From an archaeon (GTDB lineage: Archaea > EX4484-52 > WAPT01): DNA of 64,000 nucleotides. The notes beneath the pieces were generated by a model. That model ran no database searches and was not told where the DNA came from. It was given only the letters and a program-made list of their open reading frames with translations. Of the stretch, positions 1 to 64,000 are shown piece by piece. Position 1 is the first letter of the stretch. Each line of letters opens with the position of its first letter. The stretch covers positions 40,677 through 104,676 of the forward strand of contig JAPDKB010000009.1 in assembly GCA_029258795.1 (NCBI GenBank). The letters are read 5' to 3'. The translations under genes and the position numbers were made by a program.

Positions 1-423
1 ATCCATTCTTATCATTTTCGGATACTCCTCGAGAACAGAGGCGAGATAGTATGATAGCGGATATATATCATCGGTTCTTCTGATCATTCCCTCAATTTTC
101 TTCAGCTTTTCCTCAAAATCCCTGAACTCCCTCTCAGAAATTTCAACTGCTTTTATTGCTGTGTAATTCTTCCTCATTTTTTCCATGGTTTCCTCAGCAT
201 ACTCTCTGAGCATCCCCCTATAATCGGGAGAGTTCAGAATTTCGAATATTCTGGAGAGGTGAACCTCTATCTTATTCAGAGCCATTTCAGTTTCCTTAGA
301 TCTTCTTGCAGATTTCATATACCCAAGTCTGAATATCTCTGTGGGATACTCTCCCATTTTCTCTTTTAGCAAAGGCCTGTAAGCAAGAATCGAAGCAATT
401 GCAACTTCTTGAACTTTCATCAT
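1..423 (-). CDS. hypothetical protein, 3' end outside window
   Basis: Manual translation from ATG at 423 (MMKVQEVAIASILAYRPLLKEKMGEYP...) stays open to base 1; AT-rich TATA-like segment upstream (~447-460). Confidence 0.6.
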   Translation of the reverse strand, partial: MMKVQEVAIASILAYRPLLKEKMGEYPTEIFRLGYMKSARRSKETEMALNKIEVHLSRIFEILNSPDYRGMLREYAEETMEKMRKNYTAIKAVEISEREFRDFEEKLKKIEGMIRRTDDIYPLSYYLASVLEEYPKMIRMD

Positions 424-628
424 GAATATTGTTAGGAACAAAAGTAATATATATGTATTTGGCAAATCCAAATTCTTGCTCTCATCGAAGAAGTTTATAA
501 TGTTTGGCATTTCTCGGTGGGAGGTCGAGCTACCATCATATAACTTCTTAATACCCTTCAATTTATCCTGAGTACGGTGTGTTCATACCACCAAATCCAA
601 AAACCTTTCCAAATAAATTATTATATTG

Positions 629-793
629 TTAGAACTCTCTATCATGAAAAAAGCGTTCTTTTGAGCAAGGAAGAAATTTTATCTCCAGAATTTCTCCTAT
701 GAGCTGTTTGTTTCTTTCAGAAATGTTCGAACCCCTCAGAAGCTTGAGAGCATGTTCGTATCTTCTCCCGTATCCGTGAATGTCCTCGTTCAT
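629..793 (-). pseudogene. truncated N-terminal fragment resembling an archaeal tyrosine integrase
   Basis: MNEDIHGYGRRYEHALKLLRGSNISERNKQLI resembles the DIH.Y.RR...S.IS..NK.LI N-terminus I recall from archaeal XerD-like integrases. It stops after 54 aa and lies just downstream of a tRNA 3' end. Confidence 0.45.
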
Positions 794-846
794 ACATAAT
801 GGAGTTTCCCTGGTCATAGATTGGGGGAGGCTCCGCTGGTTGCAAT

Positions 847-967
847 TGGCGCCGCGGGCAGGATTTTCAGATGCGGGAAAATCAAAGTCCCACAACCTTC
901 GAACCTGCGCGCCCTTACGGGCACCGGCTCTCAAGGCCGGCGCACTACCAGGCTATGCGACCGCGGC
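847..967 (-). tRNA. tRNA-Ser(UGA), CCA encoded, 34-nt intron at T-loop position 59/60 (864-897)
   Basis: GCCGCGG/CCGCGGC acceptor stem, anticodon arm CCGGC-CTTGAGA-GCCGG, long variable arm GCCCGTAAGGGC, discriminator G then CCA. BHB is UUCG/UGAA with bulges AA|G and AA|U. Confidence 0.93.
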
Positions 968-1021
968 GCGGAAAAGACATGCTTGGCAGAGTTAAAAATA
1001 GCGCGAGAGCTTTTAAATTTT

Positions 1022-1627
1022 TTAGCCGAAGGGAGAATGCCTTAAATCCTTCTCTTTATATCCTAACCGTTTACCCACCTCGTTGGCTATAATCTCACCG
1101 CAAATGGTGGCTTTGAATTCGAAAGATGATCCCATGGACTTGTAGATTGGCGATTCTCCACTGTTGTTGTATTTATCGGAATGAGCTTTAAGCAAGAGAT
1201 AAATGTCGGATAGCTCAGCCACAGGCGAATCAGGATTGCCCACTATGGAAGAGACGTAAATGTCGTGTTCTTTTGCTATGCGAATATCTTCCACAACCTT
1301 CCTCGTTTTCCCGCTTCCTGAAACAGCCAGCATCACATCATTATCGCTCACTGGCGGATGGGTGTAAGTGTTATCCGATGTGACAACAACTCTCTTACCC
1401 ATCTGAGCTAAGCGCATACCACTATACTTACTACTTTCCAAACTTCTTCCCGTGGCGTTGAGCCAGATTGTATTTGCTTCATACATTTTATCCACAATCC
1501 TTCCAAAAACATCTGCCTGCCCTTCCAGTTCATGCTGCAGTTCATCTAGAATTTTTTTGTAAAAATTAATAGGTCCTGCTATGTCAATTTTACAAGAAAT
1601 CAGCGACTCTCTATTTAATAAGGGCAT
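1022..1627 (-). CDS. SIS-domain sugar-phosphate isomerase (6-phospho-3-hexuloisomerase-like)
   Basis: ATGRS...GMRLAQMG, AVSGSGKT, SPVAELSD and MGSSFE motifs of the PHI/HxlB family. Confidence 0.75.
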   Translation of the reverse strand: MPLLNRESLISCKIDIAGPINFYKKILDELQHELEGQADVFGRIVDKMYEANTIWLNATGRSLESSKYSGMRLAQMGKRVVVTSDNTYTHPPVSDNDVMLAVSGSGKTRKVVEDIRIAKEHDIYVSSIVGNPDSPVAELSDIYLLLKAHSDKYNNSGESPIYKSMGSSFEFKATICGEIIANEVGKRLGYKEKDLRHSPFG

Positions 1628-1678
1628 GATGCCCTACCACCCTCTAAAAAAAATTAGTACTCAAAATTTAAATTTCCT

Positions 1679-1885
1679 TCAAAGCTTGAGATTATGTTTA
1701 AAGTTGGCTTTTTCGGCTTTTTCCAGCTCCCATGCATCCTCAAGCAGCATATCAGGAACATCACCATCAAGCACCGGAAATGCAAGCCTGCAGTTCTCGC
1801 AAACTATGAACATGCCCTTCTCAACAACATCTCCCTTGCATTTGGGGCAAGCCAAAATTTCCAGCAGCTTTTTATCCACACCCAT
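1679..1885 (-). CDS. Trm112-like methyltransferase activator (UPF0434)
   Basis: [12 protein letters not shown]...CENC...[12 protein letters not shown]. Confidence 0.85.
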
Positions 1886-1921
1886 GTGCCGCACCTCAAA
1901 CTTTCATTCTTTCAAGGATTT

Positions 1922-2884
1922 TTATTTCTTTTTCTTCCAGAGCTTCGGATAAACGCCCTTTTCCATGACCACTCTGTTTATCGTGCATGCAACACCGCTC
2001 CTTCTTCCAGCCATCTCTTCAGCATTCATTTCTGCCCTGCCCAAGGCAACGAGCTCGCCCTTCAAGCTCAGGATTGCCACAACGTCACCTTTCTTTACAC
2101 TCTTTTCCACCTTGGAAATCCCGCCCACATGAAGCTGCGCACCATAACAAATTGCTGAGATAGCACTGTCTTTCACCAAAACCTTCTTCACATCTTTGAG
2201 CAGGTATTCCACAGGCAGCACAACCTCCCTGAGCTTCGCATCTTTCCCTTCCTCTTTCCATATTGCATAAGCGTCAACAACATCTTGAAGGTAGCATGCT
2301 TTATCCTCAGTTATGCTGCCCACAGCGGTCCTCCTCAGCTCCTGAAGATGGGCATTCACACCCATGGCTCTACCCATATCCACACACAGCTTTCTTATGT
2401 AGGTGCCTGCTTCACATCTAACGCGGAAGAGCACATATCTCCCCTCAATCTCCAACACCTCGATGGAATAAATCTTCCTTTTTCTCGGCTTTCTCGCAAC
2501 AGCACTCCTCAAGGGTGGAACCTGCGTTATCGTGCCCTCAAAATTCTTCATCACTTCCCTTATCCTGCTTTCCTCAACATCCCCATGCAACTTCATTAAC
2601 GCAACATATTCCTTATCGCTTCTCGCAAGAAGCTGGGTAAGCTTGGTGGCGTGGTTCAATAGGATGACAAGCACACCGGTGGCATTCGGGTCAAGCGTTC
2701 CGGTCTGACCCGCTTTCCTCACTTCCAGAATATCTTTAAGCCATGCCACCACCTGGTGACTTGTTGGGCCGCGCGGCTTATCAACGATAACAGCGCCATA
2801 CTTCAAAAGCTCTTCCACGGGTCTTTCGTGAGGATAATACCCATGTTCTGGAGAAGTTTCTGCCTCCTCTCTCACAATCCACAT
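1922..2884 (-). CDS. cbf5: Cbf5/TruB pseudouridine synthase with PUA domain
   Basis: DKPRGPTSHQV, GTLDPNATG, CEAGTYIRKLC, C-terminal PUA domain. Confidence 0.95.
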   Translation of the reverse strand: MWIVREEAETSPEHGYYPHERPVEELLKYGAVIVDKPRGPTSHQVVAWLKDILEVRKAGQTGTLDPNATGVLVILLNHATKLTQLLARSDKEYVALMKLHGDVEESRIREVMKNFEGTITQVPPLRSAVARKPRKRKIYSIEVLEIEGRYVLFRVRCEAGTYIRKLCVDMGRAMGVNAHLQELRRTAVGSITEDKACYLQDVVDAYAIWKEEGKDAKLREVVLPVEYLLKDVKKVLVKDSAISAICYGAQLHVGGISKVEKSVKKGDVVAILSLKGELVALGRAEMNAEEMAGRRSGVACTINRVVMEKGVYPKLWKKKK

Positions 2885-2920
2885 GGAAGAAAAAGTATGG
2901 GGGAGCTTTTAATAATCTTT

Positions 2921-3205
2921 TTACAGCTGAATTCCTACCCTCTTGCTCATAACCTCTTCAAGCTTGGCTTCCTTAATCGCATTGAGAACTTCCTCATCGC
3001 TGGCATTCTTCTTTATCTTCACCTTGTGAGGTGTTGGCTCCAGGTGCTTAATGTTGCATTTTTTCCTCCTTGCTCCTGTCAAAGATTTTGGCCCGGTGAC
3101 CATCACGAAATTGTCATCCAGCACATCTATCACAACACAAAAGCATCCTGCATCTCTTCCAGCATTTTTCACGCAGACCCTACCAACTTCAAGCATCACG
3201 CTCAC
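2921..3205 (-). CDS. rpl14e: 50S ribosomal protein L14e
   Basis: EVGRVCVKNAGRDAG...RRKKCNIKHLEPT. Confidence 0.95.
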   Translation of the reverse strand: MSVMLEVGRVCVKNAGRDAGCFCVVIDVLDDNFVMVTGPKSLTGARRKKCNIKHLEPTPHKVKIKKNASDEEVLNAIKEAKLEEVMSKRVGIQL

Positions 3206-3215
3206 CCCTTTACCA

Positions 3216-3482
3216 TCACTGCTTCATTTTCACCACAGCTTCTGCTATCTTTTTCCTCAAACATGAAGGGCAGAGCACACCACCATACATCCTTTCAGGC
3301 CTTTTCTTTGTCTTCGCCATACTTTTAAGCTTGTAAGCTTTAACTCTGGGAACTCCAGCCAGTGGGGTTCCACACACTCCACACTTTGCAAAGTTGACTT
3401 TCTTCTCAACTTTATGGATAACAAGTTTGCCTCCCGGCGTTCTGACGCGCTTCCACTTCTTACCTCGCAACGATGGTCTCAT
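3216..3482 (-). CDS. rpl34e: 50S ribosomal protein L34e
   Basis: RTPGGK, CGVCG, KRPERMYGGVLCPSC; start moved to the ATG at 3482. Confidence 0.95.
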   Translation of the reverse strand: MRPSLRGKKWKRVRTPGGKLVIHKVEKKVNFAKCGVCGTPLAGVPRVKAYKLKSMAKTKKRPERMYGGVLCPSCLRKKIAEAVVKMKQ

Positions 3483-3492
3483 ACTCGTCACC

Positions 3493-3948
3493 TCAATCAA
3501 CACGAAGCAGCTTCCTGAAAAAGATGGAAGCCGGAATGGAAATTATTATGTACAGGCCTATTATGCCAACGGTATCGCCAACAAAAGGCAATGGGAAGGG
3601 CAGCTTGAAAGTTGCGCCGTTGTAAAGCTTTTTGAGCAGCGGGAACATGATAAGGATTATGAGCATGGTGTAGATGAGCTGCTTCTGGGTTAGGGTCATC
3701 TGCTCCTTCAGCAGGTGCATATTCTTTTCCCATAAATCTTTTAATTCTTTCTCATCCCCTCGCTTTCTCGCATCGTCCATCCTTTTCTTGTATTCCTTCG
3801 CTTTTCTCCTGAGATGCTTGGCTTTCTCCACATCTATGGTGATGAGGTAAACCAGCGGGAAAAGGAATGCCATGAGGATTGAAAAAAGGGTCACACCTAT
3901 CAGCGGATCAAGATTTGCGAGCATTTCAACAACCATGACTCCCACCAT
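3493..3948 (-). CDS. DUF106/EMC3-TMCO1 family membrane insertase-like protein
   Basis: TM, coiled coil, TM layout; LPFPLPF motif; canonical position after secY. Confidence 0.8.
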   Translation of the reverse strand: MVGVMVVEMLANLDPLIGVTLFSILMAFLFPLVYLITIDVEKAKHLRRKAKEYKKRMDDARKRGDEKELKDLWEKNMHLLKEQMTLTQKQLIYTMLIILIMFPLLKKLYNGATFKLPFPLPFVGDTVGIIGLYIIISIPASIFFRKLLRVD

Positions 3949-3949
3949 A

Positions 3950-5332
3950 TCATCCTTTCATCTTACCCATGAGCTTCCTTACCATCGGATGCGCGTCCTC
4001 CAGCTGCTGTACTGCCAGCATCTCGTACATATTATATATGATCATCACCGCCAGAAGTATGGCTGTACCTCTAACCAACGCTCCCAGCAAATCGGCAAGA
4101 GCCGCAAGCAATCCTACAAAAGCCCCACCCATAATTGCAAGAGGAGTTATGTACCTCTCCAGTACCTTCTCAATGACACGCGGGTCCTTTCTGAATCCCG
4201 GAATTTGCAGGCTTGCTGACTGAATCTGTCTTGCAACGCTCTTGGCATCCATGCCTGCAGTTGTTACCCAGAAGAGGGAGAATATGGCTGTGCCCACAAC
4301 CATCACTATCAGATAAGTTATGGCTCTCACCACCTCCCTTCCTGTGAGTCCTCCATAGAGCAAATAGTAGATGAAAGATCTTGGCGGGGTCATGTAGTAA
4401 ACCAACCCGCTTTTGGGTCTGCCATCCGCGTCAAAACAACCAAGCACTCCACATTTAAGGTTGGTATCCACATCATGAGCTACCATCCTTCCTGCCATTT
4501 CTATGTTTATGATGAGGGCCGTCACCAAAATCACGGGGATGACGTTTGTGTAGATAAAGCGGAGAGGCCATTTTCTGCCGAAGCCGCGCAACGTTCCAAA
4601 AGCAAGAGGTATCTCAACACGCATCGATTGAGCATAAACAGCTATCACAAATATCACAATTGTGGTGATGATTGGTACGAGCATTTTCACATCTGGAGTG
4701 CCGTCCAAAACCGTTTGAATGAAAGCCAGCAACCTGCCAGCATAGTATTCTCCCGCTGTCTGGAAGTTGAAAAGCTGGATGAATATCTGCCTTGAGATTC
4801 CAGCAACTATGAACAGCGAGATGCCGCTACCAAAACCCCACTTGCTCACAACTTCATCCATGAAGATGACAAGCCACCCTCCAATACAGAGCTGAAGCAC
4901 CACGATGGCAACGTTGAAAAAAGAATAGGTAGCGGGCTGTATCGGACCAAAAAGAACCCATGCAACTGCCTGCACAAAAGTTATAACAAACGCAAGGAAT
5001 TTTTGAGCGCCCTGAAACATTATTCTGCCGTGCCTCGTGTTAAGATCCCAGTTTATTATTCTTGCACCCACAAGCATCTGCAGGATGATGGATGCGGTGA
5101 CTATCGGACCTATACCCAGCGTCATCAAGCTGCCGGTTTTTGCTCCCAGAAGCATTTCCCATTCAGCAAATCTGGCCGCAACCTCCTCCTTTATCCCGTA
5201 AACCCGTATCTCGGTCAAAATGTAATATAGAATCAGAATTATTCCCGTCCACTTCAACCTCTCATTTAGTGTTAGCCTTCTCTTTGGAGCTTCCACACCC
5301 GGCAGAAGCTCGAAAAACTTTTCCAGGTTCAT
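3950..5332 (-). CDS. secY: preprotein translocase SecY
   Basis: GSLMTLGIGPIVTASII, SKWGFGSGISLFI, YTNVIPVIL, IPGFRKD; probable start MNLEK at 5332. Confidence 0.97.
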   Translation of the reverse strand: MNLEKFFELLPGVEAPKRRLTLNERLKWTGIILILYYILTEIRVYGIKEEVAARFAEWEMLLGAKTGSLMTLGIGPIVTASIILQMLVGARIINWDLNTRHGRIMFQGAQKFLAFVITFVQAVAWVLFGPIQPATYSFFNVAIVVLQLCIGGWLVIFMDEVVSKWGFGSGISLFIVAGISRQIFIQLFNFQTAGEYYAGRLLAFIQTVLDGTPDVKMLVPIITTIVIFVIAVYAQSMRVEIPLAFGTLRGFGRKWPLRFIYTNVIPVILVTALIINIEMAGRMVAHDVDTNLKCGVLGCFDADGRPKSGLVYYMTPPRSFIYYLLYGGLTGREVVRAITYLIVMVVGTAIFSLFWVTTAGMDAKSVARQIQSASLQIPGFRKDPRVIEKVLERYITPLAIMGGAFVGLLAALADLLGALVRGTAILLAVMIIYNMYEMLAVQQLEDAHPMVRKLMGKMKG

Positions 5333-5333
5333 T

Positions 5334-5816
5334 TTAACTGCCCTCCTCCGCTGCTGCAGCAGCCAAAACAACCTTTCCGCCAGCACTCTCTATCTTTTCA
5401 ATTGCCTTTTGGGTGGCTTCAGCAACTCTAACCTCCACAGGCAGGTTTATTTTTCCGGCACCGAGCAGCTTATCGTAGCCGGCCTTCTCAAGATCAACAA
5501 CGTAAGGCTTATCTTTCTTTTCCGCCACCCCCATCGCAACCCATCTTTCAATATAACGCTCAATATCTCCAACATTTATGCAATTTTTCTCTCTCACTAT
5601 TGATTTGTGTCTTTTGAAACCCTTCCTTCCCCTTCCAAGAGGAAGTTTGCCTTCAGCATAAAGCATCGTTAGCTTCTGCTGTCCTCTCTTACCCATTCCT
5701 GCTTTACCCTTTCCACCTTTCGAACCCTTACCTCTGTGCTTCTTCTTAGAACCCCATCCGTAGGTTTTCGAACCCCTGAGCTTGTTGACTTTCCTCTTCC
5801 TCTTTCTTACGACCAT
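5334..5816 (-). CDS. rpl15: 50S ribosomal protein L15
   Basis: RGSKTYGWGSKKKHRGKGSKGGKG, KLLGAG, KIESAGG. Confidence 0.95.
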   Translation of the reverse strand: MVVRKRKRKVNKLRGSKTYGWGSKKKHRGKGSKGGKGKAGMGKRGQQKLTMLYAEGKLPLGRGRKGFKRHKSIVREKNCINVGDIERYIERWVAMGVAEKKDKPYVVDLEKAGYDKLLGAGKINLPVEVRVAEATQKAIEKIESAGGKVVLAAAAAEEGS

Positions 5817-5827
5817 GACCTACACCT

Positions 5828-6262
5828 TCATATCATTCTTTTTATGAGGTCGTTGATCTTCTCTCCCCTGTAACCGAGTGCTCCTCCAACCGTGAAGTGC
5901 TTCTTTATACCTTTTCTCTCATAACCCTTTCTCGGAGGAGCAAGCCGAAACACGGGCTTCAATCCGGCTTTTTTAAGCCCCACTTCCTTGATTTTCTTCA
6001 CATACTCATCGACTTTCTCTGCTGGTATTTTTCCACCACCTTCAAGCTCCCCTCTTTTTTCCACAAGAAGCTTGAGGACTTCATCACTAACCTCTCCCCA
6101 CGTAACATAATCCTTGACCTTGAAAATCATACCCTTGTATGAGTCATTTTCAGGCACAACCGTGCAGTGGTGTGGCTTGTTCAGATTCAGAAGTTTAAGT
6201 GTTCTTTCAACTTCCTCCCTTACACCAACAGTACCTCTTACTCTCACCACCGCGTACATCAC
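5828..6262 (-). CDS. rpl30: 50S ribosomal protein L30
   Basis: AVVRVRG, KVKDYVTWGE, FRLAPPRKG, GALGYRG. Confidence 0.95.
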   Translation of the reverse strand: MMYAVVRVRGTVGVREEVERTLKLLNLNKPHHCTVVPENDSYKGMIFKVKDYVTWGEVSDEVLKLLVEKRGELEGGGKIPAEKVDEYVKKIKEVGLKKAGLKPVFRLAPPRKGYERKGIKKHFTVGGALGYRGEKINDLIKRMI

Positions 6263-6960
6263 ACAGCACCCTGAACCATACCAGTTCTCTTGATTTCTTC
6301 CTCGCCAACCTTCATTTTGTTGAGGTTTCTGAAAGCATCAATGGCCGCTCCCACAAAATTAAGTCGGGTTCTCGTGTCTCCAAAGGACTGAGACCACACA
6401 TCCTTAATACCAGCCAGCCTCATAACTTTCTTTAGTTCCTCTCCAACCACGAGTCCCACTCCTTTCGGAGCGGGCATCAGCACAACTCTGACGCTACCCA
6501 TCTTACCCATGACTCTGAAAGGTATGGAGTGATGACCCCTGCATCCACACTCCCAGGATCCACACCCTCTCCTTATGGGGAATATGTTCAGTTTGGCTTT
6601 TCTTATTGCTTTCTCTATAACCTCTCTGGCACTCTTACCTCTTGCCACACCAAATCCTATCAGCCCGTTCTCGTTTCCAACGATAGCAGCAGCATGAAGG
6701 GTCCTTCTCCTTCCTGACTTGTGCATCCTCACGGTGGATCTTATGGGTACTCTTCTCTTACCACCACCCTTACCGCTCACACCACCTATGTTTATGAGCT
6801 CTTCCTTCAAATCGGGCACGAGATAATCAACTATTTCCGGCTCTTTTATAACATAACCTCTAGCAAAAATCTCCTCTATTGACTTTATCTCTCCTTCTTT
6901 AACCATCCTTCCGAGTTCCGTCCTCGGTACCCAATCCTCCAGTGAGGTTTTCACGGCCAT
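6259..6960 (-). CDS. rps5: 30S ribosomal protein S5
   Basis: WVPRTELGR, RRGCGSWECGC, PAPKGVGLV, AGIKDVWS. Confidence 0.96.
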   Translation of the reverse strand: MAVKTSLEDWVPRTELGRMVKEGEIKSIEEIFARGYVIKEPEIVDYLVPDLKEELINIGGVSGKGGGKRRVPIRSTVRMHKSGRRRTLHAAAIVGNENGLIGFGVARGKSAREVIEKAIRKAKLNIFPIRRGCGSWECGCRGHHSIPFRVMGKMGSVRVVLMPAPKGVGLVVGEELKKVMRLAGIKDVWSQSFGDTRTRLNFVGAAIDAFRNLNKMKVGEEEIKRTGMVQGAV

Positions 6961-6965
6961 GTTAA

Positions 6966-7526
6966 TCACTCATCATGGGATTTCTTCTTTTTACCGGATT
7001 TTTTGGATTCGCCACTTTTAGCAGAGAACACCTTATCAATATTTTCCTTAACCTTTTTGAAGGTTTCCACAACCTTCCTGCTTATGTGCTCACCCATTAT
7101 CCTACTCTCATCCGGAACCTTGTCTGGAGAGTGAGGGATGTTCAATCCAGCATCCACCGCTCCTTTGAGCACAGCGAATATTCTGGCTCCTTTGGTTGAA
7201 GTGTGTCTCCCTATGTCGAGTATGGCTTCATTTATACCTTCTTTCAAGGCCATCTTGCCGATGAGGTATCCGGTTAGGTAAGCTGCGGGCGTGTTTTTGA
7301 AGGATGTGATATCCCATCCATACTCCGCAAGCTTTTTGGAAGTAACCATGACTTTAGTAACATCTCCCTTAGGGTTGAACTCTCTTATGTGGGCTATTAT
7401 CTGCGTGTTCGTCCTTCTGACAGTAAGTATTGGCTTGCCGCTCTTAACAAGAGCCAGCCTTTTCTTGTAATCAGTTTTTCCTTCCCTTCTCCTCCTGAAT
7501 TTCATTAAGTAACCGCGTTTCCCCAT
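6966..7526 (-). CDS. rpl18: 50S ribosomal protein L18
   Basis: RRRREGKTDYKKRL, NTPAAYLTG, KGAVDAGL. Confidence 0.96.
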   Translation of the reverse strand: MGKRGYLMKFRRRREGKTDYKKRLALVKSGKPILTVRRTNTQIIAHIREFNPKGDVTKVMVTSKKLAEYGWDITSFKNTPAAYLTGYLIGKMALKEGINEAILDIGRHTSTKGARIFAVLKGAVDAGLNIPHSPDKVPDESRIMGEHISRKVVETFKKVKENIDKVFSAKSGESKKSGKKKKSHDE

Positions 7527-7532
7527 AATTCA

Positions 7533-7997
7533 TCACGTTTCTGCCTGTTTTTCTCTCATTTCCTTTAGCTTTTCAACCCTCTGAAGGAGGTGGGCTTTCG
7601 TTCTGAACATACCTCCTTTTGCATGAGCATAAAGCATTCTGTATTCTGTTTGAGTAATCTCTCCCTTATCACGCAGCTCTCTGAGCAGCTTTCGCAGAGC
7701 CCTTATCCTTATCATCCATGCAAGTTTCCTTGGCATCCTTGCCGTCTTTTTACCCTTCCTTGAGCCGTGGCCCTTTCTCCTTCCCTTCTTCTTCTGCATC
7801 TTTATGTGCTTGGCTCTCGCGGTGCTCACCCCAACCTTCGGGAGTACCGCTATCTTACCCTCCCTAATCAGCCTCCTTATATCCTCCCTGGTTATGGCTT
7901 GAGCTACCTCATCAACATGAGCAGGATCTATCCACACTCTGTGAACTCCGCATTTCAGTATCTGTGCGGCCATCCTTTTCTGGGTTCTTAAATTCAT
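7533..7997 (-). CDS. rpl19e: 50S ribosomal protein L19e
   Basis: QKRMAAQILKCG, GRRKGHGSRKG, WMIRIRALR. Confidence 0.96.
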   Translation of the reverse strand: MNLRTQKRMAAQILKCGVHRVWIDPAHVDEVAQAITREDIRRLIREGKIAVLPKVGVSTARAKHIKMQKKKGRRKGHGSRKGKKTARMPRKLAWMIRIRALRKLLRELRDKGEITQTEYRMLYAHAKGGMFRTKAHLLQRVEKLKEMREKQAET

Positions 7998-8009
7998 ATC
8001 CCATCACCG

Positions 8010-8192
8010 TTAATTGTTTGCAGGCAGTATCTCTTTTTGATGAGCTACGACCACAACCTCTCTGGTGTATTTCATTCCACACCTTTTACAGGAATAAACT
8101 TTTATGCCCTGCACCTTCATGGTTTCGGCGCGAGCCCCGCACGCAGGGCATATTTCCTCATGAAAGTGAACAAATGGAACATCGATGAACAT
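8010..8192 (-). CDS. small zinc-ribbon protein of unknown function
   Basis: CPAC...CKRC; exactly fills the L32e-L19e gap on the operon strand. Confidence 0.65.
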   Translation of the reverse strand: MFIDVPFVHFHEEICPACGARAETMKVQGIKVYSCKRCGMKYTREVVVVAHQKEILPANN

Positions 8193-8204
8193 AACTCATC
8201 CACC

Positions 8205-8897
8205 TTACTTTTTGCTTTTGGTGGTTGATTTTTTGGTGGTCTTGGAAGAGCTCTTACTTTTTGCTTTTGAACTGCCTGTGGCTTTTTTGGTTTTACCTTC
8301 CACTTTTTCCTTTTTCTTAACCTCTTTCTTCCTCTCATCACCCTTCTTCTCAGCCGTCTTCTTTTCCGCTTTTTTGGCTTTCTCCTTTACAGCTTTCTTC
8401 TCCTCAGCTTCCTCCTCTTCCTTTGTTTCCTCAACCTTCTTCTCTTCCTTCGCCTTTTCCTCCTTCTCTTTCTTTTTCTTCTCCTCTCTTGCCTTCAATT
8501 CAAGATATGAACGCCTCTTTATCCTTGGATTGAGCACTTTGATGCCAAGTTCTTCAGCTTTCTTCAGGATTTCAAGCTTCTTCTTTGTGCCCACACATGA
8601 AGCAACTCTAACAGCTTCCTCTTCCCTGTTAACCCTTTCAAGATCGGTAGGGTTGTAAACAATCACCTCCCTATAACCAGAAGGATGAAGGTGTCTCGCT
8701 TCTTTAGGACCGCCATATCCGGAGCAAGGCATTTTTGGCTTTCCGAATATTCTTTTCCTCATTTTGTTGTGAATTCCCTTCGGTTTTCTGTAGCCACTCC
8801 TGCTTATCTTCTTTATTCTATCTCCTAAATACCTCCTGAATTTGGGCTTCCTCTTCTTTACTTCCTCTCTGAGCTTTACAAGCTCCTTCATTGCCAT
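8205..8897 (-). CDS. rpl32e: 50S ribosomal protein L32e with ~100-aa Lys/Glu-rich C-terminal extension
   Basis: RKPKGIHNKMR, HLHPSG, GIKVLNP followed by a charged tail. Confidence 0.95.
   Translation of the reverse strand: MAMKELVKLREEVKKRKPKFRRYLGDRIKKISRSGYRKPKGIHNKMRKRIFGKPKMPCSGYGGPKEARHLHPSGYREVIVYNPTDLERVNREEEAVRVASCVGTKKKLEILKKAEELGIKVLNPRIKRRSYLELKAREEKKKKEKEEKAKEEKKVEETKEEEEAEEKKAVKEKAKKAEKKTAEKKGDERKKEVKKKEKVEGKTKKATGSSKAKSKSSSKTTKKSTTKSKK
8307..8402. repeat. 96-nt direct repeat, copy 1 (L32e tail); copy 2 at 13581-13676
   Basis: Manual alignment gives 92/96 identical. Confidence 0.95.
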
Positions 8898-9463
8898 AGA
8901 TCCTCACTCCTCTTCGGCTTCTTGTAAATATAAATACCATCGAAGAATATTCGCGGATCTCTTCCTGCACGATATTTGCATGCTTGCTCCATGTTGGCTG
9001 CCGTTTGCCCCACATCTTCGATGTTTATGCCTTCCACCACAATCTCTTCCTTATCTATCTTGACCTTGACATCTCCCACTATCTTTGCCTTTCTAGCACC
9101 CTTCTCTCCCATGAAATTGCTTATGACTATGTAATCTCCTTCCTGCTTCACAGTCATCGGGAAGTGGGTGTAAACTATCTTTAACCGGGCTTCAAAGCCC
9201 CTGGCAACACCATACATCATGTTTTTGATGTGAGACACCCATGTACCGACTATGGCTTTATCCTTTCTCTTTTTGGACTCGGTCCTGACTTTAACAACAC
9301 CATCATCAACCATAACCTTCACGCGGGGGTGGGAGAACATTCTTCTTAACTCTCCCTTCTCTCCTTTAACAATGAGAGTATCGCCTTCCAAGCTTACCTC
9401 TATTCCTTCCGGAATCTTTACTTCCCTTTCAATCACCGTTTGCATCTGCTCTTGCTGGCTCAT
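8888..9463 (-). CDS. rpl6: 50S ribosomal protein L6
   Basis: YTHFPM, NFMGEK, VGQTAANMEQ, RDPRIFFDGIYI. Confidence 0.96.
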   Translation of the reverse strand: MSQQEQMQTVIEREVKIPEGIEVSLEGDTLIVKGEKGELRRMFSHPRVKVMVDDGVVKVRTESKKRKDKAIVGTWVSHIKNMMYGVARGFEARLKIVYTHFPMTVKQEGDYIVISNFMGEKGARKAKIVGDVKVKIDKEEIVVEGINIEDVGQTAANMEQACKYRAGRDPRIFFDGIYIYKKPKRSEDLWQ

Positions 9464-9491
9464 CTCATCTCACCATCAAAAATCACGCAGT

Positions 9492-9875
9492 TCAGTAAAC
9501 ATAAGCAAGCAAAGCCCCACCCTTTCTTCCCTTAACTTTCGTGTGTGCGACCACACCTTCGTCGGTGGTGATTATGAGCAATCCGACTCCTGCTGCAGGC
9601 AAATACTGCTTCTCCCACTCATCAAACTCATCCTTTTTAACATAAAATCTTGGCCTTATGGCGTTGCAGTTATTGATTCTGCCTTTAAGTTCTATTCTGA
9701 ATTTTCCGCCCTTACCATCATCGATGTACTCGAAGTTTCCTATGTATCCGTACTCCTGCATAACCTTGAGCACATCCCTGACTAACCTTGAGGCGGGAAC
9801 AACACACTCCTTCTTTCCAACCTTCTCAGCGTTCTTGATGATTGACATGACATCTGACAGCAAATCGTGCCTCAT
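9492..9875 (-). CDS. rps8: 30S ribosomal protein S8
   Basis: IKNAEKVGK, YIDDGKGG, YLPA, GGALLAYVY. Confidence 0.96.
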   Translation of the reverse strand: MRHDLLSDVMSIIKNAEKVGKKECVVPASRLVRDVLKVMQEYGYIGNFEYIDDGKGGKFRIELKGRINNCNAIRPRFYVKKDEFDEWEKQYLPAAGVGLLIITTDEGVVAHTKVKGRKGGALLAYVY

Positions 9876-9886
9876 GATTCACACCT

Positions 9887-10123
9887 TTATTCCAGCTTTT
9901 TCCACCCCATCTCTTTGGCTACCTCCCTGAAGCATCTTCTGCAGATGTTGAGATCATATTTCCTTATCAAGCTCCTGCCCATGTTGCCGCATCTTATGCA
10001 TCTAACCTTTCCATATCCGGTCGTTCTCTCCTTCCTTGTATTGTGTTTTAACACCTTCTTCATCTTTCCCGGCTTGTTCTGGTATATTTTCAGGGATTTT
10101 CTGAAGTCACCCATAACCATCAC
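9887..10123 (-). CDS. rps14: 30S ribosomal protein S14 (Zn-binding, N-terminal extension)
   Basis: CIRCG...IRKYDLNICRRCFRE. Confidence 0.93.
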   Translation of the reverse strand: MMVMGDFRKSLKIYQNKPGKMKKVLKHNTRKERTTGYGKVRCIRCGNMGRSLIRKYDLNICRRCFREVAKEMGWKKLE

Positions 10124-10677
10124 CCTTCCACAACCTCAACACCAAATTTCTCTTTCATGAATTGGATTGCCTCTTCTCTTTTTATTCTGTGGCTCCTGCC
10201 CACCTTCGTTTTTCTTAGCTTCCTTCTTTTGACCCTAAAACCGGGTCTTTCCAGTTGAATTGCCACATCCATACCAAAAATACCAATGCTGGGATCATAT
10301 TTTATGCCGGGAATGTCCAGATATTCCTTTATTCCAAAATTGACGTTACCTTCATTATCAAAACAGCTCATTCTTAACTTCTTATCCACTGCCTGCAACA
10401 GCTTCTCGGCAAGCTCTTCAGCATCCTTGCCACGCAGAGTAACTTTAACACCGATCGGCAATCCTCGCCTTATACCAAAAGTTCTGGCCTTTCGTGTGGC
10501 TTTCGTCTTCACCGGCTTTTTACCTGTGAGCTTTTCAAGCAATCTGTATGCTTTTTCCACTTCAGCAACAGGATCCTTCGTGCCTATATTCAGGACTAGC
10601 TTACCTATTCTTATTTCCCTCATGGGATTTGTCTTCGCTTCCTTACCTTTCTGAGCTTGAGTTGTGTTCTCGGCCAT
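10120..10677 (-). CDS. rpl5: 50S ribosomal protein L5
   Basis: NPMREIRI, FGIRRGLPIGVKVTLR, YDPSIGIFGMD. Confidence 0.96.
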   Translation of the reverse strand: MAENTTQAQKGKEAKTNPMREIRIGKLVLNIGTKDPVAEVEKAYRLLEKLTGKKPVKTKATRKARTFGIRRGLPIGVKVTLRGKDAEELAEKLLQAVDKKLRMSCFDNEGNVNFGIKEYLDIPGIKYDPSIGIFGMDVAIQLERPGFRVKRRKLRKTKVGRSHRIKREEAIQFMKEKFGVEVVEG

Positions 10678-10702
10678 CCACACTCACCATCAAAAAGCAT
10701 GA

Positions 10703-11425
10703 CTAATGTACGGTTATTTCGGGCGCGTCATCGCCCACCACAAAAACATAATCAGCAAGCGTAGTAACTTTCTTATCACCTACCTTCAGAGTTATTCTGT
10801 TGGGGTCAAAACCCTTTATTATCTCAATCTGCTCCACCTTACCGAGTTCGCCAGCCAACTTACCTCTGTAAATCTGTGCAACCTTTCCAACTTCCATCTT
10901 TATGTGCTTGAGGATCTTCTGATCAGGCAAGCTTATGAGCAGGGAGTCCATGGTTTTGTAAACATCCTCCTTCGGATTGCAGGGATCCTTAACCTTGATA
11001 AGTATGTTCCTGCCATCGTGAAGGTTGAGCTGGATGTGACCGCCCTTAACCACGGTCTTGTTCATTATCCTGCAGAGCTTCATGTTCGCTTCCTTTTCCG
11101 GGATTTCGACCAGCACAAACCTCTCCTTCTTTGGAACGACTCTGTAGTGCTTGCCAGCATCAGGTAGGGATATGACATCCATCACTCCGACTCCAAAGCG
11201 GTCATCCTTGCGCACAACACCATCCACAACAACCTTTCCGGCAGCCACAATTTTCTTGGCTTCTCTTGCGTTTCTTGCGTAACCGAGCATGTCTCGCAAC
11301 ACTATTCTTAAAGGTATTGCTCTATCATGCGGATGTCCGCCCCCCTTCACAACAGGAGCAAATTTGCTAACCTTGACTGGTATGCTGTAAACCTTTGGTG
11401 CAGCATATCTTTTTAGATGTGCCAT
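10703..11425 (-). CDS. rps4e: 30S ribosomal protein S4e
   Basis: HLKRYAAP, LRDMLGYA, QLNLHDGRN. Confidence 0.96.
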   Translation of the reverse strand: MAHLKRYAAPKVYSIPVKVSKFAPVVKGGGHPHDRAIPLRIVLRDMLGYARNAREAKKIVAAGKVVVDGVVRKDDRFGVGVMDVISLPDAGKHYRVVPKKERFVLVEIPEKEANMKLCRIMNKTVVKGGHIQLNLHDGRNILIKVKDPCNPKEDVYKTMDSLLISLPDQKILKHIKMEVGKVAQIYRGKLAGELGKVEQIEIIKGFDPNRITLKVGDKKVTTLADYVFVVGDDAPEITVH

Positions 11426-11844
11426 CAGCTGCTCACCTCTTCTTTAGCAGATTCACCACTTTTTCTTGCAATCTTTTTAATTCTTTTCTCATCTTCCGTG
11501 TTCAACTCCACGATCTGAAGGTTGGATGGGTGGAGGGGTACAAGCACCTCACTACCATCCGTCTTCTTCCTCTTGACATTTTCAACATAAACGCGTCCTT
11601 TCTTTAGATTAACTCTTGTAACCTTACCCTCAACACCCTTAAATGAACCCCTCAACACCCGTACGACATCTCCTGTTCTTACAACAACATTTCTCCTTCC
11701 GTATTTCTTTCGTAGCTCTTTTGAGAGGTTGACTGAGAGGAATTTCCTCCTTATGTGGAGAGGAGCATTAGCTATGTATTTCCTCTGTTTTCTCGGGCTT
11801 TTGCTGCGCACCCAGTTCCTTGAAAACTTGACCTTCATAACCAT
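11425..11844 (-). CDS. rpl24: 50S ribosomal protein L24
   Basis: PRKQRK...[18 protein letters not shown]. Confidence 0.96.
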
Positions 11845-11852
11845 TCACCCCT

Positions 11853-12260
11853 TCACATCACTATGCTTGCTATTTTACCCACAGCCGGAAACCTTTCCAC
11901 CGCCTCTTTTGCTACAACACCCTTTATTTCCCTTCCTCTTGGCTCCATCCTTTCATTTATGAGCACCGCAGCATTATCCTCAAAACAGACAAACATACCG
12001 TTTCTTCTCCTGTATTTTCTTCTCTGCCTGACCACCACCGCATGCACAACTTCATTCCTTATCTTTTCATTACCCTTTATAACGGTGCAGATCACAACAT
12101 CTCCCACTCCTGCTCTTGCAATCCTCCTTCTCGTGCCTTTGTAACCCTTGACACCTATCACTTTGAGTAGCTTAGCTCCAGTATTATCTATACATTTCAG
12201 TACTGTACCTATCTGCACGGCTTTTATCGGTTTGACGCTTATGGCTTTCATATGCGGCAC
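11853..12260 (-). CDS. rpl14: 50S ribosomal protein L14
   Basis: DNTGAK, AVVVRQR, FEDNAAV. Confidence 0.96.
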   Translation of the reverse strand: MPHMKAISVKPIKAVQIGTVLKCIDNTGAKLLKVIGVKGYKGTRRRIARAGVGDVVICTVIKGNEKIRNEVVHAVVVRQRRKYRRRNGMFVCFEDNAAVLINERMEPRGREIKGVVAKEAVERFPAVGKIASIVM

Positions 12261-12263
12261 CCG

Positions 12264-12680
12264 TTACGCTTCTTTCACCACTTCTATCACAACAAAGCTC
12301 TTGGTTTTGCTTAGCGGCTTACACTCCGCAATTCTAACGATATCTCCTTCTTTAGCGTTTATGCATGGCGGGTTGTGTGCAGCCACTTTCGTTCTGCAGC
12401 GCATGTATCTCTTCAGCTTTTTGATTTTTCTCAAGTATTCCCAACCAACAACAACTGTCTTATCCATTTTGGCTGAAAGCACCACACCCTGAAAAATCTT
12501 ACCCCTTATCTTGAGGTGACCATGATAAGGACATTTTTCATCATTACAAACCTTCTTTGGCGGGTTTTTAACCTCAATACCTATATCCCTTATTTTTATT
12601 TTCACTTCTTTTTTCTTCTCAGCAGTCTTCTTACCACTACTTTCGCTCTTCTTTCCTTTTTGGGCTGTTTTCTCAGCCAT
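12264..12680 (-). CDS. rps17: 30S ribosomal protein S17 with Lys-rich N-terminal extension
   Basis: CNDEKCPYHG, AHNPPC, ECKPLSKTKSF. Confidence 0.96.
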   Translation of the reverse strand: MAEKTAQKGKKSESSGKKTAEKKKEVKIKIRDIGIEVKNPPKKVCNDEKCPYHGHLKIRGKIFQGVVLSAKMDKTVVVGWEYLRKIKKLKRYMRCRTKVAAHNPPCINAKEGDIVRIAECKPLSKTKSFVVIEVVKEA

Positions 12681-12978
12681 TCAATCCACCCCATATTTTT
12701 CGTGGAAACCTTTTCTTTATCCTATCTTCGGGCCTGCCCTGAATCACCTTACCATCCACTTCCACCACGCTCCCATCCGGAAGCGTGAAGTGGAACACAC
12801 AGTTCTTCTTTTCAACCCTGATCTCCCTGCCATCTCGCTTTCTTATCACAAGCGTGTTTTTCGTTTCATTTATGACTTGCCCTTCAACCCCCACAAGCGT
12901 GGGGTCACTGCTTTTTACTATTTTAACATCGAGGCCTATGAGCTCATGCCTGACGAGGTTCTCTGGCTTTATTGGCAT
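12673..12978 (-). CDS. rnp1: RNase P protein component 1 (Rpp29)
   Basis: RHELIGL, GQVINETKN, RPEDRIK. Confidence 0.93.
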   Translation of the reverse strand: MPIKPENLVRHELIGLDVKIVKSSDPTLVGVEGQVINETKNTLVIRKRDGREIRVEKKNCVFHFTLPDGSVVEVDGKVIQGRPEDRIKKRFPRKIWGGLNG

Positions 12979-12982
12979 CGGC

Positions 12983-13288
12983 TCACTCCACTATCGAGCT
13001 TTCCGGAAAGCCCTCCTCGATGAGCATCTTTTTGACCTTCAGGCGATGATCTCCCTGCAGTTCTATCTTACCGTCCTTGTAGGTACCACCACATGCAAGT
13101 TTTTTCTTGAACTTCTTGAGCAGTGATTTGATGTCTATGCTCTTTTCATCAAGCCCTTCTATAATCGTTATGGTTTTGCCGAATTTCCTCTTTTCCACAT
13201 AAATTTTAATTTTCTGCTTTTCCCTCGCTATGGTTTCGCAGATGCACAGGTCTTTTGGAAGACCACAAACATTACATATCTCCGTCAT
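12983..13288 (-). CDS. sui1: translation initiation factor SUI1/aIF1
   Basis: [25 protein letters not shown]. Confidence 0.95.
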
Positions 13289-13503
13289 TTCTTACTAAGC
13301 ACCTCTTTTTCCCTTTTTATGGTCAATATCCTTGCTATAGTTCTTTTTATCTCTCTGACCTTACCTGGATTGTCCGGCACGCCTCCCACCTTTGCCTTTG
13401 CTCTTTCTTTCATCAGCTCCATTCTCAAATCTGCGAGTTTCTTCTCAAGTTCTTCGTCACTCATGTCTCTTATCTGTGTTGCCTTGAGTATTGCCATGAT
13501 CAT
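13285..13503 (-). CDS. rpl29: 50S ribosomal protein L29
   Basis: [17 protein letters not shown]. Confidence 0.95.
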
Positions 13504-14390
13504 TCACCACTTTTCTTTTCCTCATTTTTCTTCACAGAGCCCGAAGCATCAGCATCGGATTTCTTTCCCTTATCCATACCTTCCTTTTTCTTGACCTCTT
13601 TCTTCCTCTCATCACCCTTCTTCTCAGCCGTCTTCTTTTCCGCTTTTTTTGCCTTCTCCTTTACAGCGTTCTTCTCATCACTCCCTTCCTTTGTTTCCTC
13701 AACCTTTTCCTCCTCCTTCTCAGCTTCCTCCTCTTCCTTATCCTCTTCTTTCTTTACCGCGAACTTCTTAATGATGTCCTCACTTATTTCTACTTCTCCC
13801 CGCGCAACTCTCTTTTCAAGTTCCATCTCAGGAGGCATAAAAGGCATTATTTCGACCTTTACTCCGATAACTCCCGGCTTGAGCACGGCTTGTTCCTTCG
13901 CAACATCCACGTATTCCTGAGCTGGATGTCCGCATTTCATGACATAACCAGCAACATACTTTTCTGTTCTGTGTCTCTCTCCCGTGAGCTTCCCGCTTAC
14001 ATCTATTTCAACACCAACCGCTCCAGCTTCCATGATCCTGTTGAGATACATGGTGACTACGCGCTTATAGTGCAAGCCCCTTTCAAGAGCGAATTTTATG
14101 CGTTTGGCAACCACCTTTGCATCAAGATAAGGATTATCAACACCTTTAACCTCTATCTGCGGGTTCTCTATGCCAAACTCCTCCTTCATTTTTTCCTGAA
14201 TCTTGGCTATTCTTTCTCCACCCCTACCTATGACAAGTGCGGGTCTTCCAGCATATATAACTATTCTGGTTGCCAGAGGAGTCCTCTTAATCTCACACCG
14301 GCTGTACTCCGCTCTATCCAGCTCTTTATCCAAAAATTCAGCTATCTTCATGTTCACTATTCCTTCCTGAACGAACTTTCTCTCTATCAT
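13500..14390 (-). CDS. rps3: 30S ribosomal protein S3 with ~90-aa charged C-terminal extension
   Basis: [30 protein letters not shown] followed by a charged tail. Confidence 0.96.
13581..13676. repeat. 96-nt direct repeat, copy 2 (S3 tail)
   Basis: 92/96 identical to 8307-8402. Confidence 0.95.
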
Positions 14391-14397
14391 CCTTCCT

Positions 14398-14829
14398 TCA
14401 CCTTTGCTCCAAAACTACTGAGATGTGCACGCTCTTTCTTTTCTGCCCTCTGAGGGGTGAGCGCCTTGGCCTGTAAAATGTGGGGGCTTTCATCACCAAA
14501 AATGATTTGATGAAGAGCTTTGAAACATCAAGTCCCTGATTCTCAGCGTTTTTCACAGCACTGTTGATGAGATCAAGTATTTCCTTTGCAGCGTTAACTG
14601 GATACCTTCCAGCCCCGATACCTGGCTTGTGAGCCACATCTCTGTTGAACCTGCCGAATGGCACAGCTCTCTTCATCTCAATGACATCCTGAAGGAAGCG
14701 CCTTGCTTTCTCAACGTTCATTCCCTTTATAGCTTTTCCTATTTCCACAGAGGCTTTCCATGAAATCCTTACATACCTTTTGCATGCTCTTGCCATTCTT
14801 GAAGGATCGTAATCCTGCACGTTATACAT
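14398..14829 (-). CDS. rpl22: 50S ribosomal protein L22
   Basis: ISWKASVEI, GRYPVNAA, NAENQGLD. Confidence 0.95.
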   Translation of the reverse strand: MYNVQDYDPSRMARACKRYVRISWKASVEIGKAIKGMNVEKARRFLQDVIEMKRAVPFGRFNRDVAHKPGIGAGRYPVNAAKEILDLINSAVKNAENQGLDVSKLFIKSFLVMKAPTFYRPRRSPLRGQKRKSVHISVVLEQR

Positions 14830-14841
14830 CTCGGCTCACCT

Positions 14842-15231
14842 TCACTTCCTACCTACGTGCTTTGTTGATTTGGATGCACCTATACCTGGACCGCTGTGCT
14901 GCACGGGCTTTCTGGTTAGAGCAAATTCTCCCAACCTGTGCCCTATCATTTCAGCGGTTATGGTGACGGGCACAAACTCTTTACCATTGTGGACGCCTAT
15001 AGTGCGCCCCACCATTTCGGGCAGGATGATCATGTCTCTGCAGTGAGTTTTTATGAACTTGTCCTTGGAGGTTTTCCTTATTTTTTGAAGCAGCTTCTTC
15101 TCAGCTTCAGTGAGCCCTCTCTTCAAGTGTCTCCTAGCCCTTGCTGTCAGTAATTCAGCTAACTCTTCCAAGCTCATCTTCTGCAATTCTTCAAGCGTGT
15201 AACCTCTGAACCTGAACTCCTTTCGAGCCAT
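14842..15231 (-). CDS. rps19: 30S ribosomal protein S19
   Basis: [27 protein letters not shown]. Confidence 0.96.
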
Positions 15232-15238
15232 TTACCAT

Positions 15239-15952
15239 TCACCTCTTCCTTCTACCGGTTCTTCTCGCGGCTATGCTACCCACCTTTCTGCCGGGCGGTG
15301 CACGCCTGCTAACAGTTTTGGGCACACCAAAGCTCTTACCACCGAACTTGTGATCACATGCGTTCATGGCTTTAGCCCTCGTTCTCGGGTACTTCTTACC
15401 TCTCGCATGCATCGCGTGCCACTTATTGCCAGCTTTCACAAATGGCTTTTTCGGCCTCTCTCCACCTGCAACTATACCTATTGTGGCTCTGCAGTTCGGA
15501 TTGAGCCCCTTGGTTTTTCTTGATGGGAATTGCACTGTGACTTTATCAACATCTCTTGAAAGGACTATGGCATAACCACCGCTTGCCCTCACGAGCTTTC
15601 CACCATCGCCAGGAACAACCTCTATGTTAAACACGGGTGTACCTTCAGGTATGTCTTTAAGGGGCAGCACATTCCCTATCTTTAGCTGTGCTCCCTCTCC
15701 AACTTCCACAACGTCTCCCGTCTTCACACCTTCACTTGCAATGAAATACCATTTCTCACTCGTGCCATCGAATTTAACGAGTGCAAGAGGAGCTGTTCTG
15801 CCTGGATCATCCACTATATCTATTATCTTACCTTTAAGGTTGCCCTTCTGAAGGGGAGGATATTTAACATCAGCAACGTAGTTGAAGCTTGGCACTAAGT
15901 AGGTTTTGGATACGCCCCTTCCACGGCGCTGAGCGATTATTCTTGTACCCAT
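15239..15952 (-). CDS. rpl2: 50S ribosomal protein L2
   Basis: QRRGRG, DPGRTAP, PGDGGKLVRASG, PPGRKVGSIAARRTG. Confidence 0.96.
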   Translation of the reverse strand: MGTRIIAQRRGRGVSKTYLVPSFNYVADVKYPPLQKGNLKGKIIDIVDDPGRTAPLALVKFDGTSEKWYFIASEGVKTGDVVEVGEGAQLKIGNVLPLKDIPEGTPVFNIEVVPGDGGKLVRASGGYAIVLSRDVDKVTVQFPSRKTKGLNPNCRATIGIVAGGERPKKPFVKAGNKWHAMHARGKKYPRTRAKAMNACDHKFGGKSFGVPKTVSRRAPPGRKVGSIAARRTGRRKR

Positions 15953-15967
15953 ACATCACCACCATCA

Positions 15968-16246
15968 TCAGATTATGCCTAATTTAGCAGCTATGTCTGT
16001 AGCATTGTAATCCTTGCTTACGGCTATGTATGCCTTCTTCCTGCCCTTCGCATCTATCAACGTTCTAACCTTTCTGACCTTAACCTTAAACATGTTTTCA
16101 AAAGCTTTCTTTATCTTTTCCTTGTTAGCTCTTCTATCCACTATAAATGTTATGGTGTTCTCCCTCTCTATGAGAGAGATTGCCTTTTCTGTAAGCACGG
16201 GATAAAGCAACACTTCAAATGGGTCGTTAACCTTAACTTCAGCCAT
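15968..16246 (-). CDS. rpl23: 50S ribosomal protein L23
   Basis: PVLTEKA, GRKKAYI, DIAAKLG. Confidence 0.95.
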   Translation of the reverse strand: MAEVKVNDPFEVLLYPVLTEKAISLIERENTITFIVDRRANKEKIKKAFENMFKVKVRKVRTLIDAKGRKKAYIAVSKDYNATDIAAKLGII

Positions 16247-16247
16247 T

Positions 16248-17075
16248 TCAGCTCACCGCGAAAAGCTTTTTCTCCTCCAGCTCTTTTATGGCATTCTCAC
16301 TCCAGATGCTCAACCTTCCTGCATGACCACCCGGAGCCAGCATCTCCACGTTGAGATCCTTCACAAGGCAGACATCAACACCGGGTATGTTTCTTGCTGC
16401 CTTGAATATTCCATCATCCTTACTCACCACTATGAGGGGGCCTTTCCTCTTCTTGTATCTCCTTCCTCTCATCTTACCCTTTCCGGCCCTGTATCTTTTC
16501 TCGCGCACCCTTTCCAGCTCTTCCTCCAGACCCAGCTTTTTGAGCAGGTTTTCAAGCTCTTTTGTCTTCTTCACACTTTCAAGCTCGCTAACAACGACTA
16601 TTGGTAGCTTTTCAACTTTATCCGCTCTGTGTCCTCTCTTAAGCACGAGGGTTTTCCTTGCAAGAGCGGCTATGGCAGCAAGTATAGCTTTCCTCCTCTC
16701 CTTCTTGTTTATCTTCTGCTCCCACTTCTTCTCAGCTTTTGGTGGATGAGCTTTCCTACCCTTGACAGCATGTGGCACAAACCTCACAACTCCGGTCATG
16801 TGGCCTGAACCAACTCTTATGCGTGGCAGCCTCGCTATACCTCTGTTTATCCAGGCCCCGTAAGCGCCTCTTCTTCCTCTGTAATCAGCACTAGTTCTCT
16901 TTCCTGCCAGAGGATCAGCTCCATAGGGCTGCCTCCTGTGGCTCATGATGGCAAGGAAAGCTCTGATTATGAGATCATGCCTTACCTCCTCGCTGAAGTG
17001 CTCGGGGAGAGTGATCTCGCCCTTCTTGCTTCCGTCCAGACCATAAACAGGAACTTTCAACTCAGCCATAGCCAT
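16248..17075 (-). CDS. rpl4: 50S ribosomal protein L4
   Basis: GRKAHPPK, RAGKGKMRGRR, RNIPGVD, LAPGGHAGRL. Confidence 0.96.
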   Translation of the reverse strand: MAMAELKVPVYGLDGSKKGEITLPEHFSEEVRHDLIIRAFLAIMSHRRQPYGADPLAGKRTSADYRGRRGAYGAWINRGIARLPRIRVGSGHMTGVVRFVPHAVKGRKAHPPKAEKKWEQKINKKERRKAILAAIAALARKTLVLKRGHRADKVEKLPIVVVSELESVKKTKELENLLKKLGLEEELERVREKRYRAGKGKMRGRRYKKRKGPLIVVSKDDGIFKAARNIPGVDVCLVKDLNVEMLAPGGHAGRLSIWSENAIKELEEKKLFAVS

Positions 17076-17076
17076 T

Positions 17077-18090
17077 TCACCATATCAGCTGCTTGATCTC
17101 GGGAGGTTCTGTTGGGGGCTCATGAGACCTTATAGCATATCTTATCCTCACCAATCTCTTTGATGGCCCAGGAACAGAACCATGGATAATTATATAATCT
17201 GATTTCACAACACCATAGTGTTTCCAGCCACCGGGTCTTGCAACACGGGAAGCGTCATTTCCAACCTCCATAATCCACTTGTTGTACTCGGTCCTTGTGT
17301 GATACCCCATCTGACCCATCTGAGGAACGGTCCACATAGTTCTTGCAGGGTGCCATGGACCGAGAGTTCCAGCTTTTCTCCTTACCTTCCTTGCCTTGTG
17401 GTGCAGAAGCTTCACACCAAATCTCTTTACGGAGCCCTGGAATCCCTTACCCTTGGTAACGGCCGTGACATCAACAAAAACACCGGGAGAAAAGACATCG
17501 GAAATGCGAAGTTCCTTGCCGAGAAGGGAGGAAACCTCATCGAGAACAGCAGAAAGGGAATCAGAAGCAGAATCGGAAGAAGCGTCGTTTACCCAGTTTG
17601 TGGGGAAATAGTGAATCTCAAAGATCTCAGGTGTCTTCTTTCCTATTCCTGCAAGCTTCGGCTGCGTTGCAACAATCAGCTTAACCTTATCAAAACCATT
17701 TTTGACCTTATCAAGCACAGCATTTTTATCCTTGTTCGGCTTTATTCCGGTTATTTTTCGTGCAACCTCCTTGTCTATCTTCTCACTCCACAGTTCTGTT
17801 ATTGCTTCGTATCCATATGGTGTCTTTTTATAGAAGCGAGCAGCAAGAACCTTGAGAGGTGGTGTTTCTATCAGGGTTGCGGGCTCCACAATTTCCTTGT
17901 TCTTGAACATACCCTCCCTTTTTTCTATGTAATCAACCTGAAGCATCCCTACTTTGTATCCGGCAAATTCCACCACATTCTTGCCATCAACAGCAGGAAC
18001 ATGCCTGACTCTAGCATAAATGCGCTTAGCCCTAACTCTGGGGGAAAACTGCAATGATCCTCTCCTCGGGTGGTAATAGCTCATTTCCAC
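17077..18090 (-). CDS. rpl3: 50S ribosomal protein L3
   Basis: PRRGSLQFSPR, AGYKVGM, TKGKGFQG, GQMGYHTRTEYNK. Confidence 0.97.
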   Translation of the reverse strand: MEMSYYHPRRGSLQFSPRVRAKRIYARVRHVPAVDGKNVVEFAGYKVGMLQVDYIEKREGMFKNKEIVEPATLIETPPLKVLAARFYKKTPYGYEAITELWSEKIDKEVARKITGIKPNKDKNAVLDKVKNGFDKVKLIVATQPKLAGIGKKTPEIFEIHYFPTNWVNDASSDSASDSLSAVLDEVSSLLGKELRISDVFSPGVFVDVTAVTKGKGFQGSVKRFGVKLLHHKARKVRRKAGTLGPWHPARTMWTVPQMGQMGYHTRTEYNKWIMEVGNDASRVARPGGWKHYGVVKSDYIIIHGSVPGPSKRLVRIRYAIRSHEPPTEPPEIKQLIW

Positions 18091-18327
18091 ACACCACGCA
18101 GCATATTCATGGCTCGTAGCTTGTGTTCACAAGATTTGTAATCATGAAAATGATAACATTTAAATATTTTGGTGATATCTGGCTGGAGGCAACAACCTAT
18201 ACATACCCTCATACAAAAAAAGCGACAGCTTTTAATCAAACACCAAAATTTTTAAACGTTGTTATTCTCGCCTTCACGACTTTAAAGAAAAAATATTTTT
18301 AAAGTAGCGTCGGCAATAAAATACCCA

Positions 18328-18927
18328 ATGACTGAAAAACTCAGCGAAAAGGTGAAGAAATTCCTTGTAGTGAAAAAGAAAGTAAAACTGGAGGAAATAT
18401 CCAGCTATAAAACTCAGATTCTCATAATAGGGTCAACGATTTCCTTCCTTCTCGGAGGTTTTGACCTCTTACTTCCTTTTCTTCTTGCATGGTTTTCATA
18501 CTTTATATTTGAGAGTTACGCATGGGAATTTGGTTTGGATAATCTTGGGGTGGAGCTCATAACACTGGCATGTGTGCTCGTGGGGATGAAATTCGAACCA
18601 GCATTTTCCTTCATTTACGCGTATGTTACAATAGGCACAATGTCATCCATAGCAAAGTTTGTTGATCCCGACTCCGATGAGATATCAAATCCATTCGGAA
18701 GCTATGCTTTTGGGTATGGTGTTGCTGCGCTTTCAGCATCTTATCTAGCAGGCAACCTACCTTTCCCAGAACTTCTGGTTGCTTCTGCCATACTTGCCAA
18801 TCTCGCGAGATTTGCTTTTGACCTCTTGGTTTACAGAAGTATTGATGATATTATATGGAGGGTGGGTAATATTTTCTTTAACTGCATTATTGCAATGTTC
18901 TTTTCATTTCTCAGCATGGTTATCTAG
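18328..18927 (+). CDS. multi-pass membrane protein of unknown function
   Basis: About 5-6 hydrophobic segments. Confidence 0.7.
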   Translation: MTEKLSEKVKKFLVVKKKVKLEEISSYKTQILIIGSTISFLLGGFDLLLPFLLAWFSYFIFESYAWEFGLDNLGVELITLACVLVGMKFEPAFSFIYAYVTIGTMSSIAKFVDPDSDEISNPFGSYAFGYGVAALSASYLAGNLPFPELLVASAILANLARFAFDLLVYRSIDDIIWRVGNIFFNCIIAMFFSFLSMVI

Positions 18928-19404
18928 GGTTTTTCGCAATCTTGTGTAGATGGGCGTGTATTTTCGTTTCTCGTAAAATCTGATCGAGTTGTGATTTCCA
19001 ACGTAAGCGTCAAGCTCAACAATTTTGATGTCCATCTCATGCGCTTTCTTCTCGGCTGCTGAAAGCAATGCACTCCCCACCCCTTTGGAACGCCACTCTT
19101 CAACCACATAGATATTATCTACATACAACACCTTTTCCCGCCTATAGATTCCAGCATAAGTTATGACTCTCCCGCTCACCACACCGATAATCTTCCCATC
19201 CTCACTCTCAGCCACGAGCAACAATTTCGTACCCTTTTTCATACCTCTAATACAAGAGTTAACGTAGTTCTTCAGGCTACCCTCACAATCATCTCCACTT
19301 TTGAGAAGGGGATCGTAATACCTCTCCTCTTCCTGCATCAGCTTGAAAAGTCGCAGTATATGGTCCGAGTCATCATCTTCGGCTTCCCTTATTTCCGCAT
19401 GCAT
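18904..19404 (-). CDS. GNAT family N-acetyltransferase
   Basis: IYVVEEWRSKGVGSALL (motif A) and N..SIRFYEK. Confidence 0.88.
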   Translation of the reverse strand: MHAEIREAEDDDSDHILRLFKLMQEEERYYDPLLKSGDDCEGSLKNYVNSCIRGMKKGTKLLLVAESEDGKIIGVVSGRVITYAGIYRREKVLYVDNIYVVEEWRSKGVGSALLSAAEKKAHEMDIKIVELDAYVGNHNSIRFYEKRKYTPIYTRLRKTLDNHAEK

Positions 19405-19434
19405 GAAGGGATCACACCATCAAACAAAAATCTA

Positions 19435-19552
19435 TGGGCCGGCCAGGATTTTCAGCTGCGGAGTTCCAGCATATTCAGCTTTGCTCCGCAGCAATCGAAC
19501 CTGGGACCTCTCCCGCGTCAGGGGAGCGTCATAACCCCTAGACCACCGGCCC
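19435..19552 (-). tRNA. tRNA-Val(GAC), no encoded CCA, 45-nt intron at T-loop position 59/60 (19449-19493)
   Basis: GGGCCGG/CCGGCCC acceptor stem, anticodon arm CTCCC-CTGACGC-GGGAG. BHB is UUCG/UGAA with bulges AU|U and AA|U; intron stem GCTGCGGAG/CTCCGCAGC. Confidence 0.93.
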
Positions 19553-19722
19553 GTGAAATGCAAAAATGATTGGTGGAATAATTTTTTAACTTTTTGGAGC
19601 TGCACGGAATTGAAAGAAATATGTGAAAATAATAAGGTTGTATTTCGAAATTTCATTACTTCGATCTAATTAATCATCATGTGATGATAAAATTTAAAAA
19701 ATTAAAGTATAAATATAATTGC

Positions 19723-20385
19723 ATGACATATTATTCTTGGATCGGATATAATCGAAAGTTTGAAAAGGTATCGAAAAGCATAAATAGAACGTTAGAAATT
19801 TGGAATTTTATAGAAAAATTGGAAAAATCTGGTGTTTCATCTGAAGAAATTAGAGAAATTAAGGAGTTAGCCAAACTATATGAAGAAATTGAAACTGAAG
19901 CCGAGGAACTTAGAACTAAATTTTATGAGACTGTGGAGGAGTGGGGCTTATATTTGGGAGGTATCCGCTATATTCCTTCATATGATTCCTTGTGGTTTGA
20001 GATTTGGTCAGAACAAAACGCACACAACCCCAGTACGTTGGTTCCTCTGTATGACGTTTTAAGGCAAAAGGAATTATACCATGATGAGGAAACAGGTGTC
20101 AGGAAAGGTTTGGGTCATGTGAATCCCATTAGCGATGGTTATCTAGGATGGTGGAAATTCATACACGAAGTGATAAGGAATGGATACGATGGTAACAAAA
20201 AGGACATAGAAATTGTGAGAGAATTTTTCCAAAAAAATCCAGATTTCAATGAAAAATTCAAAACACAAAGATATGGGAGCGGGTGGAGCCCACATACTTC
20301 GTTCATATTTGACTTACCTTTGGAGTTAGAGGAACCTGTGAAGAATCATTTTGAGAGTGTAGATAAGTATCTCGAGAAATCTTAA
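19723..20385 (+). CDS. hypothetical protein, AT-rich
   Basis: Long ORF (track start 19681); TTTAAAAA box ~25 nt upstream of ATG 19723; no recognised motif. Confidence 0.65.
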   Translation: MTYYSWIGYNRKFEKVSKSINRTLEIWNFIEKLEKSGVSSEEIREIKELAKLYEEIETEAEELRTKFYETVEEWGLYLGGIRYIPSYDSLWFEIWSEQNAHNPSTLVPLYDVLRQKELYHDEETGVRKGLGHVNPISDGYLGWWKFIHEVIRNGYDGNKKDIEIVREFFQKNPDFNEKFKTQRYGSGWSPHTSFIFDLPLELEEPVKNHFESVDKYLEKS

Positions 20386-20419
20386 ACACAATTTAAATTT
20401 TTGAAAAATTTCCTTTCTA

Positions 20420-22042
20420 TCAGAACAGCTCAACCTTCTCAATCTTTCTTAGAAGGATCTCAGGTCTCTTTATTTCATGTCCCTCCTCCAGCTTTCTTCC
20501 ACACAGTTTCCAGCTAATCTCGTTTATGTTCATGATGTCAAGCGCTTTTCCACATGTGTGGGGTATAACTGGGTAGAGCATCAGGCATATGTCCTTAGCG
20601 AGGTTTAGAGAGTGAGATAGCACCTTATGTGCCATCTTTTTATCTTCCTTCACGAGCTTCCACGGCTCGTGCTGCTGGAAGTAGGAGTTACCTATTGAAG
20701 CCAGCTTATCTATGGTCTCTACAGCACCTTTAATGTTCCACTTTTCATAACTTTCCCTCGCTTTTTCAATAAGTCCCATTACTTCCCTGAACTCCTCCTG
20801 TTCGTACGTCTCCACTCCTATCGTTTTACCCTCAAAATTCTTGTGAAGGAAGCTCAACACACGATAAACGAAGTTAATCATGTTACCCACAAGCACGTTG
20901 TTTATGGCAGCCATGAAAGCTTCCCTGCTCAGATCTATGTCCGTTATGTTATTTGATGTGTGGTAAGCAAAATAAAACCTCAGATATTCCGGATTCCCAA
21001 CCTTTTCCAGATAATCCTTGGCGGTTATGAAGGTGCCCCTGCTTTTACTCATCTTTTCTCCTTCAACCGTAAGGAAACCGTGAGTGTGAAGGTAATCTGG
21101 CAGTCTAAAGCCAGATGCCATCAGCATGGCAGGCCAGAAGAGGTAATGGAAATAGATTATATCCTTTCCTATCACATGCACAATTGAATGGCTTTCACCT
21201 TTCCATATTTTTTTCCAATCACACCCAGCTTTTTTGCAGTAGTTTGCGGTTGAGGCAATGTATCCTATTGGCGCGTCCCACCACACGTAAAAATACTTGT
21301 TTTCCTCCTCCGGAATCTTGAATCCGAAGTAAGGTCCATCTCTCGATATGCACCAGTCCTCAAGCCCCTTTTCCAACCATTCCTTGATGTAGTTCTTGAC
21401 CTCTTCTTGGAGGGGGGCTTCCTCCATCCAGTGCTTTAGCTTCTCCTCAAACGCGCTGAGCTTGAAGAAATAATGCTTGCTTTTTTTCACCACAGGCATG
21501 CTTCCACATATTGCGCATCTCGGGTTTTTGAGGTTGAAGGGCGTGTATGTTGCACCACACTTTTCACACACATCCCCGTACTGGTCTTCTGCTCCACACT
21601 TAGGACATGTGCCCTTAACATACCTGTCCGGCAGAAATCTCTCGCATTTCTCACAGTAAAGAAGCTCTACTTCCTTCGTGTAAATGTATCCCTTTTCCCT
21701 TGCATTTTCAAACATCTCTACCGCTATCTTTTCATTCTCATCGCTGTGTGTGATGTGGTAGTTGTCAACGCTTATCATGAACTCGTCCAGCACCTTTTTG
21801 AACTTCTCATGGTTTTCCATCACGAAGCTCAGCGGGTCTTTTCCCGCTTTTCTCGCGTTGATTTCTATGGGGGTGCCGTGCGCATCTGTAGCACAAACAT
21901 AAATGACGCGCTTCCCAACCATTCTGTAGAACCTAGCTATTATGTCTGTTATTATGAACTCGTACAAGTGACCGAAGTGCGGTTCGCCATTTCCGTAGGG
22001 AAGAGCCGATGTCATGAGCAAGTTTTCTTTGAGTTTCATCAC
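20420..22042 (-). CDS. metG: methionyl-tRNA synthetase, short form without C-terminal tRNA-binding domain
   Basis: TSALPYGNGEPHFGH (HIGH-like), zinc knuckles, YVWWDAPIGY, KMSKSRG. Confidence 0.96.
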   Translation of the reverse strand: MMKLKENLLMTSALPYGNGEPHFGHLYEFIITDIIARFYRMVGKRVIYVCATDAHGTPIEINARKAGKDPLSFVMENHEKFKKVLDEFMISVDNYHITHSDENEKIAVEMFENAREKGYIYTKEVELLYCEKCERFLPDRYVKGTCPKCGAEDQYGDVCEKCGATYTPFNLKNPRCAICGSMPVVKKSKHYFFKLSAFEEKLKHWMEEAPLQEEVKNYIKEWLEKGLEDWCISRDGPYFGFKIPEEENKYFYVWWDAPIGYIASTANYCKKAGCDWKKIWKGESHSIVHVIGKDIIYFHYLFWPAMLMASGFRLPDYLHTHGFLTVEGEKMSKSRGTFITAKDYLEKVGNPEYLRFYFAYHTSNNITDIDLSREAFMAAINNVLVGNMINFVYRVLSFLHKNFEGKTIGVETYEQEEFREVMGLIEKARESYEKWNIKGAVETIDKLASIGNSYFQQHEPWKLVKEDKKMAHKVLSHSLNLAKDICLMLYPVIPHTCGKALDIMNINEISWKLCGRKLEEGHEIKRPEILLRKIEKVELF

Positions 22043-23204
22043 CCTTCACCAGAGTTTTTCTTGTGGTTGTGGCAACATCTTTTATGAATGATTCGGCACT
22101 TTTTAATATGTTTTCTACCTTGTTCAGGGAGCGCACACCCTTTGGCAGGAAAGATGGTTTGTTTATCTCCCCGTTTTCCATCAACATCTTCACCACTTCA
22201 AAATATTGGTGCGTGACTCTTCCGGCATAAAGCACGTGTAATGATTTCCCTTTCTTTGCAACTTTTTGAATCTCCATGAAACCCTTGAGGTAAAGGTAAT
22301 CTTTGGTGAATCCGCCCCCTCTGAAGCTCCTGAAGGTTAGAGTCCATGCCATCTCATCATCAAACCCCCATTCCTTCATTTTATGAAAAACTTCGGAAAA
22401 ACTCAGCCCTTCAAGCATGTAATGGATGCTCAGAACACGACCGGCATAATCTCTCAGCTTGTCGCTCTCTAACATACCCGTGAGCTTTTCCATGTACACA
22501 GCCAGACCCTCTTCCGTTTCTGTGTTGCGCGGAAATCCGGAAAGAAATATATCAAGTGGTTGGGTATGGCCATTCTGCGCTCTTAAGACATGCACACCTA
22601 TTTCATGCACAACAAGCCGTTTCATTTCATTCCTGCTAAATGTTCTGTTGGCAGGAACCAGAATTTTCCTTTCGATGGGCATGACTGTGGTCAGAGTTTT
22701 GGTGGAATATTCAACCACCCATCCCTTTATACCATAGCTTTCCAGCGCCTTTTCAAACACGGCTTTTGCTTCACGCTCCGTCATTCCCGCAACTTGTGTT
22801 TTTCTTTTGCTTCCCTTATAGCGTTTGAGGATTCTTTCCGCTTCACCGATCAAGCTTGAGGATGGTCTTCCATAAACTTTCAAACTGTACTCGATCACCT
22901 CATCTTTTCCTCTGTTGGCTATTATGTGCGCAATGTTTGCAAGCTCTTCAACCTTCTGGTGGTAGAGATCATAAAGCTCGCCTTCAGGAATTTGGAGGGA
23001 TGCAAGACTTTTCGCAATCTCCTTTGGGCTGAAAAAAACCACAGGGTAACGAAATTTCGGTTCCTTACCTTCACGAAAGAACCTTTCCTTCTCTTCTTTT
23101 AAATTGACAGGTTCTATTGCTCGAAGCACACCCACACTCAATTTTCTGTGTTCCTTCAATGCCAAATCAACCGCCCTGTACTTCTCAACCACACTGCCCT
23201 TCAT
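21933..23204 (-). CDS. DUF1704/MATCAP-like (QEGLA-motif) metallo-carboxypeptidase
   Basis: HEIGVH..R..NG, TEEGLA, R.FRGGGFTKDYLYLKG. Confidence 0.8.
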   Translation of the reverse strand: MKGSVVEKYRAVDLALKEHRKLSVGVLRAIEPVNLKEEKERFFREGKEPKFRYPVVFFSPKEIAKSLASLQIPEGELYDLYHQKVEELANIAHIIANRGKDEVIEYSLKVYGRPSSSLIGEAERILKRYKGSKRKTQVAGMTEREAKAVFEKALESYGIKGWVVEYSTKTLTTVMPIERKILVPANRTFSRNEMKRLVVHEIGVHVLRAQNGHTQPLDIFLSGFPRNTETEEGLAVYMEKLTGMLESDKLRDYAGRVLSIHYMLEGLSFSEVFHKMKEWGFDDEMAWTLTFRSFRGGGFTKDYLYLKGFMEIQKVAKKGKSLHVLYAGRVTHQYFEVVKMLMENGEINKPSFLPKGVRSLNKVENILKSAESFIKDVATTTRKTLVKGDETQRKLAHDIGSSLRKWRTALRSLVRVHNNRHNS

Positions 23205-23205
23205 T

Positions 23206-23940
23206 CTACTCCCTCACAATTTTCATGAACCTTAGCGCGTCATCATACATCTCGTAGTTGTTGAACATAACGTACGCGCTTTTATCCCCCTTAATTTTCT
23301 CCATAACCTTTTCTTTTAGAATTGCCAGCTCATCATCACTGAACTTGTAGTCGTACATTCTTTTACCAAGCCCGTGAAGCCGGTAATAAATTAGGGCAGT
23401 ATTGTGATAGCTCTCCTGACGGAAAGGGTCTACCGCGTGCTCAACTTTAATATTGGAGAACAAATTTTTTACCACATCTTCTGTCCACACGTTCTGCCAT
23501 CTCACCTCCCACACAAAAATAAAATCATTTCTTTCCACCTCCTCAAAAAACTCCACAACCCTCCTTAGATTTTCCTCCGTCGGTTTGAAGCTTGCAGGCG
23601 TCTGAAACACAATGACCTTTGCTTCAAGAGCTTCCGCCACCTCTTTCACCCTCTCAAAAACATCCAAGCTTTCCCTTCCGAATTTGAGCTTGTGCGTTAT
23701 GTCCTGATGTGTTTTGACCGTGAACTCAAAATCTTCATTGACCTCTCTCGCCTCTTCCTTCCATTTTTCAGCCGTGCTCACCTTTGGTATGCGATAAAAG
23801 GTGGAGTTGACCTCCACAACATCAAAAAGCGAAGCATACGCCTGCAGCGTGCTCTTATATCTCTCCTTCCAGTTCTCATCAACAAACCTCTTGGGGTTAA
23901 AGAATCCCCAGCCACAACATCCTACTTTAATTTTCCCCAT
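23206..23940 (-). CDS. DUF72 family protein
   Basis: VGCCGW, VEVNSTFY, QTPASF, YYRLHG, YVMFNN. Confidence 0.9.
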   Translation of the reverse strand: MGKIKVGCCGWGFFNPKRFVDENWKERYKSTLQAYASLFDVVEVNSTFYRIPKVSTAEKWKEEAREVNEDFEFTVKTHQDITHKLKFGRESLDVFERVKEVAEALEAKVIVFQTPASFKPTEENLRRVVEFFEEVERNDFIFVWEVRWQNVWTEDVVKNLFSNIKVEHAVDPFRQESYHNTALIYYRLHGLGKRMYDYKFSDDELAILKEKVMEKIKGDKSAYVMFNNYEMYDDALRFMKIVRE

Positions 23941-23982
23941 AAGAATTGGAAGAGAATCCGAGGTTAAAATAATTTTCCCGAG

Positions 23983-24864
23983 TTAATTTTTGATTTCCCG
24001 TTCAACAAATTCAGCAAGCATTTTGGCTATGTTTTTGTCTGTGGCTTTCATCAAACCTCTTATACCTGGGTTTACATTCACCTCGATGACGTAAGGTGTG
24101 CCTTCATCATCCACTATGATGTCAACGGCCAGAATTCTTGCCTCAAGCGCTTCCGCAGTTTTTATGGCAAGCTCCTTCACATCCTCACTTGGATCATGCG
24201 CTACAGCTCTTCCTCCACTCGAAACGTTTGCCCTTTTTTCCCCTTCCGCTGCCAGCCTTTTCATTGCCGCAGCAACCTCGTAGCCGAGGAGAAGAACTCT
24301 CATGTCCTCTCCTTTGTTTGGTATGAATTCCTGCACCACTATCTCCTGTTTCAACGATTCCATCGAGCTGACCATGGCTTTGAGCTCCTCCTCAGTATTG
24401 GCGAACATCACACCCTTGCCTCCCGAGCCGGATACCAGCTTCACCACCACAGGAAACTCGAGCTTGTTTGTGAGCTTCTCTATGTTTTTGGAGGATTTGA
24501 GAGCGTAAGTGGTGGGCACATTTATGCCATTAGAGCCGAGAACTGTGGTTGTGAGGAATTTATCATGCGCTATTTTAAGCGTCTCAGCGGGGTATGGGTG
24601 TTTTATGCCTAGCACATCAAAAGCTTTAACCACATTATAACCGTGGAGCATGCGCTTTCCATCTATTCTGGGTAGAAAGTAATCAAAGTCGTGCAATAGC
24701 TCTCCGTTTGTTCTGACCTCAACGCCATCAGAGGATGCACACACGATTATGTCATCAAGAGGTACATTCACAACATCGAAAATCTTGTTCATTTCTTCCA
24801 AAATCAACTCAGTGGTTCTGGATTTAGCTCTGGGATGTGTTATCAGAACCTTTCTCTTGCTCAT
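23983..24864 (-). CDS. RimK-family ATP-grasp (alpha-L-glutamate ligase-like)
   Basis: HDKFLT, PVVVKLVSGSGGKGV, QEFI, D.RV, RANVSSGG, AVD, IEVNVNPG. Confidence 0.88.
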   Translation of the reverse strand: MSKRKVLITHPRAKSRTTELILEEMNKIFDVVNVPLDDIIVCASSDGVEVRTNGELLHDFDYFLPRIDGKRMLHGYNVVKAFDVLGIKHPYPAETLKIAHDKFLTTTVLGSNGINVPTTYALKSSKNIEKLTNKLEFPVVVKLVSGSGGKGVMFANTEEELKAMVSSMESLKQEIVVQEFIPNKGEDMRVLLLGYEVAAAMKRLAAEGEKRANVSSGGRAVAHDPSEDVKELAIKTAEALEARILAVDIIVDDEGTPYVIEVNVNPGIRGLMKATDKNIAKMLAEFVEREIKN

Positions 24865-25783
24865 ATTTCCTCTTACCCCCGAGAGTGTATGCTTTAGCCA
24901 CGCTCTTAAACGTGTCCACCATTCTATCTATTAAATTAAGCAGCGTATACCTCCTGTAATGCTCACTGCAACCTTTGTGCAGATAATTTATTAACTCTTG
25001 GGTTATATCCTTGCCGAAATGTTCCTCAAACTTATCAACACGCAGCGATGTCTTTAATTTCTTTATAAGGATGGTGCTGTTTTCAACACTGAGCGATGCC
25101 TGGAAAACACTTGTGTGGAGAGCACTGGAAATTTTTGTCACAACCTCTTTAACTTTATTGGGAGTTTTTCTAAGTGGCTTTCCATTTTTGATGGAGTGAA
25201 TGCGCGTGCCTATGACAAGAACATCAATGTCTTCCACATTTTTTCCTATTTCTTCAATCATTATTGGCTGAGAGAACAGTTCCATCGTGTCCAGAAATGT
25301 TTTGAGTGAGCTCTCAGATTCAAATATTGCGCTCCCTCCCTTTTTCATTTCAGGCATGTAAACCCTGACCGGATACCGAAGCTTCGGAAGCACAGCGTTT
25401 AACGCATCCCTTGATGTTGAAAGATAAATTCCAGAAGGGCTTTCAATTTCCATAATTTCAGCATTCAGCAAAAACGTCATGAACGGGTTTGAAGCATAAC
25501 TTAAATACAAGCTGCTAACGGGCGTGAAAATCCTGTATTTTTCCAGAATGGTGCTGATTGTGTAACCGAAGTTGAGAAGCCTTGGCGGAACCATCAAAAA
25601 CACCACATCAAAATCGAGGAGAGATGCAGATTTATAGTAGGGTAGGAAGTCATCACCATTCTTTTCTATCCTCACCCCTGAAAGTGGGGCATAGAGTACT
25701 TTACCAAACTTGTACTTAGATATCTCGATAAGACGTAGATGGAAATCCTTTTTCTTTTCTGGGCCAAGAATGCAAAGCTTCAT
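24824..25783 (-). CDS. degenerate RimK-like ATP-grasp protein, probably inactive
   Basis: RimK-like N-terminus (MKLCILG...DFDVV), YPVRV and IMIEE elements, but no ExN motif; adjacent to the intact RimK. Confidence 0.55.
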   Translation of the reverse strand: MKLCILGPEKKKDFHLRLIEISKYKFGKVLYAPLSGVRIEKNGDDFLPYYKSASLLDFDVVFLMVPPRLLNFGYTISTILEKYRIFTPVSSLYLSYASNPFMTFLLNAEIMEIESPSGIYLSTSRDALNAVLPKLRYPVRVYMPEMKKGGSAIFESESSLKTFLDTMELFSQPIMIEEIGKNVEDIDVLVIGTRIHSIKNGKPLRKTPNKVKEVVTKISSALHTSVFQASLSVENSTILIKKLKTSLRVDKFEEHFGKDITQELINYLHKGCSEHYRRYTLLNLIDRMVDTFKSVAKAYTLGGKRKYEQEKGSDNTSQS

Positions 25784-25795
25784 ACAACCTCCTCT

Positions 25796-26200
25796 TTACT
25801 TTTTCATATCCTTCAGTTTGTTGGAGAAATGTGTTTTGGTGGTATCTATTATAAAGTTTCCGTGAATTATATCTCTTCCTATCAGCACAGGACACATCAT
25901 GTTGGAACGATCAGCAACGTTGGCATCAACATTGAACTTCCTTCCGTTAATCTCTATTTCAGCAGAATAAATTCCTCGCCTCACATAACCCTGTTCAGTG
26001 GTTTTTGATTTAACCTTAACTTTTTTGTTCTTTTTCTCAAGTCCAAGTTCCTTTGCAATGTTTTTATCTATAGATGTTCTTGTAGCTCCCGTATCGAACA
26101 GTGCAAGAACTTCTTTCTCCCCTTCCCTACCCCTGACCTTGACCTTCGCAACCAGCCCAACTACCTCTTTTTTATGATGTGTATCTTCTTCTTCCATCAC
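25796..26200 (-). CDS. retropepsin-like protease of the RimK-associated (RimB-like) type
   Basis: ALFDTGATRTSID, ADRSNMMCPVLIGRD. Confidence 0.8.
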   Translation of the reverse strand: MMEEEDTHHKKEVVGLVAKVKVRGREGEKEVLALFDTGATRTSIDKNIAKELGLEKKNKKVKVKSKTTEQGYVRRGIYSAEIEINGRKFNVDANVADRSNMMCPVLIGRDIIHGNFIIDTTKTHFSNKLKDMKK

Positions 26201-26259
26201 CCGTGATATTGTGACATGGAGATATTAATTTTTTTCTTTTGTGTGGCATAAATTTCAGC

Positions 26260-27156
26260 ATGGAGGTGTTGGGGTATTATCTTGCTGTTCGGGATGGGAA
26301 AAAGAAAGCGCGGTTTTTGAGCGCGAATCTGGATGAGAAGGTGGAGGAAGCGTTCAGGTTGTTTGAGAAGTGCGAGTTGTGTGAGCATAAATGCAGAGTT
26401 GACAGGATTAAAGGTCAGCTTGGGGTATGCAGAGCCCCTCCTTACATTTTACTGAGCAGCGAATTTTTACATTACGGGGAGGAGAGCTTTCTCGTGCCAT
26501 CCCACACCATTTTCTTCATGGGATGCAACTTTGCATGCGTTTACTGCCAGAACTACACCATCTCCAACTGGCTGGAGCTTGGAGTCAAGCTGAGCGAGGA
26601 GGAGCTTGCAGATATGATCGTGGCGCGGAAGAAGCAGGGTGCAAAAAACGTTAACTTTGTGGGGGGAGAGCCCACACCTTATTTGCCATTCATTCTGAAG
26701 GTGCTCCGGATTCTTAAGGAAAGGGAAGTTAGCGTTCCCGTTGTCTGGAACTCCAACTTTTATATGAGCAGGAAAGCAATGAATTTGCTTAAGGGTGTGG
26801 TTGATCTCTACCTTCCTGATTTTAAGTATGGAAATGATGAATGTGCCCTGCGCTTATCGAAAGTGAGGAATTATTTTGCAACCGTCACAAGAAACTTGAA
26901 GGAAGCGGCAGGAGATGCTGACGTCTGCATAAGACACCTTGTCCTGCCGAATCATTTTGAATGCTGCACAAAGCCGATACTGGAATGGATTGCAAGCAAC
27001 ATAAACGGGAAGAATGTTGTGGTGAACATCATGCCGCAATACAGGCCGGAGTGGAAAGCGCAGGAATATGAGGAGATAAGCCGTCCGTTAAAGGTGGAGG
27101 AGTGGGAAAAAGCGGTGAGGTATGCTGAGGAGCTTGGATTGAATGTTATGGACTAG
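26260..27156 (+). CDS. radical SAM protein, PflX-like
   Basis: CELCEHKC.VDR, HYGEE, GCNFACVYCQN, VGGEPT, PDFKYGN, RHLVLP. Confidence 0.85.
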   Translation: MEVLGYYLAVRDGKKKARFLSANLDEKVEEAFRLFEKCELCEHKCRVDRIKGQLGVCRAPPYILLSSEFLHYGEESFLVPSHTIFFMGCNFACVYCQNYTISNWLELGVKLSEEELADMIVARKKQGAKNVNFVGGEPTPYLPFILKVLRILKEREVSVPVVWNSNFYMSRKAMNLLKGVVDLYLPDFKYGNDECALRLSKVRNYFATVTRNLKEAAGDADVCIRHLVLPNHFECCTKPILEWIASNINGKNVVVNIMPQYRPEWKAQEYEEISRPLKVEEWEKAVRYAEELGLNVMD

Positions 27157-27554
27157 GTTCCAGTAGGAGGCGTCGGAGGGAGTTCAGAACCCAGATAAAA
27201 CAGATGGCTTTTGCATTTGCAGTCCGAGCACCCAAATTTAGGAATTGATTCAAACCTTTCCGCAAGCTTTCCAGCTATTTCACACTCCTCCTTTTTGTTG
27301 CTTTCCTTGATCAGCACATCCACGACTTCAGCATACTCGCTTGCCAGCAGATAATCTATGTGCCAGAAAAGTTTCTTGCCAGTTTTGCGGAGGTGTCTGC
27401 GTACCCTTGCTTCTATTGAGTTCATGGCCGAGCCGACATAGGCATAGTAGCCGGGTTTGAATTCAAGCGTGCCGAGTTTGCCGACTTTTATTTTTGTGGG
27501 AGTGGTGAGTCTGATAATGAGGATGTAAGAACCTTTCATATCGGATTCCTCCAA
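27153..27554 (-). CDS. GIY-YIG/DUF123 (Uri superfamily) nuclease
   Basis: GSYIL, YAYVGSA, WHIDYL, FGCSDCKCKSHL. Confidence 0.85.
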   Translation of the reverse strand: MEESDMKGSYILIIRLTTPTKIKVGKLGTLEFKPGYYAYVGSAMNSIEARVRRHLRKTGKKLFWHIDYLLASEYAEVVDVLIKESNKKEECEIAGKLAERFESIPKFGCSDCKCKSHLFYLGSELPPTPPTGT

Positions 27555-27603
27555 TAATATCCAAATATTGAATTCGTTTTATAAAGATAGTTTTTAAAAC
27601 TCA

Positions 27604-28900
27604 TCATCGGTTTGATCGAGGAAAGTCATTCCATTCCCACAGCGCAGTGCAACTTCTACACTCCATTAAGAACGCACACTTCTTACATTTTTCAGGTAAC
27701 GTCTTAAAATTTCTGTGTTTTTGAAGATACGGGTGTTCCTTCCAGATTTTCTCTATGCTATCGTAGAAGATATTTCCAAGGACAACGCGTGAGGAATCAC
27801 ATAATCTTATACTGCCGTCTGGGCCGATCATACACCAGTTTATGCCACCATCACACTTACCTCCATATTTTTTGACAATATCCCTCAAGCTTGTCATACA
27901 GAAAAACACGGGGGAAGCAAAACCAAAATTTAGACCGTATTCGTTTACTTTCTCGTCAATAATGTTAAGTAGCCAGTCTATTTCTTTTGATGAGAGGGAG
28001 AGGTGTTCTAGATTTTTGAAACCCTCCCCTACTGGCATAAATATTGTAGGGGCGCAATTATCCACACCCCGCTTGGCAGCAAATTCTAAGATTTCAGGAT
28101 AGTCACGATAATTAAGTTTGGTAAGTGTTGTGTTTATCCCAACTTTAATGTCACAATCTATGGCATACTTGACATTCTTCAAAACCTTTTCAAGCGCATT
28201 ACTTCCTGTCATAATCTTGTATTTTTCTCTATTCAAGGTGTGGATGGAAAACTGTATTCTCCCGATTCCGTATGATGCCAATTTCTCAACTTTTTCTCCG
28301 TTAAGAAGTGTGCCATTTGTCACCATCCCTGCCCATAGACCTTTCTCCACAAGGATGTAATGTGCTATTTTCATGAAATCATCTCTGAGCGTCGGCTCAC
28401 CCCCGGTTAGATTTACATTGTATATTTCCTCCTCTACAAGCCTATCCACGAGCTCTTTCACTTTGCTAAAAGAAAGTTCAGTAAGGTGTTGAGAACCAGG
28501 ACCTTTCCACACATTATAGCAGAATATACACCTGTGATTGCAGCGGGATGTAAGCTCAATTCCAACAACATACGGTTTTCTTGGAATTACCTCTCTTTTA
28601 TCTTTCACACCAGTTTTTGATGAAATTTCCAAAATCTCCTCAATCGGCTCTAAGCCTTCTATTTCAACTATTCCCGCAAGAGCTAAAAAACGGAAAACTG
28701 GTTTGAAAGTTTTTTCCATTTCTTCTTTAGACATACCTTTTCTCTTAAAGTACTTGAACGTCTCTTTTAGATTTTCTGTCTCGACAAGCTTTTTCCAGAA
28801 CTCGGCATTCAAACCAAAGAGAGATATCCTTTTTCCTCTGAAAAAAAACAACACACCCGAATTCTTCTTCTCTCCACCTAACTTTGGGATTAATTTTCAT
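27604..28900 (-). CDS. radical SAM/SPASM peptide maturase with N-terminal RRE-like domain; frameshifted at a T8 run (forward A8, 28841-28848)
   Basis: CNHRCIFC, TGGEP, SPASM C..G...C.I.PDG....C...CKKC.....CRSC. The natural N-terminus MKINPKVRWREEEFG starts at 28900, one base out of frame with track ORF 27604-28854. Confidence 0.8.
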
Positions 28901-28935
28901 AACCAACACTTTCACTGTCTTCTAGACACCCAAAT

Positions 28936-29196
28936 CTAATCCTCCAATCCTTCAGAGAAATAATCATCTATTCTACGGTACTTTTTCTCAATTTTTTTAA
29001 GCACTTTTTGTACATCTTCCTTTCCAAAATCAAGATTTATTCCATAAGGGGGAGTGATACAAGCAAGTTTGCAGGAAACTTCATTCTCATGAGTCACACA
29101 AGCAAGTTTGCAAGAGGGTTCAGTAGTATCTATATAAATCGGAGAAAAAATTGAATCGTTCTCTTTATTTTTATTTGGGCTGTCTTTTTCACCCAT
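28936..29196 (-). CDS. candidate RiPP precursor peptide with two SCKLAC(V/I)T cores
   Basis: 86 aa, directly upstream of and co-oriented with the maturase; motif duplicated 13 aa apart; TTTAAATA box ~25 nt upstream. Confidence 0.7.
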   Translation of the reverse strand: MGEKDSPNKNKENDSIFSPIYIDTTEPSCKLACVTHENEVSCKLACITPPYGINLDFGKEDVQKVLKKIEKKYRRIDDYFSEGLED

Positions 29197-29282
29197 ATAA
29201 ACTCGTAATTATTGACGAAAATATTTAAAGTTAACTTGCAGTATTTTCACCTCCACGAAATTACACCGATGAGTAGTTTCTA

Positions 29283-29696
29283 TTACATCCTTTCAAACAG
29301 ATCCAGCATTGCCGGCTCGAGATTTCCATGCTCTTTCATTTCAGACAGGCTGAGAAAGATCAGGTTGTTGATTTCGTTTTTCGCTCTTACTTTTAGCTCG
29401 TCTTTGTTCTTAACCTCACACTCAAAATAAAGAATTACACGCGATACCTCAATACCGCTATCTTTGAATTTTATAGTGTCCTGTCCGAAACCAAGGAACC
29501 TTACAATATTAATGTTCAGATTGAGCTCTTCCTTAATTTCTCTTTTCAGCGCATCCTCGACTCTCTCACCGAATCTCAACTTCCCGCCCGGAACGCGGTA
29601 GAATCCGAAGCGAGGATCTTTCACAAGCAAGTATTTATCACCAAATCTGAGAAATGCGGAAACCACAACGACCGGCAACTGTTGGTATTTTCTCAT
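29283..29696 (-). CDS. Nudix hydrolase
   Basis: PGGKLRFGERVEDALKREIKEELN Nudix box. Confidence 0.88.
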   Translation of the reverse strand: MRKYQQLPVVVVSAFLRFGDKYLLVKDPRFGFYRVPGGKLRFGERVEDALKREIKEELNLNINIVRFLGFGQDTIKFKDSGIEVSRVILYFECEVKNKDELKVRAKNEINNLIFLSLSEMKEHGNLEPAMLDLFERM

Positions 29697-29751
29697 AAAT
29701 TCAATAGTGCTTCTTTAATTTATAAAAGCTTCACCCATAAAAATCACAATA

Positions 29752-30039
29752 ATGCTGAAATATCACCGAGAAATTCTAAAGGAATTTGAGCCGATAAAAA
29801 GACGCGCGAAAGTGATACTGTTTGGTTCAGTTGCCCGGGGTGACTACACAACGGATTCAGATATAGATCTTGCGATCATTACGGATGACGAAAAAATAAA
29901 GCGGATGGCCAGAGAGATAGCGGACAAAGTGATGGTTGAGTACGGAAAGGTCGTATCCCTGAAGTTCGTATCTCCTCAGGATTTTGAAAAGAAACAGGAC
30001 CCGTTCCTTAAGGAGATAAAAAGGGGTGTTGAGATATGA
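29752..30039 (+). CDS. minimal nucleotidyltransferase (MNT)
   Basis: ILFGSVARGD...SDIDL. Confidence 0.9.
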   Translation: MLKYHREILKEFEPIKRRAKVILFGSVARGDYTTDSDIDLAIITDDEKIKRMAREIADKVMVEYGKVVSLKFVSPQDFEKKQDPFLKEIKRGVEI

Positions 30040-30431
30040 GTGAAAACTTGAAAGATGTTGTTAGAGAGGAGATCGAATTTGCAAGAAACAGGTTAAAGGC
30101 AGCTAAACTACTCCTGGAGCAAAATTTACTAGCTGATGCCGTAAACAGGGCTTATTATGCAGCATTTTATGCTGCCCGTGCGATGCTGCATGTATCGGGC
30201 CATGATGCGAGAACCCATGCAGGCGTGCTTTCTGAGTTTGGTTTGAAAATTGTTAGGCAAAATCTTGCTCCAGAAAAGTACGCGAAAGTGCTTAGGCGTG
30301 CATTTGAATTAAGGGAAACAAGCGATTACGTGCTGGGTGCGGTTTTTGGGAAGGAAGAAGTCGAGACCTTGATTAGGGAGGTTGAAGATTTTCTGAACTT
30401 TGCCGAAAAATTTGTGCAGGAAAGGTTATAA
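30036..30431 (+). CDS. HEPN-domain protein, partner of MNT
   Basis: AVNRAYYAAF, RTHAGV, RETSDY; 4-nt overlap with the MNT gene. Confidence 0.88.
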   Translation: MSENLKDVVREEIEFARNRLKAAKLLLEQNLLADAVNRAYYAAFYAARAMLHVSGHDARTHAGVLSEFGLKIVRQNLAPEKYAKVLRRAFELRETSDYVLGAVFGKEEVETLIREVEDFLNFAEKFVQERL

Positions 30432-31229
30432 GATGATTTTGAAACCCTCGTGATGTGTTACGATTCCAGCAATGTTAACATGGCTTTTCGCCAGCACTGT
30501 CTTTACATGGTTCACCTGCTTGCGCAGCTCATCACGATTCATCATCTTCTCGTAACATTCAGGAAAGTTATTTTTCAACCATTCAACAAATTTCCGCCCC
30601 GCAGCCCTCAAATTCAGAAATTCGACAAAATAATGGTGTACAAAGCTCTTCGTTTCTTTTACGATAGCTTCCGGATCCACAAGTTCAGGGATGAGGGGCG
30701 AGATGAAAGCGTAGTTTCTAATGCCGCTTTCGTGCAACATCTCGAGAGCATCAATCCGCTTCTCATGTTTCGGAGCCCTCGGTTCTAAAACTTTTCTTAT
30801 TCTTTCATCAAGTCCATTCACGGTCAATCCAACTTCAATACATTCAAATCTCTCGAAAATGTCAATATCTCTCGTGACAAGGTCGGATTTGGTGAGGATT
30901 GAGAGATCTGTTCTTTTATCCATGTTTTCCAGCACTCTCCTCGTGAGCATGAGCTTTTTCTCGACTGGCTGGTAAGCATCGCTTACACTTGACATGCAGA
31001 CTTTACTCCTCACATGTTTCCCTTTCACGAGCTCCGGAGCGTTTTCCTTAACCTCAACCCAGCTCCCCCACCTACCATGATTTTTCCATTTGCACAAGAA
31101 CTTCGCATAACAATAGAGGCAGGCATGCTCGCATCCAACGTAGGGGTTGAGAACAAAGCTGCAAGAAGGAATCTTGGTTTTCGTGAATATGGATTTCGCT
31201 TTGGTGAATATCACACGCACCTTAACCAC
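30426..31229 (-). CDS. radical SAM protein, SplB/photolyase-like
   Basis: NPYVGCEHACLYCYA, SSVSDAYQP.E, ILTKS, EP.AP....R. Confidence 0.82.
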   Translation of the reverse strand: MVKVRVIFTKAKSIFTKTKIPSCSFVLNPYVGCEHACLYCYAKFLCKWKNHGRWGSWVEVKENAPELVKGKHVRSKVCMSSVSDAYQPVEKKLMLTRRVLENMDKRTDLSILTKSDLVTRDIDIFERFECIEVGLTVNGLDERIRKVLEPRAPKHEKRIDALEMLHESGIRNYAFISPLIPELVDPEAIVKETKSFVHHYFVEFLNLRAAGRKFVEWLKNNFPECYEKMMNRDELRKQVNHVKTVLAKSHVNIAGIVTHHEGFKIIL

Positions 31230-31288
31230 TTCTTACATGTTTTTGCAAGTTATTTCATATAACTTGCAATATCTTTAAATGCGAAAAA

Positions 31289-32128
31289 TCACAGTCCCTC
31301 GTAAGTTTCCTTCATTAACAAAGCATCCCCTTCTATGTTCGGGCTTTCGGAGATGACCACGCCCTTAACATTAAACTCCTTCAGGACGCGCAGCAGCTCC
31401 ACATAATCCAGATCGCTTTCCTCCAGATTTAGATGGTTTCTCTCCCCTTTCTCGCCGTAGTTTATTCCGGAAATGTGGATGTGCATGTTGTCCAATGCTT
31501 CCCTACCAAGCCCTTCCTCAATCTTTTCCAGCAGCTCCACCCACTCTTGCCTAGTGTTGTAAGCTCCGTTGTATCTGGCATGGAGATGAGCAAAGTCAAT
31601 GCATGGCAGAACCATCTCAACCTCCTGCGCAAGCTTGATGAGCTCATCAACATCTCCAAATTGCGTTGGCTTTCCTGTCAGCTCAGGCCTGATCCATATC
31701 TCAATCCCATCATTTTGCAGAATTTGCACAATATCTTCAATAGCTTCTTTCACCCTGCTGTAAACCGTCTTTTTTTCCATCCCCATGTAGTAAGCTGCAT
31801 GAAAAACAACGCTCCACGCTCCACAAAGATGTGCTATTCTCGCAGAGTTTATTATGCGAACTTTACTTGCTTCAACCTTTTCTTTCTCCTTCGCATTCAG
31901 GTTTATGAAGTAGGGCGCATGGCAGGTAAGCACAACCGCGTTTCTTTCCGCAACCTCCTTCACGATTGGAGCTTTGTCCTTGCTTACATTTATACTTCTT
32001 ACAAATTCGAGCTCCATCGCATCTAAGTTGAGCTCTCTAACGCGCTCTATACCTCTCTCGGTGGTTGGCTTTTCAGTGCTTAAAGGTATTCCAGCCGTAC
32101 CAAAAAGCAGCTTTCCAATTCGCTTCAT
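31289..32128 (-). CDS. nfo: endonuclease IV-like TIM-barrel protein
   Basis: FGTAG, HAPYFINL, VFHA, ELTGK, DFAHLHAR, HIHISG, ISESP. Confidence 0.82.
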   Translation of the reverse strand: MKRIGKLLFGTAGIPLSTEKPTTERGIERVRELNLDAMELEFVRSINVSKDKAPIVKEVAERNAVVLTCHAPYFINLNAKEKEKVEASKVRIINSARIAHLCGAWSVVFHAAYYMGMEKKTVYSRVKEAIEDIVQILQNDGIEIWIRPELTGKPTQFGDVDELIKLAQEVEMVLPCIDFAHLHARYNGAYNTRQEWVELLEKIEEGLGREALDNMHIHISGINYGEKGERNHLNLEESDLDYVELLRVLKEFNVKGVVISESPNIEGDALLMKETYEGL

Positions 32129-32183
32129 AACTATAAACTTGTCCTGAAAACTTTTTATCTTCCACCATCCACAAAATGAAAAG

Positions 32184-33029
32184 ATGGGGAGAAAAATTCA
32201 GGCGTATGTGGAGATAATCCGGCTGAGTGTTTGCGGGCTTACCTTACTTGCATTTCTTGCAGGAGCAGCAATATCCACAATCTACGAACTAGTTAGCATG
32301 GAAAAGATCATTCTCGGCTTGATAGCAGCGTTTTTAATTTGCGCATCAGGCAATGTGATAAACGATTATTTTGACGTGGAGATGGATAAGATCAACCGTC
32401 CCACCAGACCGATTCCCTCGGGAAGAATAAAACCAAATGAAGCAATGATATTCTATGTTCTTCTGATCATTGTTGGTAACCTTCTTGCCTATTATGCAGG
32501 GACTTATTTCTTCATTCTCGCGGTTTTTAACACTTTCGTAGCATTTATCTATGCTTGGAAGTTGAAAAAGACCGCGCTTGTGGGCAATATGATGGATTCA
32601 TATCTCGCGGCATCGGTCTTCATAGCCCCGCTTTTCCTTCTCGAAAACTTCAGCATTCGTATGCTTGTTGAAAGCCCCGCCTTCATACTTGGCGTCATAG
32701 CGTTTTTTGGCAACATGGGTCGTGAAATCTTAAAGGATGTGGAGGATATGGAAGGTGATAAAAGAGCGGGGGCCAGAACTCTGCCAGTGGTGGCTGGCAC
32801 AAGAAAATCGAAGGCATTTGCTTACATTTTCATTACCACAGGAATTGTAATGGCGTGGTTGCCAGCATTGAGCGGAGTGCTTACCACCCTTTACCTGCCG
32901 TTTTTATTGATTTCCTCACTGCTGGTTGTTGTGAGTTTTATAAAACACAAAAACGTATCTTTAGCTCAAAGAATTCTGAAAATTGTCATGTATTTGGTCA
33001 TTGCGGGTTTCATAGCGGGTAGCGTTTAA
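32184..33029 (+). CDS. digeranylgeranylglyceryl-phosphate synthase-like UbiA prenyltransferase
   Basis: NDYFDVEMDKINRPTRPIPSG, REILKDVEDMEGD...GARTLP; multiple TM segments. Confidence 0.82.
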   Translation: MGRKIQAYVEIIRLSVCGLTLLAFLAGAAISTIYELVSMEKIILGLIAAFLICASGNVINDYFDVEMDKINRPTRPIPSGRIKPNEAMIFYVLLIIVGNLLAYYAGTYFFILAVFNTFVAFIYAWKLKKTALVGNMMDSYLAASVFIAPLFLLENFSIRMLVESPAFILGVIAFFGNMGREILKDVEDMEGDKRAGARTLPVVAGTRKSKAFAYIFITTGIVMAWLPALSGVLTTLYLPFLLISSLLVVVSFIKHKNVSLAQRILKIVMYLVIAGFIAGSV

Positions 33030-33103
33030 ACGACAAATAACGAGTTAAATGTTCTGTTTTTAACGAAAAGTTTATATAGGTGAACCACCAATATTTCAGG
33101 TTC

Positions 33104-33931
33104 ATGCAGGGTGAAGAGGAACAATATTTGAATTGTTTGAAAAGAAGTTTCGCAAAAGAAATGAAGAGAAAGGTCAAGGAGATAGTAGATATCAACGATA
33201 GCTATTTACAACTTCTAAAGGCGTGCGGTCAAAAAATAGGAAGCGTCAGTTCAAAAGCGTTTTCTCATGGATTGAGCCACGGAGTCAACACAGCTTACAA
33301 TTTGATTGAGCTGGATGAAAAGTACGATTTGAATATAAGCAACAATGGTTATGATATCATTGCAGCGGCAATTCTGCACGATATAAACAGGCCTTACGAG
33401 GTGCATGAGAACAACGGCATAGTTCCTAACGGGGAGCTTAGTGCTGAAGAAGCTTATCTTTTACTTTCATCCATTTATGGAGAGGAGAAAGCGAAAAATG
33501 TTGCTGAAGTGATAAAGTACCATGATGATCCTTCCTTGGCATCCCATGATGGAGGTCTGATGGAAGCCACCACTATTCTTAGGGCTGCGGATGTCCTTGA
33601 TGCTGATATAACCAGAGTTTTGGCATGCGCTTACGAGTACTCGCAGCTGAAAGGCACTATGCTTTCACCCCGAGAAATAGCGAGAAGATGGAAGAGGAAA
33701 GTGGATTACGATTTGGACGCGTTAAGGGATCTGGATGAGAGAATAATGAAGGAAGTGGAGGAACACTATCGACACACAACAAATCAGCTGGAGCAGATAA
33801 TCGCTCTGGAGGGTTTGGAGGATTTAAGGAATGGAGAGGGATTAAGCCCGTTGGAAATTGCTCTTAAAGATTCGGCTCTTGTAGAAAGAGCAAAAGAAGA
33901 GGCATGCAGAGAAGTTGTTTCACGACTGTAA
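33104..33931 (+). CDS. HD-domain protein
   Basis: HGLSH, AAILHD, YHD, ADVLD; TTTATATA box suggests start 33104 (track start 33080). Confidence 0.72.
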   Translation: MQGEEEQYLNCLKRSFAKEMKRKVKEIVDINDSYLQLLKACGQKIGSVSSKAFSHGLSHGVNTAYNLIELDEKYDLNISNNGYDIIAAAILHDINRPYEVHENNGIVPNGELSAEEAYLLLSSIYGEEKAKNVAEVIKYHDDPSLASHDGGLMEATTILRAADVLDADITRVLACAYEYSQLKGTMLSPREIARRWKRKVDYDLDALRDLDERIMKEVEEHYRHTTNQLEQIIALEGLEDLRNGEGLSPLEIALKDSALVERAKEEACREVVSRL

Positions 33932-34002
33932 AAAATTATGCGGTTATTTTCGTCTTTACACAACAGTTATATTTAAATTCTGGTTAAACCACAACAATTC
34001 TT

Positions 34003-35295
34003 ATGCATCAGCTCAGCTCATCACCACAGGGAGGGATTGCGGATAGGTATGAGAAACAGATAAAATTCAAGCATATCGGCAAGGAGGAGCAGGAAGAACT
34101 AGCAAGAAAGAAAGTTGCCGTCGTTGGGCTTGGCGGACTCGGAAGCATGGAAGCCCAGCTTCTTGCAAGAGCTGGGGTTGGCACGCTTGTGCTCGTTGAT
34201 CCCGATTATGTGGAGATTACCAATCTTCACAGACAGCTTCTTTATGATGAGGGCGATGTTGACAAGCTCAAAGCTGTTGTGGCTAGAGAAAAGCTGAGCA
34301 GAATAAACTCCTCATGCAAGTATGTGGCACATATAACGCCCATAACTTCAGATAATGTGGATGAGATATTGCACGATGTGGATGTGGTGGTGGATGGTCT
34401 GGATGACATGCATGCCAGATACATTCTGAATGATTATTGTGTGAAAGCTGGAAAACCCCTCGTTCATGCGGCCGTGGCTGGAAGCATAGGAGTGGTGTTC
34501 AACATATTGCCCAGAAGAACGCCTTGCCTGCAGTGCCTCTATCCAAAAGAGCTGGTGGAGAAAGAGCTCCAGACCTATGATATTGATACTGCAGGAGCGC
34601 TCAACATGGCCATAGCCACTGTAGGGGCTATAGCTGCATGCGAAGCTCTGAAAATCCTGCTGAATAAAAACATTTCGGAAGAGTTGATTTATGTTGATTT
34701 GTGGAAGCAGGAGTTCCAGAAGGTGAAGATTGAAAAGGATGCTTCATGCCCTGCATGCAGAGGCAGGTATGTTTTCCTTGAGGAAGGGAGGGGAAGGAGA
34801 GTTGTGAAGCTCAGCAAAAACAAGTTTTTCGTGTTCCATGAGAGGAGCTTTGATTTTGAGAAAGCTATTGACTCGCTCAAAAGCATGGGCTATGCCGTGA
34901 GACACGATAACTTTGTTGCGCACGTTGCGGAGAGCGGAGCCATAGTGTCATTCTTGAGGAATGGAGATGCACTTGTCAAGAATGTTTCGAGTGAGGGGGA
35001 AGCCCTTAGAATATACGAGACCTTGATTGAAAGAGCGAGCTCAAGTGTAATGCATACCCAACCCACTCAACTCCATGATGAGGAAGAAAATAAAGATAAG
35101 CATGAGGATATTCAACTGGAGTTTTTCAGAGATGTTTCTGAAGGAAACGAAACAGAAAGTGATGAAAAGGAATTTGAAAGGCATGAACGTGATGACGCGG
35201 GAAACGAGGAAACAACGTTTTTACCCTCTAAAAATGAGAGTGAAGAAAAGAAGGAAGAAGATGATGACCTATTCTTCCCCAATCCGTTTCAGTAA
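34003..35295 (+). CDS. ThiF/MoeB/UbaA E1-like activating enzyme with acidic C-terminal tail
   Basis: RYEKQ, VGLGGLG, D.D.VEITNLHRQ, PCLQC, CPAC. Confidence 0.88.
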   Translation: MHQLSSSPQGGIADRYEKQIKFKHIGKEEQEELARKKVAVVGLGGLGSMEAQLLARAGVGTLVLVDPDYVEITNLHRQLLYDEGDVDKLKAVVAREKLSRINSSCKYVAHITPITSDNVDEILHDVDVVVDGLDDMHARYILNDYCVKAGKPLVHAAVAGSIGVVFNILPRRTPCLQCLYPKELVEKELQTYDIDTAGALNMAIATVGAIAACEALKILLNKNISEELIYVDLWKQEFQKVKIEKDASCPACRGRYVFLEEGRGRRVVKLSKNKFFVFHERSFDFEKAIDSLKSMGYAVRHDNFVAHVAESGAIVSFLRNGDALVKNVSSEGEALRIYETLIERASSSVMHTQPTQLHDEEENKDKHEDIQLEFFRDVSEGNETESDEKEFERHERDDAGNEETTFLPSKNESEEKKEEDDDLFFPNPFQ

Positions 35296-36210
35296 TATAC
35301 AAGCTTTACATGTTCTCTGAGAGGTGGGCTCACCACACCTACTGCAACGTCTTATCCTGTCCATCTCCACCAAGCTTCTCAGCGCTGGTTGAATTCTGTC
35401 GAATGTTCTCACTATGCTGTACTTTATGCCAGGATACTTGTCCTCAAGCATGTTTATGATATCTCTCACATCCCCCCTAAACGCATCCGTAACATAGGGA
35501 CATTCTGCCAGCGAAAAAGGGAGCTCAAGCAGCATGGCAGCCAGCGTGGTCTCCTTTTCCGGAATGTCCCTCAATGGCTTGATGCGCACCACGAACTTTT
35601 CATCCTCCACAAAATACGGCACGTATCCTATTCTCACCGCTCTGAGCAAATCACCTCTTAGATAGTTAGCAAGGATGGCCTGTGCTTCATCATCCAGATT
35701 GTGGGCTATTGCAAGCTTATCGGCTCTTAGCTCTCTTGCGCCCTTGTTGAGAAGGTACCTCCTGAAAGTTCCACAATAAGTGCAGGCATGCACCTCGTAT
35801 CCGTACTTTTCCTTTTCAAGTTTCACCATTTCATCCAGAGTTTTGCCAAAGCTCTTCTTGAAGCTGTACTCATAATAAGGAACGTCCAACCGCTCGCACA
35901 GCTCTTTTGCATACTTTTTCGTTTTGTCCCTGTAACCCGCTATCCCCTCATCAATCAGCAATGCTTCCAGCTCGAAATGCCCCTGCTTTTTCTGCTTGTC
36001 TCTCAAAAGTTTGAGGAGGAGAGCAGAGTCCTTTCCCCCGGAAATGCCGACAACAACCCTGTCATTGCGCTTTATCATTCCGTATTTTCGGATGGTTCTG
36101 TTAACTTTAAAACGCACATCCCGTATGAAGTGATGCTTGCAAAGAGCTTTTCCCTCAAATTTCCTGTAAATAACCGCGGGATTACCACATTTGCTGCACT
36201 TCAGTACCAT
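35269..36210 (-). CDS. ncsA: tRNA 2-thiolation protein NcsA/TtuA
   Basis: N-terminal Zn finger, SGGKDS PP-loop, CTYCGTFRR, HNLDDE, ECPY, C-terminal Zn finger. Confidence 0.88.
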   Translation of the reverse strand: MVLKCSKCGNPAVIYRKFEGKALCKHHFIRDVRFKVNRTIRKYGMIKRNDRVVVGISGGKDSALLLKLLRDKQKKQGHFELEALLIDEGIAGYRDKTKKYAKELCERLDVPYYEYSFKKSFGKTLDEMVKLEKEKYGYEVHACTYCGTFRRYLLNKGARELRADKLAIAHNLDDEAQAILANYLRGDLLRAVRIGYVPYFVEDEKFVVRIKPLRDIPEKETTLAAMLLELPFSLAECPYVTDAFRGDVRDIINMLEDKYPGIKYSIVRTFDRIQPALRSLVEMDRIRRCSRCGEPTSQRTCKACILLKRIGEE

Positions 36211-36321
36211 GAAGCCAGTTTTATGAGGGAGAGTTAAATTTCTTTCACTGGCTTACAAACCGCGCCCTGTTATCCGTGATAGCCATAGATTATTTATATC
36301 TCAATATACCAAAATTGAATC

Positions 36322-39300
36322 ATGCAAAAAGCGCAAAATGCAATTTCAAACATACTCATCATTATATTCTTCTTACTCTTCATTCCAGCCATCGCTCAAG
36401 CCATGGAAATCATGAATGTGACCGATTATCCTGACCCGCTTAAAGCCAATTCCACTTACATAACCATAAAATTCAACGTAACCACAGATATGAATCAAAC
36501 GATAGATAAAGCGCTGATATTTCTCACCGGACCGAATCTGGCTTTCGAGGATGTGCTTGAGCCGGTGTCGAACAAAACGTACACGGTTGTGGTGCAGACC
36601 AATCAAAGCGGAAATCTGACCAACACAACCACCAACATAACCGAATTCACCTTCACCTACTGGCCGGAGATTGAGGGCACATACTGGTACAGGGCTTTTG
36701 TTAACGACACGAACGGAAACTCAACTTACTCATCCTATTACAGCTTTTCAGCATTGCGTTATCCTTTAATTCACGCTGTCCATATAACCACTCCTGTAAA
36801 CTACACTGATGACGTGCTCATCAACATCACCGCCTATATCCTTCCTTGGGACGGTGAAACGATAACAAATGTAACGGCTGAAATAATAAGTCCCAACGGC
36901 ACAGCTTTCAATTTGACCATGAACTTTTCACACTTTGATGGTACCTATTACGTTTACAACGCTTCGTTCCATCCAGATGTCTATGCTATCTATGTTATCG
37001 ACCACTGGGAAAGGGAATACAGAATAAGGGTGTTCGCCACTGATAACACATCAAGCACATCCGTATCTGATTTCTACACGGCAAGAGCGGAGGACTACGT
37101 GCCAGAGGTGGTGGATGTTGCGGCATATCCACCGGCACAGGAATTCTTGGGTGTGGCGTTTTACATACCGACTAACAATACCCTCGTGATAAATATAACA
37201 ACACACGATGTAACGTCAGCCACAAATTTAACGAGCAATATTAACAAATCACAACTCATACTCACAAGCAGTTACCTTGGCTTATATGAGGTGTATAACC
37301 TAACCCTGATCGACTCCAACGAAAGTTACAAGGTCTATAATTGGAGTTTTAATTACACAACCCCCCACATCCTGTATGAGTTCAGGATCTACTTGGAAGA
37401 TACTCACGGAAACAAATATCTTTCACAACCTTACTTCTTCTCAGATGACATCATGACGTACAGGATAGTACCTCTAGAGTTAAATGTCAGTGAAGCTTGC
37501 TGTTTGCTGCCGGTGGTTATAGTCTCCCCGAAGGTCATGTACGAGGGGCAAACGTTCACCATATATACCTATGTGGAGAACTGTGGCAGTGTGCCAGTAA
37601 ATGTGAGCGGAGGTGTGGACATATACAAGATAAGGGGTAAGGATTGGATACATTATGAAACCGTGGCAGAGCAGGATGAATATGCTTTTTACAATCTAAA
37701 ACCGGGGGAAATAGCCGGCACATATTATGTCAGGAGCAGCGCTGACTATGATGAAGGAAACTACAGCGCTGTGCTGGATGTGAACTACTATGCTGATGTG
37801 TGCTTCAACAGAACAAACGGCACGGATTTCTTTGAAATCAAGAAGTTTGGCGGACATGGACCGATGGACTTGATAGTGATAAGGGAAATGCCATCAAGCA
37901 TCACCCAGCCGAAGGAATGCGAAACAAATCCAGACGCGTGTAACACCTTACAGATAAGACTTTTCCTTTACAACAGAGGTGCCCAAAACATAACCAACGT
38001 TACTTTCACAGACACCATCCAGCTGAACATATCATTAGCGCATCCGAATCCAGAGGTGGGCGCTCCTGTAAAGGTGGTGTGTAATTCTACATATGCTTAC
38101 AACTGCAGCGTGAAGATGAAAAAGTACACCCCCTATGATCCAACTGTGGCTATAATTCATGTTAACCTTACCCAACCCATTCTTCCCAGAAACTACGTTA
38201 TGGTAAGTTATAACTTAACACCCGCATCCAACCTTACAGTATATAACGAGACCTATGAAACAAAATACACATTCATAGTCCAAGGTACATTTACCGATTC
38301 TAAGGGTCAGACACAGATATTTTTGGAGAGGATGCCTTATTTCAATCCACCGGAATCCTATACTTTAGAGCTGGTGGATGAGAAATCATTCGACTACAAC
38401 ATTTTCGTTAACAACAATTCGCAGACCAACTTAACGCACCTTCGTTCCTTCTATGCTCTCAAGCCGGCTACACTCGAAATAGTGGCAAAATCAATATCCG
38501 GAGATCACGAAATGAACGGAAATTATTTTGTTAATGTTTCGATTCCGCCCATTTGGAAGATAAATGGTGTGGTGGATTATGGGGATTGCGATGCCATAAC
38601 CTATCAGAATTATGATTTAACGCATGCACAACCATACATATTGTGTAACTCATCCAAACCCCTGAAAAACAACGATGCCATCACATTTTCCGTTAACGTG
38701 ACCAGCTTCATAGATGAAATGTTTTTGCTTCCTGCTGAGGGTACAAATTTCTTTGACCTGAAATCTCCATACATACCCGGTTTCTTCCTTGTAGCAATGC
38801 GCCCCCAGAATGAAACTCCCACACCGAAGCCAGTGCCTCAACCAGTTCCTAAGCCAGTGCCTCAACCAGTACCCCAACCCGTACCTCAACCAACCCCAAA
38901 GCCGAAAATAGAAATAGTGTTAACGCCAATAAAGGACGAGTATACTGCGTATCAAGATCAGTTAATTCCAACATATTTCTCAGTTGAGAACATAGGTAAT
39001 GCCACAGCATACAACATATCCATCGAGCCTGAACTCCCCTCTCCTGAGTGGAGATTCTCACCAACCTACGTGGATGTTCTGAGACCGGGAGAGAAGGTCA
39101 ACAGAACGCTGATGATCGCGCCAGGCATAGATACTCCTCCTGGGCTTTACGTCATACCTGTAAAAGCAGTAGTCGATGGGGAGGTGGCTGATCTCGCCTA
39201 CATAAAGGTTCACGTGCTCTTCGGGAAGCATCTTGCCAAAATAGAAATAGTGGAGGCTCCAACGGAGGTTGAAATAGACGAGTTCTCAAACCTAACAATC

Positions 39301-39771
39301 CCTGTACTCCTAAAAAACATTGGCAGGAAAAAGCTGCACAACGTAACCATGAGGTTGGAAAACGTGGAGGAGTGTATTTCCTTCCAGAATTCAAGCATGC
39401 ATGAACTGGATGTTAATGAAACGGTGAGTGCAACCCTTTTCATCACGGCAAAAGATGCTCCCAAGAAGTGCAGGGCTGTGCTTATAGTCTCTTCAAAGGA
39501 GGAAGCGTATGCCTTTGCACCGGTGCTGATAAAGGTTAATCCCAGACCACCACTCATGCCACTGCAGTGGAAGTGGGCACCCTATCTTGCTTTGGGATGG
39601 ACTGCTATTTTTGTAACATATGGTGTGATAAGAAAAAGAAAGGCGAGAAGGGGTGAAAGACCAAGAACGATATGGCCACGAGTTTTCATTTATACACTTT
39701 TAATGGGAGAGATTTTGATAATTATTTACGTGATGCTCTGGATTTTCGGTTATATCGCTTCGATGATTTAA
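36322..39771 (+). CDS. large secreted, C-terminally membrane-anchored Ig-like surface glycoprotein
   Basis: Signal peptide, many N-x-S/T sequons, Pro-rich linker, CARDB/NEW3-like (N.G) modules, two C-terminal TM segments. Confidence 0.8.
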   Translation: MQKAQNAISNILIIIFFLLFIPAIAQAMEIMNVTDYPDPLKANSTYITIKFNVTTDMNQTIDKALIFLTGPNLAFEDVLEPVSNKTYTVVVQTNQSGNLTNTTTNITEFTFTYWPEIEGTYWYRAFVNDTNGNSTYSSYYSFSALRYPLIHAVHITTPVNYTDDVLINITAYILPWDGETITNVTAEIISPNGTAFNLTMNFSHFDGTYYVYNASFHPDVYAIYVIDHWEREYRIRVFATDNTSSTSVSDFYTARAEDYVPEVVDVAAYPPAQEFLGVAFYIPTNNTLVINITTHDVTSATNLTSNINKSQLILTSSYLGLYEVYNLTLIDSNESYKVYNWSFNYTTPHILYEFRIYLEDTHGNKYLSQPYFFSDDIMTYRIVPLELNVSEACCLLPVVIVSPKVMYEGQTFTIYTYVENCGSVPVNVSGGVDIYKIRGKDWIHYETVAEQDEYAFYNLKPGEIAGTYYVRSSADYDEGNYSAVLDVNYYADVCFNRTNGTDFFEIKKFGGHGPMDLIVIREMPSSITQPKECETNPDACNTLQIRLFLYNRGAQNITNVTFTDTIQLNISLAHPNPEVGAPVKVVCNSTYAYNCSVKMKKYTPYDPTVAIIHVNLTQPILPRNYVMVSYNLTPASNLTVYNETYETKYTFIVQGTFTDSKGQTQIFLERMPYFNPPESYTLELVDEKSFDYNIFVNNNSQTNLTHLRSFYALKPATLEIVAKSISGDHEMNGNYFVNVSIPPIWKINGVVDYGDCDAITYQNYDLTHAQPYILCNSSKPLKNNDAITFSVNVTSFIDEMFLLPAEGTNFFDLKSPYIPGFFLVAMRPQNETPTPKPVPQPVPKPVPQPVPQPVPQPTPKPKIEIVLTPIKDEYTAYQDQLIPTYFSVENIGNATAYNISIEPELPSPEWRFSPTYVDVLRPGEKVNRTLMIAPGIDTPPGLYVIPVKAVVDGEVADLAYIKVHVLFGKHLAKIEIVEAPTEVEIDEFSNLTIPVLLKNIGRKKLHNVTMRLENVEECISFQNSSMHELDVNETVSATLFITAKDAPKKCRAVLIVSSKEEAYAFAPVLIKVNPRPPLMPLQWKWAPYLALGWTAIFVTYGVIRKRKARRGERPRTIWPRVFIYTLLMGEILIIIYVMLWIFGYIASMI
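38815..38907 (+). repeat. 12-nt period tandem repeat encoding a P(K/Q)PV linker
   Basis: TPTPKPVPQPVPKPVPQPVPQPVPQPTPKPK. Confidence 0.85.
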
Positions 39772-40417
39772 ACACAATGTTCTTTATTTTTTCAACATTT
39801 TTTATTAACCATACTGTAAGTTTCTCTTCGGTTTCATGTTCTTCGTACCACTCATCTTTATTTTCTTCCCATTCCAGAATGAAGAGATGCAGATCATGAT
39901 AAAGGCTAATGCCAAGTATTAAGAGCATGAACCCTAGTATGCTTAGACCAGTGAGCTTTACCACCGGCATGAAATTCTGGTCCAACCCTACTGCTTGTAA
40001 GGCATACATGATATCTCCATTATTTTGAAAGAAGTACACAGAAGTATTGAGAAAAAACGACATGGCTAGAGCAACGGAGAGAAGCGCCGCATTAACCCTT
40101 CTTTTTCTCGTCAGCACGATATCAATCACCATCAAGATGAAACCCAATACAAATGTAAGAATCACACCACCAAGATATACTGAAAGTTGCTGAACCTTCG
40201 TAAGTTCACAGACCTCATAAATTTTTCCATAAAAGCTTTTGAGTATTACGATATCCAGATGAGCAACATATTTACAGCCATAATATTTTAACATAAGGAT
40301 GTGTCCCATTTCATGAATCACCGGTGCAATGATGTAAAATCCAAAAAGGAAAAGTAGGGCACCCACTACAATGATGCCGTACTCCTTCGGGTGAGAATTC
40401 AGAGTGTCATCCGTCAT
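39722..40417 (-). CDS. membrane metallopeptidase (M50-like)
   Basis: HEMGH next to a TM helix, later NNGD, several TM segments. Confidence 0.65.
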   Translation of the reverse strand: MTDDTLNSHPKEYGIIVVGALLFLFGFYIIAPVIHEMGHILMLKYYGCKYVAHLDIVILKSFYGKIYEVCELTKVQQLSVYLGGVILTFVLGFILMVIDIVLTRKRRVNAALLSVALAMSFFLNTSVYFFQNNGDIMYALQAVGLDQNFMPVVKLTGLSILGFMLLILGISLYHDLHLFILEWEENKDEWYEEHETEEKLTVWLIKNVEKIKNIVFKSSKRYNRKSRASRK

Positions 40418-40420
40418 TCA

Positions 40421-42205
40421 TCACACACCGAAAAATTCGTTTATTTTCTGGAAGAGACTCTTTTTATCTCGTTCTTTTCGTTCAACATTTTCACTCTTTT
40501 TTGACACATTATCTATCGTATTTTTCCCCTCCTTTACCTCCTCATTAGGTGGCTCTTCACTTGCGGTTTTTTGCTCTTCACTTCGAATCTCGCTATACTC
40601 ATCTTCACTTTTTTCTTCAACCTTTTTCTCTTCTTTTTTTCCTTCTTCTTTAGCTACGCTTTTCTTGAGATCAGTGAAAATGAGATGTAATGTATCCTTA
40701 CATCCTTCATACACTTCATGCACATCATCATCACTTATCTTTCCCTGATATTCCTTCGCCATCATCTTCTCAAAGAAAGTGGCGAGCTTCATTTTAGTTT
40801 CAGAATCTATTCTTTCATCACTCTTTATTTTTTCTACAACCTGCGCGTGTGTGAGCTCCTCATTTATACCAAGGATATTCTCTACCTCTCTCTTTACTAA
40901 CAGCACCATCTTAGGGATAGCATCCCTGCCTTCATTTTTAGCGTAAATCTCCTCAAGCTCTTTTATAGCTTGCCTGTATCTGTCATCTTTAACGCTCTTC
41001 TTTTTGGAGAATAATTTTTTGAGTATGGATTCTTTCTCTTCAGTTTTCTCTTTCTTTCTATTGGCAATCTTTTCCTCGTGTTTGGAGAGTTTTTCGAGTT
41101 CATTTTCAGCGTCTTCAATCTCCTTCTTTATGCGATTAAGAAATGAGTTAAGCACAAGCTCTATCTCATCCACCACGAGATCATAGGTGGCAAGTTTATC
41201 TTCAATAATCTTTCTTTTTTTATTGTAAAGTTCCTCGTTAACCACGCCCTGATCATAAAGTTTCTGAAGAGCTTGCAGGTAAAGTTTAAGCTTTTCTTTT
41301 TCCTTTTTTACACCCTCTTCCTCCATGAATTCATCAATGAGTTTACTCATACGTTCTTTAAGTTTGATTATGGTGAGTTTTTGAGCTTCTTTATGTAAGA
41401 GTAAATCTGCAAGTTCCAGCTTCTTTACCAGAAGCTCTCTGCTTTTCTTATAATCTTCATCCTCTATAAAACCAGCTTCCTTCAATTTTTCAAGCGCTTT
41501 TATTCCATCTTCTATTTCCTTTTTCAAAGCCACGTACTTTTTAGTATTATCTCCCGAGATGATAACTGCCTCCCTAAGTTTTTTCTCTTCGCTTTTTTGA
41601 GATTCGGATGTTTCGGGTTCACTGGTATCCGCATCAGCCTCATGGGTCTCCACATTTTCCCTGAATTCTTTTTTATCTTTCTCCTTTTCTTTGCTCTTTT
41701 CCAGTCCTTTTTTGATGGTGTTTTTGAGCTCTTTAATAGCTTTCAATTTCTCCTTCAGAGTATCAGAACTCTCTTCATCTTCTTTTTCTGACACCTCTTT
41801 CTTTCTTTGAGAGGGTGGTGCCGGCGCTACAGTTTTCTCGGCCTCATCGCTCTTTTCGGAAGGAGATTCGTTAAAGAAATGTGAATATTCTTTTCCAACG
41901 CTCGTCGATGTTCCCTGAATCTTTGGCTGGGCGCTTTTCACTTCCTCTGGCTCTGAATTGCGGTAGACGTCCCCTTTTTCTTCCTGAGATTCTTCTTGAG
42001 GTTTTGATGAGGGGGGAGAAGTATTTTTACTTCCACCAAGTATGGATTTGAGCTGGGATATCATTTCCTGTGCTTGCTGGAGGGAATCATTTTCTTCAGT
42101 ATCCTTTTGCGGTAGAATAGCGTTAATATTGTCGTCTGGCTGTTTTTTTTCACTAACTTTTACATTCTCTTGGATCACTTTCTCGGTAATGACACTGTTT
42201 CCCAT
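40421..42205 (-). CDS. cytoplasmic coiled-coil, highly charged protein
   Basis: 594-aa ORF, disordered N-terminus, repeated L.KL...G.I.EE.Y...K (SHOCT-like) segments. Confidence 0.7.
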   Translation of the reverse strand: MGNSVITEKVIQENVKVSEKKQPDDNINAILPQKDTEENDSLQQAQEMISQLKSILGGSKNTSPPSSKPQEESQEEKGDVYRNSEPEEVKSAQPKIQGTSTSVGKEYSHFFNESPSEKSDEAEKTVAPAPPSQRKKEVSEKEDEESSDTLKEKLKAIKELKNTIKKGLEKSKEKEKDKKEFRENVETHEADADTSEPETSESQKSEEKKLREAVIISGDNTKKYVALKKEIEDGIKALEKLKEAGFIEDEDYKKSRELLVKKLELADLLLHKEAQKLTIIKLKERMSKLIDEFMEEEGVKKEKEKLKLYLQALQKLYDQGVVNEELYNKKRKIIEDKLATYDLVVDEIELVLNSFLNRIKKEIEDAENELEKLSKHEEKIANRKKEKTEEKESILKKLFSKKKSVKDDRYRQAIKELEEIYAKNEGRDAIPKMVLLVKREVENILGINEELTHAQVVEKIKSDERIDSETKMKLATFFEKMMAKEYQGKISDDDVHEVYEGCKDTLHLIFTDLKKSVAKEEGKKEEKKVEEKSEDEYSEIRSEEQKTASEEPPNEEVKEGKNTIDNVSKKSENVERKERDKKSLFQKINEFFGV

Positions 42206-42310
42206 GGTGGTGCACCACCCATCCGTCTAAACATTTATTAGGAGATTAAACCTATATATAGATATTTCGGTGTATTCGTTACGATAACACCCCGTTCAGG
42301 GTAGAAAAAT

Positions 42311-43315
42311 ATGCCCGTAGGTTCAGAAAAAAAGGAACTGGAACTCAGAATAGAGATGTGGAAGGAGAAGATAGAACAGTTCAAAGATGAGGTTAGAAAA
42401 ACCTTTATAGGACAGGATGAAGTTTTGAAAACAGCGATTCTTGGGATACTGTCGAGAGGACATGTGTTGCTGGAAGGTGCGCCCGGACTGGCAAAAACAT
42501 TGCTTGTGATGACTATAGCTAAAACGGTTCGAAACGCCAAGTTCCAGCGTATTCAGTTCACTCCTGATCTGCTACCTAGCGATCTAACTGGCGTGACTGC
42601 TTACGACCCAAAGAGGAGTGAGTTTTATGTAATTAAGGGGCCTGTCTTTGCAAATTTCATTCTGGGAGATGAAATCAACAGAGCCCCGCCAAAAGTTCAG
42701 AGTGCTATGCTCTCGGTCATGCAGGAGAGACAGGTGGTTATAGGTAAGGAGATATATGATCTGGAGGAGCCATTTTTTGTTATGGCAACCCAGAATCCTA
42801 TAGAACAGCAGGGTACTTACCCCTTACCGGAAGCACAGGTGGACAGATTTCTGTTTAAAGTGCTGGTGGACTATCCTAAAAAAGATGAGGAGTTAGCGAT
42901 ACTGGATAGGAACACGATGATAAGAGAGTTTGAGGAAGCAGGTGTGCAGGCTGTGCTCGATAAACAAGAGATTTTGGAGATGCAGGCTGACGTCAAGAGA
43001 GTTTATTCTTCCGAAGAGATCAAAAATTATATAGTGGATATAGTCCTGGCAACCAGAGACCCGGAAGCTTATGAGATAAAGAGTGGAAAGTATATTGCAT
43101 GGGGAGCATCACCAAGAGCATCCATAGCGCTTTACATAGCGTCAAAAGCTCACGCCTTTATAGAAGGAAGAACTTTTGTCATTCCGGAAGATGTCAGAGC
43201 TGTCGCACATGATGTGCTGAGGCACAGGATTATATTGAATTATGAAGGTAAAGCGCTGGAAATAACTACTGATGAGATTATAGACGAAATTTTAAAAAAG
43301 GTGCCCGTACCCTGA
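42311..43315 (+). CDS. moxR: MoxR family AAA+ ATPase
   Basis: LLEGAPGLAKT, RIQFTPDLLPSD, DEINRAPPKVQSA, ATQNPIEQQGTYPLPEAQVDRF, GASPR. Confidence 0.93.
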   Translation: MPVGSEKKELELRIEMWKEKIEQFKDEVRKTFIGQDEVLKTAILGILSRGHVLLEGAPGLAKTLLVMTIAKTVRNAKFQRIQFTPDLLPSDLTGVTAYDPKRSEFYVIKGPVFANFILGDEINRAPPKVQSAMLSVMQERQVVIGKEIYDLEEPFFVMATQNPIEQQGTYPLPEAQVDRFLFKVLVDYPKKDEELAILDRNTMIREFEEAGVQAVLDKQEILEMQADVKRVYSSEEIKNYIVDIVLATRDPEAYEIKSGKYIAWGASPRASIALYIASKAHAFIEGRTFVIPEDVRAVAHDVLRHRIILNYEGKALEITTDEIIDEILKKVPVP

Positions 43316-45763
43316 TCAAAACCTTCTCTTTCCAAATGGAAGAACTCTGCTTCTCAGCTTCAATTTCTTCCTTTTCTTTACTGATGCTGCCAGAAAGATC
43401 ATGAACACGAAGAAGATGGATAAGTAGAAATTCGTTTTTTCCGCACCTTCCAAAGCAAAGTACCCAGAAATACTATCTATTTCTGGAAGATCAAAGCTCC
43501 AACCTTCGTCAGCACTTTCTGCCTGTTGCTGCGCACTGCTATTGGTCTCTTCAACCTCCTCCTCCAGCTTCAGAGTGAATGAAACGGTATCCTTTGCTTC
43601 TTTACCGCTGAATGTGATCTTCGGGAAATAATATTTCTCACAACGGTCATTTATACAATCTTCTGCAGGTATGTTTATGTACATTTTAATAACTTTACTC
43701 TCTCCGGCTTTGATAACGTTTATGGATTTCGGAACAATTGCAAACCAGTCATAGTTCAGGTTTGTAACATCAACCACAATGTTCGTTACATCAACCTGCC
43801 CTGTGTTTTGGAGCGTTATCTCCACTACCTTACTCTGTCCCGGGACAACACTTACAACATCTGGAGCAATGGATTTCAATTCGATTTTTCTCTCAACATG
43901 AATAACGAATGTCTTCTCAATAGAAATGTACGGGTTTTTTTCGGCTTTGGTCACAATTTCGTAACTGCCGTCTTCTTGAGGCGCGCTTATAACTGCAGAG
44001 AACTTCCCACCCAAATCGGTGGTTGTGGTTGTTGTCGCTTCCATCCCCTTTATGCTCACTGTAATTCGAACATCTTTGACGGGGTCTCCTTTGCTGTTTT
44101 TGACCACTCCGCTCACTTCCACATTCTCTCCAGCATAATAATCTTTCTGTACCTCATCAAGCTCTATTATGAGGGGCTCGCGTTCTCCAACCACGAAAGC
44201 CCCGAGCTTGGTCGTATTTACCTTCACCACATTAGACACTATATTGACTTCCGAGGAAACAGCTTCCCACTCACCCACACACTCCCTCCTCCCAAAATTC
44301 CAGTCAGTACATCTATAAACCTCCAATCCTTTTTCGTTCCTAACGGAAGCATCGTTGTAAGGTATTGTGAGATATGCTGTTTTGAAGAGGGGTGCGAACT
44401 CCAGAACCACGAGTTTTACAGCTTTGAACCCCTCTATCTGTATGTTTTTTATGAATCTATCATACCTTATTCCATTTACCACGGGTTCGTTAATCTCAAC
44501 CTGTTTTATAACTGCGGTTACTTCCGGAAACCGTATCTCGAAATCGTATGTGCCCGAAGGTAATGAGGTTTGGTATCTTCCCAGATTATCGGTTCGCATC
44601 AAAATTTCCTCCGTGTTTTCACCTCTTATCTTTATGATTCCATTCACAACATTACCTGCAGGATCTATCAGCTGACCCGACACAGGTATGACGAAATAAA
44701 CCGGAACCTTGGATGAGACTGCAGGGGTGTAACCATCATATACGACTTTGATATAGAGTTCGTAGGGTTCGTTGGAAGATTCTAATTTGGGTATCTGCAC
44801 AAGCAACTTGTATCTCTGTGTGTTGGCATCATACCAAACATTTAGGATTGGAATTCTCTTATCAATTCCATTACCCTCAATATAAGCTTCGAAATTATCC
44901 ACAGTAAGATCATTTGCGGGCACGCCCTTTTCCAGAACTTGAATGGTTATGTTTTTGTTGGTGGTGTCTGCCAGCCTTATCTCGGTGGATGGGTTGGGAT
45001 CTATCAGCACAGCGACCAGAGCATCATTTATTCTGACAGCATCATAAGCAACATCAATTGCAGTTCTTTTCGACCCGTCCATGGTCAGTGATCCTCTCAC
45101 CTCCAGGTCATAAATGCCCGGTGGCGTGTTCTGGTTGAAAGAAACTACTTGAATGCTCCAGATTTTTGTTCCGGGGTCAAATATGATGCTATCTACATTC
45201 AATGGGATTTTGGTATTACCTTCCTTAATGGACACGGAAAACTCCGGAGCGAGACCCGTGTCTACATACTGGTTATTGATTTTAAATTTCAATTTTACGG
45301 TGAACGATGATCCTGCATATACATCATATAGGCTACCGGTTGCGGGTTCAACTATCTCAATCGTTGGCTTTTTTACAACAAAAGATAGAGTTTCAGTATC
45401 TTTTCCAGAGGAATCCTCGCAAGTTACGGTTGCCTCATAATTTCCGTAGAAAGTTGCAGTGTAATGCGCTTCATACATCCCACTCTCATCCTCTCCAAAA
45501 TTCAGCGGTGCTTCCTTACCATCTGGAAGTGTAACAACTCCAAAGATGGAAGATGAGTTACTACTCTCATTCAAACTGCAATTGAGATGAAACGCGATTT
45601 CAACAGCATTTTGGTCGTAATTCATCCATATGGGGGATGAGGGTTCCATGTAAAGCTCTACTATCTTAGCAGCATTAGTGCAGGAAGGCACTATAACAAT
45701 GCCCATCACCAACAGGTACAGAATTAATATTCTATTTACTGCTTGCATTCGCGAAACACCCAC
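43316..45763 (-). CDS. secreted multi-Ig-like surface protein with C-terminal TM anchor
   Basis: Signal peptide, beta-rich modules, YRCTDWNF...C.GEW motif, C-terminal TM followed by a basic tail. Confidence 0.78.
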   Translation of the reverse strand: MGVSRMQAVNRILILYLLVMGIVIVPSCTNAAKIVELYMEPSSPIWMNYDQNAVEIAFHLNCSLNESSNSSSIFGVVTLPDGKEAPLNFGEDESGMYEAHYTATFYGNYEATVTCEDSSGKDTETLSFVVKKPTIEIVEPATGSLYDVYAGSSFTVKLKFKINNQYVDTGLAPEFSVSIKEGNTKIPLNVDSIIFDPGTKIWSIQVVSFNQNTPPGIYDLEVRGSLTMDGSKRTAIDVAYDAVRINDALVAVLIDPNPSTEIRLADTTNKNITIQVLEKGVPANDLTVDNFEAYIEGNGIDKRIPILNVWYDANTQRYKLLVQIPKLESSNEPYELYIKVVYDGYTPAVSSKVPVYFVIPVSGQLIDPAGNVVNGIIKIRGENTEEILMRTDNLGRYQTSLPSGTYDFEIRFPEVTAVIKQVEINEPVVNGIRYDRFIKNIQIEGFKAVKLVVLEFAPLFKTAYLTIPYNDASVRNEKGLEVYRCTDWNFGRRECVGEWEAVSSEVNIVSNVVKVNTTKLGAFVVGEREPLIIELDEVQKDYYAGENVEVSGVVKNSKGDPVKDVRITVSIKGMEATTTTTTDLGGKFSAVISAPQEDGSYEIVTKAEKNPYISIEKTFVIHVERKIELKSIAPDVVSVVPGQSKVVEITLQNTGQVDVTNIVVDVTNLNYDWFAIVPKSINVIKAGESKVIKMYINIPAEDCINDRCEKYYFPKITFSGKEAKDTVSFTLKLEEEVEETNSSAQQQAESADEGWSFDLPEIDSISGYFALEGAEKTNFYLSIFFVFMIFLAASVKKRKKLKLRSRVLPFGKRRF

Positions 45764-45769
45764 CTTCTC

Positions 45770-46519
45770 TCAAATCAAGCCCAGCAATTTTCTTATTCCC
45801 AAAAATCTGGGCGGTTCATAAACCTTTCCTATCAGCTTGGCTGCAAGCTTTTTCATGGCTATGGATGAAGAGGTGTAAGGATCCATCGCAATCACAGGAG
45901 TGCGCTGAAAGACACTCTTTCTGACCTTTTCATCTTCGGGGATGACCTCTATGATGGGAGCTTCACAAATCACCTCAATCTCTTCCGGCTTTAGTTCGTG
46001 TTCATATCCGCTGTATCTGTTAACAACAACACCCAAAATCCTCTTTTTTTGCTCTTCAGCCATCTTTATTACCTTTGCAGCGTTAGCCACAGCCGGAATT
46101 TCAGGAGTGGTCACGGCAAGCACCTCATCACACGCATTGAGCACCTCTCTACCAACAGTGTCCAATCCAGGTGGAGCGTCCACAATCACAATGTTGTAGG
46201 GTAGGGACTTCAATGTTTGCCTTAAATTCTTTGGTTTGACCGTCACGTCGTTTAGGGCTATGGAGCTGGGTATGAAGTTTATTCCTGTGGGATGTGTATG
46301 GATCGCGTGCTCAACCTCACTATCCCCTCTGATTATGCTTTGAAGGGTGTTGGGGAAAGAATAGTGCCCCAAATATATTCCCAAATTGGACGCGGTCATA
46401 TCTGCATCCACAACCACAACCTTCTCCCCAAACTGATGGAGAGCAAGAGCAAGGTTAGCAGCGCAAACGGTTTTACCAACTCCTCCTTTTCCAGAAGCAA
46501 CACATATTACTCGAGGCAA
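45770..46519 (-). CDS. minD: MinD/ParA-family ATPase
   Basis: SGKGGVGKT, VDAD...NL, VDAPPG, GVVVNR, IPED..V, amphipathic C-terminal helix FLGIRKLLGLI. Confidence 0.88.
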   Translation of the reverse strand: MPRVICVASGKGGVGKTVCAANLALALHQFGEKVVVVDADMTASNLGIYLGHYSFPNTLQSIIRGDSEVEHAIHTHPTGINFIPSSIALNDVTVKPKNLRQTLKSLPYNIVIVDAPPGLDTVGREVLNACDEVLAVTTPEIPAVANAAKVIKMAEEQKKRILGVVVNRYSGYEHELKPEEIEVICEAPIIEVIPEDEKVRKSVFQRTPVIAMDPYTSSSIAMKKLAAKLIGKVYEPPRFLGIRKLLGLI

Positions 46520-46582
46520 GTGCTCACCCCACAGGTATGCATTTTTAAACTATTTTTGGTGAAATAACATATATAAATATAT

Positions 46583-47479
46583 CTACATCTCACACTTTTT
46601 TGATTTGGGTTGAGTTCTTTTCTTTGATTTTGGGATGTTTTTGTAATCAGAGCCAAGATGCTTCGATAATATGAAGCCAAACACCATACCCACAACCATC
46701 CCGATCAAGAGCACGATTGGTAAACTCGGACGTTTCTCTTCCTCCCTGATTTGAGGTAAAACGTCGAACCTGTAAACCTTACCGCCTGAGCTGTCTATTA
46801 ACACCATAGGAATCTTTTTGGTGGTTAAAACTCCGTAGTCCCAATTAATCTGAAGTTTCAAGACACCATCTTCCAACTCCAGCTCCCGATAACGAGCAGC
46901 ATAAACCTTGTCTCCCGGAGGTATGGTGAGCGGTAGCACCAGAACATCCTTCAGATTGCTACTGGTTGTGTTCACCAGTGTAATCTCAACGTTTATTGTT
47001 GAAGGGTCATTTTCATAAATCCACGAATTCGAAGCCACACGTATTACTGACATATTGGTGTAGTTGGAGCCATTGATTTGAAGGGTTGTTTTATTCAACC
47101 TTTTTATTTCATCGCAAAAGTATAGCGTGGGGATGAGCGTGAAATTTCCAGACAGATTACCGAAAAACCAGTAATTTCTGAAGGTGGCTATTCCTCCCGG
47201 GGCAACGCGCTCCACATTGCTCCACGAGGTGTAAATTATTGACCCATTTGCATCTTCAACATCAATTCTCATGTACGTTTTGCATCCCGCAGAGCCCGTA
47301 TTTTCCCATACAGACACAACCTCAACCACGCTCATATTCTCCAGAATTGAAACATTGCTGTAGGCAAGGGTACCATCAACATCTCCTGCTATGTTAACAA
47401 ATATGGGAACTGATGATGCAAAATTGATGCAGAATGCTATACTGAAACAAACCAGCAAGATCGGAAGCAATCTTTTCAT
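46583..47479 (-). CDS. secreted Ig-like protein with C-terminal TM
   Basis: Signal peptide, WENTGSAGC, C-terminal TM plus basic tail. Confidence 0.72.
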   Translation of the reverse strand: MKRLLPILLVCFSIAFCINFASSVPIFVNIAGDVDGTLAYSNVSILENMSVVEVVSVWENTGSAGCKTYMRIDVEDANGSIIYTSWSNVERVAPGGIATFRNYWFFGNLSGNFTLIPTLYFCDEIKRLNKTTLQINGSNYTNMSVIRVASNSWIYENDPSTINVEITLVNTTSSNLKDVLVLPLTIPPGDKVYAARYRELELEDGVLKLQINWDYGVLTTKKIPMVLIDSSGGKVYRFDVLPQIREEEKRPSLPIVLLIGMVVGMVFGFILSKHLGSDYKNIPKSKKRTQPKSKKCEM

Positions 47480-47503
47480 ATTGTTTAGAAGGTCAGGAAA
47501 TCT

Positions 47504-48061
47504 TTATATGTCCTTTCTCCAAGCTTCAAACTTATACTCACACAATTCGTTCAGGAATTTTTCCGAGACGCTATAGCGAGGAATACAAATCAGAACATGA
47601 GCCATCCCCGTATAATTCCCCACTTCATTTCCAACAAACTTTATTTTAACATTCATGGCTTCTCCCGGAGAAAGGACGATGTTGTTTCGCTCTATTTCAA
47701 CTTTTTCACTTACGTTCCCTTCTACCACTATCTGAATTTTGGTCTTCATTAGATTTGACGGAGCTTTTAGCTCTATTTCTCGGGTAACGTTTCCCCCCAA
47801 CGGAACGATACCGAACGCAAGCTCATCGGGATCAACGCTCACACCCAGCTTGGTAATGTTTGTCTGACTCATGTTGATTACAAAAGCGCTCGCATTAAAA
47901 CTCACATAGCGAATCATGACTCCGTGTTTGAAAAGGAAAACGATGAACACAAAAAATATGGAGAATGCTACAACAACACTCCAGCTGAATATTCTGGTTA
48001 TCAAACCATAATTTATTTCCTTTCTGAGTTTTGTCCTTTTTCTCTTCATGAGAACGCTCAC
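47504..48061 (-). CDS. N-terminally anchored Ig-like membrane protein
   Basis: One TM, then GVSVDPDELAFG.VP.G and GNYTG strands. Confidence 0.68.
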   Translation of the reverse strand: MSVLMKRKRTKLRKEINYGLITRIFSWSVVVAFSIFFVFIVFLFKHGVMIRYVSFNASAFVINMSQTNITKLGVSVDPDELAFGIVPLGGNVTREIELKAPSNLMKTKIQIVVEGNVSEKVEIERNNIVLSPGEAMNVKIKFVGNEVGNYTGMAHVLICIPRYSVSEKFLNELCEYKFEAWRKDI

Positions 48062-48062
48062 C

Positions 48063-49046
48063 TTACATTTTCCAGTAGACGTAAAGGCCTATCAGCGCGA
48101 GGATGATCATCAGGAACCACCATGGTATTTTTCTTTTTGGACTGGCCCGTTCCTGCACTTTTGCGACTATCTCTGCCGGAATCTTTATCACATCCTCTTT
48201 TGTGACTTGACCTGTGATGTAATCCACCTTCGCTTCCACCCTCACCTTTTCGGAAGGTATCTCTTCAGAGCTGGTCCAGAAACCGTGAAGAACCACAGTA
48301 TCTCCCGGAGCTATACGGGTAGCAGAACCGGCCAGAAGATCGATAACATTGCCTTCATTGTCCTTTATCTGCAGCTCCGAGAGTCTGGCGGTTATGGTGG
48401 TTGTTCCGGTGTTTTTGAAGAGCACATCTATTCTCACGCGGTTTTTGGCTTCCCTTTCAGCTTCAAAATCAATTATGGTTCCTTTTCTTTCAGCCACACC
48501 CGGAACTCTAAAAACGAAAATCAACCTTGTGATTCCCACAGTAGCTACCCCCGCCCCACCACTTGTCTCTACCCTGAGCTTCGGGATGATGTTGATCGCT
48601 CCAGCATGATATCCGGGCTCAGCGTCCTTCGGAACTTTTAGAATAAATGTGGCCTTTCTATTGTACTTTATAGAAGTGCCGTCAGGGAGCGTTATCACCT
48701 TCACATTGTTTGGATCGAGGATGTAGGGGTTTTGGGGAAATTCGATCCAGCTTGAGATGTCTTCTTCAGAGACTTCTGCAGGAATCATAACATATGGATC
48801 TCTCTTTTCTTTAAACAAAACATCTCGGTGCACTGGAACGTAAGATAAGGTTACGGGAAGCGGCTCTCGGGTGTTGGAAATTATGTAAAAACTAACCGCC
48901 ACCTCCTTTCCTCGGGGAACATCTCCGAGGTCTATCACTCCGGGAGACACACCTATACCTAAGGAATATGAGGTTGTGCTCAATAAAATCATCATTGACA
49001 GTGAAATGAACCAAAAACTTACTGGTTTTTTATCAATATTCATCAT
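48063..49046 (-). CDS. secreted two-domain protein with C-terminal TM; fimbrial-chaperone/DUF916-like
   Basis: Signal peptide then GIGVSPG.IDLG, VP.DAEPG.H.GAI, F.NTG; TM anchor. Family call is by motif resemblance only. Confidence 0.55.
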   Translation of the reverse strand: MMNIDKKPVSFWFISLSMMILLSTTSYSLGIGVSPGVIDLGDVPRGKEVAVSFYIISNTREPLPVTLSYVPVHRDVLFKEKRDPYVMIPAEVSEEDISSWIEFPQNPYILDPNNVKVITLPDGTSIKYNRKATFILKVPKDAEPGYHAGAINIIPKLRVETSGGAGVATVGITRLIFVFRVPGVAERKGTIIDFEAEREAKNRVRIDVLFKNTGTTTITARLSELQIKDNEGNVIDLLAGSATRIAPGDTVVLHGFWTSSEEIPSEKVRVEAKVDYITGQVTKEDVIKIPAEIVAKVQERASPKRKIPWWFLMIILALIGLYVYWKM

Positions 49047-49146
49047 GTTAAAACATCACCCACTTTCACCTTTAAATTAATATCGACATCCCCACATCTC
49101 AAATTATTTTTTCTCTCGTTATATCGAACTATACACTCAATAAGAG

Positions 49147-49160
49147 AAAAATTTATATAC
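49147..49160 (+). promoter_or_regulatory. BRE/TATA promoter of first pilin-like unit
   Basis: AAAAATTTATATAC, purine-rich BRE followed by TTTATATA. Confidence 0.55.
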
Positions 49161-49193
49161 TCCCTCGTATCGGTATTATCTTCACACAGTATC

Positions 49194-49237
49194 TGAGGGG
49201 CTATTTTGCTCCTCAGGAAGACGGGGGATTAGGATGT
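49194..49237 (+). repeat. left arm of long-range inverted repeat (perfect core 49207-49228)
   Basis: TGCTCCTCAGGAAGACGGGGGA is the exact reverse complement of 53866-53887. Confidence 0.92.
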
Positions 49238-50184
49238 TGCCCAGTAAGGGGGATAAAACACAGAGTTATTTAGAGCCAGCGACTTTGGGATTTGTAGTGT
49301 TACTTCTATTGCTATCTATAATGAAATTGCCCTCTTTATCGTTTGGTTATGAAGCCAACGATACCATAACCATAAACGTCACCGTGGCTCAGGTGGCGAT
49401 GGTCACCATCGATCCGAGCTCTCTGAGCTGGAGCAATGTTGAACCCGGCAGTGTGGGCGACGAGGATTATGAGGATCATGGTTATGATGGTATATGGATA
49501 GAGAACATAGGTAGTGTAAACATAACTTATGTATGGTTCAACGCTTCTTACCCTCCATCCTCACCTTTTGGAACTGGTGATCCTCAAGCATATGATGCTG
49601 GAAACTTCGTGGTGCTCACGCCAAATGAATCAACAACACCATATCATTTCGTTAACAGGGTGGAGTACAACGATCTTTACAGGACAGGCACCATGTATGT
49701 ATTTCCAGCAGGAACACCATCCTTCTTCGGAAGGTTCAGAAACGCAAGTTACGAATACTTTATTGAGCTTGATGCCACAAATTATGGAAACTGCAGCAGT
49801 GGTAGTCTGTACATTTCAGATACTCCGAAAACAAAGGAAAATAGCGGAGATATATACCTCTCAGATAACACCCCAGTCACCGTCAATCCGGTGAGTTATA
49901 ATGGAAAGACATGGGGTGTTGCAGAGGTTGATATAGACACCCAAAAGTACTGTGTGATTTTTGATTCGGGGTGTAATTACGCTATTTTCAACAGATGGAA
50001 CGCTGATTTGCCGGGAGTCAACTCCACCTATTGTCCAAATGTAAGTGGTTATATGAAAGACGATTCCACACAACCCATCGTTCCCGGAGATGTGTTCAAG
50101 GTGAATATAAGGGTGTATGTCCCTTATGGTGTCCCTTACGGTACTGTTAAGACTGGTACACTCACGGTCTTTGTTAAAGCGTGA
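49234..50184 (+). CDS. secreted pilin-like paralogue A1
   Basis: Signal peptide; shared motifs ANDTITINV, IENIGS.NI, PFGTG, NRVEY, GRFRN, YVPYGVP; no TM anchor. Confidence 0.75.
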   Translation: MLPSKGDKTQSYLEPATLGFVVLLLLLSIMKLPSLSFGYEANDTITINVTVAQVAMVTIDPSSLSWSNVEPGSVGDEDYEDHGYDGIWIENIGSVNITYVWFNASYPPSSPFGTGDPQAYDAGNFVVLTPNESTTPYHFVNRVEYNDLYRTGTMYVFPAGTPSFFGRFRNASYEYFIELDATNYGNCSSGSLYISDTPKTKENSGDIYLSDNTPVTVNPVSYNGKTWGVAEVDIDTQKYCVIFDSGCNYAIFNRWNADLPGVNSTYCPNVSGYMKDDSTQPIVPGDVFKVNIRVYVPYGVPYGTVKTGTLTVFVKA

Positions 50185-50249
50185 TGAGTGGGTAACGTGT
50201 GTATGATGTTCATCCCAATCAATCATATTCAAGACGGAGGTGATACACC

Positions 50250-51281
50250 ATGAAAGGTGAAATAAAGTTTGGTATTGGCGTTGTGATGGCAGCGATTGCA
50301 CTAATTGCGGCGCTTTTTGTAAGCTTTAATCCAAATGTTGAAGCAGCATACAATGCTGAGAACAGCAGCTGGGACAACTCAACGGTGACTGTAAAGATTG
50401 GACCGATAACTATGATTGATGTCACACCAGAGAAGATGGACTTCGGAACAGCGATTCCGGGAGAAATAATCTCGGTGTATAACGTTACGGATACCACCAA
50501 TGATCTGGTGAATCTCACAGCATTCCAGATAGAGAACATAGGCTCCACCAACATCAGCAAGATATGGCTCAACGTCACTAAGCCACGTGAGAATCCATTC
50601 GGTACTGGTAATGCCAGCAAGTACAACCCGGGAAACTGGCTGGCAGTTAGCATACGATTCTATCCGGAGGGTTTGACAGTGCCCACTCAGGACATGAGCT
50701 ACATTCACAGAGTGGAGTTCAACACATCACAGGAGATAGTGTATCTGAAGAAGCCTCAGAATACCGTTTCATACGGAAGGTTCAGGGTCGGAAGCAATGA
50801 GTACTTCTGGGCGCTGACATCATCGGATGGCTCGTGCCCAACAACCACAGGTTCAACTCTGACATTCATCATAGGAAACTACAGCGAGCCGCACACACAG
50901 AATGACACCGGTGACATAGATTTAACAGATGGAGATGAGAGAATAATAACCCTAACGTTGAACACCGATGGATGGTTTGTTCCTGCAACAGGGAGCAGCG
51001 CGTTAGATTTCAATGGTGCCAATGAAAACTATATGGTCATAGTAAACGGAAGCTGTAATGAAGTGCACTTCGTTGCATGGGACAGGGACTTTGCGGAATC
51101 CGTTGCGAAGGCAGACGTGTCCAAACTACCAAACAACGCATCAGTGTTTGATGAAACAATAGCAGGTCAGCCTCTCTATCCAGGTCAGAGCATAGCAATG
51201 AACGTACAGCTCAGAATTCCATATGGAGTCCCAACGGCAAATTACATGGGCTACATGACGGTTGTGGCGTCAAGAGTTTAA
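50250..51281 (+). CDS. secreted pilin-like paralogue B1
   Basis: Same motif set; GGAGGTGA RBS. Confidence 0.75.
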   Translation: MKGEIKFGIGVVMAAIALIAALFVSFNPNVEAAYNAENSSWDNSTVTVKIGPITMIDVTPEKMDFGTAIPGEIISVYNVTDTTNDLVNLTAFQIENIGSTNISKIWLNVTKPRENPFGTGNASKYNPGNWLAVSIRFYPEGLTVPTQDMSYIHRVEFNTSQEIVYLKKPQNTVSYGRFRVGSNEYFWALTSSDGSCPTTTGSTLTFIIGNYSEPHTQNDTGDIDLTDGDERIITLTLNTDGWFVPATGSSALDFNGANENYMVIVNGSCNEVHFVAWDRDFAESVAKADVSKLPNNASVFDETIAGQPLYPGQSIAMNVQLRIPYGVPTANYMGYMTVVASRV

Positions 51282-51291
51282 GCTCGACATG

Positions 51292-51330
51292 AACGCCCTT
51301 TAATTTTTTAGGGCGTTTTACACCTTTTCT
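51292..51330 (+). terminator. hairpin plus T-rich tract after B1
   Basis: AACGCCCT/AGGGCGTT stem (51292-51317) followed by a pyrimidine-rich run. Confidence 0.55.
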
Positions 51331-51532
51331 TATTCCTAACTCTTTTTCTTGTTCTTAACAAATATACAAATCCGGTCATCTCACGATTACTCATTCTTAA
51401 GTAATCACAAAATCTTTATATACACCTTTTGCGTTTAAACATCATTAAATCGCAATATCTCGATATAGTGGTGTGTGTACATTTAAAAGTATCTCAGTAT
51501 CGAGCTCAAAAGTTATCGAGAGGAGGAGGTTT

Positions 51533-52588
51533 ATGGAAAAGGGGTTGGCTTTCGGGAGCATTTTGATTTTAATTGTGGTATTGGGGGTCGTTTCCGTTTT
51601 GCTGATTGCCCCACCTATCCATTCTTTATCTTATTCCGCTAACGATACCATAACCATCAACGTAAGTGTAAGGCAGGTAACGCTGGTTGACATAAATCCA
51701 TCGAATCTAACTTGGACTGATGTACCTCCAGGCGGTGTGGGAGATAGCAGCAAAGAAGCCCACAACTACAGTGGCATCTGGATTGAGAATATAGGCAGTG
51801 TGAATATAACAAAAGCTTGGCTTGCAAACACTTATTGGAATGATCCAACAAATAAGGGTCCTTTCGGAACCGGTAATGCTTCCCTTTACGACCCCGCAAA
51901 CATGGTTGTCGTATCTTTGAATGAGACGGATCCAAATCAACCCTTCCAGTTTATTAACAGGGTTGAATACCCCGATAGCAACAGGTACAGTGGAGACTTT
52001 TACATAAGGTTTGATTCAGGTGCTAAGTGGGGAAGATTCAGAAACACATCTTACGAGTACTTCTGGGAGGTGGTTCCCGGAGCTTCTGGAAACTGTTCGA
52101 ATGGAACTCTTGTCATCTCAACGGTACCGCACACTCAGCAACAAACAGGCACAGTCGATCTTACAACCTCTAATCCAGATTGTGTGAATCAACCAACCGG
52201 TTCAACCACTGCACCATGTAGGAAGGTAACATTAACCACTCTCAGCAGTTACAACGGAGACAATTCCACACTACCCTCCGGTGTTTATGGTGTTGCCGAA
52301 ATTTCTATAGGTCAGGGAGATCTCCCCAGATACTGCTTTGCAATAAAGGATGATTGCAACCTAGCAGTATTTGTTAAATGGAACGCCGATTTCGTCGAAG
52401 CTGCTAGAAAGGCGGGTGCGTGCACACTCAATCCATACCTTTTCGATGGCTCTTCCAATCCGGATCAGGTGCTGGTTCCGGGAGAAATATTCCATGCTTT
52501 CGTGCGCGTTTACGTACCATACGGTGTACCATACGGCACGATAGGCAGCGCAACTCCTAGACAGGTTAGAGTGTACGTGAGCGCGTAA
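51533..52588 (+). CDS. secreted pilin-like paralogue A2
   Basis: Start MEKGLAF after GGAGGAGG RBS (track start 51473); closest to A1. Confidence 0.75.
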   Translation: MEKGLAFGSILILIVVLGVVSVLLIAPPIHSLSYSANDTITINVSVRQVTLVDINPSNLTWTDVPPGGVGDSSKEAHNYSGIWIENIGSVNITKAWLANTYWNDPTNKGPFGTGNASLYDPANMVVVSLNETDPNQPFQFINRVEYPDSNRYSGDFYIRFDSGAKWGRFRNTSYEYFWEVVPGASGNCSNGTLVISTVPHTQQQTGTVDLTTSNPDCVNQPTGSTTAPCRKVTLTTLSSYNGDNSTLPSGVYGVAEISIGQGDLPRYCFAIKDDCNLAVFVKWNADFVEAARKAGACTLNPYLFDGSSNPDQVLVPGEIFHAFVRVYVPYGVPYGTIGSATPRQVRVYVSA

Positions 52589-52601
52589 TTAAGGTGAGGA
52601 G

Positions 52602-52829
52602 ATGACGAGCGGAACAAAAACGGTTGAAGAAGCTGTTATGGAAGTGCTTCGGAAAGCGAAAATGCCCATGACCACTTATCAAATTGCGAAGAAGGTTGGA
52701 GCGTCTTGGGGGTCTGTTAATACTGCGTGTTATAAGCTAAAGGATGCGGGACTGGTGGAGAAGGATGTTATAACTCCCCGTGTGGGAAGCGGGAAAAAAG
52801 TTGTGTGGTGGGCGAAGAAAAAATCATGA
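52602..52829 (+). CDS. small winged-helix DNA-binding protein
   Basis: PMTTYQIAKKVGASWGSV...L...GLV; GGTGAGG RBS. Confidence 0.75.
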   Translation: MTSGTKTVEEAVMEVLRKAKMPMTTYQIAKKVGASWGSVNTACYKLKDAGLVEKDVITPRVGSGKKVVWWAKKKS

Positions 52830-52851
52830 TCATCTCAAAAGGTGAGGATGT

Positions 52852-53778
52852 ATGAGTAGGAAGGGATTTAAGCTGGTGAGTGCCGCAACCTTGATGATTG
52901 CGGTGATTGCTGCGGCGTTCCTGTTGACGGGCACCAACAACCCTGCCGAAGCAGCGACAGTCAGCAATGCAAGTGTTACAGTAAACATAGGAGCCATAAC
53001 GATAGTAGATATAACTCCACAGGCAATGAATTTTGGAACAGCAAATCCGGGAAGCAGGTTGTACCAGTACACAGACCCCGACAACGGAATAACTCTGAGC
53101 CAGATCCAGATAGAGAATCTGGGTTCAACAACAATAAGTTCAATACACTTCAATGTAACGCAGCCATCAAGCGACCCGTTTGGTAGCGGGGCTGCATCTA
53201 ACTACAACACCGGAAACTGGCTGTTACTGAAGCACACTACAGACACATACTACGCATATGTGGACAGGGTGGAGTGGAACTCTTCATATCCTATAGTTTA
53301 CCTTGAACCAGGACTGCCAACTAACTCCAAAACCTACGGAAAGATCAGGATGGGTAACAGAGAGTACTTCTGGACCATAAACGGAAGCTCAGACTACTGT
53401 AACACAACAGGAAACACACTGGTAATAGGACAGACACCTCACAACGAGAGCCAGACCGGTACGATAAACCTCGAGAGCGGTGACATAGTGGTCGGAAGCA
53501 TTCAGGGAGTTGATGCGAACTGGGGTATCGTTGACGGCATAACAATTGAAGGTGTCAGCTACTGTGTTGCAGTATCTGCAGATTGTAGCACTCTGAGGAT
53601 TTACAAGTGGAACAAGGACGCTCCCGGAGCAGGATCGTGTTCCAGTTACAACGATTTCGCAACCAGCATAGCCCCGGGTGCTTCAGTGGTGGCCGACGTA
53701 GCATTATATGTGCCATACGGAGTTCCACAGGGTACTCCAACCACAGGTTACCTAACCGTGATAGCAGAAGCTGCGTAA
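52852..53778 (+). CDS. secreted pilin-like paralogue B2
   Basis: Same motif set; closest to B1. Confidence 0.75.
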   Translation: MSRKGFKLVSAATLMIAVIAAAFLLTGTNNPAEAATVSNASVTVNIGAITIVDITPQAMNFGTANPGSRLYQYTDPDNGITLSQIQIENLGSTTISSIHFNVTQPSSDPFGSGAASNYNTGNWLLLKHTTDTYYAYVDRVEWNSSYPIVYLEPGLPTNSKTYGKIRMGNREYFWTINGSSDYCNTTGNTLVIGQTPHNESQTGTINLESGDIVVGSIQGVDANWGIVDGITIEGVSYCVAVSADCSTLRIYKWNKDAPGAGSCSSYNDFATSIAPGASVVADVALYVPYGVPQGTPTTGYLTVIAEAA

Positions 53779-53856
53779 ATGACTTAAAGATTTAGGCACA
53801 GGACAAGATTGAGGCCATTTTATTTTTTGGCCTTCCTTTCCTTTAACTTTCACCAC

Positions 53857-53900
53857 ACATCATGGTCCCCCGTCTTCCTGAGGAGCAGGGCAGCTTTTCA
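53857..53900 (+). repeat. right arm of long-range inverted repeat (perfect core 53866-53887)
   Basis: TCCCCCGTCTTCCTGAGGAGCA. Confidence 0.92.
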
Positions 53901-53929
53901 AAGCTGCTCTGCTTCTCTTTAATTTTTCT
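53884..53929 (+). terminator. strong hairpin plus T-tract overlapping the right arm
   Basis: AGCAGGGCAGCTT/AAGCTGCTCTGCT stem (53884-53913) followed by a T-rich run. Confidence 0.6.
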
Positions 53930-54029
53930 GATTCTGATATAATGAGAGGTTAAGATGGCGTTATAATAATATTTAAATATTTTAACTCGACTCATTCTTA
54001 ATCAAGACAGCCTCTGTGGTCGTTGCGAA

Positions 54030-57000
54030 ATGGTTAGTGCCAGCAGGAAAGCAGTATCCGGTATCTTTTTTATTTTTTTGATATCCTTCTTAGGGTTTCT
54101 TCTCTGCTCTCAAAATTCCAGCTCTTATGCGGATAGCAATAAACTGCACATTCAGTCGATCGAGGAGGGAAACACATATTACAACATCACGGTTAAGGGG
54201 CAAGTAGGAGAGACGTTTAATCTGGTGATTACTTCTAAGAGCGACGGGAATACTGTATTTTCAAAGAAATCAATTATACCGGAATCCGGAAGCTATTCTT
54301 TCATAATTTCCAAAACACTTCTTAATGGTGGCGTTGATCAATACAATATGATTGTAACCCCCCTCCAGAAGAACCCTTTGGCTATCCAAACTTCAATTAA
54401 TGAAGAGAGCAAGAAAACCTTTACTAAAAAACCGAGAATAAGGATGGCTGATGCTTACTTAAGAAGTCTTGTTTCAGGTAAAGCTGCCAGAAGGGTAGAT
54501 ATTCCTTCTTTAGTCCTTGAAAATCCTGATTTTGCTGAGATATATGTGCTGGAAGCGGAAGTGGGAAAACCTGTTAAGGTTGCTGCTATTAGAAAATATG
54601 TTCCAAGTCGGAGTAAGAGTAACTCTGACCTATACACACTTGGAACAACCTCCGACTCAATGGAGGTTTTTGAGCTCCCTGCTCCTCAAAAGAAAGAATT
54701 TCCAATAAAGAGAAGCAGAAGAGGTGCAAAACAAGTGGTGATTTCTTATCCAGCACATCTCACCAATGTCAAAGCAAGCACAAGCGTTCCGGAAACACTC
54801 ATAGAGCCACGACTTTATCATGTGATCAACGGAAAATGGGTGGATGTTACTGAAAAGGAGAATGTCACGTTCATGGATACGGACAATGATGGCAGGTACG
54901 ATTACGTGGAATGGATTGTGCCCCACACTTCAGAACAGATTTATGTGGTGGGGGAAGGATCAGGAACTGGGAAAGAAAGCGTGAATGTAAGGAGGGATGT
55001 ACCTTCAGCTGTAGGGACGGGCAAAAACTTCACTGTCACGCTTGTGGTTTACAATGACGGAGACAAACCAGCTTACAATTTAACGATAAATGAAACATTA
55101 AGTAGCGCTGAAGTATGGATTGTGGCTGATTCTGGAGATGGAAGTGTGAGTGGAAACGTCATTAGCTTTTTCCTTGATGTGCTATACCCCGATGAAAGCC
55201 ACACGTTCCGTTATGTGATCACAGCTCCACAAACAGAATCCACACTGCAAATACACTATAACCTCACCTACAATAACGAGAGTGGGGCATTCTTCTCTCT
55301 CAGCGACCCAACACCGTCATCCATAATCTCCAAACAAAAATTCGGAAGGATCCAGATGCTAATGAAAGCTAATCAAACTATTATGAATGGCATTGCAACA
55401 AATTTCAGCGTTATTGTGGTGAATACTGGTAATGGAAAAGTACCAGCAAACACCAAAGTATGGGTTGATATACCCGAACAGTGGGATATGATTGATTATG
55501 GTTCAGCCATATACACAACAATTGTTTTCCCTCAAACCGTAACATCTGACGATCTTGAGCAGAGCTATTTTTACGGCAGGGCCATTGATGACAGGAAGGT
55601 AACGCTTTTCTATGATGATATGGAAAGCGGCTATGTTTTTTATGCTGACGGGACAAACTGTCAATCAGGAGATACATGTGCGAGAGGCTACGGAAAATTT
55701 GACGCATGTGATGATAACAACGGAGATTATATCTTCTGTACGGAGCCCTATGGTGTTAACGGCTCAAGAATGCTGAGAATGGTTGACTGGGACACCTGGG
55801 ATACTTCCAAGGGCTTGATGAAAACTGTTAACACAGCAGGATTCTCCAAGGTTTATTTAGATTTTTATGCTGTAGCCAATTCTCTTGACAGGAATAACGA
55901 GTACTGTCAAATTACGGTACAGGATTCAGACAGCATTGAAATAGCATACACCTTACCCAATAATGATGCTTGTGAGATAGGCACCACGACCCCAACTGAT
56001 TCTGACTGGGCAAATTGCCATCATGTTATTGATCTTACCAGAGTGCCGGGTTTAACGCTGGGAGGTGACATAACCGTCCATGTAGGCGCTGATGAATCTG
56101 GTCTGAGGGATTACTGCCACTATGACGAATTCAAAATAATAGGAGAGAAATTATCCCCAACGCGTGAGCAGAACACTACTATGAAATATTATACTGGTGT
56201 TCTGGACGGTTCTATGGATTATGTCCAGAACATAACGGTCACGGTGGAGATAAGTAAGTACGACCCAACAGGCTCAGTGTATGTTGGCAACAACCGGCCG
56301 GATGTCGAGCTTTACATTGATGACGGCACATCATATAAGCTTTTGGGAACTTTCAACTTACCTTCCTATTACGGGGGAAGTTCAAGCATCACACCAACTA
56401 ATTTCACCATTATCATAGATGATCCCGCAATTCTCTCAGTATGGAAAACAAACACCTCCGCAAGAAACATCGCGCTCAGAATCGTTGATCTGGATTATGA
56501 TACATCATCTTCCTCCTATGATGAGGTTAACCTGACCGGTATGTGGGTGCAACTCAATAGGGACGCCCAGCACACAATTAAAAAGCTGGAGTGGCAGCTG
56601 CCTGTGGACCTCAACGAAAGCTCAAATCACACGTTCTATTTTGTTGCAAAACCAAATCAGGCAGGACTTTATTCAATTAGCATCCATGCCAATCAGAGCT
56701 TCATGCCGAAAGTGCTCGTGGTTGATGATCAGGGAGGTAGTGACGCTGGAGACGGAAGCACTGCATCAGAATTTTCCTCACTCCTCACCCAGCTCGGTTA
56801 TGATGTAACTTTATGTACCTTGCCCGCTAACACGGATTTTGATTGCAGCGAGGGCTATACTCTAAGCTTGAGCTTCCTCCAGACCTTTGATGCTGTTGTC
56901 TGGAGCACCGGAGATTTGTATGGTGATACCATAGGCAACGGGGCTGGCAGTCAGGCAGAGCTGCTCTTGATTGATTACATCAACAACGGAGGAAGGTTGA

Positions 57001-60000
57001 TTCTGGAAGGTGGAGATATAGGATATGATAGAGGCAGCAGCGATCCGAACAACTTCATGAGCAACGTTGCTCATGCAACTTATGTTTCCGACATAACGAG
57101 CGATAATCCGGAAATTCTTGCAAAAGTCAGTGGTAATGAAAATCACCCCGTCATAGCGAACCTACCCTCTACAATTGAGGTGGCTGGAGGTACAGGATCG
57201 TATTATCCAGACAACGTCGATCCTGCCAACGGCGGCATAGCTTTGATGTACTGGCAAACTGATACAAGCAACGGTTTGATAGCTTATGACGGAATAAACG
57301 CAGGAAACAACGACAATGCAAGGGTTGTGTACATGGCCTTCAGTTTTGATGGGCTGGACAGCACGAATCAGGAAATACTGCTGAGGGATGCGATGAAATG
57401 GGTGACAAACATTTATGAGACGGGAGAGGTTGTTGATGAAAACGCATTTGTTAGGGTTTATGGAACGGAGGATGTATCTCTTACACTTGAAGCACCTTCC
57501 ACCATGAAGAGCAACAGCACAGCAATTGTGAATGTGAGCTTGAGTAACAATGGAGAGGAAAGTGTTGTGAAGCTCAATCTAATCATAAACATAACCAACG
57601 AGAGCTGCCCTTACCCGAACCCGGAGTATCAAAGGTTCAGGATAATTTCCGTAAATCAGGGAGATTTCAGGGAGTATGCTTATGATGATGTGAACAACGT
57701 AATCAACCTCAGCGGGCTGGAATTGCAGCCAGCTGAAAGCACAACAGTATCCTTTGAGCTAAGATCCCCAATCTGTTATTCCGAAGTTGTGTTCGGTGAT
57801 GCCGTGGTCGCTGAAGCGAAATACACGCCCGAGCACAACCTATCACTGACAAAGCAAACCAACATGAGCACAACCATAACCGTGCAGGCATTCAACAGGG
57901 GCCACATAAGTGCAAGCTTTGTGGAGAAGGAGATAAGCGTGAATGCTTCAACACTCATCCATCTAAGGTTGGTGAGCGATGGTGATGTGGACGTTACATC
58001 CATAGATTACGTTAACCTGACGCTACCGTTAAGCTATTCTGTTGATCCTGCCTCAATAAGCAACGGAGGAACCTACAACGCAACCACCCACACAATTGAG
58101 TGGCACAACCTTGGAAACCTCTCTCTCGGAAATTCCATAACACTTTACTTTATGGCCAACTCAAGTAGTGAGGGCACCTTCACAATGTACCCGTATGTAG
58201 TTTACAGTGATGCTGTCGGCAGCCAGACATCCACCAATGCGATCCAGCAGAAGGTCATAAAGCTACCTGTATCGCTCTCCCTGAATCCGAGCATCGTTAA
58301 GCCCGGAGGAACAACAACACTCACGGTTGTGGTGCTCAATTCCTACTCCTCTTCCATAACCTCGGTGAAAATAACTCCATCCATCCCTTCCAACTGGAGC
58401 ATATCCCCCTCACAAATTTCATACGATTCCATTCAGAGCGAGAATTCGGAAAGTGCCCAGTTCCTGGTTGAGGTTAGCGATAAGGTGGGCACATACCCAA
58501 TTAACATTGATGTAACCTATTATGACGTGAATAACGTGCTTGTAACAAGAAAGGAAAGTATAGATGTAGAGGTTGCCACGAGACCCGACATAAAAATAAT
58601 AAAGGAAGTTCCAAAAATACTGGGTGCAGGAAGCTCGGCAACAGTCCGCATATTTGTTTATAACGATGGCAATGATGTTGCCAGGAACGTCACTCTCAAG
58701 GAAAGTATAGATCCAAACCTGATTTCAGATGGCGGATCCGTTTCTAATTACGGAAGCGGAACATACAGTTCGGCTGACAGCACCATAACGTGGAGCTTGG
58801 GTGATATAGATGCTGGAGAATACGCATGGGTTAACTACACACTAACCAGCGGTTCAACCCAGTCGATCTACTGGATAAACACAACCGTAACATACCGCGA
58901 TGCCATGGATAACATCAAAAACACAACCAACTTAAAGCAGTTTTCCGTGAACGATTCAGCTGGCTTTGAGTTCAACATCGATTCCAACATAACCAGCATA
59001 CAGATCGATAGAGAGGGTAAGATAAGCGTAACGCTACAGTTCAATTACACGGTTAAGAACGTTGGAACGGTGGCAACCAAACCAAGGGTCCTCGTGGTTG
59101 ATGATCAGGGCGGAACTAATGGTGGAGACGGGAGTTCAGCATCAGAATTTTCCTCACTCCTCACCCAGCTCGGTTATGATGTAACTTTATGTACCTTGCC
59201 CGCTAACACGGATTTTGATTGCAGCGAGGGCTATACTCTAAGCTTGAGCTTCCTCCAGACCTTTGATGCTGTTGTCTGGAGCACCGGAGATTTGTATGGT
59301 GATACCATAGGCAACGGGGCTGGCAGTCAGGCAGAGCTGCTCTTGATTGATTACATCAACAACGGAGGAAGGTTGATTCTGGAAGGTGGAGATATAGGAT
59401 GGGATAGACGTACAAGCGATCCGAACAACTTCATGTTCAAGGTGGCACATGCAAAGTACATATCTGACATAAGCAACCAGAATCCTGAAACCCTTGCAAA
59501 GGTCACCGGAAACGAGAATCATCCTGTTATAGCTAATCTACCTGCAACTGTGGATGTGGCAGATGATCCGGGATCAACCTATCCAGACAACGTCGATCCT
59601 GCCAACGGCGGCATAGCCCTTATGTACTGGCAAACTGATACAAACAACGGTTTGATAGCCTATGACGGAATAAACGCAGGAAACAACGACAATGCAAGGG
59701 TTGTGTACATGGCCTTCAGCTTTGATGGACTTGATGCCACAAACCAAAATACACTTCTGAGGGATGCGATGAAATGGCTCACTGAAGACAAGTACAAAGT
59801 TGCAATTTCCCTGCCATCCAGTTTCAATGTTGAGGGCGGAGATTATGATAATGTGGTGGTATCAGGAGACAGAAAAATAGTTTACTGGTACTATTCGAAA
59901 AACGCTTCCTTCAGCCCCGGAGAGATGAAGAGCTTTGTTTTCAATGCAACAACAGATATGGAAGGATTTTTTGCATTCCAGCCGTTCATCAACACCTCCA

Positions 60001-63000
60001 TACCTTCAGACAAGATTCACTACAGCTATGATGATGGCCTGTTTTTCAAGACGAGAGCTGGAATAGCCAATGTAAGCACAATTCAACCATCACCTTATCA
60101 AGTATTTAGGGAGGGGGATGATTTTCTGATCAGAACAAATGTTACTGCAAGTGGAGGCAACATTTATGGTGTAGATGTCAAAATACTGCTCCCACCATCC
60201 CTTCAGCTCAATAATGCTACCGATACATTCCACATCGATTCCCTGCTTGAAAATCAGCATACCACTGTAATTTGGAATGTAACATCTAACAACATCGGAA
60301 CATTCGACATACTTGTTTACACTATTGCTACAGCAGGCACTCCAACAAACGACAAGACCTATGTGGTAATAAAGCCGGCTCTGAACATAATAGGTATTGA
60401 GGTTGCGCCTGCAGAGCTGGAAGCAGGAGACAGAATGGATTACATAGCGGTTTACATAAACAATACAGCTAATAAACAACACAACATAACAACTAGGGTT
60501 GCAATCTATAATGAAAGCTGGGATGTGCAAAACTTCGGTCCTTCTGCCAGTGAGACCATAACTAACTATTCCGTTGGCTCTGGAGTAATTGCTATAGCAA
60601 ACTTCACCAACAATAGCAATGGCTATATCGTACCCGCCACCCAGCCAAATGGCACGTATTATGTTAAGGCGATCTCAACCCCAGACAATCTGCACAGCGT
60701 TACCAAAAACACTACGTTCAGAATAGTTAAGGTTGTTATGATTCCGGCCCTCAACACCACAACCATAGATGTTAATGAAACCGTACTTCTGAACATAACA
60801 GTATGGAATGACTGGAGCTCGCAGGTAAGCTATGCTCTTTCAAGCATCACAATTCTCAACGAAAGTGGCGCTGACGTGACACCCCGCTGGGAGGTTTCAT
60901 CCTTGCCTTATCAAAAAGCAATAGCTGGCATGAGTCGTGACTATCTTGTGGCCACCGTAACATCTCCGTCTGATCCAACCAAAGTCAGGGCTGGGAACTA
61001 CACCATCATTGCAAGAGTTAACTACACGGATCCAAACGGCAGGCAGAAAAGCAGGGAGGTAAAAGTAAACTTGACAGTGAGAGAACATCCCCAGCTCAGC
61101 GTTCACGTTTCCTCCCCACCAAGATTGCCCATCGGCACCAACAAAACCGTAAATGTTACCATCAAGAATACCGGAAACATAGATCTTTTCAACCTCAACA
61201 TAACTCTCAAAATCTACGATGCAATCTCCAAGCTGGTCAGCTGGATCATCCAGCCCATCTATCAGCTCATAGATCTGCTGGTTGGAGAGGAAAAGACCGT
61301 GAGCTTTCAGCTTACAATACCAAACAACGAAACTCTCGGTGTTTACAACATAACCGCCATAGTAACCCACCAGAAGATAAACGTTTCCAACTACACCCTT
61401 GCGAACGTGACGAAGGATGTTTATATTACTAAAGTTAGCGTGCCTGCTCCTGAGTTCGAGCCCGGGGATGTCATATCTTGGGTTAACGCAACGGTGGTGG
61501 ATTACTCTCCCTACGATGGTTATGATGTAAAGGCCAGAGCTTTCATCTACAACGAGAGCTATGCTTTACAAAGCTTCTTCCCCTACTGGGATGAGGCATC
61601 CTTTGTTATAAACCCGAGCGAGGCAGTGACGGTAAGCTGGAACAACAACAGCAACGGTTATGTTATTCCACAAGATCAGCCAAAAGGCATCTATTATGTT
61701 TACGTCAACATAAGCTATGCTGACAACGTCACCGACAGCAACAGAACTACCTTCCGGATCGTTAAGAACGAGTTCATCTCGCACCTTCAGCCGTTAGTGT
61801 TGCAGTTTGGGGGAAGTGCAATTCACAACATCACAATCTATAACGACTTCTCAAACAACATCTCCGTAAGCACAGAGGTCGAGATTTACAACTCCACCAA
61901 TCACAACGTCACATCTCTGTGGCGCATCCAGCCACTTAATTCCTATGCTTCGTTCAGTTTTGTCCTGCAGGGAAAGAGCTCAATTAACGCAACCTACAAC
62001 ATAACCACACCATTATCCCCTAGAGATGTGAGATCTGGAAACTACACCTTGAGAGACAAAATAATATATACTGATCCGAACAACGTGACCAAGGAAAGGG
62101 TTATCAACACCACTCTAAAAGTTCTGCCTTTTTACAACGCTTCGGTAAATGTGCAAGCTAACGACATGCCTTTGGGCGTGCCCTCTCCGGTTTCAGTGCT
62201 GATAAGGAATGAAGGTAATGATGACCTCAAGAATGTGAATGTGACCATCGAGATTTACAACACCAGCTGGGATAGAATGGAATGGAGTGTAAGCCCACCG
62301 AACACAAGCGTTGATGTGCTGTTTAGAGGTGAGAAAGAAATCGTATTTACGGTTTACGTTCCAGAAAGTGCCCAATTAGGTAAATACTATGTGAAGGCGA
62401 TAGTAAATTATACTCCGACAAACACAACAACGGCCGTAGATGAGTTTAACCTGACAAGAGATATCGCGATGAAAGTCAGCAATTACCCATTTGAAATTGA
62501 AGCAGGAGACAAACTATTGAACATAACGGCGAACGTTACCAATGTTAACAATAACAATAATTACAATGTTACCGTCTGGATAAACATTTATGATCCCGAT
62601 GGCATTCTTCAGGAATGGGGACCAAATGGGACTGAAAAGAAAAAGAACATAACAAACATTGCTCCATCACAGAGCGTACTCCTGTGGTGGGACAACAGCA
62701 GTTATGGTTACGACACTCTACCCAGGCTTAAAACCGGAAATTATACGATAGAGGCTGTTGCAAACGTCACGAACATAAATGCCATAAGGAAAGCTTACAC
62801 AAAAACTCTCAGAGTTGTGGAAGTATACGGAGTTGCAACAGCCACTCCAGAAGTTATAGGAATAAACGAAACCACACACTATAACGTTTCGGTGCACAAT
62901 GGCTTTAGTCAGGGTATAGAGTTCAACATAACCGACGTGAGAATCTATAATGAGAGCGGGTTCGATGTCACACCCTACTGGAAGATAACACCAACTTTCG

Positions 63001-64000
63001 TCAGGCTTTACGTAGGAGGGAAGGAAATCAACCACACGATAATTAACATAACATCCCCATCCAACCCACTACTTGCCAAGCCCGGTAACTATACCATCAA
63101 TGCCACCCTAACATATGTTGATCCCAATGGCAACATAAAGAGCAAGGTAGCCAGCAAAACGATAACCCTCGTCTACCTGAAAGAAGTCAGAGCGATGAAA
63201 ATAAAGCTTGAGATGCGCGATGCGCTCAGCAAAGCGCTGAACAACACAATAGCAGTCAACATCACAAATGTGGGTAACGTTGAATTTGATGCGAACGTCA
63301 CACTCACCGTCATAAACGAGTCATGGCAGACAACACCGGCTTTCAAAATCATCCATATCCCTCTTGGAGGGTACAATACCACGACTTTCATGCTTGAAGT
63401 GCCGGCTAACGCATCGCTGAACACCAGCTACACCCTGCTAGCCAGAGCCTGTACAGACCTGTGCTTCAACACAACGAAAATTTTCACGGTCAAGGATGCG
63501 ATAAATGTGGAGAGTGTCTACACGAATCTGACAGTAAATGAAGCTGAACCGTCAACACCTTTCAAACTCTATGCCGTCATCAATAACTCGCATGAAGCCG
63601 ATGTTCTGGTGAGTTTAACCCCAGAAGTTGTAGGTGAGGAGCCCTTACCCCCTGCTTACTGGAATTTATCAAACATAAGTGTCAGCGTGCCTGCCAACTC
63701 ATCTCTGATAGTTGAATGGAATGCTTTCATCAATTCCACCACATCGCCAGCATCTTACATTATCAGAGTTAATGCGACTTACGGTGAAGGAGGGGTTGAT
63801 GCTGGAAACACAACCCTTAATGTGAGCACCGTCCAGCCAAGCACGAAGATTTCTCCCCCCTCCGTAGATTATAATCAGAATTCCGACATAACCGTTAGCC
63901 TTACGAACTTGTGGTGGAGTCAGAGCTTCAATGTAAACGTGACCCTCTTGGGTATTTTCAACGAAAGCGGAAATGTGACCGCTTACTGGAACGTTTCAAA
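54030..64000 (+). CDS. giant secreted surface glycoprotein (>3300 aa, 3' end outside window)
   Basis: ATG 54030 begins MVSASRKAVSGIFFIFLISFLGFLL (signal/TM). The frame reads open wherever I translated it, including the last line (ESGNVTAYWNVS), and the track lists no stop-terminated ORF in this frame. Contains DTDNDGRYDYVEWIVPH, Ig-like repeats and dense sequons. Confidence 0.88.
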   Translation, partial: MVSASRKAVSGIFFIFLISFLGFLLCSQNSSSYADSNKLHIQSIEEGNTYYNITVKGQVGETFNLVITSKSDGNTVFSKKSIIPESGSYSFIISKTLLNGGVDQYNMIVTPLQKNPLAIQTSINEESKKTFTKKPRIRMADAYLRSLVSGKAARRVDIPSLVLENPDFAEIYVLEAEVGKPVKVAAIRKYVPSRSKSNSDLYTLGTTSDSMEVFELPAPQKKEFPIKRSRRGAKQVVISYPAHLTNVKASTSVPETLIEPRLYHVINGKWVDVTEKENVTFMDTDNDGRYDYVEWIVPHTSEQIYVVGEGSGTGKESVNVRRDVPSAVGTGKNFTVTLVVYNDGDKPAYNLTINETLSSAEVWIVADSGDGSVSGNVISFFLDVLYPDESHTFRYVITAPQTESTLQIHYNLTYNNESGAFFSLSDPTPSSIISKQKFGRIQMLMKANQTIMNGIATNFSVIVVNTGNGKVPANTKVWVDIPEQWDMIDYGSAIYTTIVFPQTVTSDDLEQSYFYGRAIDDRKVTLFYDDMESGYVFYADGTNCQSGDTCARGYGKFDACDDNNGDYIFCTEPYGVNGSRMLRMVDWDTWDTSKGLMKTVNTAGFSKVYLDFYAVANSLDRNNEYCQITVQDSDSIEIAYTLPNNDACEIGTTTPTDSDWANCHHVIDLTRVPGLTLGGDITVHVGADESGLRDYCHYDEFKIIGEKLSPTREQNTTMKYYTGVLDGSMDYVQNITVTVEISKYDPTGSVYVGNNRPDVELYIDDGTSYKLLGTFNLPSYYGGSSSITPTNFTIIIDDPAILSVWKTNTSARNIALRIVDLDYDTSSSSYDEVNLTGMWVQLNRDAQHTIKKLEWQLPVDLNESSNHTFYFVAKPNQAGLYSISIHANQSFMPKVLVVDDQGGSDAGDGSTASEFSSLLTQLGYDVTLCTLPANTDFDCSEGYTLSLSFLQTFDAVVWSTGDLYGDTIGNGAGSQAELLLIDYINNGGRLILEGGDIGYDRGSSDPNNFMSNVAHATYVSDITSDNPEILAKVSGNENHPVIANLPSTIEVAGGTGSYYPDNVDPANGGIALMYWQTDTSNGLIAYDGINAGNNDNARVVYMAFSFDGLDSTNQEILLRDAMKWVTNIYETGEVVDENAFVRVYGTEDVSLTLEAPSTMKSNSTAIVNVSLSNNGEESVVKLNLIINITNESCPYPNPEYQRFRIISVNQGDFREYAYDDVNNVINLSGLELQPAESTTVSFELRSPICYSEVVFGDAVVAEAKYTPEHNLSLTKQTNMSTTITVQAFNRGHISASFVEKEISVNASTLIHLRLVSDGDVDVTSIDYVNLTLPLSYSVDPASISNGGTYNATTHTIEWHNLGNLSLGNSITLYFMANSSSEGTFTMYPYVVYSDAVGSQTSTNAIQQKVIKLPVSLSLNPSIVKPGGTTTLTVVVLNSYSSSITSVKITPSIPSNWSISPSQISYDSIQSENSESAQFLVEVSDKVGTYPINIDVTYYDVNNVLVTRKESIDVEVATRPDIKIIKEVPKILGAGSSATVRIFVYNDGNDVARNVTLKESIDPNLISDGGSVSNYGSGTYSSADSTITWSLGDIDAGEYAWVNYTLTSGSTQSIYWINTTVTYRDAMDNIKNTTNLKQFSVNDSAGFEFNIDSNITSIQIDREGKISVTLQFNYTVKNVGTVATKPRVLVVDDQGGTNGGDGSSASEFSSLLTQLGYDVTLCTLPANTDFDCSEGYTLSLSFLQTFDAVVWSTGDLYGDTIGNGAGSQAELLLIDYINNGGRLILEGGDIGWDRRTSDPNNFMFKVAHAKYISDISNQNPETLAKVTGNENHPVIANLPATVDVADDPGSTYPDNVDPANGGIALMYWQTDTNNGLIAYDGINAGNNDNARVVYMAFSFDGLDATNQNTLLRDAMKWLTEDKYKVAISLPSSFNVEGGDYDNVVVSGDRKIVYWYYSKNASFSPGEMKSFVFNATTDMEGFFAFQPFINTSIPSDKIHYSYDDGLFFKTRAGIANVSTIQPSPYQVFREGDDFLIRTNVTASGGNIYGVDVKILLPPSLQLNNATDTFHIDSLLENQHTTVIWNVTSNNIGTFDILVYTIATAGTPTNDKTYVVIKPALNIIGIEVAPAELEAGDRMDYIAVYINNTANKQHNITTRVAIYNESWDVQNFGPSASETITNYSVGSGVIAIANFTNNSNGYIVPATQPNGTYYVKAISTPDNLHSVTKNTTFRIVKVVMIPALNTTTIDVNETVLLNITVWNDWSSQVSYALSSITILNESGADVTPRWEVSSLPYQKAIAGMSRDYLVATVTSPSDPTKVRAGNYTIIARVNYTDPNGRQKSREVKVNLTVREHPQLSVHVSSPPRLPIGTNKTVNVTIKNTGNIDLFNLNITLKIYDAISKLVSWIIQPIYQLIDLLVGEEKTVSFQLTIPNNETLGVYNITAIVTHQKINVSNYTLANVTKDVYITKVSVPAPEFEPGDVISWVNATVVDYSPYDGYDVKARAFIYNESYALQSFFPYWDEASFVINPSEAVTVSWNNNSNGYVIPQDQPKGIYYVYVNISYADNVTDSNRTTFRIVKNEFISHLQPLVLQFGGSAIHNITIYNDFSNNISVSTEVEIYNSTNHNVTSLWRIQPLNSYASFSFVLQGKSSINATYNITTPLSPRDVRSGNYTLRDKIIYTDPNNVTKERVINTTLKVLPFYNASVNVQANDMPLGVPSPVSVLIRNEGNDDLKNVNVTIEIYNTSWDRMEWSVSPPNTSVDVLFRGEKEIVFTVYVPESAQLGKYYVKAIVNYTPTNTTTAVDEFNLTRDIAMKVSNYPFEIEAGDKLLNITANVTNVNNNNNYNVTVWINIYDPDGILQEWGPNGTEKKKNITNIAPSQSVLLWWDNSSYGYDTLPRLKTGNYTIEAVANVTNINAIRKAYTKTLRVVEVYGVATATPEVIGINETTHYNVSVHNGFSQGIEFNITDVRIYNESGFDVTPYWKITPTFVRLYVGGKEINHTIINITSPSNPLLAKPGNYTINATLTYVDPNGNIKSKVASKTITLVYLKEVRAMKIKLEMRDALSKALNNTIAVNITNVGNVEFDANVTLTVINESWQTTPAFKIIHIPLGGYNTTTFMLEVPANASLNTSYTLLARACTDLCFNTTKIFTVKDAINVESVYTNLTVNEAEPSTPFKLYAVINNSHEADVLVSLTPEVVGEEPLPPAYWNLSNISVSVPANSSLIVEWNAFINSTTSPASYIIRVNATYGEGGVDAGNTTLNVSTVQPSTKISPPSVDYNQNSDITVSLTNLWWSQSFNVNVTLLGIFNESGNVTAYWNVS
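56715..57401 (+). repeat. internal ~690-nt repeat, copy 1 (GATase/flavodoxin-like domain)
   Basis: Offset 2376 nt to copy 2; 56763-57024 identical to 59139-59400. Confidence 0.92.
59091..59777 (+). repeat. internal ~690-nt repeat, copy 2
   Basis: VLVVDDQGG...FDAVVWSTGD...YINNGGRLILEGGD...LLRDAMKW occurs in both copies. Confidence 0.92.

Follow-up and report, generated by a model that had tools for sequence, protein, structure and literature searches.

Which surface structure is encoded by four secreted paralogues that lie back to back with an operon of membrane-anchored proteins in a DPANN archaeon? A reading of the sequence alone had proposed a donor-strand filament that is built without an usher and with a membrane-anchored chaperone. 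We analysed this locus within the 64,000-nucleotide stretch of DNA that contains it (hereafter, the window), and we consider it fairly probable that it specifies an archaeal usher-less, chaperone-assisted donor-strand pilus. All evidence for this reading is computational.

The ORF list of the window places four same-strand genes for Sec-secreted paralogues, A–D, at 49234–53778 (+), and a five-gene operon, E-F-G-MinD-I, at 43316–49046 (−), divergent from A–D and with spacing of 1–63 bp between its genes. The list confirms the operon as described from the sequence, namely an anchored protein with a GIGVSPG motif, two small anchored proteins, MinD and a large anchored protein. The features are as follows.

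42311..43315, + strand: MoxR-type AAA+ ATPase (AAA_3, E-value 8.8e-60)
43316..45763, − strand: I, 815-aa surface protein with a signal peptide, Ig-like domains and a C-terminal TM anchor
45770..46519, − strand: archaeal MinD-type P-loop ATPase, cytoplasmic (TIGR01969)
46583..47479, − strand: G, with a signal peptide, two beta domains, a C-terminal TM segment and a basic tail (alignment)
47504..48061, − strand: F, N-terminally anchored, with one PapD/ASH-type Ig domain (Pfam matches, hydrophobic segment)
48063..49046, − strand: E, candidate membrane-tethered chaperone (AF2, Foldseek, alignment)
49047..49233, no strand: divergent intergenic region between E and A (sequence reading)
49234..50184, + strand: A, pilin-like subunit of type 1, 316 aa, with a Sec signal, a putative N-terminal amphipathic donor strand (about residues 44–52), a beta-rich body and a C-terminal PYGVP...LTV strand (ORF, family alignment, AF2, three-copy model, tree)
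50250..51281, + strand: B, pilin-like subunit of type 2, 343 aa, tandem partner of A (ORF, alignment, tree)
51533..52588 (likely extent), + strand: C, pilin-like subunit of type 1; the ORF opens at GTG 51473 (371 aa)
52852..53778, + strand: D, pilin-like subunit of type 2, 308 aa (ORF, alignment, tree)

For C, translation probably begins at the internal Met codon at 51533, because the database form of this protein (P0003) has 351 aa. The intergenic region contains A/T-rich boxes oriented both ways, which we take to be TATA-like from the TATA consensus. It also holds most of the left arm of a flanking inverted repeat (49207–49237), the final four bases of which are inside gene A, and an oligo-T run (53820–53830) is located downstream of D.

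Secreted paralogues and their predicted strand exchange

A–D align over their full length, with 31–46% identity to A and 46 invariant columns, and each contains a single N-terminal hydrophobic segment and none further along, in agreement with their earlier description as secreted and unanchored. The homologues have A-x-A type sites, presumably cleaved according to the A-x-A rule for Sec signal peptides, 5–16 residues upstream of a conserved strand. Within this strand, positions 45, 47, 49 and 51 are hydrophobic in 95–100% of the 73 aligned members, and positions 44, 46, 48 and 50 in just 0–14%. The alternating beta strand noticed at the mature N-terminus is real, and it is the hallmark of the pilin-like family. 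The C-terminal PYGVP...LTV ending, also noticed earlier, is conserved, with P297 and G299 invariant.

The family accounts for 341 clusters in a set of 1.84 billion representatives; it has no model in Pfam or NCBIfam, and the source names shown for its matches are DPANN or Altiarchaeota. In one member, P0315 (672 aa), a Laminin_G_3 lectin domain (E-value 6.9e-31) precedes a whole pilin module, an arrangement that, by analogy with WxL adhesins, corresponds to a design of payload plus polymerisation module. N-x-S/T sequons number 9 in A, 12 in B, 11 in C and 6 in D, compared with 3.7–4.8 expected from composition (4.8 for B), and all four proteins are probably N-glycosylated. In the family tree, A and C belong to a type-1 clade (support 99), B and D to the clade of the second genes of tandem pairs (type 2), and the two types are always paired.

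The monomer model of A (AF2 pLDDT 91.4) leaves the N-terminal strand, residues 44–56, without a beta partner; a self-complete monomer, which the sequence-only reading had named as the result that would speak against it, was not obtained. Searched against the PDB, this model matched no solved donor-strand pilin, and its top fold matches are weak (lectins and polysaccharide lyases, best E-value 0.025, TM < 0.2). The WxL chain of 9i25 is not among the matches, and those to TasA (8aur; E-value 0.039, TM 0.17/0.22) and Caf1 (3dpb) are noise (E-values 0.039–0.055, TM 0.17–0.32 for the two). The resemblance to CfaB and TasA suggested from the sequence, and likewise one to Caf1, does not rise above noise in this fold search (E-value ≥ 0.039, TM ≤ 0.32).

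A three-copy model of A yielded ipSAE values of 0.79, 0.58 and 0.72, with a median of 0.72, whereas the best of three controls scored 0.00; contact agreement was at least 93% and partner pLDDT at least 87. These scores express the model's own confidence and are not a measurement. Among solved homo-pairs, 20 of 30 reach the pass mark, compared with 1 of 23 single chains; this calibration is only rough for A because three copies and a custom alignment were used, unlike in the calibration set. The predicted interface is asymmetric, with residues 40–62, 82–96 and 283–289 of the donor copy contacting residues 55–72, 104–126, 151–157, 199–207 and 294–316 of the acceptor. The next subunit's C-terminal strand pairs with the N-terminal strand, as expected from the proposed insertion of this strand into a neighbour; the terms groove and antiparallel, as used here, are read from the contact list of the model, not from coordinates. 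Across the interface, the motifs IENIGS and PG in one subunit contact PYGVP in the next. Because the interface list names copies 2 and 3 only, the three copies read as an open head-to-tail chain, not as a closed ring. Interface residues are more conserved than residues elsewhere (0.63 vs 0.50, Mann-Whitney p 8e-6, without correction for burial), and the interface, made up of 91 of 277 residues, contains 14 of the 30 positions that are most conserved.

Anchored partners and co-occurrence

E is modelled (AF2 pLDDT 86.5) with a signal peptide, two Ig-like domains (strands 25–181 and 189–288) and a C-terminal TM helix (309–326). It has 153 homologues. In the family alignment, conservation peaks at residues 137–156, followed by low-confidence residues 161–170 and then more strands, and R187 at the domain hinge is invariant. 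The protein contains zero sequons and zero Cys. Foldseek ranks WxLIP in complex with a WxL protein (9i25_C, E-value 1.2e-8, TM 0.43/0.52) first among the PDB structures matched by E, and free WxLIP (9i1y_A) is matched as well; RbmA, CsuC, DraB and FimC rank below, the chaperones at E-values around 1e-6. WxLIP (DUF916/DUF3324) is described as a chaperone that is tethered to the membrane and serves the Elr/WxL pilus of Enterococcus (10.64898/2026.10.17.759780), and the structural ranking favours the earlier view of the GIGVSPG protein as chaperone-like. At the level of profiles, E is assigned by no HMM to DUF916/DUF3324 or PapD_N, PF06030 and PF00345 have no match anywhere in the genome, a search of the E profile against PDB sequences found none, and each WxLIP model has one match among 13 E-family members (E-values 0.13 and 0.18).

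The F family matches Cep192_D4 in 11 of 11 members, ASH in 9 and PapD-like in 3 (best E-value 1.1e-5); the matches of the window's F, the sole member with cut-offs shown, fall below the Pfam cut-offs. With its hydrophobic segment at 19–55, F is possibly a second tethered helper. The mature N-terminus of G is an alternating strand (positions 24, 26, 28 and 30 hydrophobic in 8–9 of 9 sequences), and its TM segment spans 249–276, a layout that makes it a candidate terminator or membrane anchor. MinD scores 219.1 bits with TIGR01969 (cut-off 201.75), is present in 15 of 48 pilin loci, and could organise the membrane platform. I contains CarboxypepD_reg (E-value 2.9e-10), Big_13 and NPCBM_assoc domains and a TM segment at 777–797; it is present in 13 of the 48 loci and may be a stalk, anchor or adhesin. 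MoxR is the commonest conserved neighbour of the pilins: 23 of the 48 loci contain it, as do 10 of the 14 that extend at least 4 kb on both sides; at one locus, MoxR-MoxR-DUF58-VWA follows immediately 3' of the pilins.

The order E-F-G-MinD-I next to pilins recurs at loci labelled Nanohalarchaeota, Aenigmatarchaeota, Woesearchaeota and unclassified archaea. Among 42 genomes of the phylum, pilin and E are both encoded in 29, pilin without E in 4, E without pilin in 4 and neither protein in 5 (Fisher p 0.013); when two weak E matches are left out, the counts are 27, 6, 4 and 5 (Fisher p 0.038), both tests being uncorrected for phylogeny. The proposed co-occurrence of the operon with the paralogues holds across genomes and in several DPANN lineages, but adjacency is not the rule, E being found within just 13 of the 48 pilin loci (4 of the 14 with at least 4 kb on both sides). 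Of the 29 genomes with both, 6 have E at most 1 kb from a pilin, 4 at a distance of 8–10 kb and 1 at 43 kb, whereas the remaining 18 have it on a different contig. One genome (93% complete, 20 contigs) encodes two pilins without any E candidate. Two genomes of the same genus, 90–94% complete, encode neither pilin nor E, which fits an accessory appendage rather than an essential wall.

Alternative explanations and proposed assembly

An unlikely alternative is a static display platform, with A–D forming short strand-swapped complexes, dimers or few subunits, on anchored E, G and I and presenting glycoprotein ligands. WxLIP was solved bound to a single WxL protein, the operon holds several anchored Ig-like proteins, the constant pairing of types 1 and 2 could mean a heterodimer, and fibre length is beyond the reach of a three-copy model. 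However, the predicted interface is heterologous and open-ended, a geometry that propagates, and the older platform model of WxL/Csc clusters has itself been revised to a pilus by cryo-EM and laddering, according to the preprint (10.64898/2026.10.17.759780). Distinctly less credible is an S-layer-like or sheath lattice, tiling the surface in two dimensions and anchored by E, G and I, even with sequon-rich secreted proteins and anchored partners at hand. Two-component archaeal S-layers do exist (SlaA/SlaB), but the system is absent from the two same-genus genomes and from 9 of the 42 genomes of the phylum and is therefore not a universal wall component; moreover, a single interface type is predicted, which gives a chain, and the family is small.

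We give similarly little credence to independent secreted lectin- or enzyme-like monomers beside an operon of unrelated surface proteins, with the N-terminal strand as the first strand of their own fold. The weak lectin and lyase matches and the inconstant adjacency of E are in keeping with this idea; against it stand the unpartnered strand, a homo-oligomer score far above controls, the concentration of conservation at the predicted interface and the co-occurrence of pilins and E. Least probable by far are type IV pilin-like proteins assembled by a PilB-type ATPase encoded in the genome. No T2SSE-type ATPase is present in the region, as had been noted, but at least three are encoded elsewhere in the genome, and a K-G lies close to where the hydrophobic segment of B, C and D begins. 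Yet this segment is not conserved in the family alignment, the homologues have classic Sec signals with A-x-A sites well past the hydrophobic core, the conserved part begins only beyond these sites, and the ORF list and Pfam reveal no type IV pilus gene in the region.

The donor-strand pilus, as originally proposed with an anchored chaperone and no usher, is supported by the unpaired strand, the three-copy model, the likeness of E to WxLIP and the co-occurrence. On this reading, A–D would be exported by Sec, probably N-glycosylated, and assembled head to tail on the outer side of the membrane, with the incoming subunit filling a groove of the previous one by its amphipathic N-terminal strand (I45, I47, V49 and V51 inward). 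We infer that E binds the pilins and, through its C-terminal helix, would keep unpolymerised subunits at the membrane in the manner of ElrE/WxLIP and PapD-type chaperones, possibly with F as helper. G, through its own alternating strand, and/or I would fasten the base of the fibre, the cytoplasmic MinD ATPase may position or cluster the anchored parts, and the fibre could serve in adhesion, possibly in the host attachment suggested from the sequence. The two pilin types may be an ancient obligatory pair, each making up its own segment of the fibre, or one serving as major and the other as minor subunit. The pilin fold is best read as new and MinD as part of the pilus system.

Comparison with known filament systems

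Like the TasA/TapA fibres of Bacillus, the proposed pilus would be a strand-complemented extracellular fibre of a monoderm cell; no camelysin/TasA Pfam match was found, and TasA is described as self-complemented before assembly, with TapA acting at initiation only (10.64898/2026.10.17.759780). The donor-strand filaments of archaea (Sulfolobus threads, bundling pili, cannulae and Tat-dependent pili) are likewise described as built of secreted, glycosylated subunits joined head to tail by N-terminal strands, and our searches turned up no relation to them in sequence or fold. For Sulfolobus threads the authors identified no chaperone or usher protein (PMC9715654), and cannulae are chaperone-free according to the title of the report; here, in contrast, a chaperone-like partner is encoded adjacent to the pilins.

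With classical chaperone-usher pili (Fim, Pap, Caf1, Csu and CFA/I), A–D share the alternating hydrophobics of an N-terminal extension for donor-strand exchange (here predicted) and a C-terminal strand that stops 1–3 residues short of the C-terminus, and the two Ig-like domains of E align to CsuC, DraB and FimC. Unlike in those systems, there is no periplasm, the putative chaperone is membrane-tethered, the pilin is roughly double in size and has a fold without a match, and the usher (PF00577), like PapD_N, is absent from the genome in profile searches.

The locus is best read as analogous to the bacterial Elr and Pam pili. WxL clusters, to which the sequence-only reading had aptly compared it, encode chaperone-guided donor-strand pili according to the October 2026 preprint, which reports the Elr/WxL system as confined to Bacillota (10.64898/2026.10.17.759780). 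As described there for Enterococcus faecalis and other Bacilli, shared traits are a monoderm cell that lacks an usher, secreted subunits whose amphipathic donor strand is N-terminal and runs antiparallel to a strand at the acceptor's C-terminus (here from the contact list), a chaperone of two domains that a C-terminal TM helix holds in the membrane, a pair of pilin types in each cluster and fusions of payload and pilin module (here P0315). The locus differs in that its pilins lack WxL domains (the genome has no PF13731 match), neither PF06030 nor PF11797 recognises E, TM-anchored G and I take the place of LPxTG/sortase anchoring, a MinD ATPase is encoded in the operon and the host is archaeal.

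The Pam pilus of CPR bacteria (Ca. Mycosynbacter amalyticus), which its authors report as exclusive to CPR, likewise combines an ultra-small episymbiont-type host, Sec-secreted pilins with paired cysteines, two to an operon, PapD-like chaperones of two domains that are anchored in the membrane and have a C-terminal TM helix, and no usher (PMC13278184). It also includes an RbmA-like protein that is anchored, carries an additional strand at its N-terminus and is proposed to act as terminator or anchor (PMC13278184), a layout shared by G, and RbmA is among the top fold matches of E. The two-domain Pam pilins, however, donate an inter-domain linker strand rather than an N-terminal one, and no MinD belongs to the Pam operon as described in the Results of that paper (PMC13278184); Pam coordinates are not among the PDB matches of the A model. 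If our reading is correct, a fibre design so far shown in bacteria only would also be used by a DPANN archaeon.

Pilin-like paralogues and their predicted strand exchange

Four ORFs on one strand encode the pilin-like paralogues A-D (A and C of type 1, B and D of type 2), with a divergent operon upstream, as the sequence-only reading had described for its four secreted paralogues.

Pilin-like genes (window positions)
49234-50184, + strand: pilin A, ORF
50250-51281, + strand: pilin B, ORF
51473-52588, + strand: pilin C, ORF; likely start at the Met at 51533
52852-53778, + strand: pilin D, ORF

The start of C is probably the Met at 51533 because the database form of this protein (P0003) is 351 aa long. 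The window covers the final 64 kb of a contig that is 104.7 kb long; the genome, of 1.17 Mb, is assembled into 23 contigs and estimated to be 96.3% complete.

The four proteins can be aligned end to end, with 31-46% identity to A and 46 invariant columns, and each contains a single hydrophobic segment, at the N-terminus. Following the Sec cleavage rule, we assigned A-x-A Sec-type sites in the homologues, located 5-16 residues ahead of the first conserved strand. The N-x-S/T sequons number 9, 12, 11 and 6 in A, B, C and D, respectively, compared with 3.7-4.8 expected from composition, and two cysteines, C187 and C247, are near-invariant. The alternating N-terminal strand previously seen in the window's own proteins turned out to be a family-wide feature: hydrophobic residues occupy alignment positions 45, 47, 49 and 51 in 95-100% of the aligned sequences, versus 0-14% for positions 44, 46, 48 and 50. 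This putative donor strand sits at the mature N-terminus of A-D.

The AlphaFold2 model of monomeric A, built from a 73-row alignment (pLDDT 91.4, pTM 0.82), is all-beta with about 15 strands, and its residues 44-56 have no beta partner. Foldseek searches with this model yielded nothing meaningful in the PDB (best E 0.025, TM below 0.2) or in BFVD; the TasA fibre (8aur) scored E 0.039 and TM 0.17/0.22. TasA and Caf1 were matched at noise level only.

We then modeled three copies of mature A (residues 40-316). The resulting complex gave ipSAE values of 0.79, 0.58 and 0.72, versus 0.00 for the best of three controls, with contact agreement of 93% or more and partner pLDDT of 87 or more. In the calibration, 20 of 30 solved homo-pairs and one of 23 single chains attained the ipSAE mark; because it used two copies and other alignments, these counts transfer only roughly to the three-copy model. 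The predicted interface is heterologous, with residues 40-62, 82-96 and 283-289 contributed by the donor copy, and 55-72, 104-126, 151-157, 199-207 and 294-316 by the acceptor; the chain is read as open because the interface list names only copies 2 and 3. The tightest pairs involve I47 (with 310, 123 and 126), V49 (with 66 and 122) and V51 (with 70 and 296-303). In addition, IENIGS (89-94) and PG (284-285) of one subunit meet PYGVP (297-301) of the next, these being the most invariant motifs of the family. Conservation averages 0.63 for interface residues versus 0.50 for the rest (p 8e-6, with burial not corrected for). Hence, the A/A multimer model proposed as a check in the sequence-only reading does place the N-terminal strand on a neighbor (0.72 versus 0.00 for the best control), and its contact list agrees with a predicted arrangement in which the donor strand would complete the next pilin, antiparallel to its C-terminal strand.

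The four-pilin block is bracketed by a 31-nt inverted repeat (49207-49237 and 53857-53887), 90% complementary with a 22-nt exact core that occurs twice in the 64-kb window versus 0 expected by chance. The left arm spans the ribosome-binding region and start codon of gene A, and the right arm is located 79-109 nt beyond the stop codon of D. The repeat could hide the start codon by 5'-3' pairing in a polycistronic RNA or could represent the arms of an invertible segment. Assembled contigs, which drop rare variants, were compared from three runs: those of an independent study span the two arms oriented as in the reference, and none is listed with a strand-changing joint. Only two weak analogues of 12-13 nt (loci L008 and L013) were found in 45 related loci, indicating that the repeat is not conserved in relatives. 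Downstream of D and of an oligo-T run lies an ORF of at least 3,323 aa (54030-63998) with an A/T-rich box of its own upstream; it extends past the end of the contig, which leaves its C-terminus unassembled. It comprises many Ig/CARDB-like repeats and a segment of roughly 300 aa that is present twice, almost unchanged. The genome contains five ORFs longer than 2,900 aa.

The divergent operon and its candidate chaperone

The genes E-F-G-MinD-I are tightly packed, with gaps of 1-63 bp.

Divergent operon and adjacent gene (window positions)
48063-49046, divergent to A-D: E, candidate chaperone
47504-48061, divergent to A-D: F, N-terminally anchored single Ig domain
46583-47479, divergent to A-D: G, signal peptide, two domains and C-terminal TM segment
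45770-46519, divergent to A-D: MinD, meets the archaeal MinD model
43316-45763, divergent to A-D: I, 815-aa anchored protein with several Ig-like domain matches
42311-43315, convergent to I: MoxR ATPase

The model of E (pLDDT 86.5) consists of a signal peptide, domain 1 (strands 25-181), domain 2 (189-288) and a TM helix (309-326); the hydrophobic segment in the sequence spans 306-325, and the FPWW...YWK tail is conserved. The best PDB matches are the Enterococcus faecium WxLIP in complex with a long WxL protein (9i25_C, E 1.2e-8, TM 0.43/0.52) and the free WxLIP (9i1y_A), the only listed matches with TMq above 0.3. The next fold matches, at about 1e-6 to 1e-8, include RbmA, CfaB fusions and the chaperones CsuC, DraB and FimC. 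In the protein-language Atlas, which we treat only as a lead, WxLIP clusters score 0.92-0.93 for E, and WxL is the nearest named cluster to A, at just 0.78. By sequence, E is not a member of DUF916/DUF3324 or PapD_N: DUF916 (PF06030) and DUF3324 (PF11797) were each matched by one of 13 E-family members, at E 0.13 and 0.18, respectively, and PF06030 finds nothing in the genome of the window. On the modeled structure, E therefore appears alike to WxLIP in fold without being a member by the sequence models of that family. Conservation in E is highest at residues 137-156; a low-confidence segment (161-170) and further strands come next, and R187 at the inter-domain hinge is invariant; by analogy, these features may parallel the donor hairpin and basic cleft of pilus chaperones.

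F is probably a single Ig domain of the PapD/ASH type: all 11 members of its family match Cep192_D4, nine match ASH and three PapD-like models, with the matches of the window's own F falling below the Pfam cut-offs. The mature N-terminus of G alternates as in the pilins (positions 24, 26, 28 and 30 hydrophobic in 8-9 of nine sequences), and the C-terminus of both G and I is formed by a TM segment and a basic tail. E contains neither N-x-S/T sequons nor cysteines; in the pilins, F and G, sequons are two to four times as frequent as composition would predict.

Family, linkage and genomic neighbors

No Pfam or NCBIfam model fits A-D, and the same holds for the 73 aligned members, which matched 35 Pfam families in all, the 25 commonest of which were inspected. 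A word-indexed search recovered 295 relatives, most of them nameless, the names shown being those of DPANN groups, Altiarchaeota and unclassified archaea. When 1.84 billion cluster representatives were searched exhaustively with the profile, 341 matched at E <= 1e-3 and, of these, 305 reached <= 1e-10, which marks the family as compact and lacking a tail of distant relatives. The E family, with 153 matches, comes from the same kinds of named sources. Neither the pilin nor the E profile found any PDB sequence.

At least 48 pilin loci were identified in one-genome-per-species contigs, a lower bound from a scan driven by one IENxGSxN-like pattern. Their labels include Nanohalarchaeota, Aenigmatarchaeota, Micrarchaeota, Woesearchaeota and Altiarchaeota, with two assigned to Methanosarcinales or Methanobacteriota. 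Most loci (30) contain two pilin genes; 10 contain one, six contain three and two contain four. In a quick rather than careful maximum likelihood tree of 90 complete ORFs (86 from the loci and four from the window, leaving out incomplete ORFs and those outside 260-420 aa), the first and second tandem genes form separate clades, so that the pilin pair is old; A and C belong to the clade of first genes (support 99), B and D to that of second genes. The window unites two pilin pairs that relatives often hold at separate loci. A single fusion was recovered, from the exhaustive profile search: in P0315 (672 aa), a Laminin_G_3 (concanavalin-like lectin) domain precedes a complete pilin module including the donor-like strand, and this protein is a candidate for an adhesin subunit incorporated into a fiber. 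A dedicated search found no fused relatives of greater length at E <= 0.001, which is weak evidence. The whole-genome profile search detected just the four pilins and one E, with no giant adhesin carrying a pilin module in the assembled 1.17 Mb, and hhalign comparisons of the pilin profile with G, I and the E profile gave probabilities below 1%, so no detectable pilin module is hidden in these proteins.

Within the 48 loci, E was found in 13, F in 12, G in 11, MinD in 15, I in 13 and MoxR in 23; of the 14 loci flanked on each side by at least 4 kb, four contained E and 10 contained MoxR. The order E-F-G-MinD-I, where present, is kept across differently labeled lineages. The expected synteny of operon and paralogues accordingly stood in part: the gene order recurs and the two components co-occur in genomes, whereas E adjoins the pilins in just 13 of the 48 loci. 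Among 42 genomes of the phylum, pilins and E were each detected in 33 (both in 29, pilins only in four, E only in four, neither in five; Fisher p 0.013); the distribution without two weak partial E matches is 27/6/4/5 (p 0.038), and both p-values overstate the association because kin are not independent. In the 29 genomes with both, E and a pilin lie within 1 kb of each other in six, at 8-10 kb in four and at 43 kb in one; in the other 18, mostly fragmented assemblies, they are on different contigs. Pilins without E were seen in one genome that is fairly complete. Two genomes of the same genus (G040 and G041, 90-94% complete) have neither, and the system is therefore accessory; most other genera of the order have pilins and E, and the absence points to recent loss in these two genomes or gain in that of the window.

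The MoxR ATPase gene is the commonest neighbor of the pilins (23/48) and belongs to the window stretch 39722-43315. In other lineages the order is pilin-pilin-MoxR-MoxR-DUF58-VWA-unknown (L034, 12059-18436), followed by a small membrane protein with an HExxH motif that resembles the one at 39722-40417; the DUF58 gene of the window's genome resides on another contig. Between MoxR and the HExxH protein, a 594-aa, very charged, low-complexity protein (40421-42205) matches no Pfam family and is kept with both in three related loci (L012, L015 and L038).

Readings of the locus and known pilus systems

We consider it probable, with some reserve, that the locus encodes an archaeal pilus assembled by donor-strand exchange with the help of a tethered chaperone. 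The same proteins might instead form a short static display complex, a reading we regard as rather unlikely. That they build a two-dimensional lattice is improbable, as is, to the same degree, the view that A-D are unrelated secreted monomers. Type IV pilins are the least credible candidates, to be rejected on the Sec-type sites in homologues and a hydrophobic segment that is not conserved; a K-G near the start of this segment in B-D had prompted consideration of a class III signal peptide, which was ruled out by the same sites. The lack of an assembly ATPase at the locus, already remarked from the sequence, holds, the T2SSE genes of this genome being located outside the region.

Building on the tethered-chaperone pilus, we tentatively entertain a broader possibility, namely, that the locus represents a third, archaeal branch of usher-less tethered-chaperone pili, DPANN/Altiarchaeota-wide, with an unmatched pilin fold, an ancient obligatory type-1/type-2 pair, a dedicated MinD-type ATPase that places the platform, a recurrent MoxR-DUF58-VWA link and a chaperone ancestry shared with WxLIP/ElrE. 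In that case, pili with tethered chaperones are either older than the divergence of the monoderm lineages or have been exchanged among DPANN, CPR and Bacillota, and such pili may be a general attachment organelle of ultra-small episymbionts. Archaeal strand donors with a WxLIP-like tethered chaperone would carry the assembly principle across the domain boundary, with a pilin fold that is new and, unexpectedly, MinD as a partner in the cytoplasm, and would give DPANN archaea a concrete, testable appendage in the question of how they attach to hosts. A pilin and the E ectodomain are small enough for in vitro reconstitution.

Usher-less chaperone-guided donor-strand pili were first shown in 2026, in two preprints (10.64898/2026.10.17.759780; PMC13278184) whose authors confine them to Bacillota (Elr/WxL) and CPR (Pam). 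Sleutel et al. report that WxL clusters build a pilus in which ElrD polymerizes by N-terminal donor-strand exchange and the base is fixed by sortase, and that, among 4,698 genera, the system is found in Bacillota only (10.64898/2026.10.17.759780). Troman et al. describe solved Pam pili of a CPR bacterium, with two-domain pilins, no usher, membrane-anchored PapD-like chaperones and an RbmA-like anchored terminator that has an additional strand at its N-terminus, as exclusive to CPR (PMC13278184). For Sulfolobus threads, the authors state that they found no chaperone or usher (PMC9715654), and the title of the paper on cannulae presents them as chaperone-free. A full-text literature search covering main texts found no paper on an archaeal version, and the supplements of the two preprints could hold archaeal matches; in a WxL bioinformatics paper, "archaea" is confined to the reference list. 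The WxLIP_PGBD (DUF916) model matches Methanosarcina acetivorans, Thermotoga maritima and Lactococcus, two of the three above the cut-off, and DUF916-like domains may thus reach beyond Bacillota, even by sequence.

Compared with Elr/WxL, the system shares the C-terminal TM tether of the chaperone (modeled helix 309-326 in E). In contrast, the WxL domain (PF13731) is present neither in A-D nor among the 25 commonest families of the 73 members, has no match in the genome of the window (with a positive control in Lactococcus), and the pilin model does not match the WxL chain of 9i25; furthermore, the Elr/WxL base is fixed by sortase (LPxTG), whereas G and I end in their TM segments and basic tails. 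From the chaperone-usher pathway, neither the usher (PF00577) nor PapD_N (PF00345) was matched in the 96.3% complete genome, both controls being positive in E. coli. None of the families listed for the 73 members is TasA/camelysin. The Pam pilin, known here by description, has two domains and donates an inter-domain linker strand, whereas A-D would donate the mature N-terminal strand, with a domain ahead of it only in the rare fusion P0315; E fits the PapD-like anchored Pam chaperones by architecture and fold, and G fits the anchored protein with the extra N-terminal strand by layout and N-terminal alternation only. Usher-less chaperone-guided donor-strand pili are already known in bacteria, and what is new here is the archaeal host, the unmatched pilin fold, the probable anchoring by membrane, not by sortase, the MinD gene and the MoxR link.
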